A stretch of 64,000 nt of DNA from an uncultured Gemmatimonadales bacterium (lineage in GTDB: Bacteria > Actinomycetota > Acidimicrobiia > Spongiisociales > UBA5794): contig CAXMRC010000135.1 in NCBI GenBank assembly GCA_964195945.1, forward strand, positions 16,518-80,517, in the 5' to 3' direction. The notes beneath the pieces were generated by a model. The model saw only the letters and a list, made by a program, of their open reading frames with translations. It was not told the origin of the DNA and did no database searches. Below, one piece after another: positions 1 through 64,000 of the stretch. The position numbers and the translations under genes were made by a program. Numbering within the stretch: the stretch's first letter is position 1; each line of letters starts with the position of its first letter.

Positions 1-309
1 GGTGGGCCATACCCGAAGTACTCCTGGTACCAACGTCTTGCCGATTTTCGAGGCGGTCACTCCTGGACAGGAGTGGTGCGTTGTGAGGTATCGAGTGCTC
101 TTACCCTCGGCGAGGCGCAAGTCATAGCCAACCGAACCGCTGCGGTTCTGCCGCTCGTCGGATCTGAGCCACACATCGATCCTCGGGCGCCGCAGAATTT
201 GGTTCCGATCGCAGCTCTGGAGCGCGAGTTGCGAAGACGGTTGGGTGACCCGGCTTTCGTCTACCGTGCGCTACGGTCCGCCGTAGCCGCAGCAGCCGTG
301 GAGGCATGA
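1..309 (+). CDS. 3' end of an upstream gene, truncated by the window edge. Possibly a NurA-like nuclease partner of the downstream HerA-like ATPase.
   Basis: Frame 1 is open from nt 1 to the TGA at 307-309. The listed 73-309 ORF is only the part after an internal Met. The stop lies 1 nt before the ATG of the next gene, so the two are coupled. The C-terminal text (..GGPYPKYSWYQRLADF..) weakly resembles the conserved C-terminal motif of NurA-type nucleases. This is inference only. Confidence 0.4.
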   Translation, partial: GGPYPKYSWYQRLADFRGGHSWTGVVRCEVSSALTLGEAQVIANRTAAVLPLVGSEPHIDPRAPQNLVPIAALERELRRRLGDPAFVYRALRSAVAAAAVEA

Positions 310-310
310 C

Positions 311-2071
311 ATGACCGACAATCGATTCGAGGCTTCCGCTGTCGGCGAATCCGGCGATAACGGAGTAGGGAGGGTTCTCGGAACCGAGCACACTTCGACT
401 CGTGAATTCCGTGTCGTCATCGATGAGTCCGAATACTTGCAACTCGATGATTTGGTCGTCGTCCGCACCCAGGTACCGAAGAAGGGTGAGGTCCGAACCT
501 ACGGCATCGTCACCGAAGTCGCCGCCATCTACGAGGGCGCTAGCTATGAGAGCGATACCCACCGCATCGCCGTTGACGGAACGCTTCCAGGGGCCAAGGT
601 TCGATCAGCCGAGATTGCCATCACCAGGGTTGATCCGGAATTGTGGGTCTCACCAGATCCGGGTGGAAAGGTCGAGCGAGCCCGCGGCATCGAGCGGGAC
701 AAAGCGCTCTATGTCGATGAGATGGGTCGTCCGCTTCCCATCGGTCTCGGGCGAGACGGCGAGCCGGTATATGTGGACCTGGACTTCTTCGATGGTCGCA
801 AAGGTGGCCACATGTCGATCTCAGGCATTAGCGGGGTAGCCACCAAGACATCGTTCGCCCTGTTTTTCCTGCGACTGCTCGCAGCCCGCCCCGACGTTCT
901 CGGCGACGGTGCGGCCAATCTGCGCATTCTCGTCTTCAACGTCAAAGGCGAGGATCTACTTTGGCTCGACAAGAACAATCGGTACTTCGATCAGGCCGCC
1001 GCAGACTCATGGCAGCGTCTTGGAGTCGAACCTGGCCCTTTCGCTTCGGTCTCATTCTGGGCACCGCCGCGGCCGCAGAGCGGAGACGTCGTCATTCCCG
1101 ACACCGGAGGAAGACAGGAGGGCGTTGCCGCCTTTACGTGGACGCCGCGTGAATTCATCGAAGACGGATTGCTGCGGTTCCTATTCACCGATGCGACTGA
1201 CAGCCGCAACCAGATCCCTTTCATCGAAGAACGAGTTAGAGCCCAATTGCGACGATTCGCAGTCGATGTGGAGGGCCGCCCCGGTGCGGTGGTACTACGT
1301 GACCCCATCGAGGGCCACGCTCCTGGCAGTCGGGTCACGCCGAATCCTGGCGAGCGGATCATCAGCGATCTGAAGACTCTGGTCCTGGCGGTCGAAGAAT
1401 TTGTTGACCCCGAGGACGGCGAACCAGACCAGAAGTGGACGGGGAGAGTGCAAGCGGGCACCGTGTCTGCTTTCGTGAGACGACTGCACTCTGCGTCGCA
1501 TCGGCTCGGACATCTCGTGCGGGCAGGTGAGAGCCGCCAGATCGACCGGCGTGCCGCACAGGTCACCGTTGTTGCTATTCAGTCGTTGCACGACCTCGGC
1601 CAGCGTTTCGTAGTGGGCGCCCTGCTAGCAGAGACCTTCGCCGAGAAGGAACACACCGGGCAGCGGTTGCCTTTGTCGGTGATCGTCCTCGACGAATTGA
1701 ACAAGTACGCACCGCGCGAGGGCAACAGCCCTCTCAAGGAAATGCTCATCGACATCGCACAGAGAGGCCGATCGCTCGGGGTGCTGTTGGTCGGCGCACA
1801 GCAGACAGCCTCCCGGGTCGCCTCGGAGGTTATGGAGAATGCCGCGATCCGTGTTGCGGGTCGGCTCGACGCCGCCGAAGCAGAACGCTCAGAGTACGGG
1901 TGGATGCTGCCTTCGACACGGGCACGGGCGCGTCTCCTCAAACCGGGAACGATGGTGCTTAGCCAGCCCGCTCTTCCTGTGCCGCTGGTGGTGGAATTCC
2001 CGTTCCCTCCATGGGCCACCCGTAAGGAAGAAGTCGACACCACCGATACAGATCCCTTCTCCGGCCTGTGA
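311..2071 (+). CDS. HerA-like / DUF87 HAS-barrel ATPase (FtsK-HerA superfamily)
   Basis: The N-terminal segment EFRVVIDESEYLQLDDLVVVRTQ is HAS-barrel-like. There is a degenerate P-loop GISGVATKTS and a Walker-B-like VIVLDELNKYAP, followed by ...IAQRGRSLGVLLVGAQQ. The gene sits directly upstream of sbcDC and overlaps it (GTGA). Confidence 0.65.
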   Translation: MTDNRFEASAVGESGDNGVGRVLGTEHTSTREFRVVIDESEYLQLDDLVVVRTQVPKKGEVRTYGIVTEVAAIYEGASYESDTHRIAVDGTLPGAKVRSAEIAITRVDPELWVSPDPGGKVERARGIERDKALYVDEMGRPLPIGLGRDGEPVYVDLDFFDGRKGGHMSISGISGVATKTSFALFFLRLLAARPDVLGDGAANLRILVFNVKGEDLLWLDKNNRYFDQAAADSWQRLGVEPGPFASVSFWAPPRPQSGDVVIPDTGGRQEGVAAFTWTPREFIEDGLLRFLFTDATDSRNQIPFIEERVRAQLRRFAVDVEGRPGAVVLRDPIEGHAPGSRVTPNPGERIISDLKTLVLAVEEFVDPEDGEPDQKWTGRVQAGTVSAFVRRLHSASHRLGHLVRAGESRQIDRRAAQVTVVAIQSLHDLGQRFVVGALLAETFAEKEHTGQRLPLSVIVLDELNKYAPREGNSPLKEMLIDIAQRGRSLGVLLVGAQQTASRVASEVMENAAIRVAGRLDAAEAERSEYGWMLPSTRARARLLKPGTMVLSQPALPVPLVVEFPFPPWATRKEEVDTTDTDPFSGL

Positions 2072-3237
2072 GAGCCCTGCACACGTCGGATTGGCACGTC
2101 GGGAAACGGATCGGCCGTTACGACCGTGCGGAGGAGTACCGCGCTGTCATCAACGAAGTTGCGAACATCGCCGATGCCGAAGAGGTTGACATCGTCCTCC
2201 ACTCGGGGGATCTGTTTGACCGCCCGGTGCCGCCGATCGAAGCCATGGACATTGCTTTCTCAGGGCTGCTTCGGCTGACCGATTCAGGTAGGCGCCCCGT
2301 TGTCGTTATCGCGGGCAATCACGATTCTGGCGGATTCTTTGAGGCTTTGGCCCCGTTCCTGCGGAACCAAAATGTCCATCTCGTGGGTGAAATCAAGCGG
2401 CCAGACGATGGCGGAGTCCTCGACATTGCAACACCTGCGGGTCGCGCCGTGGTGAGCTGCTTCCCGTTTCTCCGTGAGGGGCGCGCTTTCCATGTTTGGG
2501 ATGCAGTCGAGGAGCACTACAAGCAATACGCTGACCGGTTGCGAGCCATCGCGGAGGCATACTCGACATATGCAGGGGAGCTTGCCGGCAACGATGCGGT
2601 GCAGTTCTTGGTCGCTCACTTCTTGGTCGGAGGTGCCAAGGTCCATGGGCATGGCGCTCCGCGCGGCGAACGTGCCCTCCATATGGGAGAGGCCTATGCC
2701 GCAACCAGCGAAGCGATTCCACCCGGCCCACAGTATGTCGCTCTTGGCCATATCCACGCTCCGCAGCCTGTCCCTGGAGCCAAAGTGCCTGCCGAATACG
2801 CCGGGTCACTCTTGGAGCTTGACTTCGGAGAGGCCGGCGAGAAGAAACGGGTCGTGGTCGTTGATGTCGAGCCGGGTAGTCCTGCTTCGATTCGGTCGAT
2901 TCCGCTGGCCGGCGGGAGGCGTTTGGTGAGGGCCAAAGGAGATTGGCAGCAACTGTTGGTTCGCGACGACGTTCGCGACAGCTACCTGGACCTAACGGTT
3001 GACACAGCAGGGCCCGATCCAGGTCTTGTTGATCGGGCTCGCGACGAATTCGACTTCTTGGTTCATGTGCGAGCCGAGTATCCAAGGGCAGAGACCGATA
3101 CTGCAGCCCGATCCGGAAAGACACTAGATGAACTGTACGGGATCTACTACCAGGAGTTAGAGGGTGTGCCGGCACCGCCTGAGTTGCTGGCGGCGTTCCG
3201 TGAGGTGATGGAGGAGGCTGGATATGCGTCCCCTTGA
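2068..3237 (+). CDS. sbcD: DNA repair exonuclease SbcD (Mre11 family metallophosphoesterase)
   Basis: Calcineurin-like phosphoesterase motifs are present: DWHVG, HSGDLFD, IAGNHD and a GHIH-type motif. The GTG start overlaps the upstream stop, and the gene ends with an ATGA overlap into sbcC. Confidence 0.85.
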   Translation: MRALHTSDWHVGKRIGRYDRAEEYRAVINEVANIADAEEVDIVLHSGDLFDRPVPPIEAMDIAFSGLLRLTDSGRRPVVVIAGNHDSGGFFEALAPFLRNQNVHLVGEIKRPDDGGVLDIATPAGRAVVSCFPFLREGRAFHVWDAVEEHYKQYADRLRAIAEAYSTYAGELAGNDAVQFLVAHFLVGGAKVHGHGAPRGERALHMGEAYAATSEAIPPGPQYVALGHIHAPQPVPGAKVPAEYAGSLLELDFGEAGEKKRVVVVDVEPGSPASIRSIPLAGGRRLVRAKGDWQQLLVRDDVRDSYLDLTVDTAGPDPGLVDRARDEFDFLVHVRAEYPRAETDTAARSGKTLDELYGIYYQELEGVPAPPELLAAFREVMEEAGYASP

Positions 3238-5728
3238 GCTAAAGCTGCGTAACTTTCGGTCCTACGCGGGCGAGCACTCGTTTAGTTTTCGGGATCGGAC
3301 CCTGGTGGGCATTGTCGGTCCCATTGGCAGCGGCAAATCGTCAATACTGGACGGGATCGCGTTTGCGTTGTATGGAAGAACTCCGACTATTGGATCGGCC
3401 ACAAAGACCCTGATCAATCAACGGGCCGCAGACATGAGTGTCGTGCTGCGTTTTGTCGTTGAAGACGAGATCTGGGAGGCCGCTCGCTCGGTCCGCGTCA
3501 AGGGGCAGAGCAAGCACGCCCTGTACCGGTACGAAGAAGATTCACCTGATGCCGAACCCATCGAAAAGCTGACAATGGAGGGCGAAGTCAGTGAACGAAT
3601 TGTTGAGCTGCTCGGGCTCGACTTTTCTGCATTCGAAAGGTCGGTCTTGCTGGCGCAAGGGCGGTTCGCCGAGTTCTTGCGGGCACGGCCGTCCGATCGC
3701 GACAAGGTGCTCAAAGGTGTATTCGGTCACGATCGGGTTGACCGGATGAAGAGCATCGCTAAAGAGCGCAAGGATGGCGCGACGCACGCCCTCGACAAGC
3801 TGGTGATTCGACTTGAGAAGGTTGACGAAGTCAAGCAACGTGTCACGGAGAGCCAACAACAACTCCACCAGACTCAGATCCGCATCAAGCAGCTCGACAA
3901 GGCAGCACCAGACCTGGCCCGGTTCGAAGAAGCACAGCAGACCGCTGCCGAGACCGTTCGCAAAGCACAAGAGCGTCTCCAGGCACTCGAGGAGCATGCC
4001 AGCAAGCTCCCGGATCAGAAGGTCACCCGGCGTTCGCTCGCCGACGCCGCTGCCGCGGAGCAGCGAAGGATCGATCTCGGTAAGGCTTTGGACGAGTCAC
4101 AGAACGTTGTGCAGACTGCGGAAAAGGAGCTCAGGGAGGCCAATGACGCTGAGGAGCCCGAGACGATTGCCGGTGCGGTGCGTCTGTTGGCAGCGGCGGA
4201 CCCGCAACTCAAGGCAGTAGTCGATGCTGACCGTCGTATTGCTATGGAGGCGGAGCGTCTTGCTGCCGCCCAGGGAGCAGTCGCCACAGTGGCAAGCCGA
4301 CTGGGCGAAGCGGAACAGGTCAAGGACAAATCCTTGGGACGCGCCGTAGAAGCGGCGATGATCCTCGATGAAGCGGAACGAGCGCTAGAGAGCGCCAGGC
4401 ATGCCGACATGGCCGCGACCCTACGCGCCGAACTCGTCGTCGGTGTTGAGTGTCCGGTGTGCCAACAGCCGATCGTTGACCTCCCGCACGCAGCTGGAGA
4501 AACTCATCTCACAGAACTCGATCGGGTGCTCGAGAGTGCCCGGCGTACGAAGAAAGAAGTTGACGACTCCCGCACCGAGGCGCTGACCACTCTGGAGCGC
4601 ACCAAGGAGCAACTCGAAGCAGCCAAGGAGAGCGTCGCAGCTGCCGAGAATCAGCTGGCGGGGTTACGCGAAGATTCGATCCGAGCTCGCGGTGATCTCG
4701 AAGAGACGACTCTGGTGCTGGAGAAAATCCTTGGCACCGGCGACCCGGAGGAGCATCTGGAAAGCCGTCGCAAAGCCTACGAGTCGCTTGTCATCGATCG
4801 GGACGAGGCGCAGCGCAGAACTGATCAGGTTCGTGGCGAGCATGATCAGTCGATTCGAGATGAACAGTACGCAAGGAAGGCGCTTCAGGACCTTGGTTTG
4901 AGATTGGCTGAGTTGGCGACGCGACTCGACTTCCCGCTCGAAATTGGAGAGGATCCAGATGCGTTGGGCTCTGCGTTCGATGAACTCAGAGATCGCTGGC
5001 AACAAGCCACCACAGAGCTGGGAAGTGAGCGCGCCACGGCAGAAGCAGCGCAAATCGAAACTGAATCTGCTCGCCGCAAGCTGCTGGCCGGACTTGCAAT
5101 AGAAGACGGTTTTGAAGTGGATCGTGCGGTGCTGGCTGACCGATCCCGCAGGTTGGGTGAGGAGATAGCCACGGGTGGCGAGGAGCTGCAGAAGGCCCGC
5201 GAACTGTTCGAGGAGCGAGGCAAGCTCGAGGACGCGATCGAGTTGTACGGTCGGATCAACACCGACCTTACCGATTCTCGCTTCGTTCGATTCCTGCTTG
5301 ACGATGAGCGGGCGAGGCTCGCGGAGCTGGGTAGCGAACATTTTCAGCAGCTCTCCGCCGGTAGGTATCGTTTTGCGGACGACAAGTTTGCGATTGTTGA
5401 CCTGACGGCAGCTGACGTGGTCCGTCGTGCCGATAGCCTCTCCGGCGGCGAAACGTTTCTTGCATCGCTCGGTCTTGCGCTCGCCCTCGCCGAGATGGTT
5501 GCCGGAACCGGCGGCAGACTTGACGCGTTCTTCTTGGACGAGGGATTCGGCACTCTTGATCCGGAACACCTCGATCTGGCGATGGAGGGCATTGAACAGC
5601 TGGTAGCCGATCAGTCGAACCGGCTTGTGGTAGTTGTAAGCCATGTTCCGGAGATGAGGATGCGTCTCGAAGATCTGATCGAATTGGAGCGCAACCCGCT
5701 GACCGGCGACACAAAGGTGATTGCGTAG
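3224..5728 (+). CDS. sbcC: DNA repair ATPase SbcC (Rad50 family, SMC-like)
   Basis: An N-terminal Walker A GPIGSGKSSILD is followed by a long coiled coil. A CPVCQQ zinc hook sits mid-protein. The C-terminus carries an ABC signature LSGGETF and a Walker B FFLDEGFGTLD. Confidence 0.85.
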   Translation: MRPLELKLRNFRSYAGEHSFSFRDRTLVGIVGPIGSGKSSILDGIAFALYGRTPTIGSATKTLINQRAADMSVVLRFVVEDEIWEAARSVRVKGQSKHALYRYEEDSPDAEPIEKLTMEGEVSERIVELLGLDFSAFERSVLLAQGRFAEFLRARPSDRDKVLKGVFGHDRVDRMKSIAKERKDGATHALDKLVIRLEKVDEVKQRVTESQQQLHQTQIRIKQLDKAAPDLARFEEAQQTAAETVRKAQERLQALEEHASKLPDQKVTRRSLADAAAAEQRRIDLGKALDESQNVVQTAEKELREANDAEEPETIAGAVRLLAAADPQLKAVVDADRRIAMEAERLAAAQGAVATVASRLGEAEQVKDKSLGRAVEAAMILDEAERALESARHADMAATLRAELVVGVECPVCQQPIVDLPHAAGETHLTELDRVLESARRTKKEVDDSRTEALTTLERTKEQLEAAKESVAAAENQLAGLREDSIRARGDLEETTLVLEKILGTGDPEEHLESRRKAYESLVIDRDEAQRRTDQVRGEHDQSIRDEQYARKALQDLGLRLAELATRLDFPLEIGEDPDALGSAFDELRDRWQQATTELGSERATAEAAQIETESARRKLLAGLAIEDGFEVDRAVLADRSRRLGEEIATGGEELQKARELFEERGKLEDAIELYGRINTDLTDSRFVRFLLDDERARLAELGSEHFQQLSAGRYRFADDKFAIVDLTAADVVRRADSLSGGETFLASLGLALALAEMVAGTGGRLDAFFLDEGFGTLDPEHLDLAMEGIEQLVADQSNRLVVVVSHVPEMRMRLEDLIELERNPLTGDTKVIA

Positions 5729-5812
5729 GCTGTCTCCGGGCCGGTGCTCACCCGTCGATCGACCCGAGTCGCTCGGGCGAAACCGCTCCGGATCGCACCG
5801 AAAACACCTAAT

Positions 5813-7261
5813 ATGCCGTCGATGCAACGGCGCGACCTCCCAATAATCATCCAGGGCGGCATGGGAGTGGCAGTCTCCGACTGGCGGCTGGCACGTGCTG
5901 TGTCTTGTCTTGGGCAGTTTGGTGTTGTGTCGGGAACCGCCCTTGACGTTGTCCTAGTGCGTCGTCTCCAGGCGGGTGATATCGGCGGCCACATACGCAG
6001 GGCGGCCTCCCACTTCCCGATCCCGGGAGTGATGAAGAGGGTATTCGATAGGTATTTCGTCGCCGGCGGGCGACAGCTCAGGGAGCGTTTCAAGAGCCAT
6101 CCGATGGGTAGGCTCAAGCCATCACGGAACCTCCTTGATCTGCTGGTGCTCTCCAATTTCGTTGAGGTGTTTCTCGCCAAGGAGGGACACGATGGCCTGG
6201 TCGGCATCAATCTGCTGACCAAGGTGCAAGCACCGACTATTCCCTCCCTCTACGGTGCGATGCTGGCCGGTGTGGACGCGGTTTTAATGGGTGCGGGGAT
6301 CCCCAAGGATATCCCCGGTGTCATTGACAAGCTGGCTGCCGGTGAGTCTGCCGAGCTAAAGCTCGACGTCAAGGGAGCCCCGACCGACAAGCCCTTCTGG
6401 TTGCGGTTCGATCCCGCCGAATACTGCGGTGGGGAACCAATGCGACCCAAGCGGCCGAAATTTTTCCCGATCATCTCATCCGCCGTCTTGGCAACGATGC
6501 TGAGTAAAAAGGCGAGCGGGCGTGTCGATGGGTTCATTGTGGAGGGCCCTACGGCCGGGGGACACAACGCTCCGCCCCGTGGCAAGCTCAAACTGACGGG
6601 GGGCGGCGAGCCGTTGTACGGAGACCGCGATGTGGCGGACCTCGAGGCGATTGCTGCAGTTGGTTTGCCTTTTTGGGTGGCTGGCTCGTATGCCGAACCC
6701 GAGCGAGTGGTCGAGGCGCTAGCCGCTGGCGCGGCGGGAGTCCAGGTTGGCACTGCTTTTGCCTATTCCGAGGAATCCGGGTTCTCCGCTGAGATCAAAG
6801 CCGAGGTGCTGGAGAGAAGCCGCACCGGCAACGTAGAGGTGTTCACGGATCCGCTGGCCTCGCCAACCGGTTTCCCTTTCAAGGTCGTTCCGGTGGCCGA
6901 CACCATGTCCGACACCGCGGTCTATGAGAAGCGGACCCGTGTTTGTGATCTTGGGTATCTGAGGACGCCATACCGAATCGATGACGACACAATCGGCTGG
7001 CGGTGCGCTTCGGAGCCGGTGAAGGATTTCGAGCGCAAGGGTGGCGATGTCGAAGACACGGTGGGTCGTAAGTGTGTGTGTAACGCGCTGATGGCGAGCA
7101 TTGACCTCGGCCAGACCCAGAAGAGTGGTGAGCCGGAGTTGCCTCTGGTCACCTCAGGTGATGACGTATCGCGTGTTGCCCGCTTTCTCAAGCCGGGCGC
7201 CGACACGTATTCCGCTGCCGACGTGATCGACTACCTCCTGCGGGATGTTGTTGCCGGCTAG
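5813..7261 (+). CDS. Nitronate monooxygenase / NMO-family FMN-dependent oxidoreductase (2-nitropropane dioxygenase-like)
   Basis: PIIIQGGMGVAVS..LARAVSCLGQFGVVSG is an FMN-binding NMO signature, and later FIVEGPTAGGHNAP fits the same family. The ORF runs from 5744, but the likely start is the internal Met near 5813. Confidence 0.55.
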   Translation: MPSMQRRDLPIIIQGGMGVAVSDWRLARAVSCLGQFGVVSGTALDVVLVRRLQAGDIGGHIRRAASHFPIPGVMKRVFDRYFVAGGRQLRERFKSHPMGRLKPSRNLLDLLVLSNFVEVFLAKEGHDGLVGINLLTKVQAPTIPSLYGAMLAGVDAVLMGAGIPKDIPGVIDKLAAGESAELKLDVKGAPTDKPFWLRFDPAEYCGGEPMRPKRPKFFPIISSAVLATMLSKKASGRVDGFIVEGPTAGGHNAPPRGKLKLTGGGEPLYGDRDVADLEAIAAVGLPFWVAGSYAEPERVVEALAAGAAGVQVGTAFAYSEESGFSAEIKAEVLERSRTGNVEVFTDPLASPTGFPFKVVPVADTMSDTAVYEKRTRVCDLGYLRTPYRIDDDTIGWRCASEPVKDFERKGGDVEDTVGRKCVCNALMASIDLGQTQKSGEPELPLVTSGDDVSRVARFLKPGADTYSAADVIDYLLRDVVAG

Positions 7262-7290
7262 GTCTCTGCCATCCACCTAGAGTCGCGGTT

Positions 7291-8421
7291 GTGGGACCCC
7301 TAAAAGGCATACGTATCGTCGAACTCGCCGGTCTGGGACCAGGACCGTTCTGTGCGATGCTACTTGCCGATCTTGGTGCCGAAGTTATACGTGTCGACCG
7401 CCCCGGAGAATCCAACTTCCATGGTCTAGACCGAGTCATGTGTCGGAACCGGCGGTCGCTTGGTCTGGATCTGAAGCACCCCGCTGCTTGCGATGTTCTG
7501 CTCGATCTCATCGACACCGCTGACGTGGTTATCGAGGGTCTACGTCCCGGGGTTGCTGAACGACTTGGATTTGGCCCCGAGGTGTGCTCGGGACGTAACG
7601 AGAGGCTTGTATACGGACGAGTAACCGGCTGGGGCCAGGATGGACCCCTCCGGGATCGGGCCGGTCACGACATCAACTACATCGCACTCTCCGGTGCTCT
7701 TGACGCCATTGGACCGGCCGGTGCAAATCCTGTCCCACCCTTGAACCTGGTTGGCGACTTTGGCGGCGGCGCCCTGTACCTCGCGATGGGGATCCTGGCT
7801 GCGTTGGTCGAACGCGCAACTTCGGGGAAGGGGCAAGTCATTGATGCGGCGATGGTTGACGGGGCCGCGTCTCTGATGACGATGTTTTATGAGTTCAAGT
7901 CGATGGGGATGTGGGAAGGGGAGCGAGGCGGCAACCTTCTCGACGGGGGCGTACCGTTCTACGGCACGTACGAAACCGCCGACGGTGGGTCCATGGCGGT
8001 TGGGCCATTGGAGCCGAAGTTCTATGCGGATCTTCTTGGTCGGCTTGGCATGGATGACGTCGACCCAGCGTCACAATACGACCCCTCATCTTGGCCCGTC
8101 CTGCGGGCGAGGCTTGAAGCGGTGTTCCTTACGAAAACGCGGGCAGAATGGTCCGACATCTTCGACAATAGTGATGCTTGTGTGTGGCCCGTCCTGTCGA
8201 TGGCGGAGGCTCCGACCCACCCGCACAACATCGACCGAGAGACATTCGTCGCGATCGACGGTGTGGTCCAGCCTGCGCCGGCACCCCGCTTTTCTCGAAC
8301 TATCCCTGGCCGTCCGTCGTCACCGCCGAACCCCGGTCAGGACACCTCAACCATCCTCAGCGAATTGGGTATTGGTACGGAGCGACTCGCCGACCTTCGT
8401 TCATCCGGTGTGGTGTTTTAA
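7291..8421 (+). CDS. mcr: Alpha-methylacyl-CoA racemase (CoA-transferase family III, CaiB/BaiF)
   Basis: The N-terminus MGPLKGIRIVELAGLGPGPFCAMLLADLGAEVIRVDRP closely matches mycobacterial Mcr. The length is ~376 aa. Confidence 0.8.
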   Translation: MGPLKGIRIVELAGLGPGPFCAMLLADLGAEVIRVDRPGESNFHGLDRVMCRNRRSLGLDLKHPAACDVLLDLIDTADVVIEGLRPGVAERLGFGPEVCSGRNERLVYGRVTGWGQDGPLRDRAGHDINYIALSGALDAIGPAGANPVPPLNLVGDFGGGALYLAMGILAALVERATSGKGQVIDAAMVDGAASLMTMFYEFKSMGMWEGERGGNLLDGGVPFYGTYETADGGSMAVGPLEPKFYADLLGRLGMDDVDPASQYDPSSWPVLRARLEAVFLTKTRAEWSDIFDNSDACVWPVLSMAEAPTHPHNIDRETFVAIDGVVQPAPAPRFSRTIPGRPSSPPNPGQDTSTILSELGIGTERLADLRSSGVVF

Positions 8422-8516
8422 AGCGACGGTGAGCCGCCGTTGCGGAGTCGTGCGGCAGCACAGACCTCGATTCGGGGTATGCAGGTATCGGTAGCATGGA
8501 CAACAAGGAGGCGACT

Positions 8517-9914
8517 ATGCCAGGCACGTTGATCAAGGGCGGGACAGTCATCACCGCGACAGAAACCATGCGGTGCGACGTGCTCATTGATGGCGAGAAG
8601 ATTGTTGCTCTACTCAACGACGCAGCCCCACAACCGACTGTTGACTTTGTGATCGATGCGACCGACCGGCTCGTGTTCCCCGGCTCGGTCGATGCCCACA
8701 CTCACATGGAGATTCCCTTTGGTGCAGCGACGTCGAAGGATACCTTTAAGACCGGCACCCAGGCGGCCGCCTGGGGTGGTACGACCACCATCATCGACTT
8801 CCCGATCCAAATGAAGGGCGACTCGCTGCTGGGGAGTTTCGAAGACACGATGGCGAAGGCTTCGGGTAACTCTGCTATTGACTTTGGTTTCCATCAGATT
8901 GTTGGCGACGTCAACCAGCAGTCACTAGCTGAGCTCGACCTTATTTTCAAAGAAGGCATCACCTCGTACAAACTCTTCACCGCATATCCGGGTGTCTACT
9001 ACTCAACAGACGCTGAGGTGGCCCGAGTCATGCAGTGGGCCTCCGGGAACGGCTCGACAGTGCTGATGCACGCCGAGAACGGTTCTGCGATCGACCTGCT
9101 GCGAGAGCAAGCGATAGCGCGCGGCGACACCTCTCCACTTGCTCATGCCGCGACCCGCCCCGCGGCACTTGAGGGCGAGGCCGCACACCGCGTAATCCTC
9201 CTAGCTGAGATGACAGGAGCTCCGGTATACATCGTTCACATCAGCGCCCGGCAGGTTGTCGAAGAGATTGCAGCCGCCCGCAGCCGCGGAACCAACGCAT
9301 TCGGGGAGACCTGTCCGCAATATCTGTTCTTGGAACTGTCGATGCTTGACCAAGGCTTTGAAGGGGCCAAGTTCGTCTGCTCTCCACCCCTGCGCGACCC
9401 TGCCGAGGGTCACCAGGAGGCCTTGTGGCACGGGCTCGCCAACGGCGCTCTTCAGGTCATCGCAACCGACCACTGTCCCTTCGATTTCGAGGGACAGAAG
9501 ACGCTCGGCAGGGACGACTTCACCAAGATCCCCAACGGGCTACCGGTTGTTGAACATCGCTTCCCACTGATGCTTCATGCGGCGCTTGCGGAGAAGCGGT
9601 TTTCGCTGAATCGTATGGTCGAAGTCAGCTCCACTGCTCCGGCCAAGATGTTTGGGCTCTATCCGCAGAAGGGAACTATCGCGGTCGGGTCCGATGCCGA
9701 CATCGTCATCGTTGATCCCGGGGCGAGTGATGTGCTTTCTGTGGAAACGCACCATATGAACGTTGACTACTCATGTTTCGAAGGCATGGAATTGACCGGC
9801 AAAGTTAAGACTGTGTTGTCAAGAGGGACCGTGGTCATCGCCGATGGCCAGTTCAAGGGGAGCAAGAGTCACGGTCGGTACCTTCGGCGTGGTGTCAACC
9901 AATTGCTCTTTTGA
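8517..9914 (+). CDS. Dihydropyrimidinase / D-hydantoinase (cyclic amidohydrolase)
   Basis: KGGTVIT, a metal-binding DAHTHME and KLFTAYPG are present. An AAGGAGG sits 6 nt upstream of the ATG at 8517. The ORF track starts at 8496. Confidence 0.8.
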   Translation: MPGTLIKGGTVITATETMRCDVLIDGEKIVALLNDAAPQPTVDFVIDATDRLVFPGSVDAHTHMEIPFGAATSKDTFKTGTQAAAWGGTTTIIDFPIQMKGDSLLGSFEDTMAKASGNSAIDFGFHQIVGDVNQQSLAELDLIFKEGITSYKLFTAYPGVYYSTDAEVARVMQWASGNGSTVLMHAENGSAIDLLREQAIARGDTSPLAHAATRPAALEGEAAHRVILLAEMTGAPVYIVHISARQVVEEIAAARSRGTNAFGETCPQYLFLELSMLDQGFEGAKFVCSPPLRDPAEGHQEALWHGLANGALQVIATDHCPFDFEGQKTLGRDDFTKIPNGLPVVEHRFPLMLHAALAEKRFSLNRMVEVSSTAPAKMFGLYPQKGTIAVGSDADIVIVDPGASDVLSVETHHMNVDYSCFEGMELTGKVKTVLSRGTVVIADGQFKGSKSHGRYLRRGVNQLLF

Positions 9915-9984
9915 AATCCGTGTTGAATATCAATTTGTCGTGCACCGATTCAAGTATGGGACCCACTTTGGTCGATAGCAGAGG

Positions 9985-10191
9985 GTGAGAGCCGACGAAG
10001 CAGACGAGAGGTTCAGGCTGGTGCTCAAGATCCGTGACAGCGTTAACGCCGGGACCTATCAAATAGCCACGGAAGATGTTGCTGATGCCATCATCGCAGG
10101 CCCGTTTATGCTCTCGATGTCGAGCCAGTTGTCGTTAGGTGATCGAATCGTTCGCCTTGCTGAGGCGCCCAAGCAAGACGACCGCGCCTAG
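9985..10191 (+). CDS. Small ORF with a FlgM-like anti-sigma C-terminal motif (speculative)
   Basis: ..VNAGTYQIATEDVADAIIAG.. resembles the FlgM C-terminal helix (I..G.Y.VD...IA..L). It overlaps the 3' end of the convergent DUF368 gene by ~57 nt. The coding evidence is weak. Confidence 0.2.
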   Translation: MRADEADERFRLVLKIRDSVNAGTYQIATEDVADAIIAGPFMLSMSSQLSLGDRIVRLAEAPKQDDRA

Positions 10192-11034
10192 GGCAACTAC
10201 GGCCAGTCCCAAAACACCCGGAAGATTCGATTCTGGGGCTCCAAGCGCCGTGCTGTCGAGTCCGGCCGGCCACGGCCACAAGACTCGTACCGATCCGGCC
10301 ATGAGGCCGATCAGTGTCGCCATAACCAGGTCGTGGTGATGCTCGAGAGACCAGCTGAGGATCTGTGAGAAAAGTGCAAGCCCGATGGTCATGCCGATGA
10401 CCAGGACCAGCAGGGTCAGGAAATCTCTGTCGTTGACTGCCTCAAGCACCGGGCCGTACATGCCCAGGATCACAAGCAGGAATGAGCCGCTCACGCCGGG
10501 AAGGATCATGGCGCAGATGGCGACGGCGCCTGCTCCAAAGAACGCCCACAACGCGGGATCGGCTAGTTGACTGACGGTCTCATCTGAAGTGCCCTCACGC
10601 AGACCAAGTGCGACAAACACCGCTAATGCAACACCGATGAGGATCGCGACGTTGGTGGTTGACCAGTTCTTGACGAGTCGCCAGGCTATGACCACAGAGC
10701 CAGCAATGAGACCCACGAAAAGTCCGGCCATCTCCTCGGGATGGTCATGAAGAAGATTCTCAATGATCTTGGCGAGAGATACGACGGCGAGCAGGATGCC
10801 GCCGAGCAGCGGAATCAGGAATCCCCACTCCACCGCGGTGAGCCAGCGCTTTGCTTCTGACCAGTCGCCCTTAGCCATATGCCCCAATGCGGAACTGCCG
10901 GCTCGGATCGACTTGACCAGCCTCTCGTATATGCCGAGCACGAGGGCGACTGTGCCCCCAGATACGCCGGGCACAACGTCTGCGGCTCCCATCAGGAAGC
11001 CGCGCAGAACTGTTAGGGGAGTTTGGTGGATCAC
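10135..11034 (-). CDS. DUF368-family polytopic membrane protein
   Basis: It has an internal duplication with PGVSGGTVALVLGIY and PGVSGSFLLVILGMY motifs. It is hydrophobic throughout. Confidence 0.55.
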   Translation of the reverse strand: MIHQTPLTVLRGFLMGAADVVPGVSGGTVALVLGIYERLVKSIRAGSSALGHMAKGDWSEAKRWLTAVEWGFLIPLLGGILLAVVSLAKIIENLLHDHPEEMAGLFVGLIAGSVVIAWRLVKNWSTTNVAILIGVALAVFVALGLREGTSDETVSQLADPALWAFFGAGAVAICAMILPGVSGSFLLVILGMYGPVLEAVNDRDFLTLLVLVIGMTIGLALFSQILSWSLEHHHDLVMATLIGLMAGSVRVLWPWPAGLDSTALGAPESNLPGVLGLAVVALGAVVLLGRLSKANDSIT

Positions 11035-11076
11035 GACCGGGATTGTAGGTCCAGTTTGAGGAATCCAGGCGTCAAC

Positions 11077-11106
11077 TCAGGGCCCCGGTGCGACCGGGGC
11101 CCTGAG
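11077..11106. terminator. Perfect 14-bp stem hairpin (ctcagggccccggt gcg accggggccctgag) downstream of the minus-strand lipoprotein gene
   Basis: The inverted repeat is seen directly. It lies in the 80-nt gap after the lipoprotein gene and upstream of the DUF368 gene start. No clear U-tract. Confidence 0.4.
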
Positions 11107-11115
11107 AATCGTTCC

Positions 11116-11850
11116 CTACGAAGTCGTGATGGTCACGGCAACCGTTCCGTTGTAGCCGCTCACTGCTGCGATCGGGGCGCCTTGGGTATCTCCGGTGTTT
11201 GGTCCTGATTGGCGAGGCGCCTGGTTGTCGCCAGCTCCAGGGGTCTCGTCGACCTCGGTTCCCGCATCCCAGAGACCGATCATTTCGCTGATATCGCCAT
11301 CTAGGGGTTTGTCATCGTTGAACAAGGCGATACCGCTCGATGCGGTTGCAAAGAACCAGTCGTTGGACTGGACGAACATGGTCGCAAATGACAGATAGTC
11401 ACCGGGGAGGGCTTCGAACGTGAACGAGTAGCTGGATCCAGGCAACGCGGGCCCTGCTTCGCTTCCACCGTCAGGGTTGGCGAATGCCCCCGAGGCGGAG
11501 ACTGTCGAAAGAGCATCCAGCGATGCGACTAGGGCGCTCGGGTCGCCGTCCTCGGCAAGCGCCTCAAGGCCTTCACCACGGTCAACAGTTCCGTCGGCAT
11601 ATAGGGTTTCCATCGAGGTATGCACGATGAATGCTCCAGGAGCAAGGGGAGTCTCTAGCGCGGAACTCGCGGACGTGTTGGTGACGGTCACCGTAAACGT
11701 CGTCGTCATCTCTTCGTCGGTCATTTCCTCGTCTGACGTGGCGGCAGCGGTTTCTGGAGCCGCCGAGGCGGCATCGCCCTCATCTGTTCCGCCACATGCG
11801 GCGAGTACAAGGGTGAGGGCCATGGCGATCGATAGGTTTCTTATGAGCAT
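11116..11850 (-). CDS. Secreted lipoprotein of unknown function, possibly spondin-N-like
   Basis: The signal peptide plus lipobox MLIRNLSIAMALTLVLAACGG is followed by a low-complexity acidic/Thr linker. The ORF extends to 11937, but the signal-peptide Met at 11850 is the likely start. Confidence 0.55.
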   Translation of the reverse strand: MLIRNLSIAMALTLVLAACGGTDEGDAASAAPETAAATSDEEMTDEEMTTTFTVTVTNTSASSALETPLAPGAFIVHTSMETLYADGTVDRGEGLEALAEDGDPSALVASLDALSTVSASGAFANPDGGSEAGPALPGSSYSFTFEALPGDYLSFATMFVQSNDWFFATASSGIALFNDDKPLDGDISEMIGLWDAGTEVDETPGAGDNQAPRQSGPNTGDTQGAPIAAVSGYNGTVAVTITTS

Positions 11851-11971
11851 TGCATCTCCGGGATTGGGTAAGCGGAATGATCGACCCTCGATCTTGCGGA
11901 ACCCTTGCCAACAGATTGCCGAACCATGAACTCTCACGGGTAATATTGGGCGACATCAAGCGGAGGCGTGG

Positions 11972-12991
11972 ATGAAGCCAAAGATCATCTTGCATGATCA
12001 TCTCGATGGCGGCGTCCGGCCAGGGACTGTGGTCGATCTGGCGCATACCGCGGGAGTGGATCTCCCCACATCGGACCCTGAGGAGCTCGGCCACTGGTTC
12101 ACGATCGTTCCCGGGATGGCGTTCGAAGAAGCCTGGCAGCGTTTCCGCGTTGCTATTGCAGTGCTGCAGACACCGGAAGCTCTACACAGGGTCGCCTATG
12201 AGGCAGTTGCAGACCTTGCGGGTGATGGGGTGGTCTACGCGGAATTGCGCTTCGCTCCGCTGAGTCATCTTGCCGACGGTCTATCTCCGGATGACGTGCT
12301 GGAAGCCGTGACGTCAGGTTTGGCTGAGGGGGAGCGGGCCACAGGTTGCGTCGCTCGCACCATTGTGTGTGGTCTCCGTGAGAATGATCCAGCGCAGTCC
12401 GTCGCTGCTGCTGAGTTGGCGGTGGCGTGGAAGGACAGGGGAGTTGTTGGTTTCGACCTGGCAGGAAACGAGTTCGCCTTCGCCGCGGGGACTCACAAGG
12501 CAGCCTTTGCGGTGGCTCGATTGGGCGGCATAGGGGTTACTGTCCATGCGGGCGAGATGGCTGGACCCGAAAGCATTATCGACAGCCTGATGGCTGCCGG
12601 GCCAACACGGATCGGTCATGGACTGCACCTGATTGTCGACTGTGCAGTTGCGCACGGCAGCATTGTTTCTATGGGTCCCATTGCCCGCCAGGTCCACGAA
12701 GCGGGGATGATGCTCGAGGTGTGCGTCACGTCCAACAGTTGTTTGGGGACGCCGGTGGCGGAGCATCCGGTACGGATGTACTACGACGCCGGATTTGCCG
12801 TTTCAGTGAATCCGGATGATCGGGCGATCACCACCACAACCGTTGCCAACGAGTACGGCTTGTGGCGGGGTGTGCACGGATTCACCGATGCTGAATTCCG
12901 CGAGGTCAACCTCCAGGCTGTAGACGCGGCTTTCTGTGACGAAGAAACCAGGCGAAAACTGAGGGAGTTGGTTGTTGGCGGCTGGAGTTAG
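11972..12991 (+). CDS. add: Adenosine deaminase
   Basis: KIILHDHLDGG is the metal-binding N-terminal motif. The length and overall pattern fit ADA. Confidence 0.85.
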   Translation: MKPKIILHDHLDGGVRPGTVVDLAHTAGVDLPTSDPEELGHWFTIVPGMAFEEAWQRFRVAIAVLQTPEALHRVAYEAVADLAGDGVVYAELRFAPLSHLADGLSPDDVLEAVTSGLAEGERATGCVARTIVCGLRENDPAQSVAAAELAVAWKDRGVVGFDLAGNEFAFAAGTHKAAFAVARLGGIGVTVHAGEMAGPESIIDSLMAAGPTRIGHGLHLIVDCAVAHGSIVSMGPIARQVHEAGMMLEVCVTSNSCLGTPVAEHPVRMYYDAGFAVSVNPDDRAITTTTVANEYGLWRGVHGFTDAEFREVNLQAVDAAFCDEETRRKLRELVVGGWS

Positions 12992-12997
12992 TGGTCA

Positions 12998-14176
12998 TTA
13001 GCCGGGCAGGCTGAATTCAACGGCTCCTCCGGGGCCGGGTTCTGCGTGGATCGATCCGCCAAGCGCGGTTACGAAGCGGTGAGCGATCGCCAGACCGAGA
13101 CCGGTTCCGCTGCCATCCCGGGTCCTCGCCGCGTCAGCTCGGGTGAAGCTCTCGAAGGCACGAGCAACAAACTCCGGGGGGAAGCCGGCTCCGTCATCGG
13201 TGACTCGCACGATGAGGTCAGGTGAGGTCACCACCGAGACAGTCACGCTGCTCTCTGAGTGACGGATTGCGTTGTCGATCAGATTCCGCATGACGCGGCC
13301 GAGAGCTTCCGGTGCGGTGTTGGTCGTGATCGACCCCGGCGCTTGCAGCTCGACGCTGACGCCGAGGCGATGCGCGGTCGGCCGCAGCACTTCGATCGCT
13401 TCGTCGGCGATCTCGGTCACGTCTACCGGCTGTAGGTGCAGTTCGACCGCTCCCGCCTCGAGCCGGGCGAGTAGGAAGACATCATCGACGAGACGGTGGA
13501 GGGCACCGATGTCTCGCTCCATCGAACTGAGATAGCGAATGGGGTCGGGGGCAACACCATCTTGTAGCGCTTCGACTGCGGCTTGTAGTGATCCGAGCGG
13601 GCTGCGCAGGTCATGGCCAACTGCAGCAAGAAACTCGCGGCGAGCTTCGTTATCAGCCTCTCGTCTTTGGTCGGCGAGGCGCAGCTCGCCGGCCATCGCG
13701 TCAAAGGCCTCCGCCAAGGCTCCCACCTCGTCGGCTCGTTCGACATTGGTGGTGGCGGTGAAATCGCCGCCAGCAACCTGCTGGGCCGTGGTCGCAATGC
13801 GACGCAAATCAGAGGCAATGGGGCGAGAAACCGCAAAAGCAAACCCGAATGAGGCGACGAGGCCGAAGCCGAGGACAACAAGAAGGAGCTGCAGATCATG
13901 AGAAGAGAAAAACATCTCCTGAGCCGCGGCGACTGCGGTTCCAGCAACGATGAGAAACGAGGTCATGCCTACGGCGATGATGGTGAATCGAATCGAGCGT
14001 GCCCTGGTGGACCACTTCGGCAACAGGAATACGGCGAGAGCGGCGACTCCCATGAGGACTATGAAGATGGCACCCAGTCGGTTGCGTTCCGCAGGCGACG
14101 GGTTCATGGTCACCTCGAAGAGACCGAGAGCAATGACCACGGCTGCGGGAAGCCAGAGGAATGCCTTGAGTTTCAC
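12998..14176 (-). CDS. Sensor histidine kinase (TM-HAMP-HisKA-HATPase)
   Basis: The H-box is LAAVGHDLRSPL, the N-box is NLIDNAIRHS and the G-box is GTGLGLAIA. There are two N-terminal TM segments. The GTG start at 14176 overlaps the response-regulator stop (GTGA). Confidence 0.8.
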   Translation of the reverse strand: MKLKAFLWLPAAVVIALGLFEVTMNPSPAERNRLGAIFIVLMGVAALAVFLLPKWSTRARSIRFTIIAVGMTSFLIVAGTAVAAAQEMFFSSHDLQLLLVVLGFGLVASFGFAFAVSRPIASDLRRIATTAQQVAGGDFTATTNVERADEVGALAEAFDAMAGELRLADQRREADNEARREFLAAVGHDLRSPLGSLQAAVEALQDGVAPDPIRYLSSMERDIGALHRLVDDVFLLARLEAGAVELHLQPVDVTEIADEAIEVLRPTAHRLGVSVELQAPGSITTNTAPEALGRVMRNLIDNAIRHSESSVTVSVVTSPDLIVRVTDDGAGFPPEFVARAFESFTRADAARTRDGSGTGLGLAIAHRFVTALGGSIHAEPGPGGAVEFSLPG

Positions 14177-14880
14177 GTCTCGAACCGATACCCGACGCCC
14201 CAAACCGTGGTGATCCACCTTGGGTTCTCCGGATCTTTCTCGAGCTTGCGACGGAGCCGTCGCACATGAACGGTCACAGTCGAGGGGTCCTGCCAGTCAG
14301 CCGATGAATCCCACACTTGTTCCAGCAGCTGGCTACGCGAGAACACTTGGCGCGGCGACTTGGCAAGGAATGCGAGGAGCTCGAATTCCTTTGGTGTCAT
14401 CTCGACGGCAACACCGGCGAGAGTCACCTCACGGGCCTGCTCGTCGACCACCAGATCATCGAATTCGAGTACTTCTGTTGTCTTGGGTGCGGGATTCGAA
14501 CGGCGGAGCACGGAGCGGACTCTGGCAACAAGCTCTCGTGGCGAGAAAGGCTTCGCGACATAGTCGTCAGCGCCGAGTTCGAGGCCGAGGACCCGATCCG
14601 TTTCGTCGGTTCGGGCTGTGAGCAGGATCACCGGGATGTTTCCGGTGCGTCGCAACTCGGTCAGGACGGAGAATCCGTCCACCTCGGGAAGCATTACGTC
14701 AAGGACTACCAGGTCGGGTGGAGATTCTTGGATATGTTTGAGGGCGGCTCCGCCTGTGCTCGCTTCGTCAACCCGGAAGCCTTCCCTTTCGAGATACGCC
14801 ACCACGACCTCGCGAACCATTGGCTCGTCGTCGACTACGAGAATCTGCTCGGGCTCTGTTGAAGTCATCGGAAGGATCAT
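14173..14880 (-). CDS. OmpR-family response regulator (receiver + winged helix)
   Basis: The receiver domain carries ILVVDDEP..LVVLDVMLP, and there is a C-terminal winged-helix trans_reg_C. The ORF runs to 14934, and I place the start at an internal Met. Confidence 0.8.
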   Translation of the reverse strand: MILPMTSTEPEQILVVDDEPMVREVVVAYLEREGFRVDEASTGGAALKHIQESPPDLVVLDVMLPEVDGFSVLTELRRTGNIPVILLTARTDETDRVLGLELGADDYVAKPFSPRELVARVRSVLRRSNPAPKTTEVLEFDDLVVDEQAREVTLAGVAVEMTPKEFELLAFLAKSPRQVFSRSQLLEQVWDSSADWQDPSTVTVHVRRLRRKLEKDPENPRWITTVWGVGYRFET

Positions 14881-14939
14881 ATGACGTGGAACCGAAACGT
14901 CCACCGTTTCCTTTCCAGTTCCCCAATTGTTCACAATCG

Positions 14940-15033
14940 GAGATGTCGCGGCCGGTTGGTTCCGTGGGGGATATGGCTAACTACTTAATACCACAGTAAG
15001 TAGTCATAGCAATACGACGTGCATTCGACCATA
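14940..15033. promoter_or_regulatory. AT-rich island with an 8-bp-stem hairpin (aactactta..taagtagt) between the divergent response-regulator and zinc-ribbon genes
   Basis: Local AT content is far above the window average. The inverted repeat is ACTACTTA-N10-TAAGTAGT. An AAAGGAGG SD follows. Confidence 0.35.
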
Positions 15034-15813
15034 ATGGCCGAAAGGAGGAATGTGCAGAACGATCTATCTGGCGAACAATGCGTCATTTGTGGCGCCGGTG
15101 CTGCGGTGCGTGTTGCCGGAACCAGTTTCTGTGCGTCCTGTGGGCTGCACCAGTACTCGAGTGGCGGTCTTGCGCCGGGTGCCGTCTCTTTGCCTGGCCC
15201 CCGATCGCACCGCGCCGCCATAGTCGGGATTTTCTCTTCCGGGTTTCTTCTCAAGATGCTGATGGGCGCAGTTGCGCTGGCCACGGTTGGTGGGGTGACG
15301 GCATCACTCCAGAGCGATCCTGTCGCGGCATCGTCGAGTCCGCCGCCTGCGGCGGCAACGGTCGTTCCAAATCTGGTGCCAAGCACCATTGCCGCGGTAG
15401 TGCCAATAGATTCTGATACCGAGGTACCTGACGCGGTGGTGGATCCGACCCGCGGTTCCGATCAGGTCGCGGCGGCCCACGAGTACGTCGCCGCGGTCCA
15501 GGCTTGGGCCGACTGTGTTTCCGAGGCTGCTTCAACCCACTCTCGCGGAACCTTCGATCCAGTTGCGGTATGCGAGAAACCTTCAACGCCAGCCGACTTC
15601 GATATCCCTGGTCATGATGAGGATGGTCCGGGTGCGTCTGAGGATGCTCCTGGTCATGATGAGGATCGTCCGGGTGCGTCTGAGGATGCTCCTGGTCATG
15701 ATGAGGATGGTCCGGGTGCGTCTGAGGATGCTCCTGGTCATGATGAGGATGACGGCGATACCGATGACGGTGATGCCGAGTCTTCCACAGACGACAAGGA
15801 CAAGGACAAGTAG
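15034..15813 (+). CDS. Zinc-ribbon membrane protein with an acidic tandem-repeat C-terminus
   Basis: The N-terminus has CVICG..(16)..CASCG, then one TM helix. The C-terminus carries 3.7 copies of a 14-aa repeat, PGHDEDGPGASEDA (a 42-bp DNA repeat at 15607-15760), and ends in a D/K-rich tail. The start could be ATG 15034 or GTG 15052 (after the AAAGGAGG). Confidence 0.5.
   Translation: MAERRNVQNDLSGEQCVICGAGAAVRVAGTSFCASCGLHQYSSGGLAPGAVSLPGPRSHRAAIVGIFSSGFLLKMLMGAVALATVGGVTASLQSDPVAASSSPPPAAATVVPNLVPSTIAAVVPIDSDTEVPDAVVDPTRGSDQVAAAHEYVAAVQAWADCVSEAASTHSRGTFDPVAVCEKPSTPADFDIPGHDEDGPGASEDAPGHDEDRPGASEDAPGHDEDGPGASEDAPGHDEDDGDTDDGDAESSTDDKDKDK
15607..15760 (+). repeat. 42-bp perfect tandem repeat, x3.7, inside the CDS
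   Basis: cctggtcatgatgaggatggtccgggtgcgtctgaggatgct recurs at 15607, 15649, 15691 and 15733. Confidence 0.9.
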
Positions 15814-15865
15814 CCGGTTCCGCAATGCGACGGGTTACCCGCTTCTCTAGCTACGCTCCGCCTCC

Positions 15866-16681
15866 ATGTGCGCCAAGAGTCGATGGTCAAATGATGATGT
15901 GCTTGCTACCGATGCGGCCAAGCGTGCGCACCCGAAGCTTCCTGTCACGCCAGGTCTCGAGCTGACCCATCGCCCATCAAGAGTCTCAGGAACAGTGACT
16001 GCCTTTACTGAGGGGCAGCGGATCGTGCTCTGCGACCAAGACGGCAAACTCCATGAATTCAAGCCCCACAAAGGTGTGCTTCTTCATCACGGCAAACCGG
16101 TCGAGTTGGTCGCTGGTGAGTGGAAGAGTGACTCCGACCTCCAACTCACCGCCTCTGGCTCAATCGTCACTGGGCCGGTCCGGGCGCAAACCGCCCAGGC
16201 CAACCGGATCTGGGTCGAAGGCATCCACGATGCAGAGTTGATCGAGAAGATTTGGGGCGATGATCTTCGCATCGAAGGCATCGTCGTCGAACCGCTCCAT
16301 GGCGCCGACGACCTTGTCGACCGAGTCGCCGAATTCCACCCCGGTGCGAAACGGAGGCTCGGAGTGCTGCTCGACCACCTGATTGCGGGCTCGAAGGAAT
16401 CCAGAATCGCCGCCGGCGTCACGGATGCCAATGTCTTGATCTGCGGTCACCCATACGTCGATATCTGGCAAGCCGTGAAACCCGAGAGTTTCGGAATCCG
16501 GGCATGGCCAGAAGTGCCCGTGGGACAACCGTGGAAGGAAGGGATCATCGCTGCGCTCGGACAACAGGACGATCCCGGCCGATTCTGGCAATCGGTTCTC
16601 GCCAGGGTGTCCTCGTACAAGGATGTTGAGACGCCGCTCGTCAACTCCGTCGAGCAACTGATCGACTTCGTCACGACATAG
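15866..16681 (+). CDS. Conserved hypothetical protein
   Basis: A 271-aa ORF with good coding statistics in the correct GC frame. I recognise no motif. Confidence 0.5.
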
Positions 16682-16733
16682 CTCAAGGTCTGGCGATCGC
16701 GGCGCCGGGCCAATCTCGCTACATTTCACGGCT

Positions 16734-17189
16734 ATGAGAGCAGTTGTACAAAGGGTTGCCCGAGCATCGGTGACCGTAGAAAATGAGGTCGTTGGGGAGA
16801 TCGGTGCGGGGCTTCTGGTTCTGTTGGGTGTCGGCCATGGTGACGGCACTGCCGATGCGGAAGCCCTTGTTGACAAGCTGCTGGGACTACGCATCTTCCC
16901 CGACACCGAGAAGCGAATGAATCTCTCCGTTGTCGATATCGGTGGAGAGATGCTGGTGGTGAGCCAGTTCACGCTTCTTGCGGATATTCGTAAAGGACGA
17001 CGCCCGTCCTTTACGGGTGCGGCTGATCCCAAGATTGCATCTGCCGTAGTTGAAGAAGTCGTCGAATTGGTGCGTGCCCATGGATTAGCGGTGGCCACCG
17101 GCGAGTTCGGGGCGATGATGGATGTTGAGCTTCTCAACGCAGGTCCGGTGACGATCGTCGTCGATGTCGTCGATGGACGGGTTCAGTGA
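16734..17189 (+). CDS. dtd: D-aminoacyl-tRNA deacylase
   Basis: [10 protein letters not shown] is the characteristic N-terminus, and the SQFTL motif is present. 151 aa. Confidence 0.85.
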
Positions 17190-20100
17190 GCGGTGTGGGC
17201 CTTGCCTGCGTCACAGAATCTGAGGAAATCACAGTGCCGGCAGGCGTCTGATGGGGACTGGGGGTACTCGGGACCCGCAGCCGCATTGATCAACTCTTCT
17301 AGATGCTGTCGCGCTTGTTCCAGCCAGTCCTGGTCGATGTCGACTTTGACTTCTTCGAGGGTTCCCGCACCGAGATACGCAAACGTGACTGACATCGTCT
17401 CTGGCGGTTCAGCGGCCAACGCTCCGTCGGCAGCAGCAATGGCGTATGCCTCCAATTGCACCATGGCTGCAGGATTGTTTCGATTGCGACCAGATTTGAA
17501 GTCGACGATTTCCCATGCCCCTGGTGTCGATTCATACACGGCATCGATCCGGCCCCTCACTCGTCCGGAGGGGAGACTGATGTCGATAGGTGCCTCGACA
17601 TATCTCGGCTTCATTTCGGCGAACCGCGAATCGAGGTACACGTCGTAAGGATCGGGACCGCCGCTCACGGGTGCGTCGGATTCAGTCACGTCGTACAGAT
17701 CTTCTGCGAGTTCTTCAAGCGGCATCTCGCCGCGGCCGTGGAGCTCGATGAGGCGATGCACTTTGACACCGCGGCGCATCGCGGGAGCCTGCCGACGGGG
17801 AAGCCGCTCTACTTCTGACCAGTAGAACCGCTGCGGGCAACCTGCCATTGTCACCAAACCGGTAACCGAAGTATCAACTCCGTGGGTGGTTTCCTCTTGT
17901 ATCGGAGAGGCCGGGAGATCATCAAGGATTATGCGCATCTGGTCCACGGCCGCATCGTACGGTTCGTCGGCTCCCGCTACGAGTCCTCGGGGCCAGTCGG
18001 TGTTGGCGAGGGTGTCGCGGAGCGCCTGTCGCCATCCATCGGGAAAGAGCGGGTCGGGTGCGCCGACGCTCGAGACAATCGACAGCGAGATCGGTCGTTC
18101 CCCCGGTTCCGTGACGCGGTGATTGATTTCGACGCCATCGGCGCTGGCAGCCGCGACCAATACCGGACTTGGTGGGCGAGGCTTCGTGGCCCCTCCGTGC
18201 CAATGTGCCCCCGTCAGGTACAACCGAGTCTTGGCTCTCGTGATGCCAACATATGCGGTGCGCCACTCCTGGCGGTCCCTGACCTGGCGAAGAGCTTCCT
18301 TGCGGTCATCCTCATCAAGGCCAAGTGGCACCGGGGCTTCGAGGCGCAGTTCATATGGGACAAACCGTGCCAATCGGATTGGGTCATCCATGGCTCCACC
18401 CCTGACAGGGAAGACACCCTCGGTGAGCGCGGGGAGAAAGACCGTTTCCCACTCGAGTCCCTTGGCGCGGTGAATCGTGAGTAGCACCACCGCGTCCTCG
18501 GTGCCAACATTGGCGGTGTCGAGTTCCGTTGCCGATCTGTCGTTGGCGATCAGATCGAGGTACGCAAGAAAGGCCTGCAGGGTTGGCCTGCCCCGCAGCG
18601 GGCTCCACTCTTCGGCGAGGTCGAGGAAGCGATAAAGGTTGACGCGCGCTGTGAGAGCCGGTGCGGGGCTTCTGGCCTCGACCTCGCTCCAGATTCCGGT
18701 CTCATCAAGGATGTGCCGACACAAATCAACAAGCGAAGTCCCTTGGGCGAGTTCGAGGAATCGACGGTAGAGCATCCTGAACGACAACAGCCGGGTGCGT
18801 GCCGTAGGGGTGATGTCTTCGATCTCTTCGAGCTGATCGATTGCCTCGACAAGAGGCCAACCCAGATCGGGGTCGTCTCCGAGTTGCGCTCGGTTGGGCC
18901 GAATCCAACGGCTCAATGCCGCGATGTCACGCAGCCCCAAGCGATAGCCGGGACCCAGCAGCAGTCGGGCCAGGGCAACAGAGTCGCCGGGCCGTTCGAT
19001 GGTACGGAGCCAGGCGTGCAGATCGGCAACGTCAGGAAGGTCGAGCAGCCCGCCAAGCGACCCGACTTCGACCGGCACGTCGAGTGCTTGGAGCGCATCC
19101 CGGATCAAGGCCATGTCCTTGTTCTTGCGGAAGATGACTGCCATGTCACGCCAGCGAACGTTTTCCTCGTCGTTGAGCCGCACGATTTCTTCTGCGATCC
19201 ACTCTGCCTCATCGACGGCGGTACGAAAGTATTCCGCTGCAACAAAACCGGGAGGTGTGTCAGCGACAGGTTGGAGCGTTGCGAATGGCTCATCTTTGTA
19301 CAGGACACTGCGCACTTCATGGGCGACGTCCAGGATGGACGAACCCGAACGGCGGTTCTCCGTTAGCGGCAATGTCTGCGCCGCTGATCCATCTGCCGCA
19401 GGGAAGTGGACGGGAAAGTTGTCAAAGTTCTCCGTAGATGCGCCACGCCATTCATAGATGGTCTGGTCGGCATCGCCGACTGCCGTTACCGGGAAGCCAT
19501 CGGCAAAGACCGCTCGGAGCAACTCGCGTTGCGCCGGGTCGGTGTCCTGGTATTCGTCGAGCAGCGCAACTGAATACCGATCTCTGATGCGGTTCGCAAT
19601 CTCGGCGTGACCGGTCAACAGCTGGTGAGTGAGCAAGATGAGGTCACCGTAATCAAGAACCCCCAGATCTCGCTTGTGCTGCTCATATCGTCGAACGATC
19701 TGTGCGATTTCGGAACGAGCCGCGGAGATATCATCGTCTGGCGCGACGGCAAGCAGGTCGTTCGCCGAGCGAAGATTACGGGCTAGCTGTGACCCCAGGT
19801 CAGCTGCCTCATCGACCCGCGACGGCACCCAGGTCAGATCGAGATGTTGATACTCTCCCGCGGCGATGGATTCGTGGATGAGTTGTCGCACATAGCCGGG
19901 ACCAACGACGTCGGTATCTCGCTCCACGCCAACTATTGCGCCAAACTCCTGGAGGATGCCATATGCAAAACCGTGGTAAGTGGTGACTTCGACCTCACGT
20001 CCCTCGGCGGCGAGATCCGGAAGCGTGTCGCGCAGCCGCCCTGCCAGCTCCTCGGCCGCCTTGTTGGTGAACGTGATGCCGATGGCCCGCTCCGGGCTCA

Positions 20101-20236
20101 GACCACCCGTAACAAGATGAGCCAGGCGGTGGACGATGGTTGTGGTTTTGCCGGTCCCCGCTCCGGCGATGACGCGAAGGGGGAGGAGAGGATATTCGAT
20201 GATTGCTCTCTGCTCAGGTGTTGGAACGAAGTTCAT
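17183..20236 (-). CDS. adnB: AdnB-like UvrD-family helicase with a C-terminal RecB-type nuclease and Fe-S cysteines
   Basis: Walker A is [10 protein letters not shown], and the UvrD motifs [14 protein letters not shown] and HRAKGLEW follow. The C-terminus has a PD-(D/E)XK region plus [10 protein letters not shown]. The ATG at 20236 overlaps the upstream stop (ATGA). Confidence 0.75.
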
Positions 20237-23200
20237 ACGAACTCTGGACCTCCATCGGCCCACGCGGGGCATAAGGAACGTAGACCGCATCGATCACAGT
20301 GCGGACCGGGATTTGGTGACCAGTCCTCGTTTTGGATTCCAATGGCGATCGCGGTGAGGCGTGCTTCGACCTCGTCAAGTCCTTCCATCTTGAACTTGCG
20401 GACTGCGACCTTCTTGTTCGACGCCATCGGGTACCACAGTTCGGCCCCGACGACCGCGCCCAGCGCACCGATTTCCTCGTCACGCTGTGCGGCGAGTGCG
20501 TAGAACCCCAGCTGCAGCGACTCGCTGGCCTCGGCAACGGTGACCGGGCTTCTGCTTGTCTTGTAGTCGACCACGGTTACACCGGCGGGGGACACATCGA
20601 TCCTGTCGGCTCGTCCTGTCCACCTGACACCGGCTATCACCGTGTCGAGCCTTTGCTCCAAAACCGCGGCAGTTCGCTGCGGGGCCGGCCAGTTCTGGTA
20701 GAGCTTGGCCAAGCCAGCGTGAGCGCGCTGCACCCACGAGTTCGAGAAGGGGGGACCCTCAAAGTCGTATGGATCGAACCTGTCGTTTAGCTCTTGGAGC
20801 GCCTCCTCCAGAGTGCTGTGAGGCCGGCCGTCGGCGACGGCACGTTTTTCGGCTGCTTCCAGCACGTCGTGGATCAGCGTCCCAAACGTTGCGTGGATGG
20901 AGCTGTCCGATCCCACCTTGAGACGCCGTTCAAGTGCATAGCGACGGGGGCAGATTTCGTAGCCCTGCGCTTGCGAGGGAGACAGAACCGGATCGGCACC
21001 GACGAGGAGGTCGTTCGGTCCGCGGGCGGGGACACCGCTGAAAAGCTGCGGTGAGCGTAGATCCCAGGTTGGGCCGTCGGCGAGGGTTGTCAGTGCTGCA
21101 AGACGTGAGGGCGATGGTGCTGCCACGTCTGTCAAACAGCGTCGTAGTGCAGATTCGGCTTCGCTGGGGGTGACCGGTAGACGAGAAGATTCCTGGGGTG
21201 TGGTGTCAGGGGAAACGCATATCTCGATGCGGCCGGCTGGTCGGCCCGGATCTTGGTTGATGGTGGCGGCGATCTTGGTGAAGAACCTGCTCGGTCTTCC
21301 CGGCCCGTCGTCGAGGCCCCGCTCGGTTGCCGTCCACACGACCCGGCGTCGCGCCCGCGTCATTGCCGTGTAGGCGAGACGGCTCTCTTCCTGAAGACGG
21401 AAGGCGCGGTACTCGGCGGTGTCAGTCGGCACGTGAGGGAGAAGGTGCCTGACTCCGAGGAGAGAGTCGCGAGACCGGAGATCTGGGAAGACACCATCGA
21501 CGGCATCGGCGATGAAGACGACATCGAGCTCAAGCCCTTTCGCTTGGTGCAGGGTCGTCAAGGTAAGGCGATCACCGTCGGGTCGGCGGTAGCTGAGCAG
21601 CGGCTGTGCTTCGAAGTCTTCGCTTTCAGCCAAACCGCGGTAGTCGAGCAGCGTCCCTTTTGGATTTCTTTCTTCCCATCGATTGAGCACCTGCGCTAAC
21701 GACCGCCATGCCGCCCGCTCTTCGGCCGCGGTCGGGTCATTGACCATCTCTTCGATTCCAGGCAGCTCGCTCCATACACGCCACAAACCTTGCACCGCAG
21801 GAACCTGATTGGCCCAGCTGGCGTCTGCGATGAGGTTGGCCAGCGGAGCCCAATCTGGGAGGGTGGCCCTGATCGCGGGGGCCCAGGCGCCGGTTGATCT
21901 TGCGGTTCTTTCCAGTGCTCGGTACGCCCCAATGGTCAACCCGACGCGGGATCCGAGCAACACCCTCCGCAAGGATTGATTTGCTGCGATTGGTCCGTCA
22001 CACGCGGTAGCAGCTACGGCGAGGTCGAGTAGAAAGCGAACCGCGGGCTGGTCGGTGAGCCTGCTGCCGGGTAGTTCGTGGGGCACATGACGTCTCTCCA
22101 GTGCCCGTGACATGTCAGCCAGGAAGCGACGTTTGCTGCGAACGAAGACTCCGATGTTGCTGTACGGGATTCTCTCCGTCAGGTGGAGGCGCTGTGCCTC
22201 GGATGCGATCCATTCTGCTTCTTCTACCTGTTGGTCAAACAGATACGCCTCGACAGCACCGCGACCTGCGGCAGGGACTACGGCTCCTGTCGCCCCTGGG
22301 AGGTCTCCGGTGGTTACGTGTACGGCCGCGTTGAGGATGGTCTCTGGCGTACGGAAGGAGGTCGTCAGCAGAATGCGTGTTGCCATCTCATCCGAGGCCC
22401 CAAAATCGCTCTCGAACGCAGCGACATTTTCGACGGTGGCGCCGCGGAAGCTGTATATCGACTGGTAGGGATCGGCGGCAGCTGCGATATGCCGTCCGCG
22501 ATGCTGTAGAGCTTGTAGCAGTCGAACCTGGGCTGTAGTGGTGTCCTGGTACTCATCAACCAGGACATAGCCAGGGGAGTCGACCGTTGCGAGATCGCCG
22601 GACTCCAGCAAAGTGACCGCGGTAGCGATCAGGGTTCCGTAGTCGATGCGGTCGGTCCCGCGTAGCTCGTTGGTGTACGTCTCGAGGAATTGAGGGAGGC
22701 CTTTCCAATCATCCCGCTGCATCGTGGCGAGGGAGGTCGGTGTGTGCATCTGCTCGGCGGCGCGCAGTATGAAGTCGGTCACTTCCTTTGCAAATGTCTG
22801 AGTGCCAAGAAGCTGCGAAAACGCCTGTGACCACGACCCGGGGTTCTCCGCGAGGAGAAGACGATGTACAAGTGCAACTTGTTCCGGACCAGTCAGGATC
22901 TGAGGGTTGACGGTCCAACCCGCCTGCTCGGCATGGTTCTCGACGAGCCGTGCGGCATATGAGTGAAAAGTTGCGACATCGAGTTCCCCGATGGTCGCGG
23001 GTATGCCGGCGCGGATTCGTTCTCGAACCTCTGCCACACCACGGCGGGAGAAGCCGAGGATCGTAATAGCCTCGGGGCGAACTTCCTTTGCGGTAAGCAA
23101 GTGGATAGCCCGACGCACCAGAAACTCGGTCTTGCCGGTTCCCGGCCCCCCGACAACTATCTGTGGTCCGTCAGTTAGGGCGACCGCGTCGGCCCATCCG

Positions 23201-23247
23201 TCCGGTTCGACAGCGATGATCGGCGCGTCTTGGGACCATTGGCTCAC
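20233..23247 (-). CDS. adnA: AdnA-like UvrD-family helicase-nuclease subunit
   Basis: The N-terminus has VVGGPGTGKTEFL, and DEYQDT, IYSFRGA and HQAKGLE follow. The C-terminal nuclease region ends in HCDRCGLRSLC. The start overlaps the stop of the upstream nuclease gene. Confidence 0.75.
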   Translation of the reverse strand: MSQWSQDAPIIAVEPDGWADAVALTDGPQIVVGGPGTGKTEFLVRRAIHLLTAKEVRPEAITILGFSRRGVAEVRERIRAGIPATIGELDVATFHSYAARLVENHAEQAGWTVNPQILTGPEQVALVHRLLLAENPGSWSQAFSQLLGTQTFAKEVTDFILRAAEQMHTPTSLATMQRDDWKGLPQFLETYTNELRGTDRIDYGTLIATAVTLLESGDLATVDSPGYVLVDEYQDTTTAQVRLLQALQHRGRHIAAAADPYQSIYSFRGATVENVAAFESDFGASDEMATRILLTTSFRTPETILNAAVHVTTGDLPGATGAVVPAAGRGAVEAYLFDQQVEEAEWIASEAQRLHLTERIPYSNIGVFVRSKRRFLADMSRALERRHVPHELPGSRLTDQPAVRFLLDLAVAATACDGPIAANQSLRRVLLGSRVGLTIGAYRALERTARSTGAWAPAIRATLPDWAPLANLIADASWANQVPAVQGLWRVWSELPGIEEMVNDPTAAEERAAWRSLAQVLNRWEERNPKGTLLDYRGLAESEDFEAQPLLSYRRPDGDRLTLTTLHQAKGLELDVVFIADAVDGVFPDLRSRDSLLGVRHLLPHVPTDTAEYRAFRLQEESRLAYTAMTRARRRVVWTATERGLDDGPGRPSRFFTKIAATINQDPGRPAGRIEICVSPDTTPQESSRLPVTPSEAESALRRCLTDVAAPSPSRLAALTTLADGPTWDLRSPQLFSGVPARGPNDLLVGADPVLSPSQAQGYEICPRRYALERRLKVGSDSSIHATFGTLIHDVLEAAEKRAVADGRPHSTLEEALQELNDRFDPYDFEGPPFSNSWVQRAHAGLAKLYQNWPAPQRTAAVLEQRLDTVIAGVRWTGRADRIDVSPAGVTVVDYKTSRSPVTVAEASESLQLGFYALAAQRDEEIGALGAVVGAELWYPMASNKKVAVRKFKMEGLDEVEARLTAIAIGIQNEDWSPNPGPHCDRCGLRSLCPAWADGGPEFV

Positions 23248-24086
23248 GACGCGGCGACTGCGGCGTTCGCCTCATCGGCAAATGCAGGGCAGCGATCTTG
23301 GAACTGGCACCAACCACACAGCTTGCCTGGTCGGGGAGGGAAATCGTTTTTGACGATTGCCCGATTGATCGCAGACCACAATGCCTCTAACTTTCGCTGT
23401 GTTGCGTCCAGTTGGAGGTCGTTCACCGGTATCTCGTAGACGGTTGGCCCGTTGAGGTACATCAGCTTCAGGCGGACTGGAGTTCGTCCGATCCGCTTCC
23501 TGATCAATAACGCATAGATTTTTAGGGCAAAGAACGCCGGGATTGCATACTGCTCGGGAGGAGCTTTACCGGTCTTGTAATCAGTGATCACAACACCGTC
23601 CGGTTCCTCTTCCATACGGTCCAGGATCCCTCGAATCGTCATATCTCCGAGATCCTCGGTCATGTCCAGCTCGCGGTCGAGTGGCTCGAGTTGGGTCGGA
23701 TCCTCTACCAAGAAATAATTGGCGAGAACACCGAGACTTTCGATGCCCCAGGCCCGCTCATCTTCAGTGTTGTCAAAGAGGTCGGGGAACTCTTCGTCGC
23801 GGAGCTCCACCCACGCCTTGCGGAACAACCCGTAAAGGGTTTCGGGTGTTCGTTCTTTGGCGGCTAGGTCAAATAGCCATTGCAGTGCTAGATGAGCTGT
23901 TGTCCCGCGTGCCTGATAGACCGTTGGCGGAACTTCGATCTTGTCGATCGCCTTGAATTTGAAAAGCTGTGGGCAGACTTTGAAGTCGCCGGCGCGGCTT
24001 GGCGATAGCGTCTCCAAGGAGGTCGGCGGAGACATCTCCGGCTTCGGTCGAGGTGTCTTCTGCGGGGTTTTGTCAGGAGTTGTCAT
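23244..24086 (-). CDS. Cas4-like / RecB-family PD-(D/E)XK nuclease with a 4-Cys Fe-S cluster
   Basis: An N-terminal Cys (FKVCPQLF) pairs with a C-terminal CGWCQFQDRC, giving the C..CxxCx5C pattern. A DYK(TG) motif is present. GGAGA sits 5 nt before the ATG at 24086. The ORF track extends to 24344. Confidence 0.65.
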   Translation of the reverse strand: MTTPDKTPQKTPRPKPEMSPPTSLETLSPSRAGDFKVCPQLFKFKAIDKIEVPPTVYQARGTTAHLALQWLFDLAAKERTPETLYGLFRKAWVELRDEEFPDLFDNTEDERAWGIESLGVLANYFLVEDPTQLEPLDRELDMTEDLGDMTIRGILDRMEEEPDGVVITDYKTGKAPPEQYAIPAFFALKIYALLIRKRIGRTPVRLKLMYLNGPTVYEIPVNDLQLDATQRKLEALWSAINRAIVKNDFPPRPGKLCGWCQFQDRCPAFADEANAAVAAS

Positions 24087-24239
24087 CGTTTCTCCGACTA
24101 TACGCCGGCCCACCGACATAAACCACATCGATGTAGTTATCCACAGCCGGACGCGTCGATGGAGCAGCGGCAACAGCCGATGGTGATGCATCGCGAAACA
24201 ATTTCGTAGCACGCGAAAACTATAATGCGATCTGGTTTG

Positions 24240-24975
24240 ACTGCCCGCTGCGGTCGGCTTTACGTTATGGGTCCTTGAGGGCTCCACCCATGGAGGAGCG
24301 GAATTCGGAAGGACGGGACCAGGGAAACCGGACCCGACCGGCACCGGATTCTATGACCAGGGCGCTTGCGTCCACGGTCACCCGGAATGGATACATTCCG
24401 TCTCGGCGGCGCTTCGGCAAAGCCGGGAAACCCGCCGCAGGGACTTCGGTCTCAGTGGCACGTCGGACAGGCTTCGGCCTCAAAGACAGCCTGCGGGACT
24501 TCGGTCCGGCAGATGCTGCGGCTTCGGCCACAGCAAAACTGGGTGAGCTTCGGCTCGACCAGCGTTCTCCGAGTGAGGCGCATCGCCCACCGGGTGCGGG
24601 CTTCGGCCCAAGCCAGGTAGACGGTTGCCGCACCCGCAGGACCGATAAGACTTCTGGTCTTATCAACACACCGGTGCGATCGGTGGTCACGAGGGTTTCC
24701 TCGATTGAGAGCTTCGGCTCTGAACTGAGAGTCGTCAGGCTTAGGTCTGGTGGCAAGCCAGCGGGATCAAAAGGTCACACGGGTTGCCCCGAGCGAGGGC
24801 TTCGGCACTCGCAAGGAGCGGCACGGCTGGCTCGTGGCAGGACTTCGGTCCTGAACCGAGCGAGACGAGCAGCGACTGGAAGGGCCCGACCCCTCGGGGT
24901 AGGTGCCCGACCGAAAGCAAAGAATCCCCGAGAGGGTGGCGGTTTCGGCCAAAACTCCCTCGGGGTTTTCTTTGT
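24240..24975 (+). ncRNA. Candidate large structured RNA: an array of ~11 cUUCGg tetraloop hairpins ending in a terminator-like hairpin plus U-tract
   Basis: No convincing ORF covers the region. Perfect small palindromes recur at 24411, 24442, 24470, 24495, 24520, 24545, 24598, 24708, 24797 and 24840. Each carries a UUCG loop on the plus strand only. Nested junctions occur, for example CGGCGG..GCUUCGGC..CGGGAAACCCG..CCGCCG. The last hairpin (24918-24962) is followed by uuuucuuuguu. Confidence 0.35.
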
Positions 24976-24981
24976 TCGTGT

Positions 24982-25590
24982 TCAGCCGCAACCAGTGGCG
25001 AGCTCGATAAGGGTTACGGTGTCGGATTCCTCACGCCCACTGAGCAGCCCACGAATCTCAGTCCCGGCAATGCGGAACGACCACACATCCAGCTCCGTGT
25101 TGCCATCGACAGTCAAATCCGACCCGTAAGCGTCGGTGAGATCGCTGACGGTGCTTCCCAACCCCACACCAGCCGCGGTTGTCAATCTGAGGCCGCGGGG
25201 GTCAAATCCGCCCACGTTTTCGGAGTAGTCGTAGCCGTAGGAATAGGAGTAGAACCAGCCCCCAAGACGGTTCGCACCATCTCTGATGAAAATCGTCAAC
25301 AGGCTTCCCCACCCAATCGCCCGCATTTCGGAGCCGGGGCATGATCCGTAGATATTTGGCTCCGAGACAATCCAGTCGGAATCGTGATCGGGCTCACCGA
25401 AGAGGGCCGAGATCTCGGCGATCACGGTCTCCGGGGGCACCCCAAGCAGCACATCGCCGAGTCCATCATCCTCCAATACCAACTCCGCCAGCGGAGCGGT
25501 GTCGGACCCTTCCGGGCCGGGCTCGGTCACGGCGCACCCGGACGCCAGCAAGACCACGAACGCCAGGACAAGATGAGAGGTTGATCGCAT
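24982..25590 (-). CDS. Lipoprotein of unknown function
   Basis: Signal peptide plus lipobox MRSTSHLVLAFVVLLASGCAV. The ORF extends to 25839, and I take the signal-peptide Met at 25590 as the start. Confidence 0.5.
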   Translation of the reverse strand: MRSTSHLVLAFVVLLASGCAVTEPGPEGSDTAPLAELVLEDDGLGDVLLGVPPETVIAEISALFGEPDHDSDWIVSEPNIYGSCPGSEMRAIGWGSLLTIFIRDGANRLGGWFYSYSYGYDYSENVGGFDPRGLRLTTAAGVGLGSTVSDLTDAYGSDLTVDGNTELDVWSFRIAGTEIRGLLSGREESDTVTLIELATGCG

Positions 25591-25620
25591 AGGGAACCAA
25601 ACCCTAGAGCCAAACACCGC

Positions 25621-27414
25621 ATGGTCCAACGCGATAAGCTCCGTGCGGCTGGAGGAGAGCCGATGGATGACGATACAGGCAGCATGACTGACGGTTCGGG
25701 GCCCCGGGTCACGCGCGAGCTCGACCTCGTCGGTCGGCGGCGTGAGTTTCGGATCGCTGGTGTCACCGTTGCCGGTCGACGGCGACGCCCATCGGGAGAA
25801 GCTGCACCACTGCCACGGGAATTGCGGACAGCGGGTCATCTCTGGTTGCTATCCGGGCTTCTCATGGTCGCTGTCTGGATATCTCTCTTTTTGGTTCCGG
25901 CTTCAACAGACTGGTGGAGCGTCCAGGATCACAAAGCCTTGGCCTGGTTTGTCGACCTACGTTCGGACAGCCTCACCTCCGTTGCCAAAGCCTTCAACGC
26001 ACTGACCTCTGACATGTTTATCCGGGTGCTGCGGGTCGGGACTCTGCTCTCGCTGGTGTTTATCAAGAGATGGCGTCATTTCTTTGCGGTGCTGTTGGCA
26101 ATTCTGATCGTGCAGGGCACAGGCGAGGCCCTCCAGGGCATGGTCGGACGTCCCCGTCCGCTGGTTCCGATCCTTGCCGACTGGCGCGGTGCCTCCCACC
26201 CATCGCTCCCGGTGGCAGCGTTGGCGGTCACCTTTGGCGTTATGGCCTATGCGCTTCTTCCCAGCAGTAGGTGGAGACGAGGGATACTTGTTGGCTCGGG
26301 GGCGCTCATGGTCGTGGTGGCGTTTGCCAGGGTATATCTCGGGGTTGACCACCCATCCGATGCTTGGGTATCGCTGCTGTTTGCTCCCGCGGTGGCGGTC
26401 GTGGTGTTTCGGCTGTTCGCCCCGGAGGCTGCATTCCCGGTGTCATGGAAGCGTGGCGTCACTGCTCACCTCGACGTGTCGGGGCGCCGCGGTGTTGCTA
26501 TCCGTAACGCGGTGCGAGATCAGCTGGGTATCGAACTGGTCTCCATCGAGCCATTCGGGCAGGAAGGATCCGGCGGCTCGACACCCCTACGACTCGAAAT
26601 GGCCCCTGACCGAGCTCACGGTGAGAACTATCTATTCGCAAAGCTCTACAGCCAGACCCACCTGAGGTCGGATCGTTGGTACAAGGTGGGGAGGACAATC
26701 CTCTATGGAGCGCTCGAAGATGAGCTGCGCTTCACCTCGGTGCGCCGCTTGGTCGAGTACGAGGACTATATCCAGCGGGTGATGCGGGACTGCGGCATCC
26801 CGGCCGCGGAGCCGTTCGGAATCGTCGAGATAACCCCTGACAGGGAATATCTGATGGTGAGTCAATTCCTTTTCGAATCAGAGGAGTTGACGGATGCCGA
26901 AGTCGATGTCGATCTTGTCGACGACGCCCTCGGTGTTATTCGCCAGATGTGGGATGCCGGACTGGCCCACCGCGACATCAAACCTGCGAACGTGATGGTT
27001 AGGAACAATCAGGTCGTGCTTATCGACGTTGCGTTCGGAACGGTTCGCCCCAGCCCATGGCGACAAGCTGTGGATCTAGCCAACATGATGGTGATCCTGG
27101 CGTTGCGAACCGACGCGGAGCTCGTATACCAGCGGGCGCTACTGCAGTTCGATTCGCATGACATCGCCGAGGCATTCGCCGCAACACGGAGCGTTACGTT
27201 GCCGTCACAATCGCGTAGCTCGCTCGCTCTGTTGAAGCGTGAGGAAGGGATCGACATCGTCAAGGAATTCCGTCGCTTGGCGCCGGCAGCAGAGCCGATT
27301 TCGATACAGCGGTGGAGCACCCGGCGTATTGGCCTGACCGTCGGTGCTGCCTTCCTCGCAGTCCTGTTGCTCAGCATCATCGTGTCCGAGATCTCCGGAG
27401 GGGGCATGTTGTGA
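25621..27414 (+). CDS. Membrane protein fusing a PAP2 lipid phosphatase to a Hanks-type Ser/Thr-kinase-like domain
   Basis: The PAP2 motifs are VGRPRP, SHPS and ARVYLGVDHPSD. The kinase-like part has a G-loop FGQEGSGGS, a beta3 Lys in LFAKLY, an alphaC Glu, a catalytic loop LAHRDIKPANVMV and IDVAFG about 19 residues on. A C-terminal TM helix closes the protein. Confidence 0.6.
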   Translation: MVQRDKLRAAGGEPMDDDTGSMTDGSGPRVTRELDLVGRRREFRIAGVTVAGRRRRPSGEAAPLPRELRTAGHLWLLSGLLMVAVWISLFLVPASTDWWSVQDHKALAWFVDLRSDSLTSVAKAFNALTSDMFIRVLRVGTLLSLVFIKRWRHFFAVLLAILIVQGTGEALQGMVGRPRPLVPILADWRGASHPSLPVAALAVTFGVMAYALLPSSRWRRGILVGSGALMVVVAFARVYLGVDHPSDAWVSLLFAPAVAVVVFRLFAPEAAFPVSWKRGVTAHLDVSGRRGVAIRNAVRDQLGIELVSIEPFGQEGSGGSTPLRLEMAPDRAHGENYLFAKLYSQTHLRSDRWYKVGRTILYGALEDELRFTSVRRLVEYEDYIQRVMRDCGIPAAEPFGIVEITPDREYLMVSQFLFESEELTDAEVDVDLVDDALGVIRQMWDAGLAHRDIKPANVMVRNNQVVLIDVAFGTVRPSPWRQAVDLANMMVILALRTDAELVYQRALLQFDSHDIAEAFAATRSVTLPSQSRSSLALLKREEGIDIVKEFRRLAPAAEPISIQRWSTRRIGLTVGAAFLAVLLLSIIVSEISGGGML

Positions 27415-28274
27415 GCAAACGTCTCGTCCTTGTTGTAACGGCCATTGCTCTTGTCACAGCTGGTTGTGGGAGGCTCGGCCTCGGATTGCCCGCGTGTGAC
27501 ACGGGCACAAGTAGCCCAACGGGCGCTTCGGTGTTGACACTGCAGGCAGTACCGCGTGCCGACTACGCACCATGTCTCAATTCGCTGAAATTGGGCTGGG
27601 ATCACGTTGAGTTTGAGGTGCAAAGTGATCTGATGTCACTCGAGTTCGGGAGGCAGCGCGAACTCGAGTTCCAACCATTTCTCGAGGTACGTCTTACGCC
27701 TTCGTGCGATGTCGGTGATGCGGTCGAGGTGCCAAGCGGGATGGACGACATCGATCGGTTTGATGACATCACGCAGGTGACGGACGAGATTCGAGTGACG
27801 ATTGTTCCCGACGGAGAGCGGCCCCGTATCTTTGCCAACGGCCTCGCCGGTGATCTGGCCGGGGTGCGCATTGAGGATCGGCCGGTGGTTTTTGCGGTCG
27901 ACGAAGACATCGATTTCTCCGTTCGTTCTCGAGTCAACAAGGCGCTGTTTAGTGATCAATACGTGTGGATCGTCAATGATCTTGATATCGACGAAGGCAC
28001 GCTCGAGGTGCGCAGCACCCCTGATGGAGAGGGAGCGAGAGGTCTTGAGGTGGACGAGGCACTCCACCGTATCGAGGAGATGACTCCTGAGGTCAGCTAC
28101 CGAGGACAGTGGTACTTCGTATTCAACGGAGGATGCATCACGTACGACTTTGACGCCAAGGGAGCCGTCGCCACCACCATCGAACAGGACGCCGTTGAAG
28201 CGATTGGGTTCTATCCCAACAATGAACTCCGCGAAGCGGGCCGGCGGGCCGGCTACGAGATCATTGGTGAATAG
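27411..28274 (+). CDS. Lipoprotein of unknown function, translationally coupled to the PAP2-kinase gene
   Basis: The GTG start overlaps the upstream stop (GTGA). The signal peptide plus lipobox is VSKRLVLVVTAIALVTAGCG. Confidence 0.6.
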   Translation: MSKRLVLVVTAIALVTAGCGRLGLGLPACDTGTSSPTGASVLTLQAVPRADYAPCLNSLKLGWDHVEFEVQSDLMSLEFGRQRELEFQPFLEVRLTPSCDVGDAVEVPSGMDDIDRFDDITQVTDEIRVTIVPDGERPRIFANGLAGDLAGVRIEDRPVVFAVDEDIDFSVRSRVNKALFSDQYVWIVNDLDIDEGTLEVRSTPDGEGARGLEVDEALHRIEEMTPEVSYRGQWYFVFNGGCITYDFDAKGAVATTIEQDAVEAIGFYPNNELREAGRRAGYEIIGE

Positions 28275-28280
28275 ATCATC

Positions 28281-28979
28281 ATGACAAGTCCGGTCGAGCC
28301 CGAAAGTGCCGAGCACCACGGTATTGAACACCTGATTCTTGACGACCATCAGTGGGCGGAACGGATCGCGATTTTGCTGTGGGCGATTGCGGGGCTTTCC
28401 TTTGTTGCGATGGCGATTCCGGCAACCCGGGACATTCTCGATTCCTTCGATCTGTGGTTCAACGAACTGACCTATCCGATCAAGTGGGCCCCGTTGACAG
28501 ATCTGTCACACCTGATGGCCTTCCTCGGAAGCGCATGGTTTGTGTGGCCGTTTCGCCTGGTCGTGGGTTCGGTGCTGTATGTCAAGAAGCGTTGGCTCGC
28601 CCTGGCAGGGTGGGTGCTGCCGATTGTCATGTCTGAGCCATTGATCGGGTCGTTGAAGGCGGCTTACGACCGGCCCCGTCCGGTGGAAAGCCTGGTTGAC
28701 GTAGCTTCCGGTGCGTTCCCATCGGGGCATGCGGTCGCGGGTGCTGTCATTGCCATATCTTTGGTCATCGTGTTGGTTCCCCCTGGAGTCGCCCGACGGA
28801 ACCTCGAGATGGCTGCGGCCGGGTTCGCCGTGCTTATGGCGGGGTCGCGGCTGTATCTCGGCGCCCACTGGCTTACCGACGTTTTTGGAGGCGTTGCCCT
28901 TGGCGCGGCGTGTGCCATCGGCGGTGCGGCGATAGCACAGCGCTGGTACCGCCGACGGACCAGCACAGCCGGCTTCTAG
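28281..28979 (+). CDS. PAP2-family phosphatase (phosphatidic acid phosphatase type 2)
   Basis: The motifs are YDRPRP, PSGHA and GSRLYLGAHWLTD. It is hydrophobic with multiple TM segments. Confidence 0.7.
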   Translation: MTSPVEPESAEHHGIEHLILDDHQWAERIAILLWAIAGLSFVAMAIPATRDILDSFDLWFNELTYPIKWAPLTDLSHLMAFLGSAWFVWPFRLVVGSVLYVKKRWLALAGWVLPIVMSEPLIGSLKAAYDRPRPVESLVDVASGAFPSGHAVAGAVIAISLVIVLVPPGVARRNLEMAAAGFAVLMAGSRLYLGAHWLTDVFGGVALGAACAIGGAAIAQRWYRRRTSTAGF

Positions 28980-30202
28980 GATTGTGCGGTCACATAGGCG
29001 TCACCGGCTAATGCGGTCCGCTCCGATTCTGACATTCGCCACGTTTGGTTCCGCTGCCACAGCACATAGGAAGCTGCGCCAAGCGGAATTGGTAGAACAT
29101 ACGTTATAGCGCGGAAGACGAGGATCGCAGCAACCACCTCGGTCTTGGTGACCACGTCTAGTCCGATCGTTAGCGCCGCAACGTAGCCCAACTCGACGAC
29201 TCCGACACCACCCGGTGTCACCGGGAGGGCAGAAATCAATCTGACAAATGCGAACGCGGCCAGCACCTGAATCCAAGAGAGCTCTTCCTGGCTTACGCCG
29301 GTATGACGCAGGGTGATCAGTAGCACGGCATAGAGGGACAGGTGGCTGAGCATGGTGGCCAACGTCAGTTGTAGCCAGCGGTGCTGCAGAAGCCCGATCG
29401 TATCGCTGCGGAATCCGGCAGCCCGCTCACCCCAACTGCTGACAGGGCCTTTGCGCAAGATGCGGAGCAACTTTGACACCAGTCGTTCCAAAGCAGTACC
29501 GACGGATCGAGCAAGCCGATCGCTACCGAGAATCATCCAGAGACCTGTTACTGCGCCGCCTAAGGCCGCAAGCCCTATTGCCGAGGCCGTGATCCAAGCA
29601 TTCGAGACTTCGCTTTCAATGGCAAGCAGGCCAAGTGCGAGGATCGGCATGCCCATCTTGACGAAGTTGTTCCAGATCCCGGTCACCACGGCAGAGCGGG
29701 TTATGGCCGGCACAGAGAAGCCCCAAGAAGTCAGCATTGCGAGCGTGACGCCGACACCGATCGCCCCACCGCCGGGAAGAGTATTGGAGACGGCTGTGGA
29801 CGACTGATTGACCACAGTGGCTTCTCGCAAGCGAAGCCCGGGAAGCGCAGCAACGAGGACGAACCAGTAGGTAGCGAGATTCCAGAGCGCAACAATGCCC
29901 AACGAGATCGACTCCAGCCAGGTAAGTGACCGGACTGTTCCCCACACCTCGGTGTAATCAGCGATCCGGGGCATCACGCCAGCAAAGATGGCGACGACGA
30001 CGACTATCGAGATGACGGACTGGACAATTCGTCGTGTCTTTGGGGGCGGAGTTGTCCCGGATTGGTCTATGGACTTGGCCGCTTTGTCGCTCACTGTTTG
30101 GACCTCGTTAGTCGCCGTACGCGACACTACACGTTGGCCTCGTCTGCCCGGGCTGCGAGCCATAAACGGGTCGCGAAACAAAACAAAAAGGCGCGAAATC
30201 AA
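28976..30202 (-). CDS. Flippase-like integral membrane protein (lysylphosphatidylglycerol-synthase TM-region / UPF0104-like)
   Basis: About 8 TM helices with a GGGA(I)G(V)G segment, recognised by architecture. Its stop overlaps the PAP2 gene's stop region (convergent). Confidence 0.5.
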   Translation of the reverse strand: MISRLFVLFRDPFMARSPGRRGQRVVSRTATNEVQTVSDKAAKSIDQSGTTPPPKTRRIVQSVISIVVVVAIFAGVMPRIADYTEVWGTVRSLTWLESISLGIVALWNLATYWFVLVAALPGLRLREATVVNQSSTAVSNTLPGGGAIGVGVTLAMLTSWGFSVPAITRSAVVTGIWNNFVKMGMPILALGLLAIESEVSNAWITASAIGLAALGGAVTGLWMILGSDRLARSVGTALERLVSKLLRILRKGPVSSWGERAAGFRSDTIGLLQHRWLQLTLATMLSHLSLYAVLLITLRHTGVSQEELSWIQVLAAFAFVRLISALPVTPGGVGVVELGYVAALTIGLDVVTKTEVVAAILVFRAITYVLPIPLGAASYVLWQRNQTWRMSESERTALAGDAYVTAQS

Positions 30203-30255
30203 GTAACCAGTTTTGCTTGACCAAAGTGATTAGTGCGTCCTATGTTGTTCTCAGT

Positions 30256-30530
30256 CGTTGAGGCGGGAAACCGCAGCAGCGGCGCCGGGGCCCCGCAAGG
30301 GGTCACGGAGATCCGGAAGGGACGTCGACCCGCAAGGGAAGGTGGCCACCCGTAAGGGAAGTCCGGGGACGAGCCCCAGTGGTTCGACCCCACGGGCCCA
30401 GAAAGATCGGCCGGTTGAGACCTCGGTTTCAGCAGGTATCTCAGTTGAGCCGAAAGGCACCGACTGAGAAGGAAAACCCCGAGAGGGTGGAAGCTTCGGC
30501 GGAAACTCCCTCGGGGTTTCTCCGCGTCTC
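30256..30530 (+). ncRNA. Candidate structured RNA rich in GNRA tetraloop hairpins, sharing its 3' hairpin module with the 24240-24975 element
   Basis: The plus-strand hairpins are CCCCgcaaGGGG, CCCgcaaGGG, CCCguaaGGG and GCCgaaaGGC (inside CTCAGT..ACTGAG). A T-loop-like GTGGttcgaccCCAC is also present. The 3' module 30469-30527 is ~85% identical to 24918-24972. Confidence 0.3.
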
Positions 30531-30653
30531 AAGTACCTTCGCATCGTTCTTGCGGATAGTTGAGCGCTAGTGGTGTGTCCGCAAGTTCGCAGAGACCCGA
30601 GCACCAACCCAGAGGATCGCCAGTCCCTGAGTGAGACGGCGTATGATTGGGCC

Positions 30654-31286
30654 ATGGCATTTCCAGAGAACATCCTCACCGACGACGAGTCCATCATCCG
30701 ACAATTCCGACCCCACTGGAGGATGCTTGCCATCCCCGTGCTGTGGGTCATCGCCGCCATTGTGGCGATCGTTGTGGTTTTCCAAGTTATCGACGCCGAG
30801 GGTTGGGTAGCGATAGCCCTCGTCGCTCTGATCTTGCTTGCGTTGATCCCACTAGGTGTGAACCCGTTCATCAAGTGGTTCTTTACTTCCTATGTGCTGA
30901 CGAGCGAGCGTCTCATTACCCGTACCGGGATGATCGCTCGCAGCGGGATCGAACTCCCGCTGCAGAACATCAACAATGTGCTGTTCAACCAAAGCATCAT
31001 CGAACGGTTCCTCAAGTCAGGGGATTTACTGATCGAGTCGGCAGGGGAGAGCGGACAGAGCGAGTTCACGAACATTCCGAATCCCGAAGAGTTCCAATCC
31101 TTGCTGTATCGGACCCGTGAAGATCAGAGCCGCAACACCGCGGCTGAGGAGTCAGCGATCGCGGCCGAGATCACTCGGGACCCGACGGAACAACTCGAAA
31201 GAGCGGCGAAGCTTCGCCAAGAGGGTGTGCTTTCGGATACGGAGTTCGAGGATATGAAGCGCAAGATCCTCGGAGATGCCGAGTAG
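30654..31286 (+). CDS. bPH_2 (YdbS/YdbT-like bacterial PH domain) membrane protein with a C-terminal SHOCT domain
   Basis: A two-TM hairpin is followed by a PH-like region and a C-terminal LRQEGVLSDTEFEDMKRKIL. The ORF opens at 30570, and the likely start is the internal Met at 30654. Confidence 0.5.
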   Translation: MAFPENILTDDESIIRQFRPHWRMLAIPVLWVIAAIVAIVVVFQVIDAEGWVAIALVALILLALIPLGVNPFIKWFFTSYVLTSERLITRTGMIARSGIELPLQNINNVLFNQSIIERFLKSGDLLIESAGESGQSEFTNIPNPEEFQSLLYRTREDQSRNTAAEESAIAAEITRDPTEQLERAAKLRQEGVLSDTEFEDMKRKILGDAE

Positions 31287-31360
31287 CTCCGACCCCCATT
31301 TCACAGAACGCCCTGTTCGGATGTCCCTTCTGTCTGTACATTGTGCAGTAAGGAGGACGT

Positions 31361-31825
31361 ATGTCTGCTGAAAAGCTTCGGGAATACCTCCTGACCAACG
31401 GTGTGCCATACGAGGTGCATGAGCACCCGCTCGCGTTCACGACCTCTCGGGTCGCTGAAGTCGAGCATGTCCCTGGTAAGGAGATCGCCAAACCGGTCAT
31501 TCTCATGGCCGACGATCACTTTGTGATGGCGGTAGTCCCCGGCCACAAGCATGTAGATCTCGCCAAGGCCAAAGCCCTCTTTGGCTGTAGCGAGCTGCGT
31601 CTTGCGGAAGAATCGGAATTCGCGGCGGCGTTCGGAGATTGCGAACGTGGCGCCGAACCACCACTAGGGCACCTGTACGGCATGGCGACGATCGTCGATC
31701 TGCGTTTGGACTCACCACGGGTGACATTCCGCGGTGGCAGCCACACACAGACCATCACGATGGGTCTGGAAGATTACCGAGCAGCGGCTCACGCCACTGT
31801 CGGTGATGTCGCCGCCGGACGCTGA
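31361..31825 (+). CDS. YbaK/ProX-type aminoacyl-tRNA deacylase-domain protein
   Basis: 154 aa with a YbaK-like fold pattern. AAGGAGG sits 6 nt upstream of the ATG. Confidence 0.55.
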   Translation: MSAEKLREYLLTNGVPYEVHEHPLAFTTSRVAEVEHVPGKEIAKPVILMADDHFVMAVVPGHKHVDLAKAKALFGCSELRLAEESEFAAAFGDCERGAEPPLGHLYGMATIVDLRLDSPRVTFRGGSHTQTITMGLEDYRAAAHATVGDVAAGR

Positions 31826-31869
31826 CCAATCAGCGAGTCGGTATGGCGAAGGGGGATTAATTTGGCGCG

Positions 31870-33057
31870 TCAGTCGAATCGTTTGAACTTGGCGACGCAC
31901 TCGATGTGGAAGGTCTGCGGAAACATGTCGACCGGGGTGACCCACTCCAATTCGTAGCCAAGCTCATCGAGGATCGCAGAATCACGAGCGAGGCTTGCCG
32001 GATCACACGAGACATACACCACGGTGCGAGGCTGGGCGGCAGTTATAGCGTCTACGCCATCGGCGCCAAGACCTTTCCTGGGCGGATCCGCAATCACGAC
32101 ATCCCAGTACTCGTCGATTCCCTCGACGGCGTCCTCCATCGACGAGCGAAGGATTCGGTAGTCGCCGATCCCGGCGCGATTTAGGTTCGATTGCAGGTCC
32201 TCGGCCGCGGTCTTGTCCCGCTCGATGCCAATGACCCTTCCCGCATCCTGTCCGACCGTGGCTGCGAACAGCCCTCCGCCGGCATAGGCATCGAGCAGGG
32301 TGTCGGTGCCTGTAACCCCAGCAGCCTCTTTGACGAGACGGACCAATTGTTCCGCACCGGCCGTGTTGTTCTGAAAAAACGCCCGACCCGTGATCCGGAA
32401 GGGGACACCCGCCACGGTTTCGTCCAGCACTAACTCTCCATGAACGGCACGAAGCTCGTCATCCTCGACGACGGCGACGGAGCAGCCCCACGAGGATGCT
32501 TGCAGCGGGACATCTCCCTCGATGATGATCAGGACATCGCCCGTGGTCGTCGAGGTGCGCATAGTGAAACCGATGACGCCTGAGAGGTCACCAAGGTCAA
32601 CGAGGAGAGACGCCAGATTGGGATGGAGGATCTGACACTCCGAAAGCGGAACGAGATTGCGTGACTTGCGCTGATGCAGCGCTGGTCGGCCGTCGTGAAC
32701 TCGAAAATCCATACGGTTCCGGTATTGGAAAGGTGGGCCTACGGCCACGGTTTCGCGCACCGGTGGGTCCGGATGCCGCCCCAGATGAGACATCTGGCCG
32801 GTGACGATAGCTCTCTTCCACTCGAGCTGGGCCGCGTAATCACCGTGCTGCCATTGACAACCTCCGCAAGCGCCAAAGTGTTGGCACAGGGGCTCGACCC
32901 GCTCTGGTGCTGGCTCAATCACCGATGTCAGCTGGACCTTTCCCCACGACCGCTTGTCCACCTCGACCTGGCCGGTGACCAGTTCTCCTGGCAGAGCTCC
33001 ATCGATGAAATAGGCCTTGCCATCCAGCCTGGCAACCGCCGAGCCGCCATGGGCCAT
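31870..33057 (-). CDS. rlmD: 23S rRNA (uracil-5)-methyltransferase RlmD/RumA family (TRAM + Fe-S + class I MTase)
   Basis: The N-terminal TRAM region is followed by a cysteine cluster CQHFGACGGCQWQH. The SAM-MTase domain has a DAYAGGG motif and a C-terminal ECVAKF-type end. Confidence 0.8.
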   Translation of the reverse strand: MAHGGSAVARLDGKAYFIDGALPGELVTGQVEVDKRSWGKVQLTSVIEPAPERVEPLCQHFGACGGCQWQHGDYAAQLEWKRAIVTGQMSHLGRHPDPPVRETVAVGPPFQYRNRMDFRVHDGRPALHQRKSRNLVPLSECQILHPNLASLLVDLGDLSGVIGFTMRTSTTTGDVLIIIEGDVPLQASSWGCSVAVVEDDELRAVHGELVLDETVAGVPFRITGRAFFQNNTAGAEQLVRLVKEAAGVTGTDTLLDAYAGGGLFAATVGQDAGRVIGIERDKTAAEDLQSNLNRAGIGDYRILRSSMEDAVEGIDEYWDVVIADPPRKGLGADGVDAITAAQPRTVVYVSCDPASLARDSAILDELGYELEWVTPVDMFPQTFHIECVAKFKRFD

Positions 33058-33177
33058 ATCGTTGGTTCTGAATTGTAAATCTTCGATCGCGATCTCCTTG
33101 CGTCGCGTGGTGCAGCCACGGTGTCTAGCGCATCCGCTCGCCAGCTTTATCAGTTGCGGAGACTACTCTCCCCGCAT

Positions 33178-33534
33178 ATGCTTGCATTTCACCAGAGTTG
33201 GTTGTGGGTCGCCATATCGACCACCGGAGTTGTCGGTCTGTGGGGCCTGGTTCTAGGTCTCGCCAAGCGACCCGCACCACGGGTCTTCCTCAACGCCCGC
33301 TGGGTGGCGTTCGGTGCAATGGCAATCCAGGTGGGAGCTGGGTTAATTCTCTACGGCAGTGGATCACGCCCCGGCAACGACTTTCACGTTTTCTACGGCA
33401 TTGTCATCGTGTTCACATTTTCCTTCGCATATGTTTACCGCGCCCAGCTAGGGCGACGTCCAGAGCTCGGCTACGGGCTTCTTCTGCTGTTCATCATGGG
33501 TCTTGGCCTGCGGGCGTGGTCGAACGTCGCCTGA
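33178..33534 (+). CDS. Small integral membrane protein
   Basis: 3-4 TM helices. The ORF opens at 33121. No motif recognised. Confidence 0.35.
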   Translation: MLAFHQSWLWVAISTTGVVGLWGLVLGLAKRPAPRVFLNARWVAFGAMAIQVGAGLILYGSGSRPGNDFHVFYGIVIVFTFSFAYVYRAQLGRRPELGYGLLLLFIMGLGLRAWSNVA

Positions 33535-33626
33535 GGGATCTGATGGTCGAACGAATCGCGATCGGCGACCCTTGTCCTAGTCCACATGGGTACGATGCTC
33601 GCTCAACCACATCGCCAGGAGGGCCA

Positions 33627-34412
33627 ATGCTGCTCGAAGGAAAGAGGATTGTCGTCACCGGTGTGCTCACCGACGACTCCATCGCATTCCATGTGGCCCG
33701 CGTAGCCCAGGAACAAGGTGCCGAAGTAGTTCTCACTGGTTTCGGTCGGGCGCTCCGTCTCACCCAAAGGGCAGCAAAACGTTTGCCGGTGGCGCCCGAC
33801 GTCCTCGAACTCGATATCGGCAGCGATGAGGACATGGCTGCACTGGTCGCAAATCTCGATGAGCGTTGGGGGGCCGTCGACGGTGCGGTTCACGCCATCG
33901 CATATGCGCCCCATGATGCGCTAGGGGGCAACTTCCTCAACACCCCTGCCGAGAGCGCTTCGACAGCGTTTCTGACGTCGGCCTTTTCCTACAAGACGCT
34001 CGCAGCAGGTCTGCTGCCCTTGATGAAGAAGGCAGGCGGCGGATCTCTGGTCGCGCTTGACTTCGACAATACCCAGGCATGGCCGTTGTACGACTGGATG
34101 GGAGTCGCCAAAGCTGCATTGCAGGCGGTCACTCGCTATCTGGCGCGTGACCTTGGTGCCGACGATATCCGCGCCAACGCCGTAGCCGCCGGCCCGCTGG
34201 GAACGGTGGCCGCCAAATCTATCCCGCACTTCGAACTGTTTGAAAGAGAGTGGGCGGTCCGTGCTCCGCTGGGGTGGGATGTCCATGATGCGACACCTGT
34301 TGCAGAGATGGTCGCCGTGTTGTTATCAGACTGGTCAAGAATGACGACCGGTGAAGTCATTCACGTGGACGGCGGGTTTCACGCAATTGCGGCGGGTGCG
34401 GAACCTTCGTAG
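33627..34412 (+). CDS. inhA: Enoyl-ACP reductase, NADH-dependent (InhA/FabI)
   Basis: MLLEGKRIVVTGV..DSIAFHVARVAQEQGAEVVLTGF is near-collinear with M. tuberculosis InhA. AGGAGGG lies 4 nt upstream of the ATG at 33627. The longer 33198 ORF is a run-in. Confidence 0.85.
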   Translation: MLLEGKRIVVTGVLTDDSIAFHVARVAQEQGAEVVLTGFGRALRLTQRAAKRLPVAPDVLELDIGSDEDMAALVANLDERWGAVDGAVHAIAYAPHDALGGNFLNTPAESASTAFLTSAFSYKTLAAGLLPLMKKAGGGSLVALDFDNTQAWPLYDWMGVAKAALQAVTRYLARDLGADDIRANAVAAGPLGTVAAKSIPHFELFEREWAVRAPLGWDVHDATPVAEMVAVLLSDWSRMTTGEVIHVDGGFHAIAAGAEPS

Positions 34413-36172
34413 CGAACCCTGGCGACCTTTGGCAGAGACACGGTAAACGTCGCCCCACCGCCCGCGGTTGGCTGGAACCACACTCTGCCTCCGATGACCT
34501 CAGATAGGCCACGGACGATCGACAGACCGAGGCCGGTCCCGCCAGCAGATCTCGTGTAGTGCGGTGCGAGTTGGGTGAAGCGATCAAAGATGTGATCGTG
34601 GAGTTCGTAGGGGATCCCCTCGCCATGATCGATGACCGAAAGCCATACTTCGTTTCCGTTGAGCATGCCGACGATGTCGATCGGGCTTCCCGGTGCGTAC
34701 TTCAGAGCATTGCCAACGAGGTTCACCAGGATCCGGTGCAGATGATCGGGGTCCGTTTCTACTGAGTCGACACCCGGCCCGGTCTGTACGTAAGTGACCT
34801 CGGCCGCATCGGGAATATGGGCAACGGTGTCCTCGATGAAATCCTGGAGATGGATCAACTCGGGTCGGACCGGCAAGGCCTGGTTATCGAGTCGGGAAAC
34901 GACGAGCAAGTCCTCAATCAGAGAACGGAGACGATTTGCTTGCCGGCTTGCTGTATCGACCAACTGTTGTGCGCTGGGGTCGGGATGGACTAGCTGTGGT
35001 CGCTGCAGCGTGCTCAAAGAACCGATGATTGCGGTCAGAGGGGTGCGCAGCTCGTGGCTAACGACGCTGACGAAGTCGGTCTTTAGCTGGGCGAGTTCCA
35101 TCGCCTTCTGGCTGTTCTCCTGCGCCTCTTCGTACCTGGCGAGCTGATTGAGCACCAGCGCCGAAGGGCCGGCAAGCGACTCGAGCAAGGCCAGATCATT
35201 GATGGTGAAATGGCTGTCACGCTTCTCTGCGGTGATCAACACACCGATCGGCCGATTCTCGATGCGGAGCGGGACCGCGGCGAGCTCGTGGCTTCCGAGT
35301 TCAAGGAGGAAGGCATCCGCCTCTTCGGCTTGTTCTTCGAGGTTGTTGAAGACGGCAGGCTCCCCGCTTGTGAAGACCTGTTGAGCGATGCTTGGCTCTG
35401 ACAGCGGCAGTAAGTAGCCCTCTGCCCGTAAGGTTTGGCCTGCAACCCAGATCGGTGACATGACTTCGAGCGCTTCTTCGTCACGGCGATACAGCAACAC
35501 CACTCCGATGCGAGCTTCGAGTGCGTTGGCCAACCGGCCTACGAGTTCTGGGAGGACCTCTGACAGATTGCTGCCAACTCCGATAGTCCGTGAGACGTCG
35601 TAGAGGCGTTGCAACTCTTGTTCCTTGTCGGTGAGGAAGCGCTCTCGCTCTTCAAAAGTGTGGACCCGCCTCGCAGCTACCTCGACGTGACGATGAAGAT
35701 TTCCTGCACCTACCGCGACCAGGGTTGCGGTTATCGCAAAGGCGGCGGTCCGCCAGGCGCCGACATTGGCGGGTAGCTCTGTTTCGTTTGTGATGTAGGT
35801 GAACGCCCCTACCGCGGCTACCGCGATTCCTGCCACGTATATGCCACGCAAGGAGATAACGGCGGGAAGGATGATCATGCCGAGGAGGGCGATGGCGACG
35901 ACCGCGCCGTCGCTGGTCGAGCCAAGGATGATCACAGCCATTATGCCGAGTGTCGCCCAGAACAGAATCACAAGGTCTGCAACGATTGACCGCAAGACCC
36001 GGCCCCAAGGGACCACTGTGAGTAGCACCAGAGCTAGACCAAAGAACGGGACGCTGTCCGTCCAGAACGATTTGCCAGCCTCGTTGCGCGCAACTACAAC
36101 GACAACGAAGGCAACCCACGACATCAGTACAGCGATATACACCGCACGGATGCGATGTCGAATTGGTGGCAT
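34379..36172 (-). CDS. GAF-domain sensor histidine kinase with a multi-TM N-terminal domain
   Basis: About 7 TM helices precede a GAF domain. The H-box is VSHELRTPL and HATPase motifs such as GTGLGLSIVRG follow. No response regulator is adjacent. Confidence 0.75.
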   Translation of the reverse strand: MPPIRHRIRAVYIAVLMSWVAFVVVVVARNEAGKSFWTDSVPFFGLALVLLTVVPWGRVLRSIVADLVILFWATLGIMAVIILGSTSDGAVVAIALLGMIILPAVISLRGIYVAGIAVAAVGAFTYITNETELPANVGAWRTAAFAITATLVAVGAGNLHRHVEVAARRVHTFEERERFLTDKEQELQRLYDVSRTIGVGSNLSEVLPELVGRLANALEARIGVVLLYRRDEEALEVMSPIWVAGQTLRAEGYLLPLSEPSIAQQVFTSGEPAVFNNLEEQAEEADAFLLELGSHELAAVPLRIENRPIGVLITAEKRDSHFTINDLALLESLAGPSALVLNQLARYEEAQENSQKAMELAQLKTDFVSVVSHELRTPLTAIIGSLSTLQRPQLVHPDPSAQQLVDTASRQANRLRSLIEDLLVVSRLDNQALPVRPELIHLQDFIEDTVAHIPDAAEVTYVQTGPGVDSVETDPDHLHRILVNLVGNALKYAPGSPIDIVGMLNGNEVWLSVIDHGEGIPYELHDHIFDRFTQLAPHYTRSAGGTGLGLSIVRGLSEVIGGRVWFQPTAGGGATFTVSLPKVARVRYEGSAPAAIA

Positions 36173-36239
36173 TTCAGTCGTCAAATGAGCTTTTCCCAGA
36201 TATATGTACGTTGCCCGTTCGCCACGGTAACCTCTCCAC

Positions 36240-37250
36240 ATGGCTCGCGTGCTTTTACTGTTCGGCGGAAGGTCGGCGGAACATGAGGTTTCATGTTCGT
36301 CGGCCGTAGCTGTGCTGCAAGCGCTTCGTGACGCTGGGCACCAGGTTATCTCGGTAGGGATCGATCGTTCGGGATCCTGGTTCCTCGCCGATGACAGCCG
36401 CAGTCCGATGGTCGCGGCGGGTCGATCGGTGTCTTTTCGAGTGCCAGAGGGCCGATTGATCGCGGGTGGTGACGAAATCCTCTTTGATGTCGCCTTTCCG
36501 GTTCTTCACGGACCGTATGGTGAGGACGGTTCCATTCAAGGCGCATTCGAGATGGCGAGCACTCCTTATGTTGGATGCGGTGTTACGGCTTCCGCTCTGG
36601 CCATGGAGAAGGACTTCGCCAAGCAGGTATTCAGCCAGCAACGGATCCCGACCGCACGATGGGTTGCTATTCATGCCGACGATTTCGTCAATCCGACTTC
36701 CGTGGTGGAGTTGGTTGTCCGTCGCCTCGGTTTGCCGGTATTCGTGAAGCCGGCTGAGCTGGGATCATCAGTTGGCGTTTCCAAGGCATCAACCGATGGT
36801 GAACTCAAGGATGCTATCGGCGACGCTCTCAGCTACGGGGAAAAGGTGATTGTCGAAGAGTTCGTTGATGGTCGCGAGATCGAAGTTGCCGTCCTCGGAG
36901 GCCGCGCCTCGGTCCCCGGTGAGATCGTAATCGAGACAGACTGGTACGACTACGAATCGAAGTACAACGATGAGGCAAGCCAGTTTGTTGCTCCGGCTCG
37001 GCTCACGCCACCGCAATCGACCGTCGTGAGAGACCTAGCCGAACGTGCCTTCTTTGCGTTGGGATGCAAAGGACTGGCGCGAGTCGATTTCTTTTTCGAA
37101 GAGCGTGGGCGCGGTTTTGTCATCAACGAAATCAACACGATGCCGGGTTTCACGCCTATTTCCGGGTTCCCGACGATGTGGCAGGCAAGCGGCATGACCT
37201 ATGGCGAACTTTGCGATGAGCTGGTCCAGATTGCGTTGCGCGGTGAATAG
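36240..37250 (+). CDS. ddl: D-alanine--D-alanine ligase
   Basis: The N-terminus is LLFGGRSAEHEVSCSSA. An ATP-grasp domain carries the EINTMPGFT motif. Confidence 0.85.
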   Translation: MARVLLLFGGRSAEHEVSCSSAVAVLQALRDAGHQVISVGIDRSGSWFLADDSRSPMVAAGRSVSFRVPEGRLIAGGDEILFDVAFPVLHGPYGEDGSIQGAFEMASTPYVGCGVTASALAMEKDFAKQVFSQQRIPTARWVAIHADDFVNPTSVVELVVRRLGLPVFVKPAELGSSVGVSKASTDGELKDAIGDALSYGEKVIVEEFVDGREIEVAVLGGRASVPGEIVIETDWYDYESKYNDEASQFVAPARLTPPQSTVVRDLAERAFFALGCKGLARVDFFFEERGRGFVINEINTMPGFTPISGFPTMWQASGMTYGELCDELVQIALRGE

Positions 37251-37260
37251 AGCCGGCTGA

Positions 37261-37283
37261 CCCTCAATCCAGGGGATTGAGGG
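37261..37283. terminator. Bidirectional hairpin between the convergent ddl and Lrp-C-like genes
   Basis: CCCTCAATCC-agg-GGATTGAGGG is a perfect 10-bp stem. Confidence 0.5.
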
Positions 37284-37307
37284 GATATGTCTCTGTAGCG
37301 GGTAGAG

Positions 37308-37541
37308 CTAGAGCCGTACCACCGGACAGGTCAGCGTGCGGGTGATCCCTTCAACAGCCTGGATCCGGGCAACGACAAGTTTGCCCAACGAATCAACATC
37401 TTCGGCCTGAGTGTGGACCACCGCGTCATAGGGACCAGTGACGGCTTCGCTCGATATCACACCAGGAATCTCTCCAATTCGTGTTGCGACGTCAGCAGCT
37501 TTGCCGACCTCGGTCTGAATCAGGACGTAAGCCTCAACCAT
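37308..37541 (-). CDS. Stand-alone Lrp/AsnC ligand-binding (RAM) domain protein
   Basis: 77 aa with VLIQTE..IPGV..TGPYD..V..GI..T.T, the AsnC_trans_reg C-terminal domain pattern. Confidence 0.6.
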   Translation of the reverse strand: MVEAYVLIQTEVGKAADVATRIGEIPGVISSEAVTGPYDAVVHTQAEDVDSLGKLVVARIQAVEGITRTLTCPVVRL

Positions 37542-37604
37542 GGGAACTCCTCATACGGTTTCACCTACGGTTGATGATACCCAGGAAGTTTGGTAGAAGT
37601 CGTT

Positions 37605-37817
37605 CTACTTGCCGTCGGCGCCGAAACGAATGTTGCTGGCGACGAGACTGCCATTGTCGTCGACGCCATCGAAGACAATCCGTTGCCCCTGGCGGAGCAT
37701 ACGGAACAAAGACCCCTCGAGGGAGCCGGGGCGAAGGTCGACCTCGGCGCCATCGCCATCGCGTCGAATGACGCCGATGCCGGTGGCTGGGTCGTATACC
37801 TTGACGACACCTTGCAT
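37605..37817 (-). CDS. Small cold-shock-domain-like protein (divergent)
   Basis: MQGVVKVYDPATGIGVI..DGDGAEVDL....L.GQRIVFD is spaced like a CspA beta-barrel. AAAGG lies ~8 nt before the ATG. It sits immediately downstream of rpmB. Confidence 0.35.
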   Translation of the reverse strand: MQGVVKVYDPATGIGVIRRDGDGAEVDLRPGSLEGSLFRMLRQGQRIVFDGVDDNGSLVASNIRFGADGK

Positions 37818-37819
37818 GG

Positions 37820-38008
37820 CTAGGCCTTTTCGACCTTGCCGGCTTTGATGCAAGATGTACACACACGGATGCGCTTGCTGTTGTTGCCGTGACGAACGCG
37901 AACACGCTGAATGTTTGGCAGCCAGCGACGGCTGGAGCGCTTGTGCGAGAAACTGACCTGTTTGCCGAACCACGGCTCTTTGCCGCAGACCTCGCAACGA
38001 TATGACAT
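37820..38008 (-). CDS. rpmB: 50S ribosomal protein L28 (zinc-ribbon C+ form)
   Basis: [25 protein letters not shown]......[14 protein letters not shown] is L28. AGGAGG lies 9 nt upstream. The longer ORF is a run-in. Confidence 0.7.
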
Positions 38009-38152
38009 GTCGGGAAAACCTCCTGAGGCGGCCGGGGAGTGTACCAGCGTTTGGCCCCACGCCGGAATGCTGCTGCCAAATCGGGGCGCAACAAACAGAC
38101 CTCGGGGTTGAGATGCTCGGTAACAATACCAAATGCTGATACTTTCTGGGTC

Positions 38153-40333
38153 ATGACAGGCCGTTCTCTCGCTTTTCTTGCAAGCGTCTCCACCGATCTG
38201 GTGAAGGGGATCGGTCCGCGCCGGGTGAAAAAGCTCGACGATGCAGGCATTGGCTCTGTTGCGGACCTGCTGCTTCATGTCCCGCGGCGCTACCTAGATC
38301 GGTCGCAGCTATTTGATCTCTCCGATGTGCCACTCAACGAAGAGGTCACTGTCGGCGGCACTGTGCTCAGCGTGCGGAAGCGGCGTATCTCCAAGAACCG
38401 AACGATGATCGATGCCCAGATCACCGACGGCACCAACGTGATCACCGGGATCTGGTTCAACCCATATCTGAAGATTGCAGAGGGCGCTGAAGTCGCGCTG
38501 TCAGGAAAAGTCGAGAGATTCCGGGGTCGGCTTCAAATGAAGAGCCCTGACATGGATCGGCTTGACGCTGAGGACTCGCTGATAACCGGACGTGTTGTTC
38601 CCATCCATCCAGCCGCAGGGGGGCTGACCTCCTCGCAGATGAGGACCTCGATCAGCAACGCCTTGCAGCGGTCCCGCCCGGTGACCGAAGTCCTCCCGAC
38701 AGTCATGTGTGCCCGCCTTGGCCTGATGAACCGCGACGAGGCGCTGTCATCGATCCACTTCCCCGAGACACGCGAAGAGACCGAAACAGCCCGCCGTCGA
38801 CTTGTGTTCGATGAACTCTTTCGTCTCGAAATTGCGCTGGCGCTACGTAAGAGAAAGCAGATCGACGATGTGACCGGTGTCGAGCACGATGCGGGTGGAA
38901 AGATGGTCGGGGCGTTTGTGGACGCTCTCCCGTATTCCCTGACCGGTGCCCAGACTCGATCGATCAATGAGATCCAGAGCGATATGTCGTCACCGCATCC
39001 GATGCACCGGCTGCTGCAGGGCGAGGTTGGTTCTGGGAAGACCGTCGTCGCTATTGCCGGTCTGTTGACTGGTGTGCAGAGCGGATATCAAGGAGCGGTG
39101 ATGGCGCCAACCGAGGTGCTTGCTGAGCAGCACTACCTCGGGATTCGTGATCTTCTAAAGGAAGCTGCGCTGGGTGCACCCGAAAGAGATCCGGTCGGTG
39201 ATGCGGGTACGGGGAGTCTTTTTGCACCCGATGCCGACCACAGTGCCAGCGTCAAGATGGCGTTGTTGACTTCCAACAATGCCGAGGTCAACTTCCTGCC
39301 TGCAGGTTCGGCCAAGCGGGCGGATGTCATCGCCTGGATTGCTGCAGGTGATGTAGACCTGGTCGTCGGAACCCACTCCCTCATCCAAGAAGGTCTCACC
39401 TTCGCCAGGTTGGGCGTCGCCGTTGTCGATGAACAGCATCGCTTCGGTGTGTATCAGAGGATTCAGCTTCGCGACAAAGCCAAGGACTATGACCCCGATC
39501 TGTTGATCATGACTGCCACTCCCATCCCGCGAACTCTGGCGATGACGTTGTACGGAGACCTCGACGTTTCGGTACTTGACGAGATGCCGCCGGGCCGGAT
39601 TCCGGTGCGGACGATTCACAAGCCAAAACAAGCTTTGGCGTTGAATGACGTCTACGACCTGGTGCGATCCGAAACCGCGTCCGGGCGTCAGGTATTTGTC
39701 GTGTGCCCGCTGGTCGAAGACAGCGACAATTTAGAGGCGGCATCGGCGACCGCAGAATTCGAGCGGCTGCAGGACCTATTCCCCCATCTCAACCTTGGCC
39801 TCATCCACGGTCAGCTTCGGCCAGCGGACAAGGATGGAGTCATGCATCGTTTCCGCGCCAGGGAGATAGATGTTCTGGTGGCGACGACAGTCATCGAAGT
39901 CGGTATCGACATCCCCAATGCGACTGTGATGATTATTGAAGACGCCGACCGCTTCGGACTCAGCCAGTTACACCAGTTGCGAGGTCGGGTCGGTCGAGGT
40001 GAACACGCATCTACCTGTGTGCTTATCGCAGATCCGACTACCGCTGAAGGAGAGGAGCGGATCGCCGCGATGGTCGCGACGAACGATGGTTTTCGTCTCG
40101 CCGAGGAGGATCTGCGGATCAGGGGACAGGGAACGGTGTTCGGTGCCAAACAAGCCGGGACCAAAGATCTGAAGATGGCCGACATCTTGCGCGATGCCAA
40201 GCTTCTCATCAAGGCGCGTGACGAGGCGTTCGCTCTTGTTGCCGGCGACCCCAATCTCGATGATCATCCCCTCATCAAAGATGAGGTGATCGCGCTGCTT
40301 GGTGAAGATGTTGAATGGTTGTTCCGGTCATGA
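38153..40333 (+). CDS. recG: ATP-dependent DNA helicase RecG
   Basis: A wedge domain precedes Walker A GEVGSGKT and a DEQHRFG motif. The length is ~727 aa from the ATG at 38153. Confidence 0.9.
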
Positions 40334-40872
40334 GGATCATTTCTGGTATCGCCCGCAGTCGTCGTCTGGTCGCTCCTCCAGGACAGACGACTCGTCCCAT
40401 GACCGACCGCGTGCGTGAGTCGTTGTTCTCGTCGATCGCCGTTTGGATCTCCGGTGCTGTGGTCTTTGATCTCTACGCCGGCACCGGATCGATGGGTCTG
40501 GAGGCTCTGAGTCGGGGGGCGTCCGATGTAACGTTCGTCGAGCGCGATCGGAATGCCCTCACCGCGCTGCAAACGAATATGGAAACGGTTGGCCTCGGTG
40601 GTCGGGTCGTGACGGGTGATGTCGACCGATTTCTGGAGAGAGCGACGGGGCCGGTTGACGTGGCATTCGTTGACCCCCCGTATGCGGTAGCGCTACCGTC
40701 GCTTGTGGAGACGATGACAAAACTGTCTCCGTTGTTGGCGCATGACGGAATAGCGATCGTGCACAGGCGTTCTGGGGAGGAGCCGCCAGCCTCGATTGCC
40801 GTTCTTGTTCTTGTAGACGAGCGGAAATACGGAAGCGCCGTTCTGTGGCGTTACGCAAAGGAGCAAACGTGA
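40330..40872 (+). CDS. rsmD: 16S rRNA (guanine966-N2)-methyltransferase RsmD
   Basis: MRIISG..R.L..P.G..TRP..D..RE.LF and DLYAGTG are present. It overlaps the recG stop (ATGA). Confidence 0.8.
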   Translation: MRIISGIARSRRLVAPPGQTTRPMTDRVRESLFSSIAVWISGAVVFDLYAGTGSMGLEALSRGASDVTFVERDRNALTALQTNMETVGLGGRVVTGDVDRFLERATGPVDVAFVDPPYAVALPSLVETMTKLSPLLAHDGIAIVHRRSGEEPPASIAVLVLVDERKYGSAVLWRYAKEQT

Positions 40873-41348
40873 TAGCGGCGTTGGTACCGGGGAGCTTCGA
40901 TCCCCCGACAAACGGCCATCTCGACGTCATCGAGCGATGTGCCGGTCTGTTCGATACTGTTCTCGTTGCGGTGATTCGCAACCCGAAGAAAGCTCCGATG
41001 TTTACGAGCGAGGAGCGGATCGAAATGCTGACCGCATGCACCTCGGAATGGAAGAACGTCGAGATCGGCAGCTTCTCCGGCCTGCTTGTTGACTACGCCG
41101 AGCAGGAGAACATCGACGTTATCGTCAAAGGTCTTCGGGCCATGACAGACTTCGACTACGAGTTCCAAATGTCGCAGATGAACAGGCACTTGTCGGGGAT
41201 TGTGACACTTTTTGTCGCAACCAAGGCAGAATACGGGTACTTGTCGTCGTCGCTGGTGAAACAGGTTGCGGGACTTGGCGGTGCCATTGACAAGCTCGTA
41301 CCGTCGCTGGTCGCCGCAGCAATAGAAGAACGGGTCTCGCATGACTGA
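40869..41348 (+). CDS. coaD: Phosphopantetheine adenylyltransferase
   Basis: PGSFDPPTNGH is the nucleotidyltransferase motif. The GTG start follows AAGGAG and overlaps the rsmD stop (GTGA). Confidence 0.85.
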   Translation: MIAALVPGSFDPPTNGHLDVIERCAGLFDTVLVAVIRNPKKAPMFTSEERIEMLTACTSEWKNVEIGSFSGLLVDYAEQENIDVIVKGLRAMTDFDYEFQMSQMNRHLSGIVTLFVATKAEYGYLSSSLVKQVAGLGGAIDKLVPSLVAAAIEERVSHD

Positions 41349-41922
41349 CCATTCACAACAGGATCCACCCCCGATTCCCGGCCATGTGCTTGATCTTGTA
41401 GAGCAAACACAAGCCGACAGCCGAGCCGCCCTCGACCAGCTGATCCTCGAGGTCGAGGCTGCCAAAAATGTCCCCCTCTCTAACAGCGTGATGCTGCCGC
41501 GTGAAGAATTCATCGAGAGGATGCGGTCGATTCGCTCCACAGTCGATCGCTTGCTCGGCGAAGCGGTTGACGGGCTGCCCGAAGAGCTGCGAGCTGCACG
41601 GTGGATGGTGCGGGAGCGTGAGGCGTATATCGCACGAACCAATGAAAGCGCACGTGACATGTTGGTGAAGGCCAAGGAGCGGAGTGAGGAACTGGTCTCG
41701 GAGAGCTATATCGTCAGCGAGGCCGTTGCCGAAGCCAACACTCTCGTACGCCATTCGGAGAAGGAAGCGGAGCGGATCCGTCTCGAGGCGGAGGACGGTG
41801 CAGAACGTTCGTTGTCCGAGGCTGAAGCGGTACTTGGCGAGCTGCTGCGATACGTACACGAGTCTCGCGCTGCCCTTCACGAGCCGCTGCCGCCTGCCGA
41901 CGACGTCCCGATCTCTCGGTAA
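41341..41922 (+). CDS. Hypothetical coiled-coil protein
   Basis: 193 aa, Glu/Ala/Arg-rich, predicted helical. No motif recognised. It is in an operon with coaD and yceD. Confidence 0.4.
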   Translation: MTDHSQQDPPPIPGHVLDLVEQTQADSRAALDQLILEVEAAKNVPLSNSVMLPREEFIERMRSIRSTVDRLLGEAVDGLPEELRAARWMVREREAYIARTNESARDMLVKAKERSEELVSESYIVSEAVAEANTLVRHSEKEAERIRLEAEDGAERSLSEAEAVLGELLRYVHESRAALHEPLPPADDVPISR

Positions 41923-41931
41923 CCTGCCGGT

Positions 41932-42435
41932 ATGAACAGTCCTTTTGCTTTCCATGTCGAGGATCTGCGCTCCGGCAGAAGCGAACCGCGCGACATCACG
42001 GCTGAAGTGTCAGTCGATTGGCAGCTCGAGCTCTCCCAGGTGCTCCCGGAACCTCCGCTTCGGATCTCGTTCCAGATGTCAGCGATCGGGGGAGGCATCG
42101 CGATTCTTGGTGATATCGAGGCGACCATCACACATCGATGCCATCGCTGTCTCAAAGAATGGGACGAGCTTGTCGTTCGAAATGTCGCTCAGATGATCAC
42201 GACCGATGGTGACGAGGACGACGACTACCGGCTGGAAGATGAGACTTACGACTTCGAAGTGATGGTTCGTGATGAGCTAATGCTGGGCCTTCCGATGGCC
42301 CCATTGTGCACTCCCGATTGCGAGGGACTTGTTGCGGAGGCCGGAACCGGCTTGAATACAGACCTCTCCGAAGACGAGGCCAACGAAAGTTCGCCCTTTT
42401 CGGTTCTCAAAGATCTGTTGGATACAGGGGAATAG
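41932..42435 (+). CDS. yceD: YceD/DUF177 protein (large-subunit ribosome-associated; partners rpmF)
   Basis: It has the conserved CHRCLKEW and C..C pair and sits immediately upstream of rpmF, as is usual. Confidence 0.7.
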   Translation: MNSPFAFHVEDLRSGRSEPRDITAEVSVDWQLELSQVLPEPPLRISFQMSAIGGGIAILGDIEATITHRCHRCLKEWDELVVRNVAQMITTDGDEDDDYRLEDETYDFEVMVRDELMLGLPMAPLCTPDCEGLVAEAGTGLNTDLSEDEANESSPFSVLKDLLDTGE

Positions 42436-42464
42436 CCCCTGCCGAACACAGGGGAATAGTCCCC
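42425..42464 (+). repeat. Two tandem GGGG-AATAG-CCCC hairpins (caggggaatag[c/t]cccc x2) spanning the yceD stop, upstream of rpmF
   Basis: The direct repeat of a 15-16-nt palindromic unit is seen directly. Confidence 0.6.
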
Positions 42465-42478
42465 AAGAAGAGGCTCCC

Positions 42479-42655
42479 ATGGCGGTCCCAAAGAAGAAGA
42501 TGTCGCGCTCCCGGACCAGGCGGCGCAAGGCTGGTTGGAAGGTCAGTGCACCAGCAACAGTCGCTTGTCAGCGCTGTGGCGAGCAACACCTCCCGCACCG
42601 CCTTTGCACCAACTGCGGTACATACGACGGGCGCGAAGTCGTCGACGTAAGCTAG
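42479..42655 (+). CDS. rpmF: 50S ribosomal protein L32
   Basis: MAVPKKKMSRSRTRRRKAGWK...CQRCGEQHLPHRLCTNCGTY. It is 58 aa, below the ORF-track cutoff, so I translated it by hand. Confidence 0.8.
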   Translation: MAVPKKKMSRSRTRRRKAGWKVSAPATVACQRCGEQHLPHRLCTNCGTYDGREVVDVS

Positions 42656-42658
42656 CGA

Positions 42659-43642
42659 ATGTCCACCATTGCCATTGATGCCATGGGCGGCGACAACGCT
42701 CCTACGGCGATCGTGCATGGTGCCATCGACGCATCTCGCCGTGGCCACCACGTTGTATTGGTTGGCGATCAAGCGCGTATCCAACCGATCCTCGCTGCTG
42801 AAGGTGTTGACCTCCCGATAGTCCACGCTTCTGAGACCATTGGCATGTCGGATGATCCGACGACGGCCATTCGGGAAAAGCGTGATGCATCCATCTCGGT
42901 TGCCGCACGGCTGGTGAAGTCCGGTGACGTCGATGGATTGATTTCAGCAGGTTCGACCGGTGCCGCGATGGCGGCCGCGGTATTCATGATTGGGCGTCTC
43001 CCCGGTGTATCTCGTCCTGCGATCGCCTCCTATTTTCCCTCAGGATCTGTCGTCCTCGACATGGGGGCAAATCTTTCGTGCCGTCCTACTGATCTCGCCC
43101 AATTTGCAGTGATGGGTGCCGCTCTGGCGAGGGCTCACTACGGCGTCGAGAAACCGACCGTTGGGTTGCTGAACATCGGCGGCGAGGCAGGGAAGGGACG
43201 CTCTTTGGAACGAGAGGCGTACAAGCTTCTCGAAGCGCTTCCGCACGTCGATTTTGTGGGAAATGTCGAAGGAACTGATCTTGCCCTAGCCAGGTCTAAC
43301 GTCATTGTTTGCGACGGCTATTCCGGCAATATCCTCATAAAGACGGCAGAGGGCGCCGCCAAGATGGTGTTTGGCTTCATGATGGAGGCCGTTGCAGCTC
43401 CGGAGTACGCTGAGGCACTGCAAACCCTTGCCCCGGCCGTTGCCGAGCTTTCTGAGAGGCTCAACCCCGAGCGACACGGTGGCGCGCATCTGCTCGGTGT
43501 CAATGGAGTCGTGGTGCTTACCCATGGTTCTTCGGAGCGACTTTCGATTTCAACTGCTGTTGATACCGCCGTCGAGGCCGTTGATGGCCGTGTCCCCGAA
43601 ATGATCGCCGCAGGTCTCGCCGAGAGCGCAGGTGTGTTGTGA
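42659..43642 (+). CDS. plsX: Phosphate acyltransferase PlsX
   Basis: IAIDAMGGDNAP is the N-terminal signature. Confidence 0.85.
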   Translation: MSTIAIDAMGGDNAPTAIVHGAIDASRRGHHVVLVGDQARIQPILAAEGVDLPIVHASETIGMSDDPTTAIREKRDASISVAARLVKSGDVDGLISAGSTGAAMAAAVFMIGRLPGVSRPAIASYFPSGSVVLDMGANLSCRPTDLAQFAVMGAALARAHYGVEKPTVGLLNIGGEAGKGRSLEREAYKLLEALPHVDFVGNVEGTDLALARSNVIVCDGYSGNILIKTAEGAAKMVFGFMMEAVAAPEYAEALQTLAPAVAELSERLNPERHGGAHLLGVNGVVVLTHGSSERLSISTAVDTAVEAVDGRVPEMIAAGLAESAGVL

Positions 43643-44313
43643 GTTCAGGCGTTGGAGCGGCTCTCGGCTACGACTTCAAATCGGCAGAACTGGCGGATCT
43701 TGCACTCACCCATCGGTCGTATGCAGCGGAGCACAATCTCAATGTTTCCTACGAACGCCTCGAGTTTCTTGGCGACGCGGTTCTGCAACTGGCGGTCACC
43801 CGTCACTTGTATGACACCTATGAGCACCTTGCCGAGGGCGAACTGGCAAAGGTGCGTGCCGCAGTAGTGAACCAAAAAGCGCTCGCCACGGTTGCGCGGC
43901 AACTGGGTATCGGCGATCACGTTTTGCTGGGAGAGGGCGAAGAGCGGTCAGGGGGTCGAGATAAGGATTCGATACTTGCCGACGTGGTCGAGGCTTTGTT
44001 GGGGGCAATCTATCTGGACGGCGGCTATGAGCCGGCATCTGATCTTGTTCTGAAGCTATTGGTTCCGCTCATGGGCGAGCGAGCAGTGTCCCCCGGCAAA
44101 CTCGACTTCAAGACCCGTTTGCAAGAGGTTTTGGCGCAGCGCGGGCTTCTGCCCGGCTATGTCATAAGTGAATCGGGCCCGGACCACGCCAAGGTCTTCA
44201 CTGCAGAGTTGTGGGTCGATGGCGAACTTGTTGGCACGGGGAATGGCAGCTCCAAGAAGCGGGCTGAGCAGTCGGCGGCGCACAGTGCAGCTTCCACCCT
44301 CTTCGACGCCTAG
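43639..44313 (+). CDS. rnc: Ribonuclease III
   Basis: ERLEFLGDAVL is the RNase III signature. A C-terminal dsRBD follows. Confidence 0.85.
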   Translation: MSSGVGAALGYDFKSAELADLALTHRSYAAEHNLNVSYERLEFLGDAVLQLAVTRHLYDTYEHLAEGELAKVRAAVVNQKALATVARQLGIGDHVLLGEGEERSGGRDKDSILADVVEALLGAIYLDGGYEPASDLVLKLLVPLMGERAVSPGKLDFKTRLQEVLAQRGLLPGYVISESGPDHAKVFTAELWVDGELVGTGNGSSKKRAEQSAAHSAASTLFDA

Positions 44314-44315
44314 CT

Positions 44316-45146
44316 GTGCCCGAGCTTCCCGAGGTCGAGACAACGCGGCGTAGCCTAGAACCAGTGCTTGCCGCCGCGGTGATCGCTGAGGTTGTAGTTG
44401 CCAGACCACGAATGTTGCGACGGCAAGCCAATCCGACGGACTTTGCGAGAAGATTGGTCGGGCAGCCGATCATTTCCGTCGGCAGACACGGCAAGTTTCT
44501 GATGACAACTCTTGCAAACGACATCATCTGGGTGACCCACCTTGGCATGTCGGGACGGATCAGTCTTGTGCCAACGGAAGACTCCATCGTCGCTCACTCC
44601 AATGTGATTGTGTCGCTGGACTCGGGCGTCGACTTCCGATTGGTCGATCCGCGGACGTTTGGCTTCGTTGCTGCCCTCACCAGCGATGAGCTGGCGGCAT
44701 CGTCCCTGGGGAGGCTTGGTCGCGATGCACTCAACGATCTGCCGACGACCAGGCAATTGATGGGGCTCCTTGCGGCGAGACAGGCGCCAATGAAGGCGCT
44801 GCTACTCGACCAGAGCATCGTTGCAGGCATCGGCAACATCTATGCCGACGAATCGCTGCACCGCGCCGCGATCTCGCCGCTACGTGCTGGTGGCTCGCTT
44901 TCCCAAAACGAAGTGGCAGCCCTACGCCAAGCGATTAGGGCCACGTTGCAGCACGCTCTCAAGTGGGGGGGAACCTCCCTCGATGACCTCGCCTACCTAC
45001 TTCCGGACGGCCGAACGGGCGACTACACCAGACGGCTGCGCGCCTACGGGCGTGCGGGGAAGCACTGTCGGCGGTGCGGCGGCGAGATGGTGAAGAACGT
45101 CATTCGTGGTCGCAGCTCTACCTGGTGTCCCGGCTGCCAGCAGTAG
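44316..45146 (+). CDS. mutM: Formamidopyrimidine-DNA glycosylase
   Basis: The N-terminus MPELPEVE is followed by a C-terminal zinc finger CRRCG..(16)..CPGCQ. Confidence 0.85.
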   Translation: MPELPEVETTRRSLEPVLAAAVIAEVVVARPRMLRRQANPTDFARRLVGQPIISVGRHGKFLMTTLANDIIWVTHLGMSGRISLVPTEDSIVAHSNVIVSLDSGVDFRLVDPRTFGFVAALTSDELAASSLGRLGRDALNDLPTTRQLMGLLAARQAPMKALLLDQSIVAGIGNIYADESLHRAAISPLRAGGSLSQNEVAALRQAIRATLQHALKWGGTSLDDLAYLLPDGRTGDYTRRLRAYGRAGKHCRRCGGEMVKNVIRGRSSTWCPGCQQ

Positions 45147-45189
45147 CGTCGCCCTTCTCAACAGCGATGAAGATTCGTATCCTGGAGTC

Positions 45190-46353
45190 ATGACAACTGT
45201 CTACCAGCACGCCGCGGTTGCCGACGGTGCCAGCCCTGACCTTCTGCTCGACCAATCGGTATTGGTCTCCAACAACCAGATTGTTTGGATGGGAAACGAC
45301 GACGCTATCCCCGAGGGAAGCAGCGACGCCTACGTCGTCGATGCGGGTGGGGCCACAATCGTCCCCGGAATGGTTGATGCGCACAGCCACACGGTGCTGC
45401 CGGGTGGCTCACACTGGATCAAACGAATTGATGACTCCACTGAAGATTTGTTGGCCGTTGCGGAGGAAAATGGTGAGATCGCACATCGTGCCGGGACCCG
45501 CTGGTTTCGCGATGTCGGGTCGCCACCGCGCGACGGCAAAGCATTGGCGCTTCGGGTTCGGGATTCCTGGGAAGGCCGCCACGATCGACCGTATGTCAGA
45601 GCGGCCGGAGCGTGGATATCGAAGTCGGGCGTGCTCCCGTCAACGATTGACGTCGAAGCCAATGACGCCGATGAACTGGTGGCCGCTGTTAAGCAGCAAC
45701 TCGACGACGGAGCCGACCTCATCAAACTGTATCTCGATGGTCCGGATCCAGACACCGCACCGTGGACCGTCAACGAAGTAGCGCGGGCAGTGGCCGCGGC
45801 ACAAGCCCAACACGTAACCGTGACCGCGCATGCGACTCGGCTTTCCGGTGCTCGTGCTGGTGTGCTTGGCGGCGTTGATTGCATTGAGCACGGGAGTCAG
45901 TTGGATGCGGAACTCGCCGGCGAGATGGCCACCAGGGGCACATTCTTGGTGCCGACTCTCGGAGTCCTTGCGTCGTGGGAGACGTTTGCCGCAACCACCA
46001 CTCTCGATCGGTTTACCGGTTCCGAAGGTAAAGCGGCATTGGCTCTTCGCAAGGAAATCGCTTTCGAAAGCGTCAACCACGCCAGACGGGCCGGCGTTCG
46101 CATCGCCGCAGGCACTGACTTTGGCGGAGGGTCGCTGCGCGCAAATCAGATGGCATGGGAGGTCGAGTGTCTTGTGGCGGCCGGGCTGGAGCCCTGGCAG
46201 GCTCTTGGTGCCGCGACTTGGATGGGTGGTGAGCTTCTCCGCGAACCGAGCGCAGGGAAGCTGAGTGTTGGCGGCCGCGCCGACTTCTTCCTCATACATG
46301 GCAACCCCCTCGATGACCCGTCTGCTCTGTGGCGGGTGTGGAAAGTCGGGTAG
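45190..46353 (+). CDS. Amidohydrolase-family metal-dependent hydrolase
   Basis: PGMVDAHSH is the metal-binding motif. GGAG lies 3 nt before the ATG at 45190. Confidence 0.6.
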   Translation: MTTVYQHAAVADGASPDLLLDQSVLVSNNQIVWMGNDDAIPEGSSDAYVVDAGGATIVPGMVDAHSHTVLPGGSHWIKRIDDSTEDLLAVAEENGEIAHRAGTRWFRDVGSPPRDGKALALRVRDSWEGRHDRPYVRAAGAWISKSGVLPSTIDVEANDADELVAAVKQQLDDGADLIKLYLDGPDPDTAPWTVNEVARAVAAAQAQHVTVTAHATRLSGARAGVLGGVDCIEHGSQLDAELAGEMATRGTFLVPTLGVLASWETFAATTTLDRFTGSEGKAALALRKEIAFESVNHARRAGVRIAAGTDFGGGSLRANQMAWEVECLVAAGLEPWQALGAATWMGGELLREPSAGKLSVGGRADFFLIHGNPLDDPSALWRVWKVG

Positions 46354-46380
46354 CCGAACGGCTCGCGGAACCTTTTGGAA

Positions 46381-46394
46381 TCACATTGATGTGA
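46381..46394. promoter_or_regulatory. Perfect 14-bp palindrome TCACATTGATGTGA ~25 nt upstream of the smc GTG start
   Basis: Seen directly. It lies in a short AT-richer leader. Confidence 0.3.
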
Positions 46395-46418
46395 TTTGGT
46401 TGGTAAACTCACGAAACC

Positions 46419-49400
46419 GTGTTTCTCAAGACCCTATCTCTCGTCGGATTCAAGTCATTTGCGGATCGAACGCGTCTCGATTTCGAAGCGGGTGTCAACG
46501 TAGTTGTTGGCCCGAATGGCTCCGGCAAATCAAACCTTCTCGATGCGCTCGCCTGGGTGATGGGTACCCAGGCAACCAGGGCGTTGCGAACCGAGAAGAT
46601 GGAAGACGTGATCTTTGCCGGGACAGCAACACGTCCTGCGCTCGGCCGCGCCGAGGTGACAGTCACCTTCGATAACTCTGACGAGTTTCTTCCCATTGGG
46701 CTTGCTGAAGTACGAATGACCCGCCGTCTCTTCCGAGATGGCAGCTCTGAATACGAACTCAACGGGGCACCTTGTCGTCTCATGGATCTGCATGAACTGC
46801 TTTCTGACGGTGGCGTCGGTCGCAGCCAGCACGTGCTTGTCGGGCAAGGTCAGATTGGCTCCATCCTCAACGCACGACCCAACGAACATCGTGCGGTTAT
46901 CGAGGAAGCGGCTGGTGTTACTAAGCACAAGAATCGCCGCGATCGGTCCGTGCGCAGGCTGGAACAGACCGAGATCGACTTGTCGAGGCTCAACGACATT
47001 CTCGACCAACAGCGGTCCCGGCTTCGCCCCCTAAAACGTCAGGCAAATGCTGCAGCGAAACACGGTTCGGTCAGAGACGAGATCAAAGCCCTGCAACTGT
47101 GGCTGGGGGGAGAGAAGCTTCGTCGGCTCCGGGAACGTAACGAAAAGGCATCCACGGAGCATCTAGCGCTTTCGACCCGTGTCACCAATGATGGCGGCGA
47201 GTTGGCGGCGCTCAATCTTGAGCTCGGAGCACTGCGTGGCGAAGCAAGCGAAGTTGGCACCGCCCTTGAGCGTGACACCTCGGCAGCGGCTCGTCTCGAG
47301 ACAGTTGCCGAGCGCTTCCAGCGTATCGGGCTCGTCGCCAGGGAACGCCGGTTTTCGTTGGAGAGCAGGCAGCGCGGCGCTGGGGAACGGCGCGCCGACC
47401 TCGAGTTGGAACTTGATCAGCTGAACCTGGACATTGCCGCGGCGCGGGCAGCCGAGGGATCAGCCACGGAACTCACCGATCGCCGCGAAACGGTGCTGAG
47501 ACAGCTTGAAGACGAGGAACGATCTCTCGCCGAGCAGACCCAGCTTCCCGCTGAAGGCGTTGTTGCAAACCTCCGCGGTGATTTGCGTTCACTGGAAAAC
47601 GCAGCGGAACGTGACACCAAAGAATCTGAGGCGCTTACCCGGAGACGGGAACTAATCGAGGTTCGCTTTGTCGAAGAAGAGGGCGACGCGGCTACGTTGA
47701 TCGAAGCCATCCAGGACACCGACGCCGCAGTGACCGGGGCCCAACCTGCGTATACGGCCGCGGGCGACTCCGCCGCGGCTGCTCGGGAGCAGTCAGACAT
47801 TGCCGACGTCGACAAACGAGACAAACAGATCGCTCTGGCCGGTGCGCAGGCCCGTATCGAGGCTCTGGAGACGGCACTTGCCGGTTTGGTGGATCCCGTC
47901 GCGATGGAGCGCGCCGGGACGGCAGACGGTGTCGTCGGTGCTCTTGTCGCTCGCTTGGATGTTCCGGCCGACATGGCCGTCGCCGTCGATGGTGCGCTTG
48001 GTGAGTGGCGTGGTGCGTTTGTGGTCTCAGATCGGACGGCGCTACAGCGCGTTATAACTGGGCTGAAGTCAGATGGTCTTGGCGGCGTCGGTTTTGTGGC
48101 CGTTGATGCAGCCGGGGTCGCACTGGCGAGGTCTGTTGCAGATGAGTGGGGGGTTGATGCCCTCGTCGACAGGCTCGGTGCAAACGCAGATCAAGGATTA
48201 GCTGTCAGCCTGCTCGGCGACGTAGTGGTCGCTGAAGGGTGGTCTTCTGCATGGGGAATCGTGTCACGACATCCCGAGGTGAGAGCCGTCACGCCCGAAG
48301 GCGACGTGATCACCGCCGCCGGCATGAGGTTGGCCCAGCCGGACGGTGCCGGCCCGGCCGCGCTCGAGGCCGCCGGCGTCGCCCTGGAGAGAGCCGAGAT
48401 CGACCTAGCTCGAGCCGACGCTCGCCACCTCACCATCGAACGCGAGTTCACCGCGCTTCGTGAGCAGGAACGCTCCGCCCTCGAAGCACTGGAAACCCTC
48501 GAAGCTCGTCTTGCCGGGCATACCGAGGCTCTTGCGCTCAACGAACGTGCCCGTGCGGTCAGCCGCGAAGAGTTAGAGCGGATCGATGCGCGGGCCGCGG
48601 GGATTGCTGCCGCGGTGACCGGACGCCAGGAACGTCTCGGGGAGCTACGGAGCCGCATCGAACAGTTCGAGGGCGAGGAGAAATCCCGGCAGGAGGCATG
48701 GGAAGCCTTAAACCGGCGTCGTGACGAAGTCGCCCGGCGTCGTGACGAGGCCAGAAGATTGCGCGAAGAAGTTGCCGCTGATCTCGCCAGCGCCGCTGAA
48801 CGGCGTCGCATTCTTGAAAACCGTCTCGAGACAGCCACAGCCGAACTGGTAGCTGTTGATGACAGTCCGGTTGACCCGACAACCATCGATCGACTCTCCC
48901 GAATAGAGGATGACGCCAAGCGTGCGCTCTCGGTCGTCCGTAGCCACATTCAGGCGCTCCGGGAACGGCAGCTTGCTCTGCGTGGCGAGATGGGGGAGGC
49001 CGACGAACGTCTCGCCGACGCTTATGAGCGACAAAAGGAGCTAGAGACAGACATCTCTCTGGCAAAGGAAAGAGTATCAGCGCTTGCCATCGAACTGGCT
49101 GAAATCGCGGTTCGTGACGAATCAGTTGCCGAGGGGTTGCGTCGGGATGCCGACGTGTCCGAAGAAGTTGCGTTGGCTGCCCCGCAGCCCGAGCTCGAAG
49201 AGGATTCGAATCCGGAAGAGCGTCTCGCCTCGCTTGAAGCGCAACTGCGCCGGATGGGTCCGATCAACCCGCTCGCCGCCCAGGAGTACGAGGAGCTGGC
49301 CGCTGGTGTTGATCTTCTCGAAGCGCAACTAGCTGACCTCGAAGATTCACGGGCGGAACTGCGCAAGGTCATCAAAGCTCTCGACGCCGAGATGGCCACG

Positions 49401-49859
49401 TTGTTTCACCAGGCGTTCGAAGAGATTTCGGCGTACTACGAAGAGAATTTCGACCTGGTGTTCCCTGGAGGCAAGGGTGGCTTGTCTCTGACCGAGCCGG
49501 ACAGCCTGCTGGAGACGGGCGTCGATATCGAGGCGCAGCCGCATGGCAAGAAGGTTGGCAAACTGAGCCTGCTATCCGGCGGCGAAAAATCGCTGGCGGC
49601 TCTGGCCTTCCTGTTTGCGGTCTTCCGTGCCAGACCGTCCCCGTTCTATGTCCTCGATGAGGTCGAGGCGGCCCTCGACGACGCCAATCTTCGTCGGTTC
49701 TTGCGTCTGGTCGACACGCTCCGTGAGAGCGCCCAGGTCATCATCATCACCCATCAGCAGCAGACCATGCAGGCTGCAGACATTCTGTACGGGGTGACGA
49801 TGGAGCCGGGGGAGTCGTCGCTAGTGATCGCAAAACGGATTCACGAACACGCCATTTGA
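46419..49859 (+). CDS. smc: Chromosome partition protein SMC
   Basis: GTG start. The N-terminus is LKTLSLVGFKSF..GPNGSGKSN. A long coiled coil and a hinge follow. The C-terminus has LSGGEKSL and Walker B YVLDEVEAALD. Confidence 0.9.
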   Translation: MFLKTLSLVGFKSFADRTRLDFEAGVNVVVGPNGSGKSNLLDALAWVMGTQATRALRTEKMEDVIFAGTATRPALGRAEVTVTFDNSDEFLPIGLAEVRMTRRLFRDGSSEYELNGAPCRLMDLHELLSDGGVGRSQHVLVGQGQIGSILNARPNEHRAVIEEAAGVTKHKNRRDRSVRRLEQTEIDLSRLNDILDQQRSRLRPLKRQANAAAKHGSVRDEIKALQLWLGGEKLRRLRERNEKASTEHLALSTRVTNDGGELAALNLELGALRGEASEVGTALERDTSAAARLETVAERFQRIGLVARERRFSLESRQRGAGERRADLELELDQLNLDIAAARAAEGSATELTDRRETVLRQLEDEERSLAEQTQLPAEGVVANLRGDLRSLENAAERDTKESEALTRRRELIEVRFVEEEGDAATLIEAIQDTDAAVTGAQPAYTAAGDSAAAAREQSDIADVDKRDKQIALAGAQARIEALETALAGLVDPVAMERAGTADGVVGALVARLDVPADMAVAVDGALGEWRGAFVVSDRTALQRVITGLKSDGLGGVGFVAVDAAGVALARSVADEWGVDALVDRLGANADQGLAVSLLGDVVVAEGWSSAWGIVSRHPEVRAVTPEGDVITAAGMRLAQPDGAGPAALEAAGVALERAEIDLARADARHLTIEREFTALREQERSALEALETLEARLAGHTEALALNERARAVSREELERIDARAAGIAAAVTGRQERLGELRSRIEQFEGEEKSRQEAWEALNRRRDEVARRRDEARRLREEVAADLASAAERRRILENRLETATAELVAVDDSPVDPTTIDRLSRIEDDAKRALSVVRSHIQALRERQLALRGEMGEADERLADAYERQKELETDISLAKERVSALAIELAEIAVRDESVAEGLRRDADVSEEVALAAPQPELEEDSNPEERLASLEAQLRRMGPINPLAAQEYEELAAGVDLLEAQLADLEDSRAELRKVIKALDAEMATLFHQAFEEISAYYEENFDLVFPGGKGGLSLTEPDSLLETGVDIEAQPHGKKVGKLSLLSGGEKSLAALAFLFAVFRARPSPFYVLDEVEAALDDANLRRFLRLVDTLRESAQVIIITHQQQTMQAADILYGVTMEPGESSLVIAKRIHEHAI

Positions 49860-49932
49860 CTCGATCCTGGCTGAAGGCCAGGCGCTGATGTTCTGTGTAG
49901 CGGAACTCGATCCTGGCTGAAGGCCAGGCGCT
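49860..49932 (+). repeat. Tandem duplication (period 46 nt) of a 27-nt hairpin unit, ctcgatCCTGGCtgaagGCCAGGcgct, immediately after smc
   Basis: The two copies at 49860-49886 and 49906-49932 are identical. Each holds a 6-bp inverted repeat. Confidence 0.7.
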
Positions 49933-49968
49933 AACCTGCCGCTGGTTCTGCCGCCCGGAGGTCAATCA

Positions 49969-50964
49969 ATGGAATTCGTGTATATCGCCGTTGCGCTCGT
50001 CGTTATAGGGCTCATCGTGTTGTGGCTCGTCCGGTCCCGCGCCGTGAGTACGCCATCCACTCCCACTGTGCAACCTGCTGTCCGTGGTCTCCGCGATCGT
50101 CTCGCAAAAACACGGGGGGCCCTGTCTGATCGCCTCAGTGGCGTGCTCTCTCGGGACCAGTTGGATGATGAGTTCTGGGCGGATGTCGAGGACTCGCTGG
50201 TGGCTGCCGATCTGGGTGTAGCTGCAGCAAGCACAGTCGTGGCCGCGGTCAGGAAGAGAAGTATTGACGACGCGGCGGCGGTTCGTGGCTTGCTCGCTAC
50301 GGAACTCGTTTCGCTACTCGGTTCGCGGGATCGCAGTCTGACGAGGACCACGACCCCGTCCGTTGTCCTCGTGGTAGGCGTCAACGGGAGCGGTAAGACC
50401 ACCACTATCGCCAAGCTCGCCGATCAGCTCAATACCGCGGAGACTCCTGTTCTCTTGGGGGCGGCTGACACGTTCCGTGCGGCGGCCGCCGATCAGCTCA
50501 AAACCTGGGCCACCAGGATCGGCGTCGACATCGTTACCGGGCAAAGTGGAGCCGACCCAGCATCTGTGGCATATGACTCGTACCACGCCGCCACGGCGCG
50601 CGGAGCAGCCATCGTTCTCGTAGATACAGCGGGGCGTCTCCACTCGAAGTCGAACCTGATGGACGAACTTGGCAAGGTTGCCAGGGTATTGCGCAGGGAA
50701 GCGGGGGACATCGATGAGGTTCTGTTGGTCCTTGACGGCACGACCGGTCAGAACGCCATCGGTCAGGCGCGGGCATTCACTGATGTAGTTGGGGTGACCG
50801 GGATCGTGCTCACCAAGCTTGACGGTACGGCCAGGGGCGGGGTCGCCGTCGCTGTCGAGCAGGATCTGGGCATCCCGGTGAAATACATCGGAGTCGGGGA
50901 AGGTGTCGAAGACCTGATACCGTTCGACCCGGAGGCCTTTGTCGACGCCCTCCTAGGAACATGA
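49969..50964 (+). CDS. ftsY: Signal recognition particle receptor FtsY
   Basis: GVNGSGKTTTIAKLA, DTAGRLH and the SRP54-type GTPase domain are present. Confidence 0.9.
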   Translation: MEFVYIAVALVVIGLIVLWLVRSRAVSTPSTPTVQPAVRGLRDRLAKTRGALSDRLSGVLSRDQLDDEFWADVEDSLVAADLGVAAASTVVAAVRKRSIDDAAAVRGLLATELVSLLGSRDRSLTRTTTPSVVLVVGVNGSGKTTTIAKLADQLNTAETPVLLGAADTFRAAAADQLKTWATRIGVDIVTGQSGADPASVAYDSYHAATARGAAIVLVDTAGRLHSKSNLMDELGKVARVLRREAGDIDEVLLVLDGTTGQNAIGQARAFTDVVGVTGIVLTKLDGTARGGVAVAVEQDLGIPVKYIGVGEGVEDLIPFDPEAFVDALLGT

Positions 50965-51350
50965 CTAAAGAGCTCTATGCGAAGGCCAGGCAGGCTGCGG
51001 CCAATGCTTATGCGCCGTATTCGAAGTTTCACGTTGGCGCTGTCGTCGTTGCTGATGATGGTCGGGTCTTCGAAGGATGCAATGTCGAGAATGCGGCATA
51101 TGGGTCTGGGATCTGCGCCGAAGGAAACGCCATCAGTTCCGCCGCCGCCGCTGGAGTTCGTAAAATCGACACCGTCGTGATTGCCTGCCTCGATGGCGGG
51201 GAGTGCTATCCGTGTGGGAATTGTCGCCAACTGATGCGGGAGTTCGCTGTTGACACCGTTGTTGTCCAGGACGGAGCCGGGTCGCTGCGGGTGCACCCAT
51301 TCGACGAGATCCTTCCCCACTCGTTTGGACCGGAGTCTTTGGGTCTTTGA
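50961..51350 (+). CDS. cdd: Cytidine deaminase
   Basis: CAEGNAI and PCGNCRQ are the zinc-binding motifs. Confidence 0.8.
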   Translation: MTKELYAKARQAAANAYAPYSKFHVGAVVVADDGRVFEGCNVENAAYGSGICAEGNAISSAAAAGVRKIDTVVIACLDGGECYPCGNCRQLMREFAVDTVVVQDGAGSLRVHPFDEILPHSFGPESLGL

Positions 51351-51400
51351 AGCTGACGAGAATGACTAAGTAGTACGTCGGTGCGGCCGATAGCCCCAGT

Positions 51401-51682
51401 ATGGGTAACAAAACCGGGCGCGAGTTCATCGAGGGGTGGCTGAGCCCTTGGACCCGCAATATGATGCTGGTTGTTGGATACGGACTTGTGGCATTTAGCT
51501 TGCTTACGATGTGGAGCGGACTCCACGCTAACGATGGCACCGCCATCGTTTCTGGCGTCGGCATCGGTTTCGTCGGCTGGCTTATCTCAACGCTGGTACC
51601 TGATCCCGTTCCCGCACCGCGTAAGTCGATGCGGCGTCGCGCCGCGATGCTTGCTCGTGTCGGCGGACACCAACTGCCGTAA
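51401..51682 (+). CDS. Small membrane protein
   Basis: 93 aa with two TM helices. No motif recognised. Confidence 0.3.
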   Translation: MGNKTGREFIEGWLSPWTRNMMLVVGYGLVAFSLLTMWSGLHANDGTAIVSGVGIGFVGWLISTLVPDPVPAPRKSMRRRAAMLARVGGHQLP

Positions 51683-51796
51683 CCGACCTCTTGGCTGCAA
51701 TGGTCGCGGGTCTATTGATGTCGTCCTCGGCCACCGTCTCTGAACTTGCGTACAGACCCGTGCTTTCGGCGCGAGAATACCCGCAAGAACCGAGGT

Positions 51797-52738
51797 CTAG
51801 CGGGCTTCGAGCGCTTCGATGAGTGCCGGCATCACCTTGTGGACGTCGCCAACGATTCCGAGGTCGGCGACTGAGAAGATCGGGGCCTCGGCGTCCTTGT
51901 TGATGGCGATGATGATCGATGAATCTTTCATGCCGACTAGGTGTTGCATTGCCCCGCTGATCCCACAAGCGATGTAGACGTCAGGTTTGACGGTCTTGCC
52001 CGTTTGTCCTACCTGGAGCGAATAGGGGACCCAGCCGGCGTCTACGACGGCGCGGGTCGCACCTACGGCGCCACCGAGAAGACCCGCGAGTCTGGTGACT
52101 GGTGCCCATTTCTCATCGGCTCCACCCATACCGCGACCGCCACCGATGACGATAGAGGCAGCTTCGAGGTCAGGGCCTTCGCTCTCCTCAACGTGACGTT
52201 CCAGGACGACAGCCGATCCGGCGTGTCCTACATCGGGGGTAGCAACGGTGGCTACCTCGGGAGGCCCGCCGTCTCCCGGCTCTGCGGGGAAGGCCTTGGG
52301 CCTGGTCACAACGATTACAGATCCTGTCGCTGCCGTGACCACTTTGGTTGTCCCACCAAGGATCTCGTTGGTGACGGTCACCTGATCGCCGGCAGGCTCT
52401 ACGTCGATAGCATTGGACAGCACCGGGATGCCGCGGCGGGCGCTAAGGCGTCCCGCAACATCTCGTTCGGTACTGCCTGTCCCGAACAACACAAGATCGG
52501 ATGTCGCGACGAGCTCAGCAAGAGCTGCTGCCGCGAGCGGAGCGGACAGTGCATCGGCGACATCGAGCTGGTGGATCTTGGAGGCGCCATGTACGCCGAG
52601 AGCGGCAAAGGCAGCGTCACTGCCTGCACCGACGTAGAACACCTCGACCTCTCCCCAGGCTCGCGCCTTGGTGAGCAGCTCCAGGGAGGATGCGCTCGGT
52701 GCGCCGTCGACTTCTTCGCAAAAAACCCAGGTAGTCAT
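51797..52738 (-). CDS. etfA: Electron transfer flavoprotein alpha subunit
   Basis: The C-terminal FAD-binding motif is ..[20 protein letters not shown]. Confidence 0.85.
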
Positions 52739-52739
52739 C

Positions 52740-53504
52740 TCAAATCACCTTCGCTTCTTGGAGCTTCTCGATGATCTTGATATAGCCCTCACCCTCGTCC
52801 TCGATGATCTCTCCCGCCTGTCGACCCGCGATCGGCTCAACTGACTGAATGACCTGCTGCGCTTCCGGCGTAATCCCGAGTTCGGCGCATGTCTTGGTCT
52901 CGACCGGCTTCTTCTTCGCCTGCATGATCCCCTTGAAATTGGGATAGCGAGGTTCGGCAACACCCGACGTCACCGTCAGCAGTGCCGGCAGCGGTGCCTC
53001 CACGACGTTGTAGCCGTCCCGGGTCTGGCGCTCGATGCGGATCTTGTCTCCGTCCTTTTCGACTTTGCGAGCGAAACTGAGGCTCGGAACTTCGAGCAGT
53101 TCGGCGAGCTGCTGGGGCATCACGCCCGCATAGCCGTCGGTTGACTCGGTGCCAGCAATGACGAGGTCGAAGCCGTCCTCTTTGAGGGCAGCCGCCAGCG
53201 CTCGTGCGGTCGTCAGAGCATCTGCACCACGCAACATCTCATCGTCGATAATGATGGCCCTATCGGCACCCATGGCAAGTGCCTGGCGAATGCCCTGCAG
53301 GGTGCCAGATGGCGACATCGATACCAGCGTCACCGTGGCTTGCTCACCGATGTCTTCGGCGAGCTGGAGCCCAACCTCCACGCCGTACCTGTCAGTGTCA
53401 TCGAGCACCTGGTCATTGGGTCGGACGACGAAATTCGTCACAGGATCCAGTTCATAGGGCGCTGCCGGATCGGGTATCTGCTTTACGCAGACTGCAATCT
53501 TCAT
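52740..53504 (-). CDS. etfB: Electron transfer flavoprotein beta subunit
   Basis: MKIAVCVKQIPD is the N-terminus. The ORF extends to 53522. Confidence 0.85.
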   Translation of the reverse strand: MKIAVCVKQIPDPAAPYELDPVTNFVVRPNDQVLDDTDRYGVEVGLQLAEDIGEQATVTLVSMSPSGTLQGIRQALAMGADRAIIIDDEMLRGADALTTARALAAALKEDGFDLVIAGTESTDGYAGVMPQQLAELLEVPSLSFARKVEKDGDKIRIERQTRDGYNVVEAPLPALLTVTSGVAEPRYPNFKGIMQAKKKPVETKTCAELGITPEAQQVIQSVEPIAGRQAGEIIEDEGEGYIKIIEKLQEAKVI

Positions 53505-53562
53505 GTTCTGGCTTCTCCTCAACCGCAGTTATCGCCGATATTAGTTCAGTTGGACATCGGAG

Positions 53563-54408
53563 CTATTGCGGATCTGAGACCAGTCGCGGTAGGAGCTCGT
53601 TGATCAGATGGGTGAACTTGGATTTCGCCAATTCGGCGGCTTCCTGAACCTCTTCATGGGTGACCGGTTCGTTAGAGGCGCCGGCGGCGAGATTGGTGAC
53701 TAGCGAAATAGCACCGACCCGGCGACCCATGTGCGCAAGCGCAACTGCCTCCGGCACCGTTGACATGCCGACGAGGTCTCCACCGATACGGCGCACCATT
53801 TCAATCTCTGCTGGTGTCTCGTATGACGGCCCAGTGAACCAGGCGTATACGCCCTCTTTGTAGGAAACATCGGCGACATCGAAGGCCGCCTTCATTTCGT
53901 GACGAAGCGCCCCGCTGTAGGCGTCGCTCACATCAGGGAATCGGGTACCGAGACGCTTGTCGTTTGCCCCGATCAACGGGTTTTGCCCCGTCAGGTTGAT
54001 GTGGTCACTTACGGCGACAAGATCGCCAACGGAGAGTCCCCGACTCACGCCACCGCACGCATTGGTGAGCAGAACCGTATGACATCCGGCCAGGGCAGCA
54101 GCTCTGACACCAAAGACAACATCGAACAAATCCCAGCCCTCGTAAAAATGCACTCGACCAGAAAAGATCAGCGCACCTTTGCCATCAACGTCGATTGAGT
54201 ACAACGTCCCCGAATGTCCTTCGACCTTCGGTGTCGGGAAATGCGGGATCGTGGCGTACGGAATAGCGACTGCATTCGGTAACGCTGCCGCGTAGTCGCC
54301 TAGCCCTGATCCAAGTACTAATGCTGCCGCATGCTCTTTGCGCCCCGATAGGTCGGCAATAGCTGCGGCTGCTTCCTGAAGCCGTTCATAGCCCACGTAA
54401 GCCTCCAT
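53563..54408 (-). CDS. Purine nucleoside phosphorylase (family 2)
   Basis: FTGPSYETPAEI..GMSTVPE is the PNP signature. Confidence 0.8.
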   Translation of the reverse strand: MEAYVGYERLQEAAAAIADLSGRKEHAAALVLGSGLGDYAAALPNAVAIPYATIPHFPTPKVEGHSGTLYSIDVDGKGALIFSGRVHFYEGWDLFDVVFGVRAAALAGCHTVLLTNACGGVSRGLSVGDLVAVSDHINLTGQNPLIGANDKRLGTRFPDVSDAYSGALRHEMKAAFDVADVSYKEGVYAWFTGPSYETPAEIEMVRRIGGDLVGMSTVPEAVALAHMGRRVGAISLVTNLAAGASNEPVTHEEVQEAAELAKSKFTHLINELLPRLVSDPQ

Positions 54409-54467
54409 GCTTGGCCCTCACACGTGAGCAAGGATAGCCCGTCAGACGGAGGGCACCGGTGGGTGGG

Positions 54468-55778
54468 TCAGCCGATGCGGCCGATAACCAGTTCTGGTTT
54501 ATCTACCGATTCGCCGATATCCCAGGCCCTTTCGAGAAGCGGCCTGGCGGCTTCGAATCGCGCTTGGTCCCCGTATGCAATGACGGCGAGCGGCTGACCC
54601 TTGTCGACTTTGTCGCCGATCTTGGCGAGCACAGAAATGCTCACGCCAGGATCGACCATGTCCTCTTTGCGTTCTCTGCCCGCACCCAGCCGGACACCGG
54701 CGACACCGATGTCACGGGCATCACACTTGGTGACATAACCGGATTCGGGAGCCGTCAGCTCGTAACGCAACGGAGCAACCGGGAGCAGGCCGCGGTCGTC
54801 GGCGACTGCGGGGTTGCCGTCCTGAGCGACGATTACTTCCTGGAACTTCTCCATAGCGGCACCCGATTCGACGGCCTTCTTGAGACGAGCCAATGCGCGG
54901 TCCCGATCGGGGTCAACTCCTCCGAGTACCAGCATGTCGGCGCCAAGACTGTAGGTGAGATCCACCACGTCAGCCGGGCCGCCGCCGGAGAGGACATCAA
55001 GCGACTCGGCGATCTCGTTGGCGTTGCCGACCTCGACGCCGAGCGGCTGGTCCATACCTGTAAGTGTGGCAACAACCTTGGTCCCGTGTGATGCGCCGAT
55101 GCCGACCATGGTCTCAGCGAGCAACCGGGCGTCGGCTTCGTTCTTCATGAACGCACCCGAACCGGTCTTGACGTCGAGCACGAGTCCATCGATGCCCTCA
55201 GCGAGTTTCTTCGACATGATTGACGAAGAGATCAGCGGAAGTGAAGGAACCGTGCCGGTGCTGTCTCGTAGCGCATAAATACGGCGATCCGCAGGTGCCA
55301 TTGTCTCTGACTGCCCGCCGAGGACCAGTCCGAGACGTTCCACGATGTCAACGAACTCTTTCTTGTCGAGACGAGTACGAAATCCGGGGATCGACTCAAG
55401 CTTGTCCAATGTTCCGCCTGTATGACCAAGACCACGACCCGACATCATCGGTACGGCGACGCCACACGCCGCGACCATCGGAGCAAGGGGGATACTGATT
55501 TTGTCGCCGACACCGCCCGTGGAATGCTTGTCGATCTTTGACGATGGTATGTGGCTGAGGTCGAGAACTTCGCCGGATCTGAGCATCGCTTCTGTCCAGG
55601 GGCCGAGCTCTTCGGCGCTAAATCCTCGGATAAATATCGCCATCAACAGCGACGACATCTGATAATCGGGGAGCCGGTCCGCGGTGTACTCGGAGATTAT
55701 CCACTGCAGCTCGTCCGGCAACAGTGTCCCGTTGTCCCGCTTGCGCTCGATCAGGTCAGTTATTGAGTGATGCTTCAT
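54468..55778 (-). CDS. deoA: Thymidine / pyrimidine-nucleoside phosphorylase
   Basis: HSTGGVGDKISIPLAP is the glycosyltransferase family-3 motif. The ORF extends to 55859, and I take the internal Met at 55778 as the start. Confidence 0.85.
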   Translation of the reverse strand: MKHHSITDLIERKRDNGTLLPDELQWIISEYTADRLPDYQMSSLLMAIFIRGFSAEELGPWTEAMLRSGEVLDLSHIPSSKIDKHSTGGVGDKISIPLAPMVAACGVAVPMMSGRGLGHTGGTLDKLESIPGFRTRLDKKEFVDIVERLGLVLGGQSETMAPADRRIYALRDSTGTVPSLPLISSSIMSKKLAEGIDGLVLDVKTGSGAFMKNEADARLLAETMVGIGASHGTKVVATLTGMDQPLGVEVGNANEIAESLDVLSGGGPADVVDLTYSLGADMLVLGGVDPDRDRALARLKKAVESGAAMEKFQEVIVAQDGNPAVADDRGLLPVAPLRYELTAPESGYVTKCDARDIGVAGVRLGAGRERKEDMVDPGVSISVLAKIGDKVDKGQPLAVIAYGDQARFEAARPLLERAWDIGESVDKPELVIGRIG

Positions 55779-55833
55779 TCCCCAATTATTGCCGACCGAA
55801 CGCAATCCGAAGAGTCCCAAATGTTGGCAAACG

Positions 55834-56115
55834 TCACTTATTGAGCGTGACCTTGCCATTTACCACTTTGACGCCTTCGGAGCGGAGCCGTTGCGCCTGC
55901 TCAGCCTCGCTGCGTGGGGCCAATCGACCGGCCGCATTTACCACCCGCCACCAAGGGAGCCCTGGGACGGTTCGGAGCAGATTACCGACGGCTCGGGCGG
56001 CTCCTGGATAGCCGGCTTCCGTGGCCACCTCGCCGTATGCGATGACATCACCCGGCTCGAGAGCCTCGAGAATGTGGATGACAGCTTCGGTGAAATCGTC
56101 GCCGCTGTCGCTCAT
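55834..56115 (-). CDS. Alkyltransferase-like (ATL) protein: an MGMT DNA-binding domain that lacks the acceptor cysteine
   Basis: VIAYGEVA...RAVG...PWWRVV has Trp where MGMT has the PCHRV Cys. 93 aa. Confidence 0.6.
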   Translation of the reverse strand: MSDSGDDFTEAVIHILEALEPGDVIAYGEVATEAGYPGAARAVGNLLRTVPGLPWWRVVNAAGRLAPRSEAEQAQRLRSEGVKVVNGKVTLNK

Positions 56116-56867
56116 GTCGCCTCCAGCACCAGCACCTGTGGATGCAGGCCCTCTTCGTCGTCCCCATGGCGGAATTCGCAGGCGAGCTTTTTGAAACCCG
56201 GCGTCGGCAACGCTGCGAAGTCTTCGTCAGAGTAGAACGCAAAGAATCGCGGCGGGTCTGTCCACTCGTCCTCAAGCGTCCCCTCGTAGTTCATACCTCC
56301 GTACACAACGATGACAGCGATGCCGCCTGCTCGGAGTGAACGTCGTACCACCTGGAGCACTCCCTGGAAGAGGTCCTTCTTCACGTGGAGAATCGAATTC
56401 ATGGCGAACACACCGTCGAACTCGCCAACATGGAAGTCAGGGTTGGTGAAGTCACCGACTCTGGCATCGATGCCACGCCCAACCGCTAGATCCACGTTTG
56501 CTGGAGACAGATCCATTGCGGTGACGGCGAAGCCTTGGGCGGCTACGTATACGGCTCCCTGTCCTGGACCAGCTCCCAGCTCGAGAACTGACGCTCCGGG
56601 CCTGAGCCGACCCAGGAAGTCGTCAATAATCTCAGCCCGCCATCCGTCGAATACGTTGTTGTCGCGGCGCGGCGCATCGAAGTCGTATGCATCGCGGAGG
56701 GTGCTGCTGTGCTCGTTCGTGTCGATGGTCTGTTCCGGAAAATCGTGGCTAAAGGGGTGGACGGTCGATGGTCCCGAACAACCTATCGCCCATATCGCCG
56801 AGTCCGGGAACGATGTAGTAGATGTCGTTGAGGCCCTCGTCTGCGGCCGCGGCGACGATGCGAACAT
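56112..56867 (-). CDS. Class I SAM-dependent methyltransferase
   Basis: VLELGAGPGQG..AMDLS is motif I/II. There is no in-frame ATG, GTG or TTG between the upp stop at 56749 and the SAM motif. The only start (56867 or 56897) overlaps upp by ~120-150 nt. Confidence 0.5.
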   Translation of the reverse strand: MFASSPRPQTRASTTSTTSFPDSAIWAIGCSGPSTVHPFSHDFPEQTIDTNEHSSTLRDAYDFDAPRRDNNVFDGWRAEIIDDFLGRLRPGASVLELGAGPGQGAVYVAAQGFAVTAMDLSPANVDLAVGRGIDARVGDFTNPDFHVGEFDGVFAMNSILHVKKDLFQGVLQVVRRSLRAGGIAVIVVYGGMNYEGTLEDEWTDPPRFFAFYSDEDFAALPTPGFKKLACEFRHGDDEEGLHPQVLVLEAT

Positions 56868-57387
56868 CCGGATGGTCCTCGTACATGCGGGCAACACCTT
56901 CGGGCGCAGTCACCACGCACAACGCAGTTATGTCGGTGGCACCGGCTTCCTTTGCCTTGTCGACCGCCCACGACAGCGAGCCGCCGGTGGCGAGCATCGG
57001 TTCGAGGATGAGAACGGATGCGCCGTCAACTTGGGGAAGATTGACGTAGTACTCGACAGGTTCCGCGGTTTCTTCGTCTCGTTGCAGACCAGCGAAACCG
57101 ACCTTGACGTTTGGCATCAGATCAACAACAGCGTCAAGCATGCCGAGACCGGCTCGCAGCACGGCAACGGCGACAACATCTGCGAGCACATGGCCGGTGG
57201 TGTCGCCCATGGGAGTGGTAACCGTCGCCTGGTGCGTCGGGACCTCTTTAGTGGCCTCCATCACAAGCACATTCGTGAGCCGGCGTGCTGCTGCCCGAAA
57301 GGTGTCGTTGCCGGTATTGACGTCACGAAGGGTGGTCAGATAATGCCGGGCGAGCGGGTGGTCGACAACTGTCAGGTTCATTCTCAT
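56749..57387 (-). CDS. upp: Uracil phosphoribosyltransferase
   Basis: MRMNLTVVDHPLARHYLTTLRD.. The PRPP-binding motif and length (212 aa) fit Upp. Confidence 0.85.
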   Translation of the reverse strand: MRMNLTVVDHPLARHYLTTLRDVNTGNDTFRAAARRLTNVLVMEATKEVPTHQATVTTPMGDTTGHVLADVVAVAVLRAGLGMLDAVVDLMPNVKVGFAGLQRDEETAEPVEYYVNLPQVDGASVLILEPMLATGGSLSWAVDKAKEAGATDITALCVVTAPEGVARMYEDHPDVRIVAAAADEGLNDIYYIVPGLGDMGDRLFGTIDRPPL

Positions 57388-57454
57388 TCCTCCAGCGCAA
57401 GGATCGGTTTTCCGCAGAGTAGTGGCCTGGCTTGCGGTGAGGTTTGAGTTTGGC

Positions 57455-58822
57455 TTTGCCTAACTCGGGCGAGGTGTATTGCTCCTGGTCGTACTGGTTC
57501 GCCCTGGGATTCTTGGAGACTCTCGAGTGTGGAAAGATGAGAGTTATGGCACGAGAGATTACGTCGGGAAAACCGACCACACGGCGGTATTCGAATGAGG
57601 AGAAGGATCGGGCGGTTCGTCTGGTTTTCCAGCTTCGTGAGGAGTTGGGGATGTCGCAGGGGACGGTGGTTCGGGTTGCTGACCAGTTGGGTTACGGCAC
57701 CGAGTCGGTGCGCCGGTGGGTAGCCCAAGCCGAGATTGATGCCGGGGGTGTTGCGGGTATCTCGACTGCGGAGCGGGCCAAGATATAAAAGCTTGAGCAG
57801 GAAAACCGGGAGCTACGATGAGCCAACGAAATCTTGAAGCGGGCTTCGGCTTTCTTTGCGGCGGAGCTCGACCGCCCACAGAAGTAATGGTGCAGTTCAT
57901 TGACGAGAATCGTGACGACTTTGGGGTCGAGCCTATCTGTGCGACGTTGCAGGTGGCCCCATCGACATATTACGAAAACAAGTCTCGGATACCATCGGCT
58001 CGTGCGATCCGCGATGCGGTGATGATGCCGATCCTGTTGGCCCTGTTTCAGGCGAACTACTCGGTCTATGGGGTCCGGAAACTGTGGAAGGCAGCGTTAC
58101 GTGACGGTCACACGATTGGCCGTGACCAGGTGGCTCGTCTGATGAAGGCTCTTGATATTGAGGGAGTTTCACGTCGTCGACGGGTTCGCACGACCCGCCC
58201 CGACGACAAAGCCGTCCGGCCCCAAGATCTTGTCGAGCGGGACTTCACTGCCGATCAGCCGAACCAGCTGTGGGTGACGGACCTAACGTTTGTTCCGACC
58301 TGGCAAGGTGTTGGGTATGTGTGTTTCATCATCGATGCGTTCTCCCGCCAGATCGTCGGGTGGCGGGTTGCTTCCAATATGAGAACCCAGATGGTCCTCG
58401 ACGCCTTAGAGATGGCCCGCTTTTCTAGAGGCACCCGCCTCGAAGGTCTTGTGGCTCATTCCGATGCCGGGTCGCAATACACATCGATCCGATACGGGGA
58501 ACGCCTCGACGAGATCGGAGCAATACCATCGATCGGATCGGTCGGTGATTCGTTCGATAATGCACTTGCGGAGTCGGTTAACAGTCTCTACAAAGCCGAG
58601 CTGATCTACGGACCAGATCAGGGACCGTGGCGCAGCATCGAGGACGTCGAACTGGCTACTTTGGGTTGGATCCACTGGTACAACACCAAGCGGATCCACA
58701 GCTATCTCAACGACGTTCCACCGGCCGAATTCGAGGACACCTACCATGCCCAACAACGGGCAAGACAGTTGATTGGAAACCAATAGAACGAGCCTCCAAC
58801 AAACCCAGTACGCACCATACGG
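57455..58822 (+). mobile_element. IS3-family insertion sequence (orfA 57537-57788, orfB 57818-58786)
   Basis: orfA is an HTH transposase N-terminus (..AVRLVFQLREELGMSQGTVVRVADQLGYG..). orfB carries an rve DDE integrase core (WVTDLTF..IDAFSR.., HSDAGSQYTS, DSFDNALAES). The imperfect terminal inverted repeats are GGTCGTACTGGTT and AACCCAGTACGCACC. The element lies between upp and ffh. Confidence 0.75.
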
Positions 58823-59007
58823 TGGCCTGTGGCGAGGTTTGAGTTTGGCTTTGCCTAACTCAGCCAACTGCCAGCCTGCCGCTTTGCGGCCTGCAGACGT
58901 GTTGATCGGGCAGTGAGCTGCAGTTCGTAATGTGCCGCTTGCGGCACACGCGAACTGTAGGCGTGACGGGTCGCTGCGCGACCCGTCACGCCTACACTCC
59001 GGCGGAC

Positions 59008-60345
59008 ATGTTTGACACCATTAGCGATCGATTCGGCGACGTCTTCGCCACACTCCGCGGCAAGGGCCGTCTCTCTGAGGCGGACGTGGATAGCGCCCTG
59101 CGCGAAGTCCGTCTTGCGCTACTCGAGGCTGACGTCAACGTCGTGGTCGTGAAGTCCTTTCTCACCCGCGTCAAAGAACGGGCCATGGGACAGGATGTTG
59201 CCAAGAGTCTGACCCCCGGTCAGCAAGTCATCAAGATCGTGCACGAAGAACTCATCAACACGCTTGGCGAAGAAGCCCCGTTGGTGCGCCCTGCGGCTCC
59301 ACCATTGGTAATCCTGGTCGCCGGTTTGCAAGGCTCGGGTAAAACGACTTCCGCAGCCAAACTGGCAAAACTCTTGAAACGCAAGGGGAAGCGCCCGCTT
59401 CTTGTGGCTGCCGACCTGCAGCGCCCGGCTGCGATCGACCAACTGGAGACCTTGGGGAAACAGGTCGGTGTCCCTGTCTACGTTGACAGGAAGGCCAAAG
59501 CCCCTCGACTGGCCAAGGCTGCTCTGAAACACGCCCGGCAGGAGGGGTTCAACGTCGTCATCATTGATACGGCCGGACGGTTGCAAGTCGATGACGAGTT
59601 GATGAAGGAACTCGCCGCGGTCCGCAAGGCTGCTGAACCCGATGAGACCCTGCTGGTCGTCGATGCCATGACCGGCCAGGAAGCGGTCAACGTGGCCAAG
59701 GGCTTCCTCGACTACACAGAGCTAACGGGTCTCGTGATGACCAAGCTCGATGGCGATGCCCGCGGTGGTGCCGCCATTTCCGCCAGGGAGGTCACCGGGT
59801 GTCCGATCAAATTCGTCGGTCTTGGAGAAGGCCTCGATGATCTCGATGTCTTTTATCCAGAGCGGATGGCATCACGAATTCTCGGCATGGGTGACGTACT
59901 CACCCTTATCGAAAAGGCTGAGGGAGCCTACGACGAAGAGCAGGCGGCGGTGGCTGCAGAGAAACTCCGTACCGCCAGCTTTGACCTCGAAGACTTCCTC
60001 GAGCAGTTCCAACAGCTAAGAAAAATGGGTCCGCTGCAAAACTTGGTTAGTATGCTGCCCGGCGCCGGACAGGCGCTTCGTGACGTTGAGGTGAATGAGA
60101 AAGACCTGAACCGTGTCGAGGCCATCATCAGGTCGATGACTCCCACGGAGCGTCACAACCCGAAATCCATCAACGGAAGTCGGAAGCGGCGTATCGCGGC
60201 CGGGTCGGGAACACGGCCGCAGGACGTCAATGCCGTCCTCAAACAGTTCTCGGAAGCACAAAAGATGATGAAAATGATTGCCGGAGGAAAGAGCCCGATA
60301 CCGGGGCTCAATCTTCCGGGACTAGGTCGAAGCAAGAAGAGGTGA
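59008..60345 (+). CDS. ffh: Signal recognition particle protein Ffh
   Basis: The N-terminus MFDTISDRF is followed by the GTPase motif [15 protein letters not shown] and a Met-rich C-terminal M-domain. The ORF track opens at 58930 across the upstream hairpins. Confidence 0.9.
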
Positions 60346-60350
60346 AGTAG

Positions 60351-60827
60351 ATGTCGGTCAAGATCCGCCTGACGCGGATGGGCAAGAAGAAACAACCGTC
60401 TTATCGCGTCGTAGTGGTGGACTCGCGCAAGCAGCGCGACGGGGCCTATCTCGAGCAAATCGGTCGTTATGACCCGCGTGCCGAGCCCTCGCTCGTCGAA
60501 ATCGACAATGAGCGAGCCCTCGACTGGTTGCAGAAGGGCGCCCAGCCCACCGAACGAGCCAAAAAGCTCCTGGAGATCTCCGGGGCATGGACGCGTTTTG
60601 CCGTCGACCGCGGTGAGATTCACACCGTCGGTGCATCGAAAGCAGAACCGGCGCCGGCACCAGAGCCAGAGCCCGTGGCAGTCGTAGAGCCAGAGCCCGT
60701 GGCAGTCGTAGAGCCAGAGCCAGAGCCCGTGGCAGTCGTAGAGCCAGAGCCAGAGCCCGTGCCAGCCGCAACAGAGGTCGAAGAAGAGCCTACGGACGAC
60801 GCCAGCGCTGAAAAGGTGGACGAATAG
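60351..60827 (+). CDS. rpsP: 30S ribosomal protein S16 with a C-terminal repetitive extension
   Basis: MSVKIRLTRMGKKKQPSYRVVVVDSRKQRDG is S16. The tail (EPEPVAVV)x4 is encoded by 24-27-bp tandem DNA repeats at about 60655-60765. Confidence 0.85.
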   Translation: MSVKIRLTRMGKKKQPSYRVVVVDSRKQRDGAYLEQIGRYDPRAEPSLVEIDNERALDWLQKGAQPTERAKKLLEISGAWTRFAVDRGEIHTVGASKAEPAPAPEPEPVAVVEPEPVAVVEPEPEPVAVVEPEPEPVPAATEVEEEPTDDASAEKVDE

Positions 60828-61078
60828 TGGAACAGGGCGAAATTGTCGAAAAAGTTGTTCGCTACGTAACCGAGCAGATCGTTGACGACGCCTCCAGCGT
60901 CGAGGTCGAGGTTCTGAACGACGGCCAGGATTCGGTCGTCGCTGAGGTACGTACCGCAAAAAAGGACATGGGCCGCGTCATCGGACGCCGAGGACGAGTT
61001 GCCCGTGCCATCCGTTCGGTTGCCCGAGCAGCCGGCGACGAAGAAGGACTCGACGTTCAGGTTGAGTTCCTCGACTAA
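60827..61078 (+). CDS. KH-domain RNA-binding protein (YlqC-like)
   Basis: ..VIGRRGRVARAIRSVARAA.. contains the KH GXXG loop. It holds the conserved position between rpsP and rimM. The GTG start overlaps the S16 stop. Confidence 0.7.
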   Translation: MEQGEIVEKVVRYVTEQIVDDASSVEVEVLNDGQDSVVAEVRTAKKDMGRVIGRRGRVARAIRSVARAAGDEEGLDVQVEFLD

Positions 61079-61598
61079 CCCCCAGTCCGGATCGTCAGTT
61101 GAGTCAATCAAGATTGGCTATGTTCGGCGCGCCCACGGCATCAAGGGCGCTGTTGTGATCAGGACATTGACCGACGCCCTGGATCGGTTTGCCGTCGGCA
61201 GTGTCCTCACCACGGACCGGGCCGACCGGCCAACGGTCACCATCGAGGCCATGCAGCCGCACAAGGATGGCTTGCTGGTCGCCTTGGAAGGCATCAACGA
61301 CCGCAACGACGCTGAGCAATTGCGTGGAACATCGTTCGTTATTGACGCAGCGCAGCGACGTGATCTCGGCGGCGACGAGTTTTGGCCTGACCAATTGATC
61401 GGGCTTCGTGTCGTGGCTGCAAATGGAGCTGAGCTCGGGACCGTGGTCGACATCGTCACGGGATCCGCTCAGGATCGTCTTCAAGTGCAAGGTGTCGATG
61501 GTTTGTTCGAGGTCCCATTTGTTGCCGCTCTCGTGACGGGTGTCGATGTGGAGGGCGGTGTCGTCATCGTCGACTTGCCAGTGGGAATGGCCATCTAG
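60999..61598 (+). CDS. rimM: Ribosome maturation factor RimM (start uncertain)
   Basis: ..IKIGYVRRAHGIKGAVVIRTLTD.. is the RimM N-terminal beta-barrel, and a PRC barrel follows. The only ATG (60999) overlaps the KH gene by 80 nt. In-frame GTG 61005 and TTG 61020/61062 are alternatives. Confidence 0.65.
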   Translation: MPVPSVRLPEQPATKKDSTFRLSSSTNPQSGSSVESIKIGYVRRAHGIKGAVVIRTLTDALDRFAVGSVLTTDRADRPTVTIEAMQPHKDGLLVALEGINDRNDAEQLRGTSFVIDAAQRRDLGGDEFWPDQLIGLRVVAANGAELGTVVDIVTGSAQDRLQVQGVDGLFEVPFVAALVTGVDVEGGVVIVDLPVGMAI

Positions 61599-62524
61599 GT
61601 CTCCGGCGGTGAAACGGTCTCAGGGACGCTGGTGTCGATTGGCACCCACACTCCCTCGAGATCCCCGTTTCGGGGCGACTCAGATCCAACGAACAGTTGC
61701 AGGCTCCGATGCGGCGGATCAACGAATGTGATTGTGAATTCTCCCCACATTTCGGCCCAGTCAGAGGCAATCGTCGACTGCTCGACTAGCGCCGTTGTCT
61801 CGCGGTCGTCGTAGAGGCGAGCGACCACATACGCCTCGAAAGACCGGGTGTATCCCGAAACAACGATGGGGGTCTCCGCCGGTCCCGGTGCCGGGGCGAG
61901 CACGACCACCGTCCCTGCACGCACGGCTCCAATGACAGGAGCTGCCTCGGGGTCGGGTCGGAGATCGATCACAATCCGGCTCGGTGCATCGACCGCAAAG
62001 GCCCGAAGAGCAACCGCGGCACCGGGTGTCACATGAATGTCGATTGCCAGACTCCCGCTTTCTGTTCGCACGACATACACACGGTTGACGAGGTCGCCAT
62101 CAACGAGCGAGTCGGCGACTGCGGTCCTAGCGATCGCGGTTGGCAGGTTCACCCGAACTATGCCGAGGGTCTCGTTGTACTCCACCCCGACAGGCCCCAG
62201 AGCGCCTGCGGGGGCTCCGTCGACGGTGAGTAGATCCACTGCGACGCGTTCGCAGCCAGGATGACCCGCCCAGCGGATCCCCGAAATCTGCGTCGCATCG
62301 CCGCTGGCGCCACCGAACGCTGAAATGACGCCTGCGCTCGCAAAGGGCCGATCGCCGGCCAGACACGGTGAGTCGTCTTGGAGCGGTGGCTCGGCTGAGG
62401 CGGTGGTTATTGCCGCGGGCGTCTCCGGCGGGGTACTCGTGGTTGTCGTTGACGTCCCGATGTCCAGCGAAGTACATCCGACGGCGACGATGGCGAACAT
62501 GGCGATAAGTAGAACCCGGCGCAT
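61595..62524 (-). CDS. Lipoprotein with GerMN/Gmad2-like beta-sandwich domains
   Basis: Signal peptide plus lipobox MRRVLLIAMFAIVAVGCTS, then a Thr/Pro linker. The domain call is a tentative pattern match. The ORF extends to 62704. Confidence 0.45.
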   Translation of the reverse strand: MRRVLLIAMFAIVAVGCTSLDIGTSTTTTSTPPETPAAITTASAEPPLQDDSPCLAGDRPFASAGVISAFGGASGDATQISGIRWAGHPGCERVAVDLLTVDGAPAGALGPVGVEYNETLGIVRVNLPTAIARTAVADSLVDGDLVNRVYVVRTESGSLAIDIHVTPGAAVALRAFAVDAPSRIVIDLRPDPEAAPVIGAVRAGTVVVLAPAPGPAETPIVVSGYTRSFEAYVVARLYDDRETTALVEQSTIASDWAEMWGEFTITFVDPPHRSLQLFVGSESPRNGDLEGVWVPIDTSVPETVSPPET

Positions 62525-62613
62525 AACAAGCGAGCTTACCGATTGTTGCCATCCGCTTGACAATTGGACGATATTCATCAAATATACGAATAACTTCGTC
62601 CATTTGAGTAACT

Positions 62614-63978
62614 GTGACCGATCAACAATCCGACGAGCAGCAGAGTATGAGAACCTTTGTCGCCGTATGGGCAGGCCAATTCGTATCTCTGGTCGGCACC
62701 TCACTCACCGGATTCGCTCTGTCTATCTGGGTCTATCAAGAGACAGGATCGGTAACCAAGCTCTCGTTCGTCCTGCTTGCTTCCCAGGCGCCGCAGATTC
62801 TGTTCACTCCGATCGCAGGTGCGCTTGTGGACAGGTGGGATCGGCGGTGGGCGATGATCCTCGCCGACACCGGAGCAGGGATCGGGACACTGGCGATCGC
62901 CCTTCTGCTGTTTACAGACAACCTGGAGATATGGCATCTGTATGTCGCTCTCGGTTTCTCAGGCATATTCCAGTCGTTCCAATGGCCCGCCTACTCGGCG
63001 GCGACCACGCTGCTCGTTTCCAAGGAGCAATACGGGCGCGCCGCGGGAATGGTGCAAATGGCCGAGGCCGTCGGCCAAGTGATCGCACCTGCCGTCGCTG
63101 GAGCGTTGCTGGTCTTTGGTGGCCTCGAGACGGTGATCTTTATCGACGTTGTGAGTTTTCTCGCCGCGGTGGCGACGCTTCTGGTCGTGCGATTCCCCCA
63201 GCCTGAGAAGTCGGAGGCCGGGGCGGCTGCGAAAGGGTCGTTGCTCAGCGAAGCTCGCTTTGGATGGACATACATCAAGCAACGACACGGCCTCCTAGCG
63301 CTCCTTGTCTACTTCTCGAGTGTGAATCTGATCTTCGGATTCTTCGGCGTCCTCGTCTTTCCGCTGATCTTGGGATTTGCGGATGAAGTCGCCATGGGCA
63401 ACACGTTTACGGCTGCCGGCGTCGGCATGGTGATCGGCAGTCTCGTTATGAGCACTTGGGGCGGTCCGAAACGACGTGTGTACGGCGTGCTCGGAGGCGA
63501 CGTGGTGCTCGGCATAGCCCTAATCCTGTTCGGCATCCGACCCTCCCTTGTGCCCGTGGTGATCGGCGGGGTCATTGGCTTTTTTGTGATCCCGATTGCT
63601 AACGGATCAAGCCAGGCGCTGTGGCAAGCAAAAGTCGAACCTGACATCCAAGGCCGTGTCTTTGCGGTCCGGCGGGTTCTCGCTCAGATTGCGGGACCGG
63701 TGGCCATGCTTATGGCGGGGCCGCTTGCAGATCGAGTGTTTGAGCCTCTGTTGCAGGAGGATGGGGCGCTCGCCGACACTGTCGGTTCGGTCATCGGAGT
63801 AGGCCCCGGCAGGGGAATCGCCTTTTTGTTCATCATTCTGGGAGGCCTATCCATCGTGTTCACGCTTATTGCGTTCATGTATCCGCGGCTGCGGAACCTC
63901 GAAGACGAGATTCCCGACTACGACGAGGTCGGAGCTTCTGTTCCTTCGACCATCCTGGAACCGTCTCAGCAGCTGTAG
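62614..63978 (+). CDS. MFS transporter
   Basis: 12 predicted TM helices. The motif-A-like GALVDRWDRR sits between TM2 and TM3. Confidence 0.75.
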   Translation: MTDQQSDEQQSMRTFVAVWAGQFVSLVGTSLTGFALSIWVYQETGSVTKLSFVLLASQAPQILFTPIAGALVDRWDRRWAMILADTGAGIGTLAIALLLFTDNLEIWHLYVALGFSGIFQSFQWPAYSAATTLLVSKEQYGRAAGMVQMAEAVGQVIAPAVAGALLVFGGLETVIFIDVVSFLAAVATLLVVRFPQPEKSEAGAAAKGSLLSEARFGWTYIKQRHGLLALLVYFSSVNLIFGFFGVLVFPLILGFADEVAMGNTFTAAGVGMVIGSLVMSTWGGPKRRVYGVLGGDVVLGIALILFGIRPSLVPVVIGGVIGFFVIPIANGSSQALWQAKVEPDIQGRVFAVRRVLAQIAGPVAMLMAGPLADRVFEPLLQEDGALADTVGSVIGVGPGRGIAFLFIILGGLSIVFTLIAFMYPRLRNLEDEIPDYDEVGASVPSTILEPSQQL

Positions 63979-64000
63979 GTGCGGTGATACCGTTACGGCA

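Follow-up and report, generated by a model that had tools for sequence, protein, structure and literature searches.

What kind of protein is encoded by the long reading frame that begins near nucleotide 25621 of the window (the whole 64,000-nucleotide stretch of DNA analysed here), and does it join a lipid phosphatase to a protein kinase? The first-pass annotation described an intact PAP2 phosphatase fused to a Hanks-type kinase. The fusion proved to be a real, single ORF, but neither 'intact PAP2' nor 'Hanks-type' withstood closer analysis.

The fusion gene and its distribution

The ORF list contains a single unbroken frame at 25621-27414, and the same single ORF recurs across numerous independent assemblies, both metagenomic and genomic, with identities from 100% down to ~45%, and on at least 185 genome contigs. 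Cultured carriers with isolate genomes include Geodermatophilus and Blastococcus, and the linker between the two domains (FAPExxFPV) is itself conserved among relatives. Judged from these sequences, the fusion is one real gene that is common in Actinomycetota. The concern that a frameshift, sequencing or assembly error had joined two genes was therefore rejected on the basis of the recurring ORF and the conserved linker; no supporting evidence for it was found, and we regard such an artefact as vanishingly improbable.

The true start of the gene is likely to be 25663 rather than 25621, because homologs are 583 aa in length (among those recovered, P0001 is identical, and many others are of this size) and because a Shine-Dalgarno sequence (GGAGGAG, 25651-25657) lies 7 nt upstream of the ATG at this position. 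In 1034 representative clusters (E<=1e-3), the kinase family is always accompanied by a PAP2-like domain. No description of a pseudo-PAP2/kinase fusion was found in the literature searchable here, in agreement with the earlier remark on its novelty; the protein most likely serves as an envelope-lipid signalling kinase of an uncharacterised kind. The features of the locus are collected in Table 1.

Table 1. Features of the fusion gene and the genes beside it (window coordinates)
Feature	Extent	Coordinates	Strand	Basis
Pseudo-PAP2/kinase membrane protein gene	583 aa	25663..27414	+	Longest ORF from 25621; start 25663 likely true
Juxtamembrane motif RRRRPSGE	aa 39-46	25777..25800	+	Cytoplasmic, precedes TM1; conservation in 104 relatives
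Six-TM PAP2-fold domain	aa 52-255	25816..26427	+	Pfam PAP2, 5jki profile, Foldseek
Cytoplasmic protein-kinase-like domain	aa 262-550	26446..27312	+	Conserved catalytic residues, PDB fold matches
C-terminal TM helix (TM7)	aa 556-574	27328..27384	+	Hydropathy 2.68; AF2 helix 553-577
Translationally coupled lipoprotein	287 aa	27411..28274	+	GTG overlap, lipobox, downstream homologs
Stand-alone canonical PAP2 phosphatase	232 aa	28281..28979	+	Pfam PAP2 54.1 bits
Flippase-like membrane protein, MprF N-terminal-type LPG_synthase_TM		28976..30202	-	PF03706 70.3 bits; TIGR00374 28.8

The PAP2-fold and kinase-like domains

Hydropathy reveals seven hydrophobic segments, six N-terminal and one C-terminal, which bears out the proposed order of a PAP2-fold membrane domain, a cytoplasmic kinase-like domain and a final TM helix. 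The short loops are positively charged, a positive-inside pattern that indicates an N-in topology, and sequence and models alike place the N-terminal tail and the kinase domain in the cytoplasm. The same two lines of evidence establish TM7 as a second membrane anchor of the kinase domain, which conserved linkers connect to TM6 (FAPExxFP) and to TM7 (IQRWSxRR). Only 9 residues follow TM7 in the window protein, and in relatives of ~700-735 aa an extracytoplasmic domain comes after it.

The Pfam PAP2 model scores the fusion at 25.2-26.9 bits, just under the cutoff of 27.2. A family profile matches Bacillus subtilis PgpB (PDB 5jki) with E 1.7e-17, and Foldseek aligns the AF2 model, whose confidence is low in the N-terminal tail and in the loop with the C1/C2 remnants, to the same structure with a TMt of 0.70. 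The motifs KxxxxxxRP, PSGH and SRx5Hx3D had all been reported as present, a claim that fails once the register is fixed by profile alignment to 5jki: the C1 Lys position is occupied by Gln158, PSGH reads PSLP with Pro183 at the C2 His position, and Asp229 takes the C3 His position, with a His one residue on. Among the 104 family members used to count residue conservation, the C1 position is Ala, Ser or Gln and Lys is never dominant, the C2 position is Pro in 89, and the C3 nucleophile position is Asp in 86 and His in only one. Since the family as a whole has lost the canonical catalytic Lys and the two His residues, we conclude from sequence that the fused PAP2 domain is degenerate and not an intact lipid phosphatase. 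Several phosphate-contacting residues are retained in its outward pocket (R163/R165-P166, P180-S181, R223, H230 and D233). Mean identity to the window protein across the 104 relatives is 60% for the kinase part versus 36% for the PAP2-like part.

The kinase landmarks comprise a Gly-rich loop (299-306), K327, the catalytic loop H436-R-D438-x-K440-x-x-N443, D455 and the alphaF residue D471. All four motifs listed in the first-pass annotation (GQEGSGG, FAKLY, HRDIKPAN and IDVAFG) occur in the protein and are retained by 102-104 of the 104 relatives, the HRDxKxxN loop by 102. The DFG-Asp (D455) and the alphaF Asp (D471) are separated by 16 residues, a spacing that leaves no activation loop or APE. 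Sequence and models thus show a minimal protein-kinase-like domain with the full set of ATP-binding and catalytic residues and no activation loop.

Assigning this domain to a known family is less straightforward, as its scores stay under the family thresholds of both Pfam and NCBIfam (Pkinase, RIO1, APH, Kdo and Bud32 alike). Pkinase reaches 20.3 bits (cutoff 31.7; E 4e-4) and aligns to the catalytic-loop region alone, and this loop is all that stands of the Hanks-type assignment. The suggested check of lipid against protein kinases left both sub-threshold, with Kdo at E 0.05. Bud32 reaches 28 bits (threshold 125) and RIO1 15.6 (threshold 22), and there are weak matches of the Kdo/WaaP, APH and choline-kinase types. 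Pkinase is the commonest Pfam match among relatives (16/17), and some of them clear the threshold for Kdo, RIO1 or APH instead, as does P0126 with Kdo (25.3 bits versus 21.3). The best PDB sequence match is 8k20_B, and the best Foldseek folds are RIOK3, RIOK1, Bud32, PRPK and MJ1130; TM-scores are higher for RIO/PRPK (0.55) than for PknB (0.43-0.46). The modelled fold is therefore closest to RIO/Bud32.

Within the juxtamembrane motif, R41, P43 and G45 are found in all 104 relatives, R42 in 103 and E46 in 84. Position 44 is Ser in 85, Thr in 15, Ala in two and Val in one, such that 100 of the 104 carry Ser or Thr. RRP[S/T]GE is kept in N-terminally extended variants as well, and we consider it a candidate phospho-acceptor or docking site. 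Phosphorylation at position 44 could not be universal, because three relatives have Ala or Val and the residue is deleted in P0134.

Partner genes and further fusions

The GTG start of the lipoprotein gene at 27411 overlaps the TGA of the fusion (27412-27414), confirming the GTGA coupling noted earlier, and GGAGGGGG sits 6 nt upstream of this start. The product carries an A-G-C lipobox in its signal peptide, and Cys18 is invariant, as are four more Cys residues. It has no match in Pfam or NCBIfam, and its AF2 model has a pLDDT of 88. A homolog lies directly downstream of the fusion in 62 of 72 loci. A lipoprotein HMM also matches the C-terminal extension of at least 40 fused relatives (E down to 1e-26), and in many lineages the domain is fused after TM7, the last TM helix. 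Sequence and models therefore identify the lipoprotein as a detached form of the extracytoplasmic domain that many relatives carry after TM7.

The second PAP2 gene, annotated from the outset as stand-alone, begins 6 nt past the lipoprotein stop and is canonical, with intact motifs (KAAYDRPRP, PSGH and SRLYLGAHWLTD). The proposal of an envelope-lipid dephosphorylation module thus holds for this neighbour but not for the fusion. Homologous canonical PAP2 domains are fused N-terminally in P0180 and P0251. The convergent LPG_synthase_TM gene was also correctly recognised; it overlaps the PAP2 gene by 4 nt and its product has no synthase domain. Of 40 loci, 27-31 encode a flippase-like homolog within ±6 kb, which in Geodermatophilaceae shares the strand of the fusion, and 23-29 have a PAP2 gene near the fusion. 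In Geodermatophilus amargosae, the order is fusion-lipoprotein-flippase-PAP2-PAP2 on one strand. By these gene orders, the four-gene cluster is conserved from Acidimicrobiia to Geodermatophilaceae, and its functional clustering, as originally proposed, is further backed by the gene fusions that join its members.

Other fusions and neighbours are of the regulatory kind. REC and LuxR-HTH domains are fused N-terminally in P0134 and P0161, a STAND NTPase with TPR is fused in P0121-P0125 and P0202, and at loci L082 and L083 a HisKA_3/NarL pair and a cyclase-AAA_16-TPR gene adjoin the module. Judging by this gene content, the wider genomic context is one of signalling.

Known systems, competing readings and a proposed mechanism

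The fusion shares with PAP2 enzymes (PF01569; B. subtilis PgpB/YodM 5jki and Escherichia coli PgpB, YbjG and LpxT) a six-TM fold with active-site loops on the outer face, together with remnants of the motifs (RP of C1, PS of C2, and R and D of C3). It differs in lacking the C1 Lys, C2 His and C3 nucleophile His at their canonical positions, and in adding a kinase domain and a seventh TM helix. Actinobacterial Hanks receptor kinases such as PknB, with its PASTA sensors, follow the same logic, in which a TM helix connects a cytoplasmic kinase with an extracytoplasmic domain, the latter being here a lipoprotein or, in relatives, a fused domain. They also share the Gly-rich loop, the beta3 Lys and HRDIKPAN. 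However, the fusion kinase has no activation segment, which makes control by T-loop phosphorylation impossible, and it is preceded by a polytopic pseudo-enzyme whose sensor would face lipid rather than being a soluble PASTA repeat. The idea that a PAP2 domain occupies the sensor position is, if anything, strengthened.

A similar layout is seen in Mycobacterium tuberculosis MviN/MurJ (Rv3910; reviewed in PMC12599244), where a lipid II flippase carries, as fused parts, a pseudokinase in the cytoplasm, a TM helix and an extracellular domain. Both actinobacterial proteins have a polytopic envelope-lipid domain, a kinase fold with an activation-loop deletion, a single TM helix and an extracytoplasmic domain, and both couple Ser/Thr-kinase-type signalling to the biology of lipid carriers. 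MviN, however, has an active membrane domain and a dead kinase, whereas in the fusion the membrane domain is degenerate and the kinase looks active. No specific sequence relationship between the two was detected, and MviN structures are not among the top PDB matches.

Several other readings must be weighed. An intact PAP2 phosphatase joined to a standard PknB-like Ser/Thr kinase under activation-loop control could account for the HRDIKPAN loop, the prevalence of Pkinase matches among relatives and the PknB structures among the Foldseek matches. The missing PAP2 Lys and His residues, the partial sub-threshold Pkinase alignment, the absent activation loop and APE, and the better TM-scores of RIO/PRPK largely refute this reading, which we consider very improbable. 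Minimal kinases without an activation loop, such as RIO and Bud32, are often ATPases, and the domain might likewise serve as an ATPase or conformational switch that drives or gates the membrane module, for example via the flippase-like protein, with no protein being phosphorylated. The best sequence and fold matches (Bud32, PRPK and RIO) fit this view, as do the absence of an activation loop or substrate-binding P+1/APE region, and the fusion shares with Bud32/PRPK (KEOPS) and RIO a minimal fold, the missing GHI substrate-binding subdomain and an AVDL-type alphaF motif soon after the DFG-Asp. Yet its scores fall far under the thresholds, its loop is HRDxKxxN, as in Hanks kinases, rather than HGDLxxxN, and the conserved basic Ser/Thr motif beside the membrane looks like a substrate. 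In contrast to Bud32/PRPK and RIO, the kinase is embedded between TM helices and has no Kae1 or ribosome context. We view such a switch as distinctly unlikely.

A bifunctional lipid enzyme is also unlikely, if not far-fetched. In this scheme, an outer-face phosphatase that is active but non-canonical, relying on the shifted His179 and His230 together with Asp229 and Asp233, and an inner-face kinase for membrane lipid or polyprenol would, with the flippase-like protein and second PAP2, cycle carrier-lipid phosphorylation. H179, P180, S181, D229, H230, D233, R163 and R165 are invariant in the close clade, both ends of the kinase are anchored in the membrane, and the conserved neighbours are all lipid-handling membrane proteins. 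The weak lipid-kinase-type matches and P0126 point the same way. Kdo/WaaP-type kinases phosphorylate glycolipids, and Kdo kinase and WaaP/WaaY (PF06293 and PF06176) share the minimal PKL fold at the cytoplasmic membrane face and lipid-linked substrates. These enzymes are not TM-fused, however, and they act in LPS-specific pathways that are not known from Actinomycetota. Moreover, position 179 is His in only 39 of 104 members family-wide, the canonical C1, C2 and C3 residues are lost, and the Ser/Thr-kinase-type Lys of HRDxKxxN, absent from Kdo, APH, RIO and Bud32, is kept. The REC-HTH and STAND-TPR fusions are what one expects of signalling proteins rather than of metabolic lipid kinases.

We tentatively favour, at a little under an even chance, a receptor-type signalling kinase built on a pseudo-phosphatase lipid sensor. 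We counted towards this reading the loss of PAP2 catalytic residues versus strict retention of kinase residues; the seven-TM positive-inside pattern, AF2 model and 5jki fold match; the fusions and neighbourhoods that tie the four genes together, with the signalling-type fusions; and the Ser/Thr at motif position 44. Counted against it were the close-clade invariance of H179, H230, D229 and D233, which is compatible with a non-canonical phosphatase, the relatives that pass Kdo, RIO1 or APH thresholds but not Pkinase, the frequent ATPase role of minimal kinases and the glycolipid substrates of Kdo/WaaP-type kinases, the relatives without Ser or Thr at position 44, and the low AF2 confidence in the N-terminal tail and the C1/C2 loop.

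In the proposed mechanism of this receptor-type kinase, the degenerate outward pocket would bind an outer-leaflet lipid phosphate or pyrophosphate without hydrolysing it. The ligand, which we infer purely from the neighbouring genes, might be polyprenyl-PP/P, a phosphatidyl-phosphate or another molecule of the type that the neighbouring canonical PAP2 and the flippase-like protein act on. Pocket occupancy, together with the lipoprotein, would signal by way of TM6 and TM7 to the kinase, which would phosphorylate a cytoplasmic target, RRP[S/T]GE being the first candidate. The fusion most likely acts together with the products of its neighbouring genes (lipoprotein, genuine PAP2 phosphatase and flippase-like protein), and phosphorylation of its target may thereby adjust envelope-lipid or carrier homeostasis.

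The fused gene and its locus

In the ORF listing of the window, the fused protein lies in a single unbroken reading frame. Its close homologs are 583 aa in length in a protein search, which also recovered an identical database protein (P0001), and a Shine-Dalgarno sequence (GGAGGAG) is located 7 nt before an internal ATG; on these two grounds we place the start at this ATG. The stop codon of the fusion overlaps the GTG start of the lipoprotein gene in the sequence GTGA, in agreement with the translational coupling noted in the first-pass annotation. The stand-alone PAP2 gene (232 aa) begins 6 nt past the lipoprotein stop, and its 3' end shares 4 nt with the convergent LPG_synthase_TM gene. Coordinates are collected in the table below.

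Positions of the genes and signals discussed, in the window or in the locus named
Sequence	Feature	Position	Strand
Window	Two large UvrD-helicase/PD-(D/E)XK nuclease genes (AdnAB-like) and a third PDDEXK gene	17183-24344	-
Window	Second lipoprotein-like gene	24982-25596	-
Window	Unbroken ORF containing the fusion	25621-27414	+
Window	Fusion gene, ATG start at first position	25663-27414	+
Window	TGA stop of fusion	27412-27414	+
Window	Lipoprotein gene, GTG start at first position	27411-28274	+
Window	Stand-alone PAP2 gene	28281-28979	+
Window	Flippase-like (LPG_synthase_TM) gene	28976-30202	-
Window	bPH_2/SHOCT membrane protein gene	30570-31286	+
Window	GAF-HisKA-HATPase histidine kinase gene	34379-36241	-
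Window	ddl (D-Ala-D-Ala ligase)	36240-37250	+
L082	HisKA_3/NarL pair	10703-12621	
L083	Guanylate-cyclase-AAA_16-TPR gene	10056-13367	

The fusion is not an artefact, a possibility to which we assign a negligible probability, and its description as one fused gene holds: the same single ORF recurs widely in many assemblies, including isolate genomes. In the first protein search, all 8000 scored candidates match at E ≤ 1e-3, and a genome scan uncovered at least 185 relatives, with the matches listed coming from Acidimicrobiia, Geodermatophilaceae (Blastococcus and Geodermatophilus isolates among them), Nitriliruptoraceae, Nanopelagicales, Jatrophihabitantaceae, Streptosporangiaceae and Pseudonocardiales. 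When the kinase-like domain was the sole query, 1034 cluster representatives were found at E ≤ 1e-3 and 287 at E ≤ 1e-30. At 50% identity the fusion family forms more than 1000 clusters, and it occurs widely among Geodermatophilaceae and the Acidimicrobiia of marine and soil habitats. Loci L003, L008, L012, L016 and L046 also carry copies, which share 49-66% identity with the Acidimicrobiia protein. Their MAGs bear the labels Myxococcales, Gammaproteobacteria, Kiloniellaceae, Acidobacteria and Methylomirabilota; these copies may reflect binning contamination rather than true spread outside Actinomycetota.

The window is otherwise an ordinary Acidimicrobiia-type chromosome (GC ~60%) that also encodes AdnAB-like helicase-nucleases, FabI, Ddl, RecG and SMC. 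The AdnAB-like and PDDEXK genes lie immediately upstream of the region described here and are syntenic in three related loci (L001, L002 and L004). Further downstream, a histidine kinase gene is arranged back-to-back with ddl, and the two starts overlap by 2 nt. The second lipoprotein-like gene (MRSTSHLVLAFVVLLASGC...) is divergently transcribed and lies upstream, with ~66 bp between it and the fusion; no Pfam model matches it, and only the close relatives L001 and L002 retain it. On the other side, the gene adjoining the flippase-like gene encodes a membrane protein that combines a bacterial PH domain (bPH_2, 62.6 bits) with a SHOCT tail, and its synteny extends only to the closest relative. 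Given that both genes are conserved only in close relatives, we dropped them as members of the module.

The PAP2-like and kinase-like halves

Hydropathy reveals six N-terminal TM segments. Because the short loops at residues 135-138 and 200-207 are K/R-rich and the N-terminal tail is basic, the N-terminus and the kinase are predicted to be cytoplasmic and the motif-bearing loops to be outside, which is the standard PAP2 topology. Assignment of this half to the PAP2 six-TM fold is sound. The family profile matches the B. subtilis PgpB structure (5jki) with an E-value of 1.7e-17, and a Foldseek comparison with the same structure gives a TMt of 0.70. The window protein scores 25.2-26.9 bits with Pfam PAP2 (PF01569), just below the cutoff of 27.2, and several relatives exceed that cutoff.

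The register of the three catalytic motifs (C1 to C3) was set by profile alignment to 5jki, and residues were counted over 104 aligned full-length relatives. At C1 (KxxxxxxRP), KEWIERVRP of 5jki aligns with ...QGMVGRPRP of the fusion, which puts Gln158 of the window protein at the Lys position; the relatives have A (35), S (18), Q (11), T (9) or another residue there. SFPSGH aligns with SHPSLP at C2 (PSGH), where the general-acid His position is Pro in 89 of 104 proteins and His in none. At C3 (SRxxxxxHxxxD), SRVYLGVHFVTD aligns with ARVYLGVDHPSD, and the nucleophile His position is occupied by Asp in 86 relatives and by His in one; one position further on, 74/104 carry His (H230). Other PAP2 positions are retained, namely R165 (98), P166 (100), P180 (101), S181 (97), R223 (80) and D233 (85). 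The first-pass annotation had recorded all three motifs as present in the fusion, and this proved wrong, given that the Lys and both His positions are lost across the family. Since the catalytic positions are lost and other motif residues retained, we consider the domain to be a conserved but degenerate PAP2. Judged by its residues, it is one that keeps part of the putative phosphate-binding shell without the catalytic machinery known for the PAP2 family.

Immediately before TM1, the cytoplasmic tail carries a motif that is essentially universal among the 104 relatives, R41-R42-P43-[S/T]-G45-E46, with residue 44 being S in 85, T in 15, A in 2 and V in 1. The motif keeps its position in relatives with long N-terminal extensions. 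The RRRR stretch of this motif was rejected as a Tat signal, as it lies ~16 residues ahead of the hydrophobic segment and is kept at an internal position in the N-terminal fusions. Within the close clade, both the linker between TM6 and the kinase (FAPExxFPV, AHLD) and the segment before TM7 (IQRWSxRR) are invariant, and thus the kinase is fixed to the membrane on either side.

The kinase-like half is the better conserved, with a mean identity to the window protein of 60% versus 36% for the membrane half. The glycine loop, beta3 Lys, HRDxKxxN loop and DFG Asp noted earlier in the fusion are all present and conserved across the 104 relatives: K327 is found in 103, H436 in 104, R437 and D438 in 103 each, K440 in 102, and N443 and D455 in 103 each. 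The Gly-rich loop of the family reads G299xEGSGGS and the DFG motif D-V-A-F. Three acidic residues (E354, E367 and D368) are each invariant (104/104), and the alphaF Asp471 is present in 103.

Classification of this domain as Hanks-type fares less well. The HRDxKxxN loop fits, but with 20.3-21.6 bits the domain misses the 31.7 cutoff of Pfam Pkinase (PF00069), in an alignment confined to the catalytic-loop region (profile positions 102-143). Only 16 residues separate D455 from the alphaF D471, the AF2 model begins a helix at 465, and both sequence and model lack an activation loop and an APE motif, and the C-lobe is minimal, as in Bud32 and RIO kinases. The best match among solved structures by sequence is a 226-aa Bud32-type kinase (8k20_B), and the top Foldseek folds are RIOK3, RIOK1, MJ1130 Kae1-Bud32 and PRPK (TMt up to 0.55), with PknB at 0.43-0.46. 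On these four grounds the domain is not a standard Hanks one. The Bud32 model TIGR03724 (28 bits versus a threshold of 125) and the RIO1 model (15.6-17.3 versus 22) also fall short, as do the APH and ABC1 models on the window protein. For Kdo/WaaP (PF06293), an alternative raised earlier, the window protein stays below the threshold of 21.3 bits (13.5-14.9), and one homolog, P0126, passes it with 25.3 bits. Weak matches among 17 diverse relatives are most frequent for Pkinase (16), followed by RIO1 (10), APH (9) and Kdo (8, at E < 0.01). Of the proposed PAP2 plus Pkinase architecture, the PAP2 fold is confirmed by the 5jki match, and the Pfam PAP2, Pkinase and Kdo models are all sub-threshold on the window protein. 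The description that best fits its sequence is a distinct family of minimal protein-kinase-like domains whose HRDxKxxN loop is in the style of Ser/Thr kinases.

A distant family member, P0238 (545 aa), shares 40% identity over the kinase region. Its catalytic loop is degenerate (HGGIGPRAL), Arg replaces the beta3 Lys and the Gly-rich loop is degraded; the tail motif is retained as RHPSGE. This protein appears to be a pseudokinase offshoot.

Partner genes and fusions

The adjacent lipoprotein begins with KRLVLVVTAIALVTAG-C, a signal peptide with an N-terminal hydrophobic segment and a lipobox Cys (Cys18) that is invariant in 25 homologs. Four further Cys residues are also invariant, which fits an extracytoplasmic location. 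No Pfam or NCBIfam model matches this protein. Its link to the fusion is strong: by tblastn, a homolog lies directly 3' of the fusion on the same strand in 62 of the 72 loci with enough flank, and in at least 40 longer relatives the lipoprotein HMM matches a C-terminal extension past the last TM helix (E down to 1e-26). The fused versions in other lineages are without the middle part (HMM positions ~120-225). An AF2 model (pLDDT 88) comprises a beta domain and an alpha/beta domain, the latter C-terminal and superposing on the anticodon-binding domain of class II aaRSs such as ThrRS (2.4 Å over ~100 residues). This was the sole match of the fold search and is a generic fold, and we set it aside as a functional clue.

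The stand-alone PAP2 has all three motifs intact (KAAYDRPRP, PSGH and SRLYLGAHWLTD; 54 bits), and a canonical PAP2 is fused N-terminally in the homologs P0180 and P0251. The convergent gene matches LPG_synthase_TM (PF03706) with 70.3 bits against a cutoff of 33.4; it lacks an aminoacyl-PG synthase domain and scores 41.9 against 600 with the full MprF model. Neighbourhoods were assessed by tblastn, jackhmmer and HMM searches with targeted Pfam scans, naive ORF calling being unreliable in high-GC loci. Of 40 loci flanked by 4 kb or more in each direction, 23-29 have a separate PAP2 and 27-31 have an LPG_synthase_TM gene; in Geodermatophilus amargosae, one strand carries the fusion, lipoprotein, flippase-like, PAP2 and PAP2 genes in that order. 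Hence the cluster originally noticed in the window recurs in other loci and is supported by gene fusions.

Further domains join the pseudo-PAP2/kinase module at its N-terminus. These are a NarL-type REC plus LuxR/GerE HTH in P0134 and P0161, and a STAND NTPase plus TPR in P0121-P0125 and P0202. Unfused modules have a HisKA_3/NarL pair beside them in L082 and a guanylate-cyclase-AAA_16-TPR gene in L083.

Proposed function and its alternatives

On these sequence features, we rate the fusion as a candidate pseudo-enzyme sensor or receptor kinase of the bacterial Ser/Thr type. We observe its architecture, topology, residue patterns, neighbourhoods and fusions directly, and from them we infer ligand binding, relay, substrate and physiological output. 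The most economical reading, to which we give slightly less than an even chance, is a receptor-type signalling kinase with a pseudo-phosphatase lipid sensor. The outward PAP2-derived pocket would bind a lipid phosphate, probably without hydrolysing it, the extracytoplasmic partner domain would cooperate as part of the receptor, and rigid linkers would connect the membrane domain to the cytoplasmic kinase. Because it has no activation loop, the kinase would have to be regulated through the membrane domain, and the nearby basic S/T motif would be its first candidate substrate. Co-encoding of an active PAP2 and an MprF-type flippase-like protein suggests that the kinase monitors how a phosphorylated envelope lipid or carrier is turned over or recycled. 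We advance only tentatively, as a rather doubtful proposal, a new actinobacterial receptor-kinase class in which the PAP2-derived domain would sense the lipid-carrier pool (e.g. polyprenyl-PP or -P on the outer leaflet), and the kinase would phosphorylate its own RRP[S/T]GE motif and tune the PAP2/flippase-like pair and, in some lineages, the fused NarL-type transcription factor or STAND protein.

Other interpretations deserve consideration. The shifted His at C3 and the Kdo score of P0126 could suit a bifunctional protein, with a non-canonical phosphatase and a lipid kinase, which we consider unlikely in view of the substitutions at C1 to C3. The RIO and Bud32 folds could instead indicate an ATPase switch of that type, and we think this more unlikely still, given the sub-threshold scores of both models. 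An intact PAP2 joined to a standard Hanks kinase, as first proposed, would account for the HRDxKxxN loop, and is very improbable in light of the lost catalytic residues and missing activation loop.

Automated annotation already recognises both halves of the fusion. JGI names family proteins 'Bud32 / membrane-associated phospholipid phosphatase', and some database entries list both PF00069 and PF01569. The NCBI name, 'phosphatase PAP2 family protein', omits the kinase and assigns an activity that the protein probably lacks, and our result corrects it. A literature search found no description of a PAP2-like/kinase fusion family: the 'PAP2-PIK-like module' of a 2026 preprint is a different, unfused Bacteroidota (Segetibacter) protein, SEAE1, and PAP2 goes unmentioned in a preprint atlas of bacterial STKs.

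The nearest layout that we can name is that of M. tuberculosis MviN, a polytopic lipid II flippase with a cytoplasmic pseudokinase from which the activation loop is deleted, a TM helix and an extracellular domain (PMC12599244). The active and inactive roles are swapped relative to the fusion, and no specific sequence link between the two proteins was found. The family has clear fusion partners, which point to signalling, and its presence in cultured Geodermatophilus and Blastococcus strains makes it directly testable. Little is understood of how bacteria monitor their membrane lipid carriers and the state of phospholipid intermediates, and the fusion is a compact sensor-kinase candidate for this role; if this is true, such a pseudo-enzyme-kinase sensor would mirror the mycobacterial MviN flippase-pseudokinase.

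Follow-up and report, generated by a model that had tools for sequence, protein, structure and literature searches.

The window, by which we mean the whole stretch of 64,000 nucleotides that was analysed, contains at about 30 kb an intergenic gap between two divergent genes, an LPG_synthase_TM gene on the minus strand and a bPH_2/SHOCT gene on the plus strand. The preliminary description of this DNA had called the former gene flippase-like and had placed its start at 30202. Homology favours an ATG at 30166, which is probably the real start; the intergenic gap is then about 487 nt long. For the bPH/SHOCT gene, databases list a 238-aa GTG-started ORF (30570, P0001), which probably extends too far upstream; the ATG at 30654 is the more likely start. 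As the preliminary description had proposed, the gap holds no credible ORF. A hidden frame on the plus strand at 30258-30467 was rejected, single-base indels between orthologues breaking it and thereby ruling out a conserved ORF. A GUG-started 30-codon frame read by eye in the terminal module was also rejected because its start codon is lost in orthologues.

Reading of the region 29900-31000 showed that the hairpins and sequence features listed earlier are all present: CCCCgcaaGGGG at 30291-30302, CCCgcaaGGG at 30329-30338, GGTGGCCACC at 30341-30350, CCCguaaGGG at 30349-30358, GUGGuucgaccCCAC at 30380-30394 and CUCAGUUG..GCCgaaaGGC..CGACUGAG at 30440-30468. The features used below are the following.

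30172-30178 and 30192-30198, plus strand: two CGCGAAA boxes, 13 nt apart, with exactly 18 nt between box 2 and the -35 hexamer
30217-30222 and 30241-30246, plus strand: sigma-A-type core promoter found by promoter scan, TTGACC and TATGTT with an 18-nt spacer
30253-30255 (approximate), plus strand: predicted transcription start
30255-30282, plus strand: P1, the 5'-terminal hairpin, GUCGUUG-AG-GCGG[GAAA]CCGC-AG-CAGCGG, 10 pairs
30290-30303, plus strand: H3, CCCC[GCAA]GGGG
30310-30408, plus strand: multibranch domain closed by the long-range helix H4 (RNAalifold, pair counts)
30310-30314 with 30404-30408, plus strand: H4, GAUCC with GGAUC
30323-30344, plus strand: H5, with CCC[GCAA]GGG, inside the multibranch domain
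30349-30358, plus strand: H6, CCC[GUAA]GGG, inside the multibranch domain
30361-30397, plus strand: H7, inside the multibranch domain
30410-30437, plus strand: H8, CCGGUUGAGACC[UCGG]UUUCAGCAGG, 10 pairs
30440-30468, plus strand: H9, CUCAGUUG-A-GCC[GAAA]GGC-AC-CGACUGAG, 11 pairs
30471-30523, plus strand: terminal module, a putative intrinsic terminator, core 30477-30516
30642-30647, plus strand: -10 box TATGAT of the bPH/SHOCT gene, 6 nt before its ATG (30654), separating two transcription units
24192-24975, plus strand: long paralogue of about 700 nt, the '24.2-kb element', with the same boxes, -35/-10 spacing and terminal module

The plus strand of the gap folds at z = -4.1 with respect to shuffled sequences, as compared to z = -2.4 for the minus strand. 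An RNAalifold consensus of 14 close orthologues comprises 85 pairs in 11 helices. In this alignment, standard pairs occupy 97.7% of the pair cells and compensatory changes are observed in 19 pairs. None of 500 shuffles matched any of the pairing or covariation measures, and slid-partner controls gave 35-55% paired cells. The comparison with orthologous intergenic regions, which the preliminary description had called for, thus reveals structural conservation. When the RNA is read from the minus strand instead, pairing drops from 97.7% to 83.5%; because of its G-U pairs the fold is strand-specific, and the proposal of a structured RNA on the plus strand is confirmed. A family-wide alignment of 91 rows, which was fitted to the model structure, has 93.2% of its cells paired (37-58% in slid controls), with 79 of the 85 pairs showing compensatory changes.

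Nine covarying helices, with caps that are mostly GNRA or UUCG, make up the short RNA. In P1, 10 of 10 pairs are compensatory family-wide and 91% of the cells are paired. H3 also covaries, becoming for instance CCUC..GAGG, and in the 91-row alignment each of the five pairs of H4 has changes in both partners. Four pairs of H8 are compensatory among the close orthologues, while the GCC/GGC part of H9 becomes GUC/GAC and ACC/GGU in relatives. The junction strand GGAAGGGA of the multibranch domain is conserved; in distant orthologues a local NNUCC[GGAA]GGNNN hairpin, judged by eye, appears as an alternative to that domain. The interior is the least conserved part of the molecule. Homologous hairpins exchange GCAA for UUCG between lineages, in line with the loop-swapping family that had been suspected from the 24.2-kb element, and the loops would therefore be stability caps rather than recognition sites. 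Two smaller structural proposals fared less well. The T-loop-like hairpin has to be given up in favour of a competing helix, CGAGCC/GGUUCG, that covaries (A-U in 9 rows, G-C in 4 rows). The self-complementary GGUGGCCACC is indeed present, but it is not conserved and is divided between two helices.

A covariance model built from the 14-orthologue alignment retrieved full-length homologues upstream of bPH throughout the clade (E-values between 1e-80 and 1e-12) and also matched the 3' part of the long RNAs. On the plus strand of the window, this latter match is 24696-24976, at E = 2e-10, and nothing else was matched beyond the short RNA itself.

The Rfam search that had also been proposed gave chance matches only for both elements. 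With Rfam 15 at E <= 10, three such matches were found in the region of the short RNA (13-15 bits, for thresholds of 37-55), and chance matches only for the long paralogue. At the gathering threshold, the sole match in the whole window was an ALIL pseudoknot (RF01497) on the plus strand at 57848-57961 (89 bits, E = 1.9e-21). We take this pseudoknot to be the frameshift signal of IS3-family transposases, and an insertion sequence is therefore probably located there.

Resemblances to known RNAs were considered individually. UCC[GGAA]GG recalls the apical loop of SRP RNA (4.5S). The domain IV helix of SRP RNA combines a GNAR loop with a conserved symmetric loop (AGG / AGCA), but the flanks here are AGA/ACGU and there is no SRP match at E <= 10. 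The resemblance to RNase P RNA is limited to 11 nt (GGAAGUCCGGG as compared to GGAAAGUCCGGG) in a hairpin confined to close relatives, and no RNase P match was obtained. A tRNA-like or T-loop element (5-bp stem, UUCRANY loop) was rejected since the loop becomes UCCGGCC in orthologues and ARAGORN finds neither a tRNA nor anything similar in the window. The collected loci do not include a 16S rRNA gene either.

The RNA ends with the terminal module. From 5' to 3', it consists of a purine-rich flank, a CCCCGAG-A-GGGU arm, a tandem G.A/A.G 2x2 loop, GC[UUCG]GC, an ACUCC-C-CUCGGGG arm and a U-rich tail. A 43-nt pattern of the module with 37 fixed bases has exactly two matches in the 64 kb, at 24926-24968 and 30477-30519, where 0 are expected; the module is indeed common to the two elements, as first noticed. 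A G+C-rich hairpin placed directly before a U-rich tract is what defines an intrinsic (Rho-independent) terminator, and the module has this form. Across 205 unique modules, the stem is interrupted, with some 17 standard pairs in addition to the tandem G.A loop, and the tail reads UUU(C/U)(U/C)CC; the tail of the window copy, UUUCUCC, is short. The tandem G.A/A.G 2x2 loop and an A.C mismatch are conserved in the same set, and the apical stem beneath the cUUCGg cap covaries (G-C in 137, A-U in 20, G-U in 11). In contrast with every other helix, all of which covary, the 7 outer pairs CCCCGAG/CUCGGGG are invariant in 89-91 of the 91 rows, although the apparent invariance of both module and promoter is somewhat inflated, as loci and alignments were partly gathered with the module and promoter patterns, the least biased set being the bPH-anchored one. 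Such invariance points to a constraint on sequence, beyond pairing. Possible causes are contact with a protein, constraints imposed by RNA polymerase or by termination, and an alternative fold; CCC[GAGA]GGG and CC[CUCG]GG, both within the outer stem, are themselves tetraloop mini-hairpins. In the long RNA, the module ends 14 nt before the stop codon of a convergent lipoprotein-like gene (24982-25500, minus strand), and it probably acts there (24926-24982) as a bidirectional terminator.

The region upstream of the RNA is equally constrained in its geometry. Both elements of the window show identical spacing from the boxes to TTGAC(T/C)-N18-TA(C/T)GTT, and TCGCGAAACAA-N10-CGCGAAA has only 2 occurrences in the window, each preceding one of the two RNA elements. 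TTG and TA..T are invariant in 32 orthologues. Among 174 unique promoters, to which the inflation mentioned above also applies, the gap between box 2 and the -35 hexamer is 18 nt in every case, that between the boxes is 13 or 14 nt, the -35/-10 spacer measures 17 or 18 nt and the consensus is TTGaCn-17/18-TAcnTT. The boxes would lie near -58 and -78, on the same helix face, an arrangement typical for an upstream activator site, and they are presumed to be an activator or extended-promoter site. In 1.18 Mb of related loci, searched on both strands, the full promoter pattern has 70 matches, all in the bPH orientation. The module follows within 1.5 kb downstream of 65 of them, and the remaining 5 have a variant or looser module. 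With a sigma-A-type promoter and its two boxes on one side and a hairpin followed by a U-tract on the other, the element would give an RNA that spans ~30253 to ~30525, about 270 nt, transcription being predicted to start near 30253 and to stop at the module.

About 45 Acidimicrobiia MAGs have a homologue upstream of the bPH/SHOCT gene, as do at least 120 metagenome contigs, the latter from a scan with the module pattern. Close homologues of the bPH/SHOCT protein come from uncultured Acidimicrobiia only. A bPH-anchored search of 185,579 species genomes gave 74 loci. In L001-L047, with bPH identity down to ~46%, promoter pattern and module both occur upstream of the bPH gene. Among the more distant L048-L074, only L062 carries the cassette; at the loci examined, bPH is preceded by other genes. 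Synteny and covariation persist down to ~46% bPH identity in genome loci and to ~40% in metagenome contigs. L047 and L062, the most divergent cassette-bearing bPH loci, have one RNA only in the available sequence.

Two size classes were recognized, a short RNA of 256-330 nt adjoining the bPH gene and a long one of 420-860 nt adjoining a RecB-like nuclease gene. The conserved order starts with an AdnAB-like helicase gene and the nuclease gene, both leftward, followed by the long RNA (rightward), a lipoprotein-like gene (leftward), optional inserted genes, the short RNA (rightward) and bPH (rightward). The interior of the long paralogue is a UUCG-rich hairpin array. Over 10 orthologues, it has 184 consensus pairs, of which 72 are changed on both sides, with 95% pairing. 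The gene that follows it is always convergent.

Some observations concern the neighbours of the long RNA. On the minus strand, 20233-24050 encodes a UvrD-helicase/PD-(D/E)XK fusion (AdnB-like) and then, as a protein of its own, a PDDEXK_1 nuclease of 268 aa that carries a Cys cluster at its C-terminus. In all cases, the long RNA gene and this nuclease gene are divergent and 50-300 nt apart, so that the CGCGAAA boxes of the RNA gene may act on the nuclease promoter as well. On the plus strand, 25621-27414 encodes a 597-aa protein whose matches, PAP2 and protein-kinase-like, are weak. This gene, a second PAP2 gene and the LPG_synthase_TM gene make up a block of ~5.5 kb inserted between the two RNA genes in close relatives of the window and absent from the more divergent loci of the clade.

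In the metagenome contigs, the nuclease..bPH neighbourhood recurs wherever flanks are visible, with 1-3 tandem cassettes and RNAs of 88-900 nt. Further body classes of ~90, ~146 and ~151 nt share the promoter and the module. The ~90-nt and ~146-nt RNAs (L076, L086, L095, L100, L102, L124, L150, L154, L162 and others) have an invariant GGGGGCCCGCUUUCCCGG core with a CCCGCU loop, unlike anything in the window copies; in contigs with visible flanks, they are placed between the genes for the RecB-like nuclease and bPH, often nearest the nuclease. The ~151-nt class (L083, L110, L115, L123, L134, L136, L151, L170) has another genomic setting: the adjacent ORFs, judged by their N-terminal sequences alone, resemble methyltransferases, TetR and large membrane transporters. 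Cassettes thus also occur outside the nuclease..bPH locus. A scan of viral contigs gave 0 matches, and a phage or mobile origin was rejected on this ground.

We conclude, with a probability of about 0.8, that ~30253-30525 on the plus strand is a stand-alone gene for a highly structured non-coding RNA of ~270 nt, the short paralogue of an undescribed family in one uncultured Acidimicrobiia clade. The preliminary description had left the choice between an independent small RNA and a leader of the bPH gene; the element's own promoter and terminator and the separate -10 box of bPH speak for the former. Our literature searches found no earlier description of such RNAs in Acidimicrobiia. The short RNA can be compared to the raiA motif, OLE, ROOL and GOLLD, which are likewise orphan, stand-alone structured RNAs supported by covariation. 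The raiA motif also occurs in Acidimicrobiia (PMC10861870). However, raiA RNAs are single-copy, with a highly conserved core containing pseudoknots and typically no terminator stem, whereas the cassette RNAs have a variable core and are conserved in promoter and terminator. In view of the single-copy nature of raiA and of the lack of an Rfam match here, identity with this motif was rejected.

What such RNAs may do was considered from the design of their bodies. In 136 folded RNAs, there is one hairpin per 34 nt, and 1028 of 1185 hairpins carry tetraloops (503 GNRA, 395 UNCG). The linkers consist of 82% purines, with 13% C and 5% U, and show a 6-fold enrichment of GGAA. GGA occurs 1335 times in the RNA bodies as compared to 866 expected, a 1.5-fold enrichment to which the GGAA loop of the module contributes much; these figures hint weakly at a GGA-binding partner and do not amount to evidence for one.

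In organisation, the closest analogy is with the Csr/Rsm sponge family (CsrB, CsrC, RsmX/Y/Z). In both groups, a genome has several paralogous stand-alone genes whose lengths differ widely, repeated hairpins are gained and lost, a Rho-independent terminator closes the gene, and a conserved site for an activator, in the cassettes a presumed one, lies upstream. Csr/Rsm RNAs bind CsrA/RsmA by many GGA motifs that are exposed in hairpin loops or single strands. The paralogous arrays might therefore titrate an RNA-binding regulator via GGA/GGAA, a response regulator at the boxes driving their synthesis. Several paralogues of 88-900 nt with changing hairpin numbers, rigidly spaced boxes resembling an activator site and the GGAA and GGA counts are all consistent with this idea. 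However, the defining feature of Csr/Rsm RNAs, GGA in the hairpin loops, is absent, the loops being generic GNRA/UNCG caps. As a CsrA signature, the GGA enrichment is real but modest, in large part due to the GGAA loop of the module and expected from purine-only linkers. There is no CsrB or Rsm match in Rfam, and a sequence-invariant 3' terminator distinguishes the cassette RNAs from the Csr/Rsm RNAs. To our knowledge, CsrA is generally absent from Actinomycetota, and this clade has no known CsrA partner. Overall, we consider a sponge doubtful.

A small RNA acting in trans by base-pairing, through a conserved single-stranded seed, also appears improbable. The stand-alone architecture with a terminator would suit such an RNA, and GGAAGGGA and the purine-rich linkers are conserved. 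Nevertheless, the single strands are short, almost purine-only and different between body classes, and the sole sequence invariant throughout the family is buried in the terminator stem. Paralogues of 700-900 nt are moreover atypical of seed-type small RNAs.

It is quite unlikely that the RNA binds RNA polymerase in the manner of 6S or Ms1 RNA, a role that it might fill in Actinomycetota without canonical 6S RNA. It is, like these RNAs, stand-alone, structured and in the range of 200-300 nt, with a strong-looking promoter, and it belongs to an actinobacterial lineage, as does Ms1, which binds the RNA polymerase core. Ms1 is ~300 nt long, widespread in Actinobacteria and syntenic with genes for an HAD-IB hydrolase and an oxidoreductase (PMC9130861). 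The neighbours of the short RNA are instead LPG_synthase_TM and bPH_2/SHOCT, so that the synteny differs. The short RNA forms a string of hairpins with one multibranch domain rather than a rod with a central bubble, its 5' and 3' ends do not pair with each other, whereas those of 6S RNA form a long irregular duplex, no 6S match was obtained even at E <= 10, and the RNA has at least two paralogues, with lengths of 90-900 nt.

The preliminary description had also raised the possibility of a cis-acting leader, riboswitch or attenuator with a terminator-type expression platform, in which the RNA would sense a signal and its terminator would decide on read-through into bPH/SHOCT. As with a terminator riboswitch, a structured RNA lies directly upstream of a co-oriented gene in most of the clade and ends with an intrinsic terminator. 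The distance between the terminator and the bPH ATG, however, varies from 45 to 565 nt, the spacer sequence is unrelated between lineages, and at one locus an apparent ORF intervenes. Lineage-specific direct repeats were observed in some of these spacers: ~150-nt duplications in L041 (~9668-10000) and L044 (~9558-10000), three copies of CCACTCGTCCCGGG in L033 (~9870-9930) and GAGTA-rich repeats in L025 (~9717-10000). The bPH gene has its own promoter: in 46 of 48 orthologues a CGTATGATTGGGCCATG -10 hexamer (TAnnnT) stands 6-7 nt before the start codon, for a background of 0.5%. A -10 box this close to the start codon is a leaderless-mRNA signature in actinobacterial promoters, and the bPH mRNA is therefore predicted to be leaderless. 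In L020, L037 and L040, this -10 box is kept in the absence of any RNA upstream of bPH. The long paralogue, with identical promoter and terminator, always faces a convergent gene and not a co-oriented one. Moreover, the interior of the RNA is its most variable part, the opposite of what is expected of an aptamer. The element lacks a conserved ligand core with exclusive pairings and a shared 5' UTR position at constrained distance, by which riboswitches are recognized; no conserved anti-terminator was seen by eye, the sole candidate, CCACCC with GGGUGG, not being conserved. The variable spacer, the -10 box of bPH, the RNA-less orthologues, the convergent gene of the paralogue and the variable interior together exclude a riboswitch or attenuator for bPH, leaving this reading a very small probability.

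Finally, that the element is no RNA gene at all but a cluster of DNA palindromes (REP/MITE-like) or a bidirectional terminator or insulator is scarcely tenable: as DNA, the module does form an inverted repeat, with weak reverse-strand matches to the model, and the copy of the long paralogue sits between convergent genes, but the fold is strand-specific (97.7% as compared to 83.5%), its orientation relative to a conserved promoter is constant, synteny and covariation are kept to ~46%/~40% bPH identity, and the 64 kb contain no more than two copies, viral contigs none.

Returning to the stand-alone RNA gene, the short RNA is most likely a stable RNA that would act in trans, co-regulated with its paralogues and possibly binding a protein through the invariant 3' module. 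Each member of the family is a cassette that comprises, in order, two CGCGAAA boxes at a fixed distance from a sigma-A-type promoter, a hairpin at the 5' end, a variable hairpin array and a near-invariant, predicted Rho-independent terminator. Roughly three quarters of the hairpins in the array are capped by GNRA or UNCG, with almost purine-only linkers. With a hairpin at either end and without single strands rich in pyrimidines, on which Rho or RNase E could act, the transcript would be stable. Such features suit an untranslated RNA that escapes Rho and 5'-end-/AU-dependent RNases. A factor binding the CGCGAAA boxes would regulate the paralogues together. Promoter geometry fixed to the nucleotide and a terminator stem devoid of covariation suggest that a regulator, and possibly an RNA-binding partner as well, is dedicated to these RNAs. 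As to mechanism, we tentatively prefer, at less than even odds, a protein-binding RNA whose invariant 3' module would be the common handle for a clade-specific partner. A more specific version, in which the module (CCCCGAG-A-GGG, tandem G.A, cUUCGg, CUCCCUCGGGG) would be a dedicated protein handle for a whole RNA regulon under one CGCGAAA-bound activator, is possible but unlikely. Should it hold, an Actinomycetota lineage would possess a small-RNA system of the Hfq/ProQ or CsrA kind; we know of no global small-RNA-binding protein in Actinomycetota.

If the stand-alone gene is real, a false riboswitch candidate would be removed from in front of the bPH/SHOCT genes, which would be leaderless, and cassette genes could be found by a simple annotation rule. 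The family would be unusual in that its expression signals are more conserved than the RNA bodies. It would provide a widely conserved RNA family, present in at least 45 MAG species and at least 120 metagenome contigs, for a bacterial class with almost no known regulatory RNAs.
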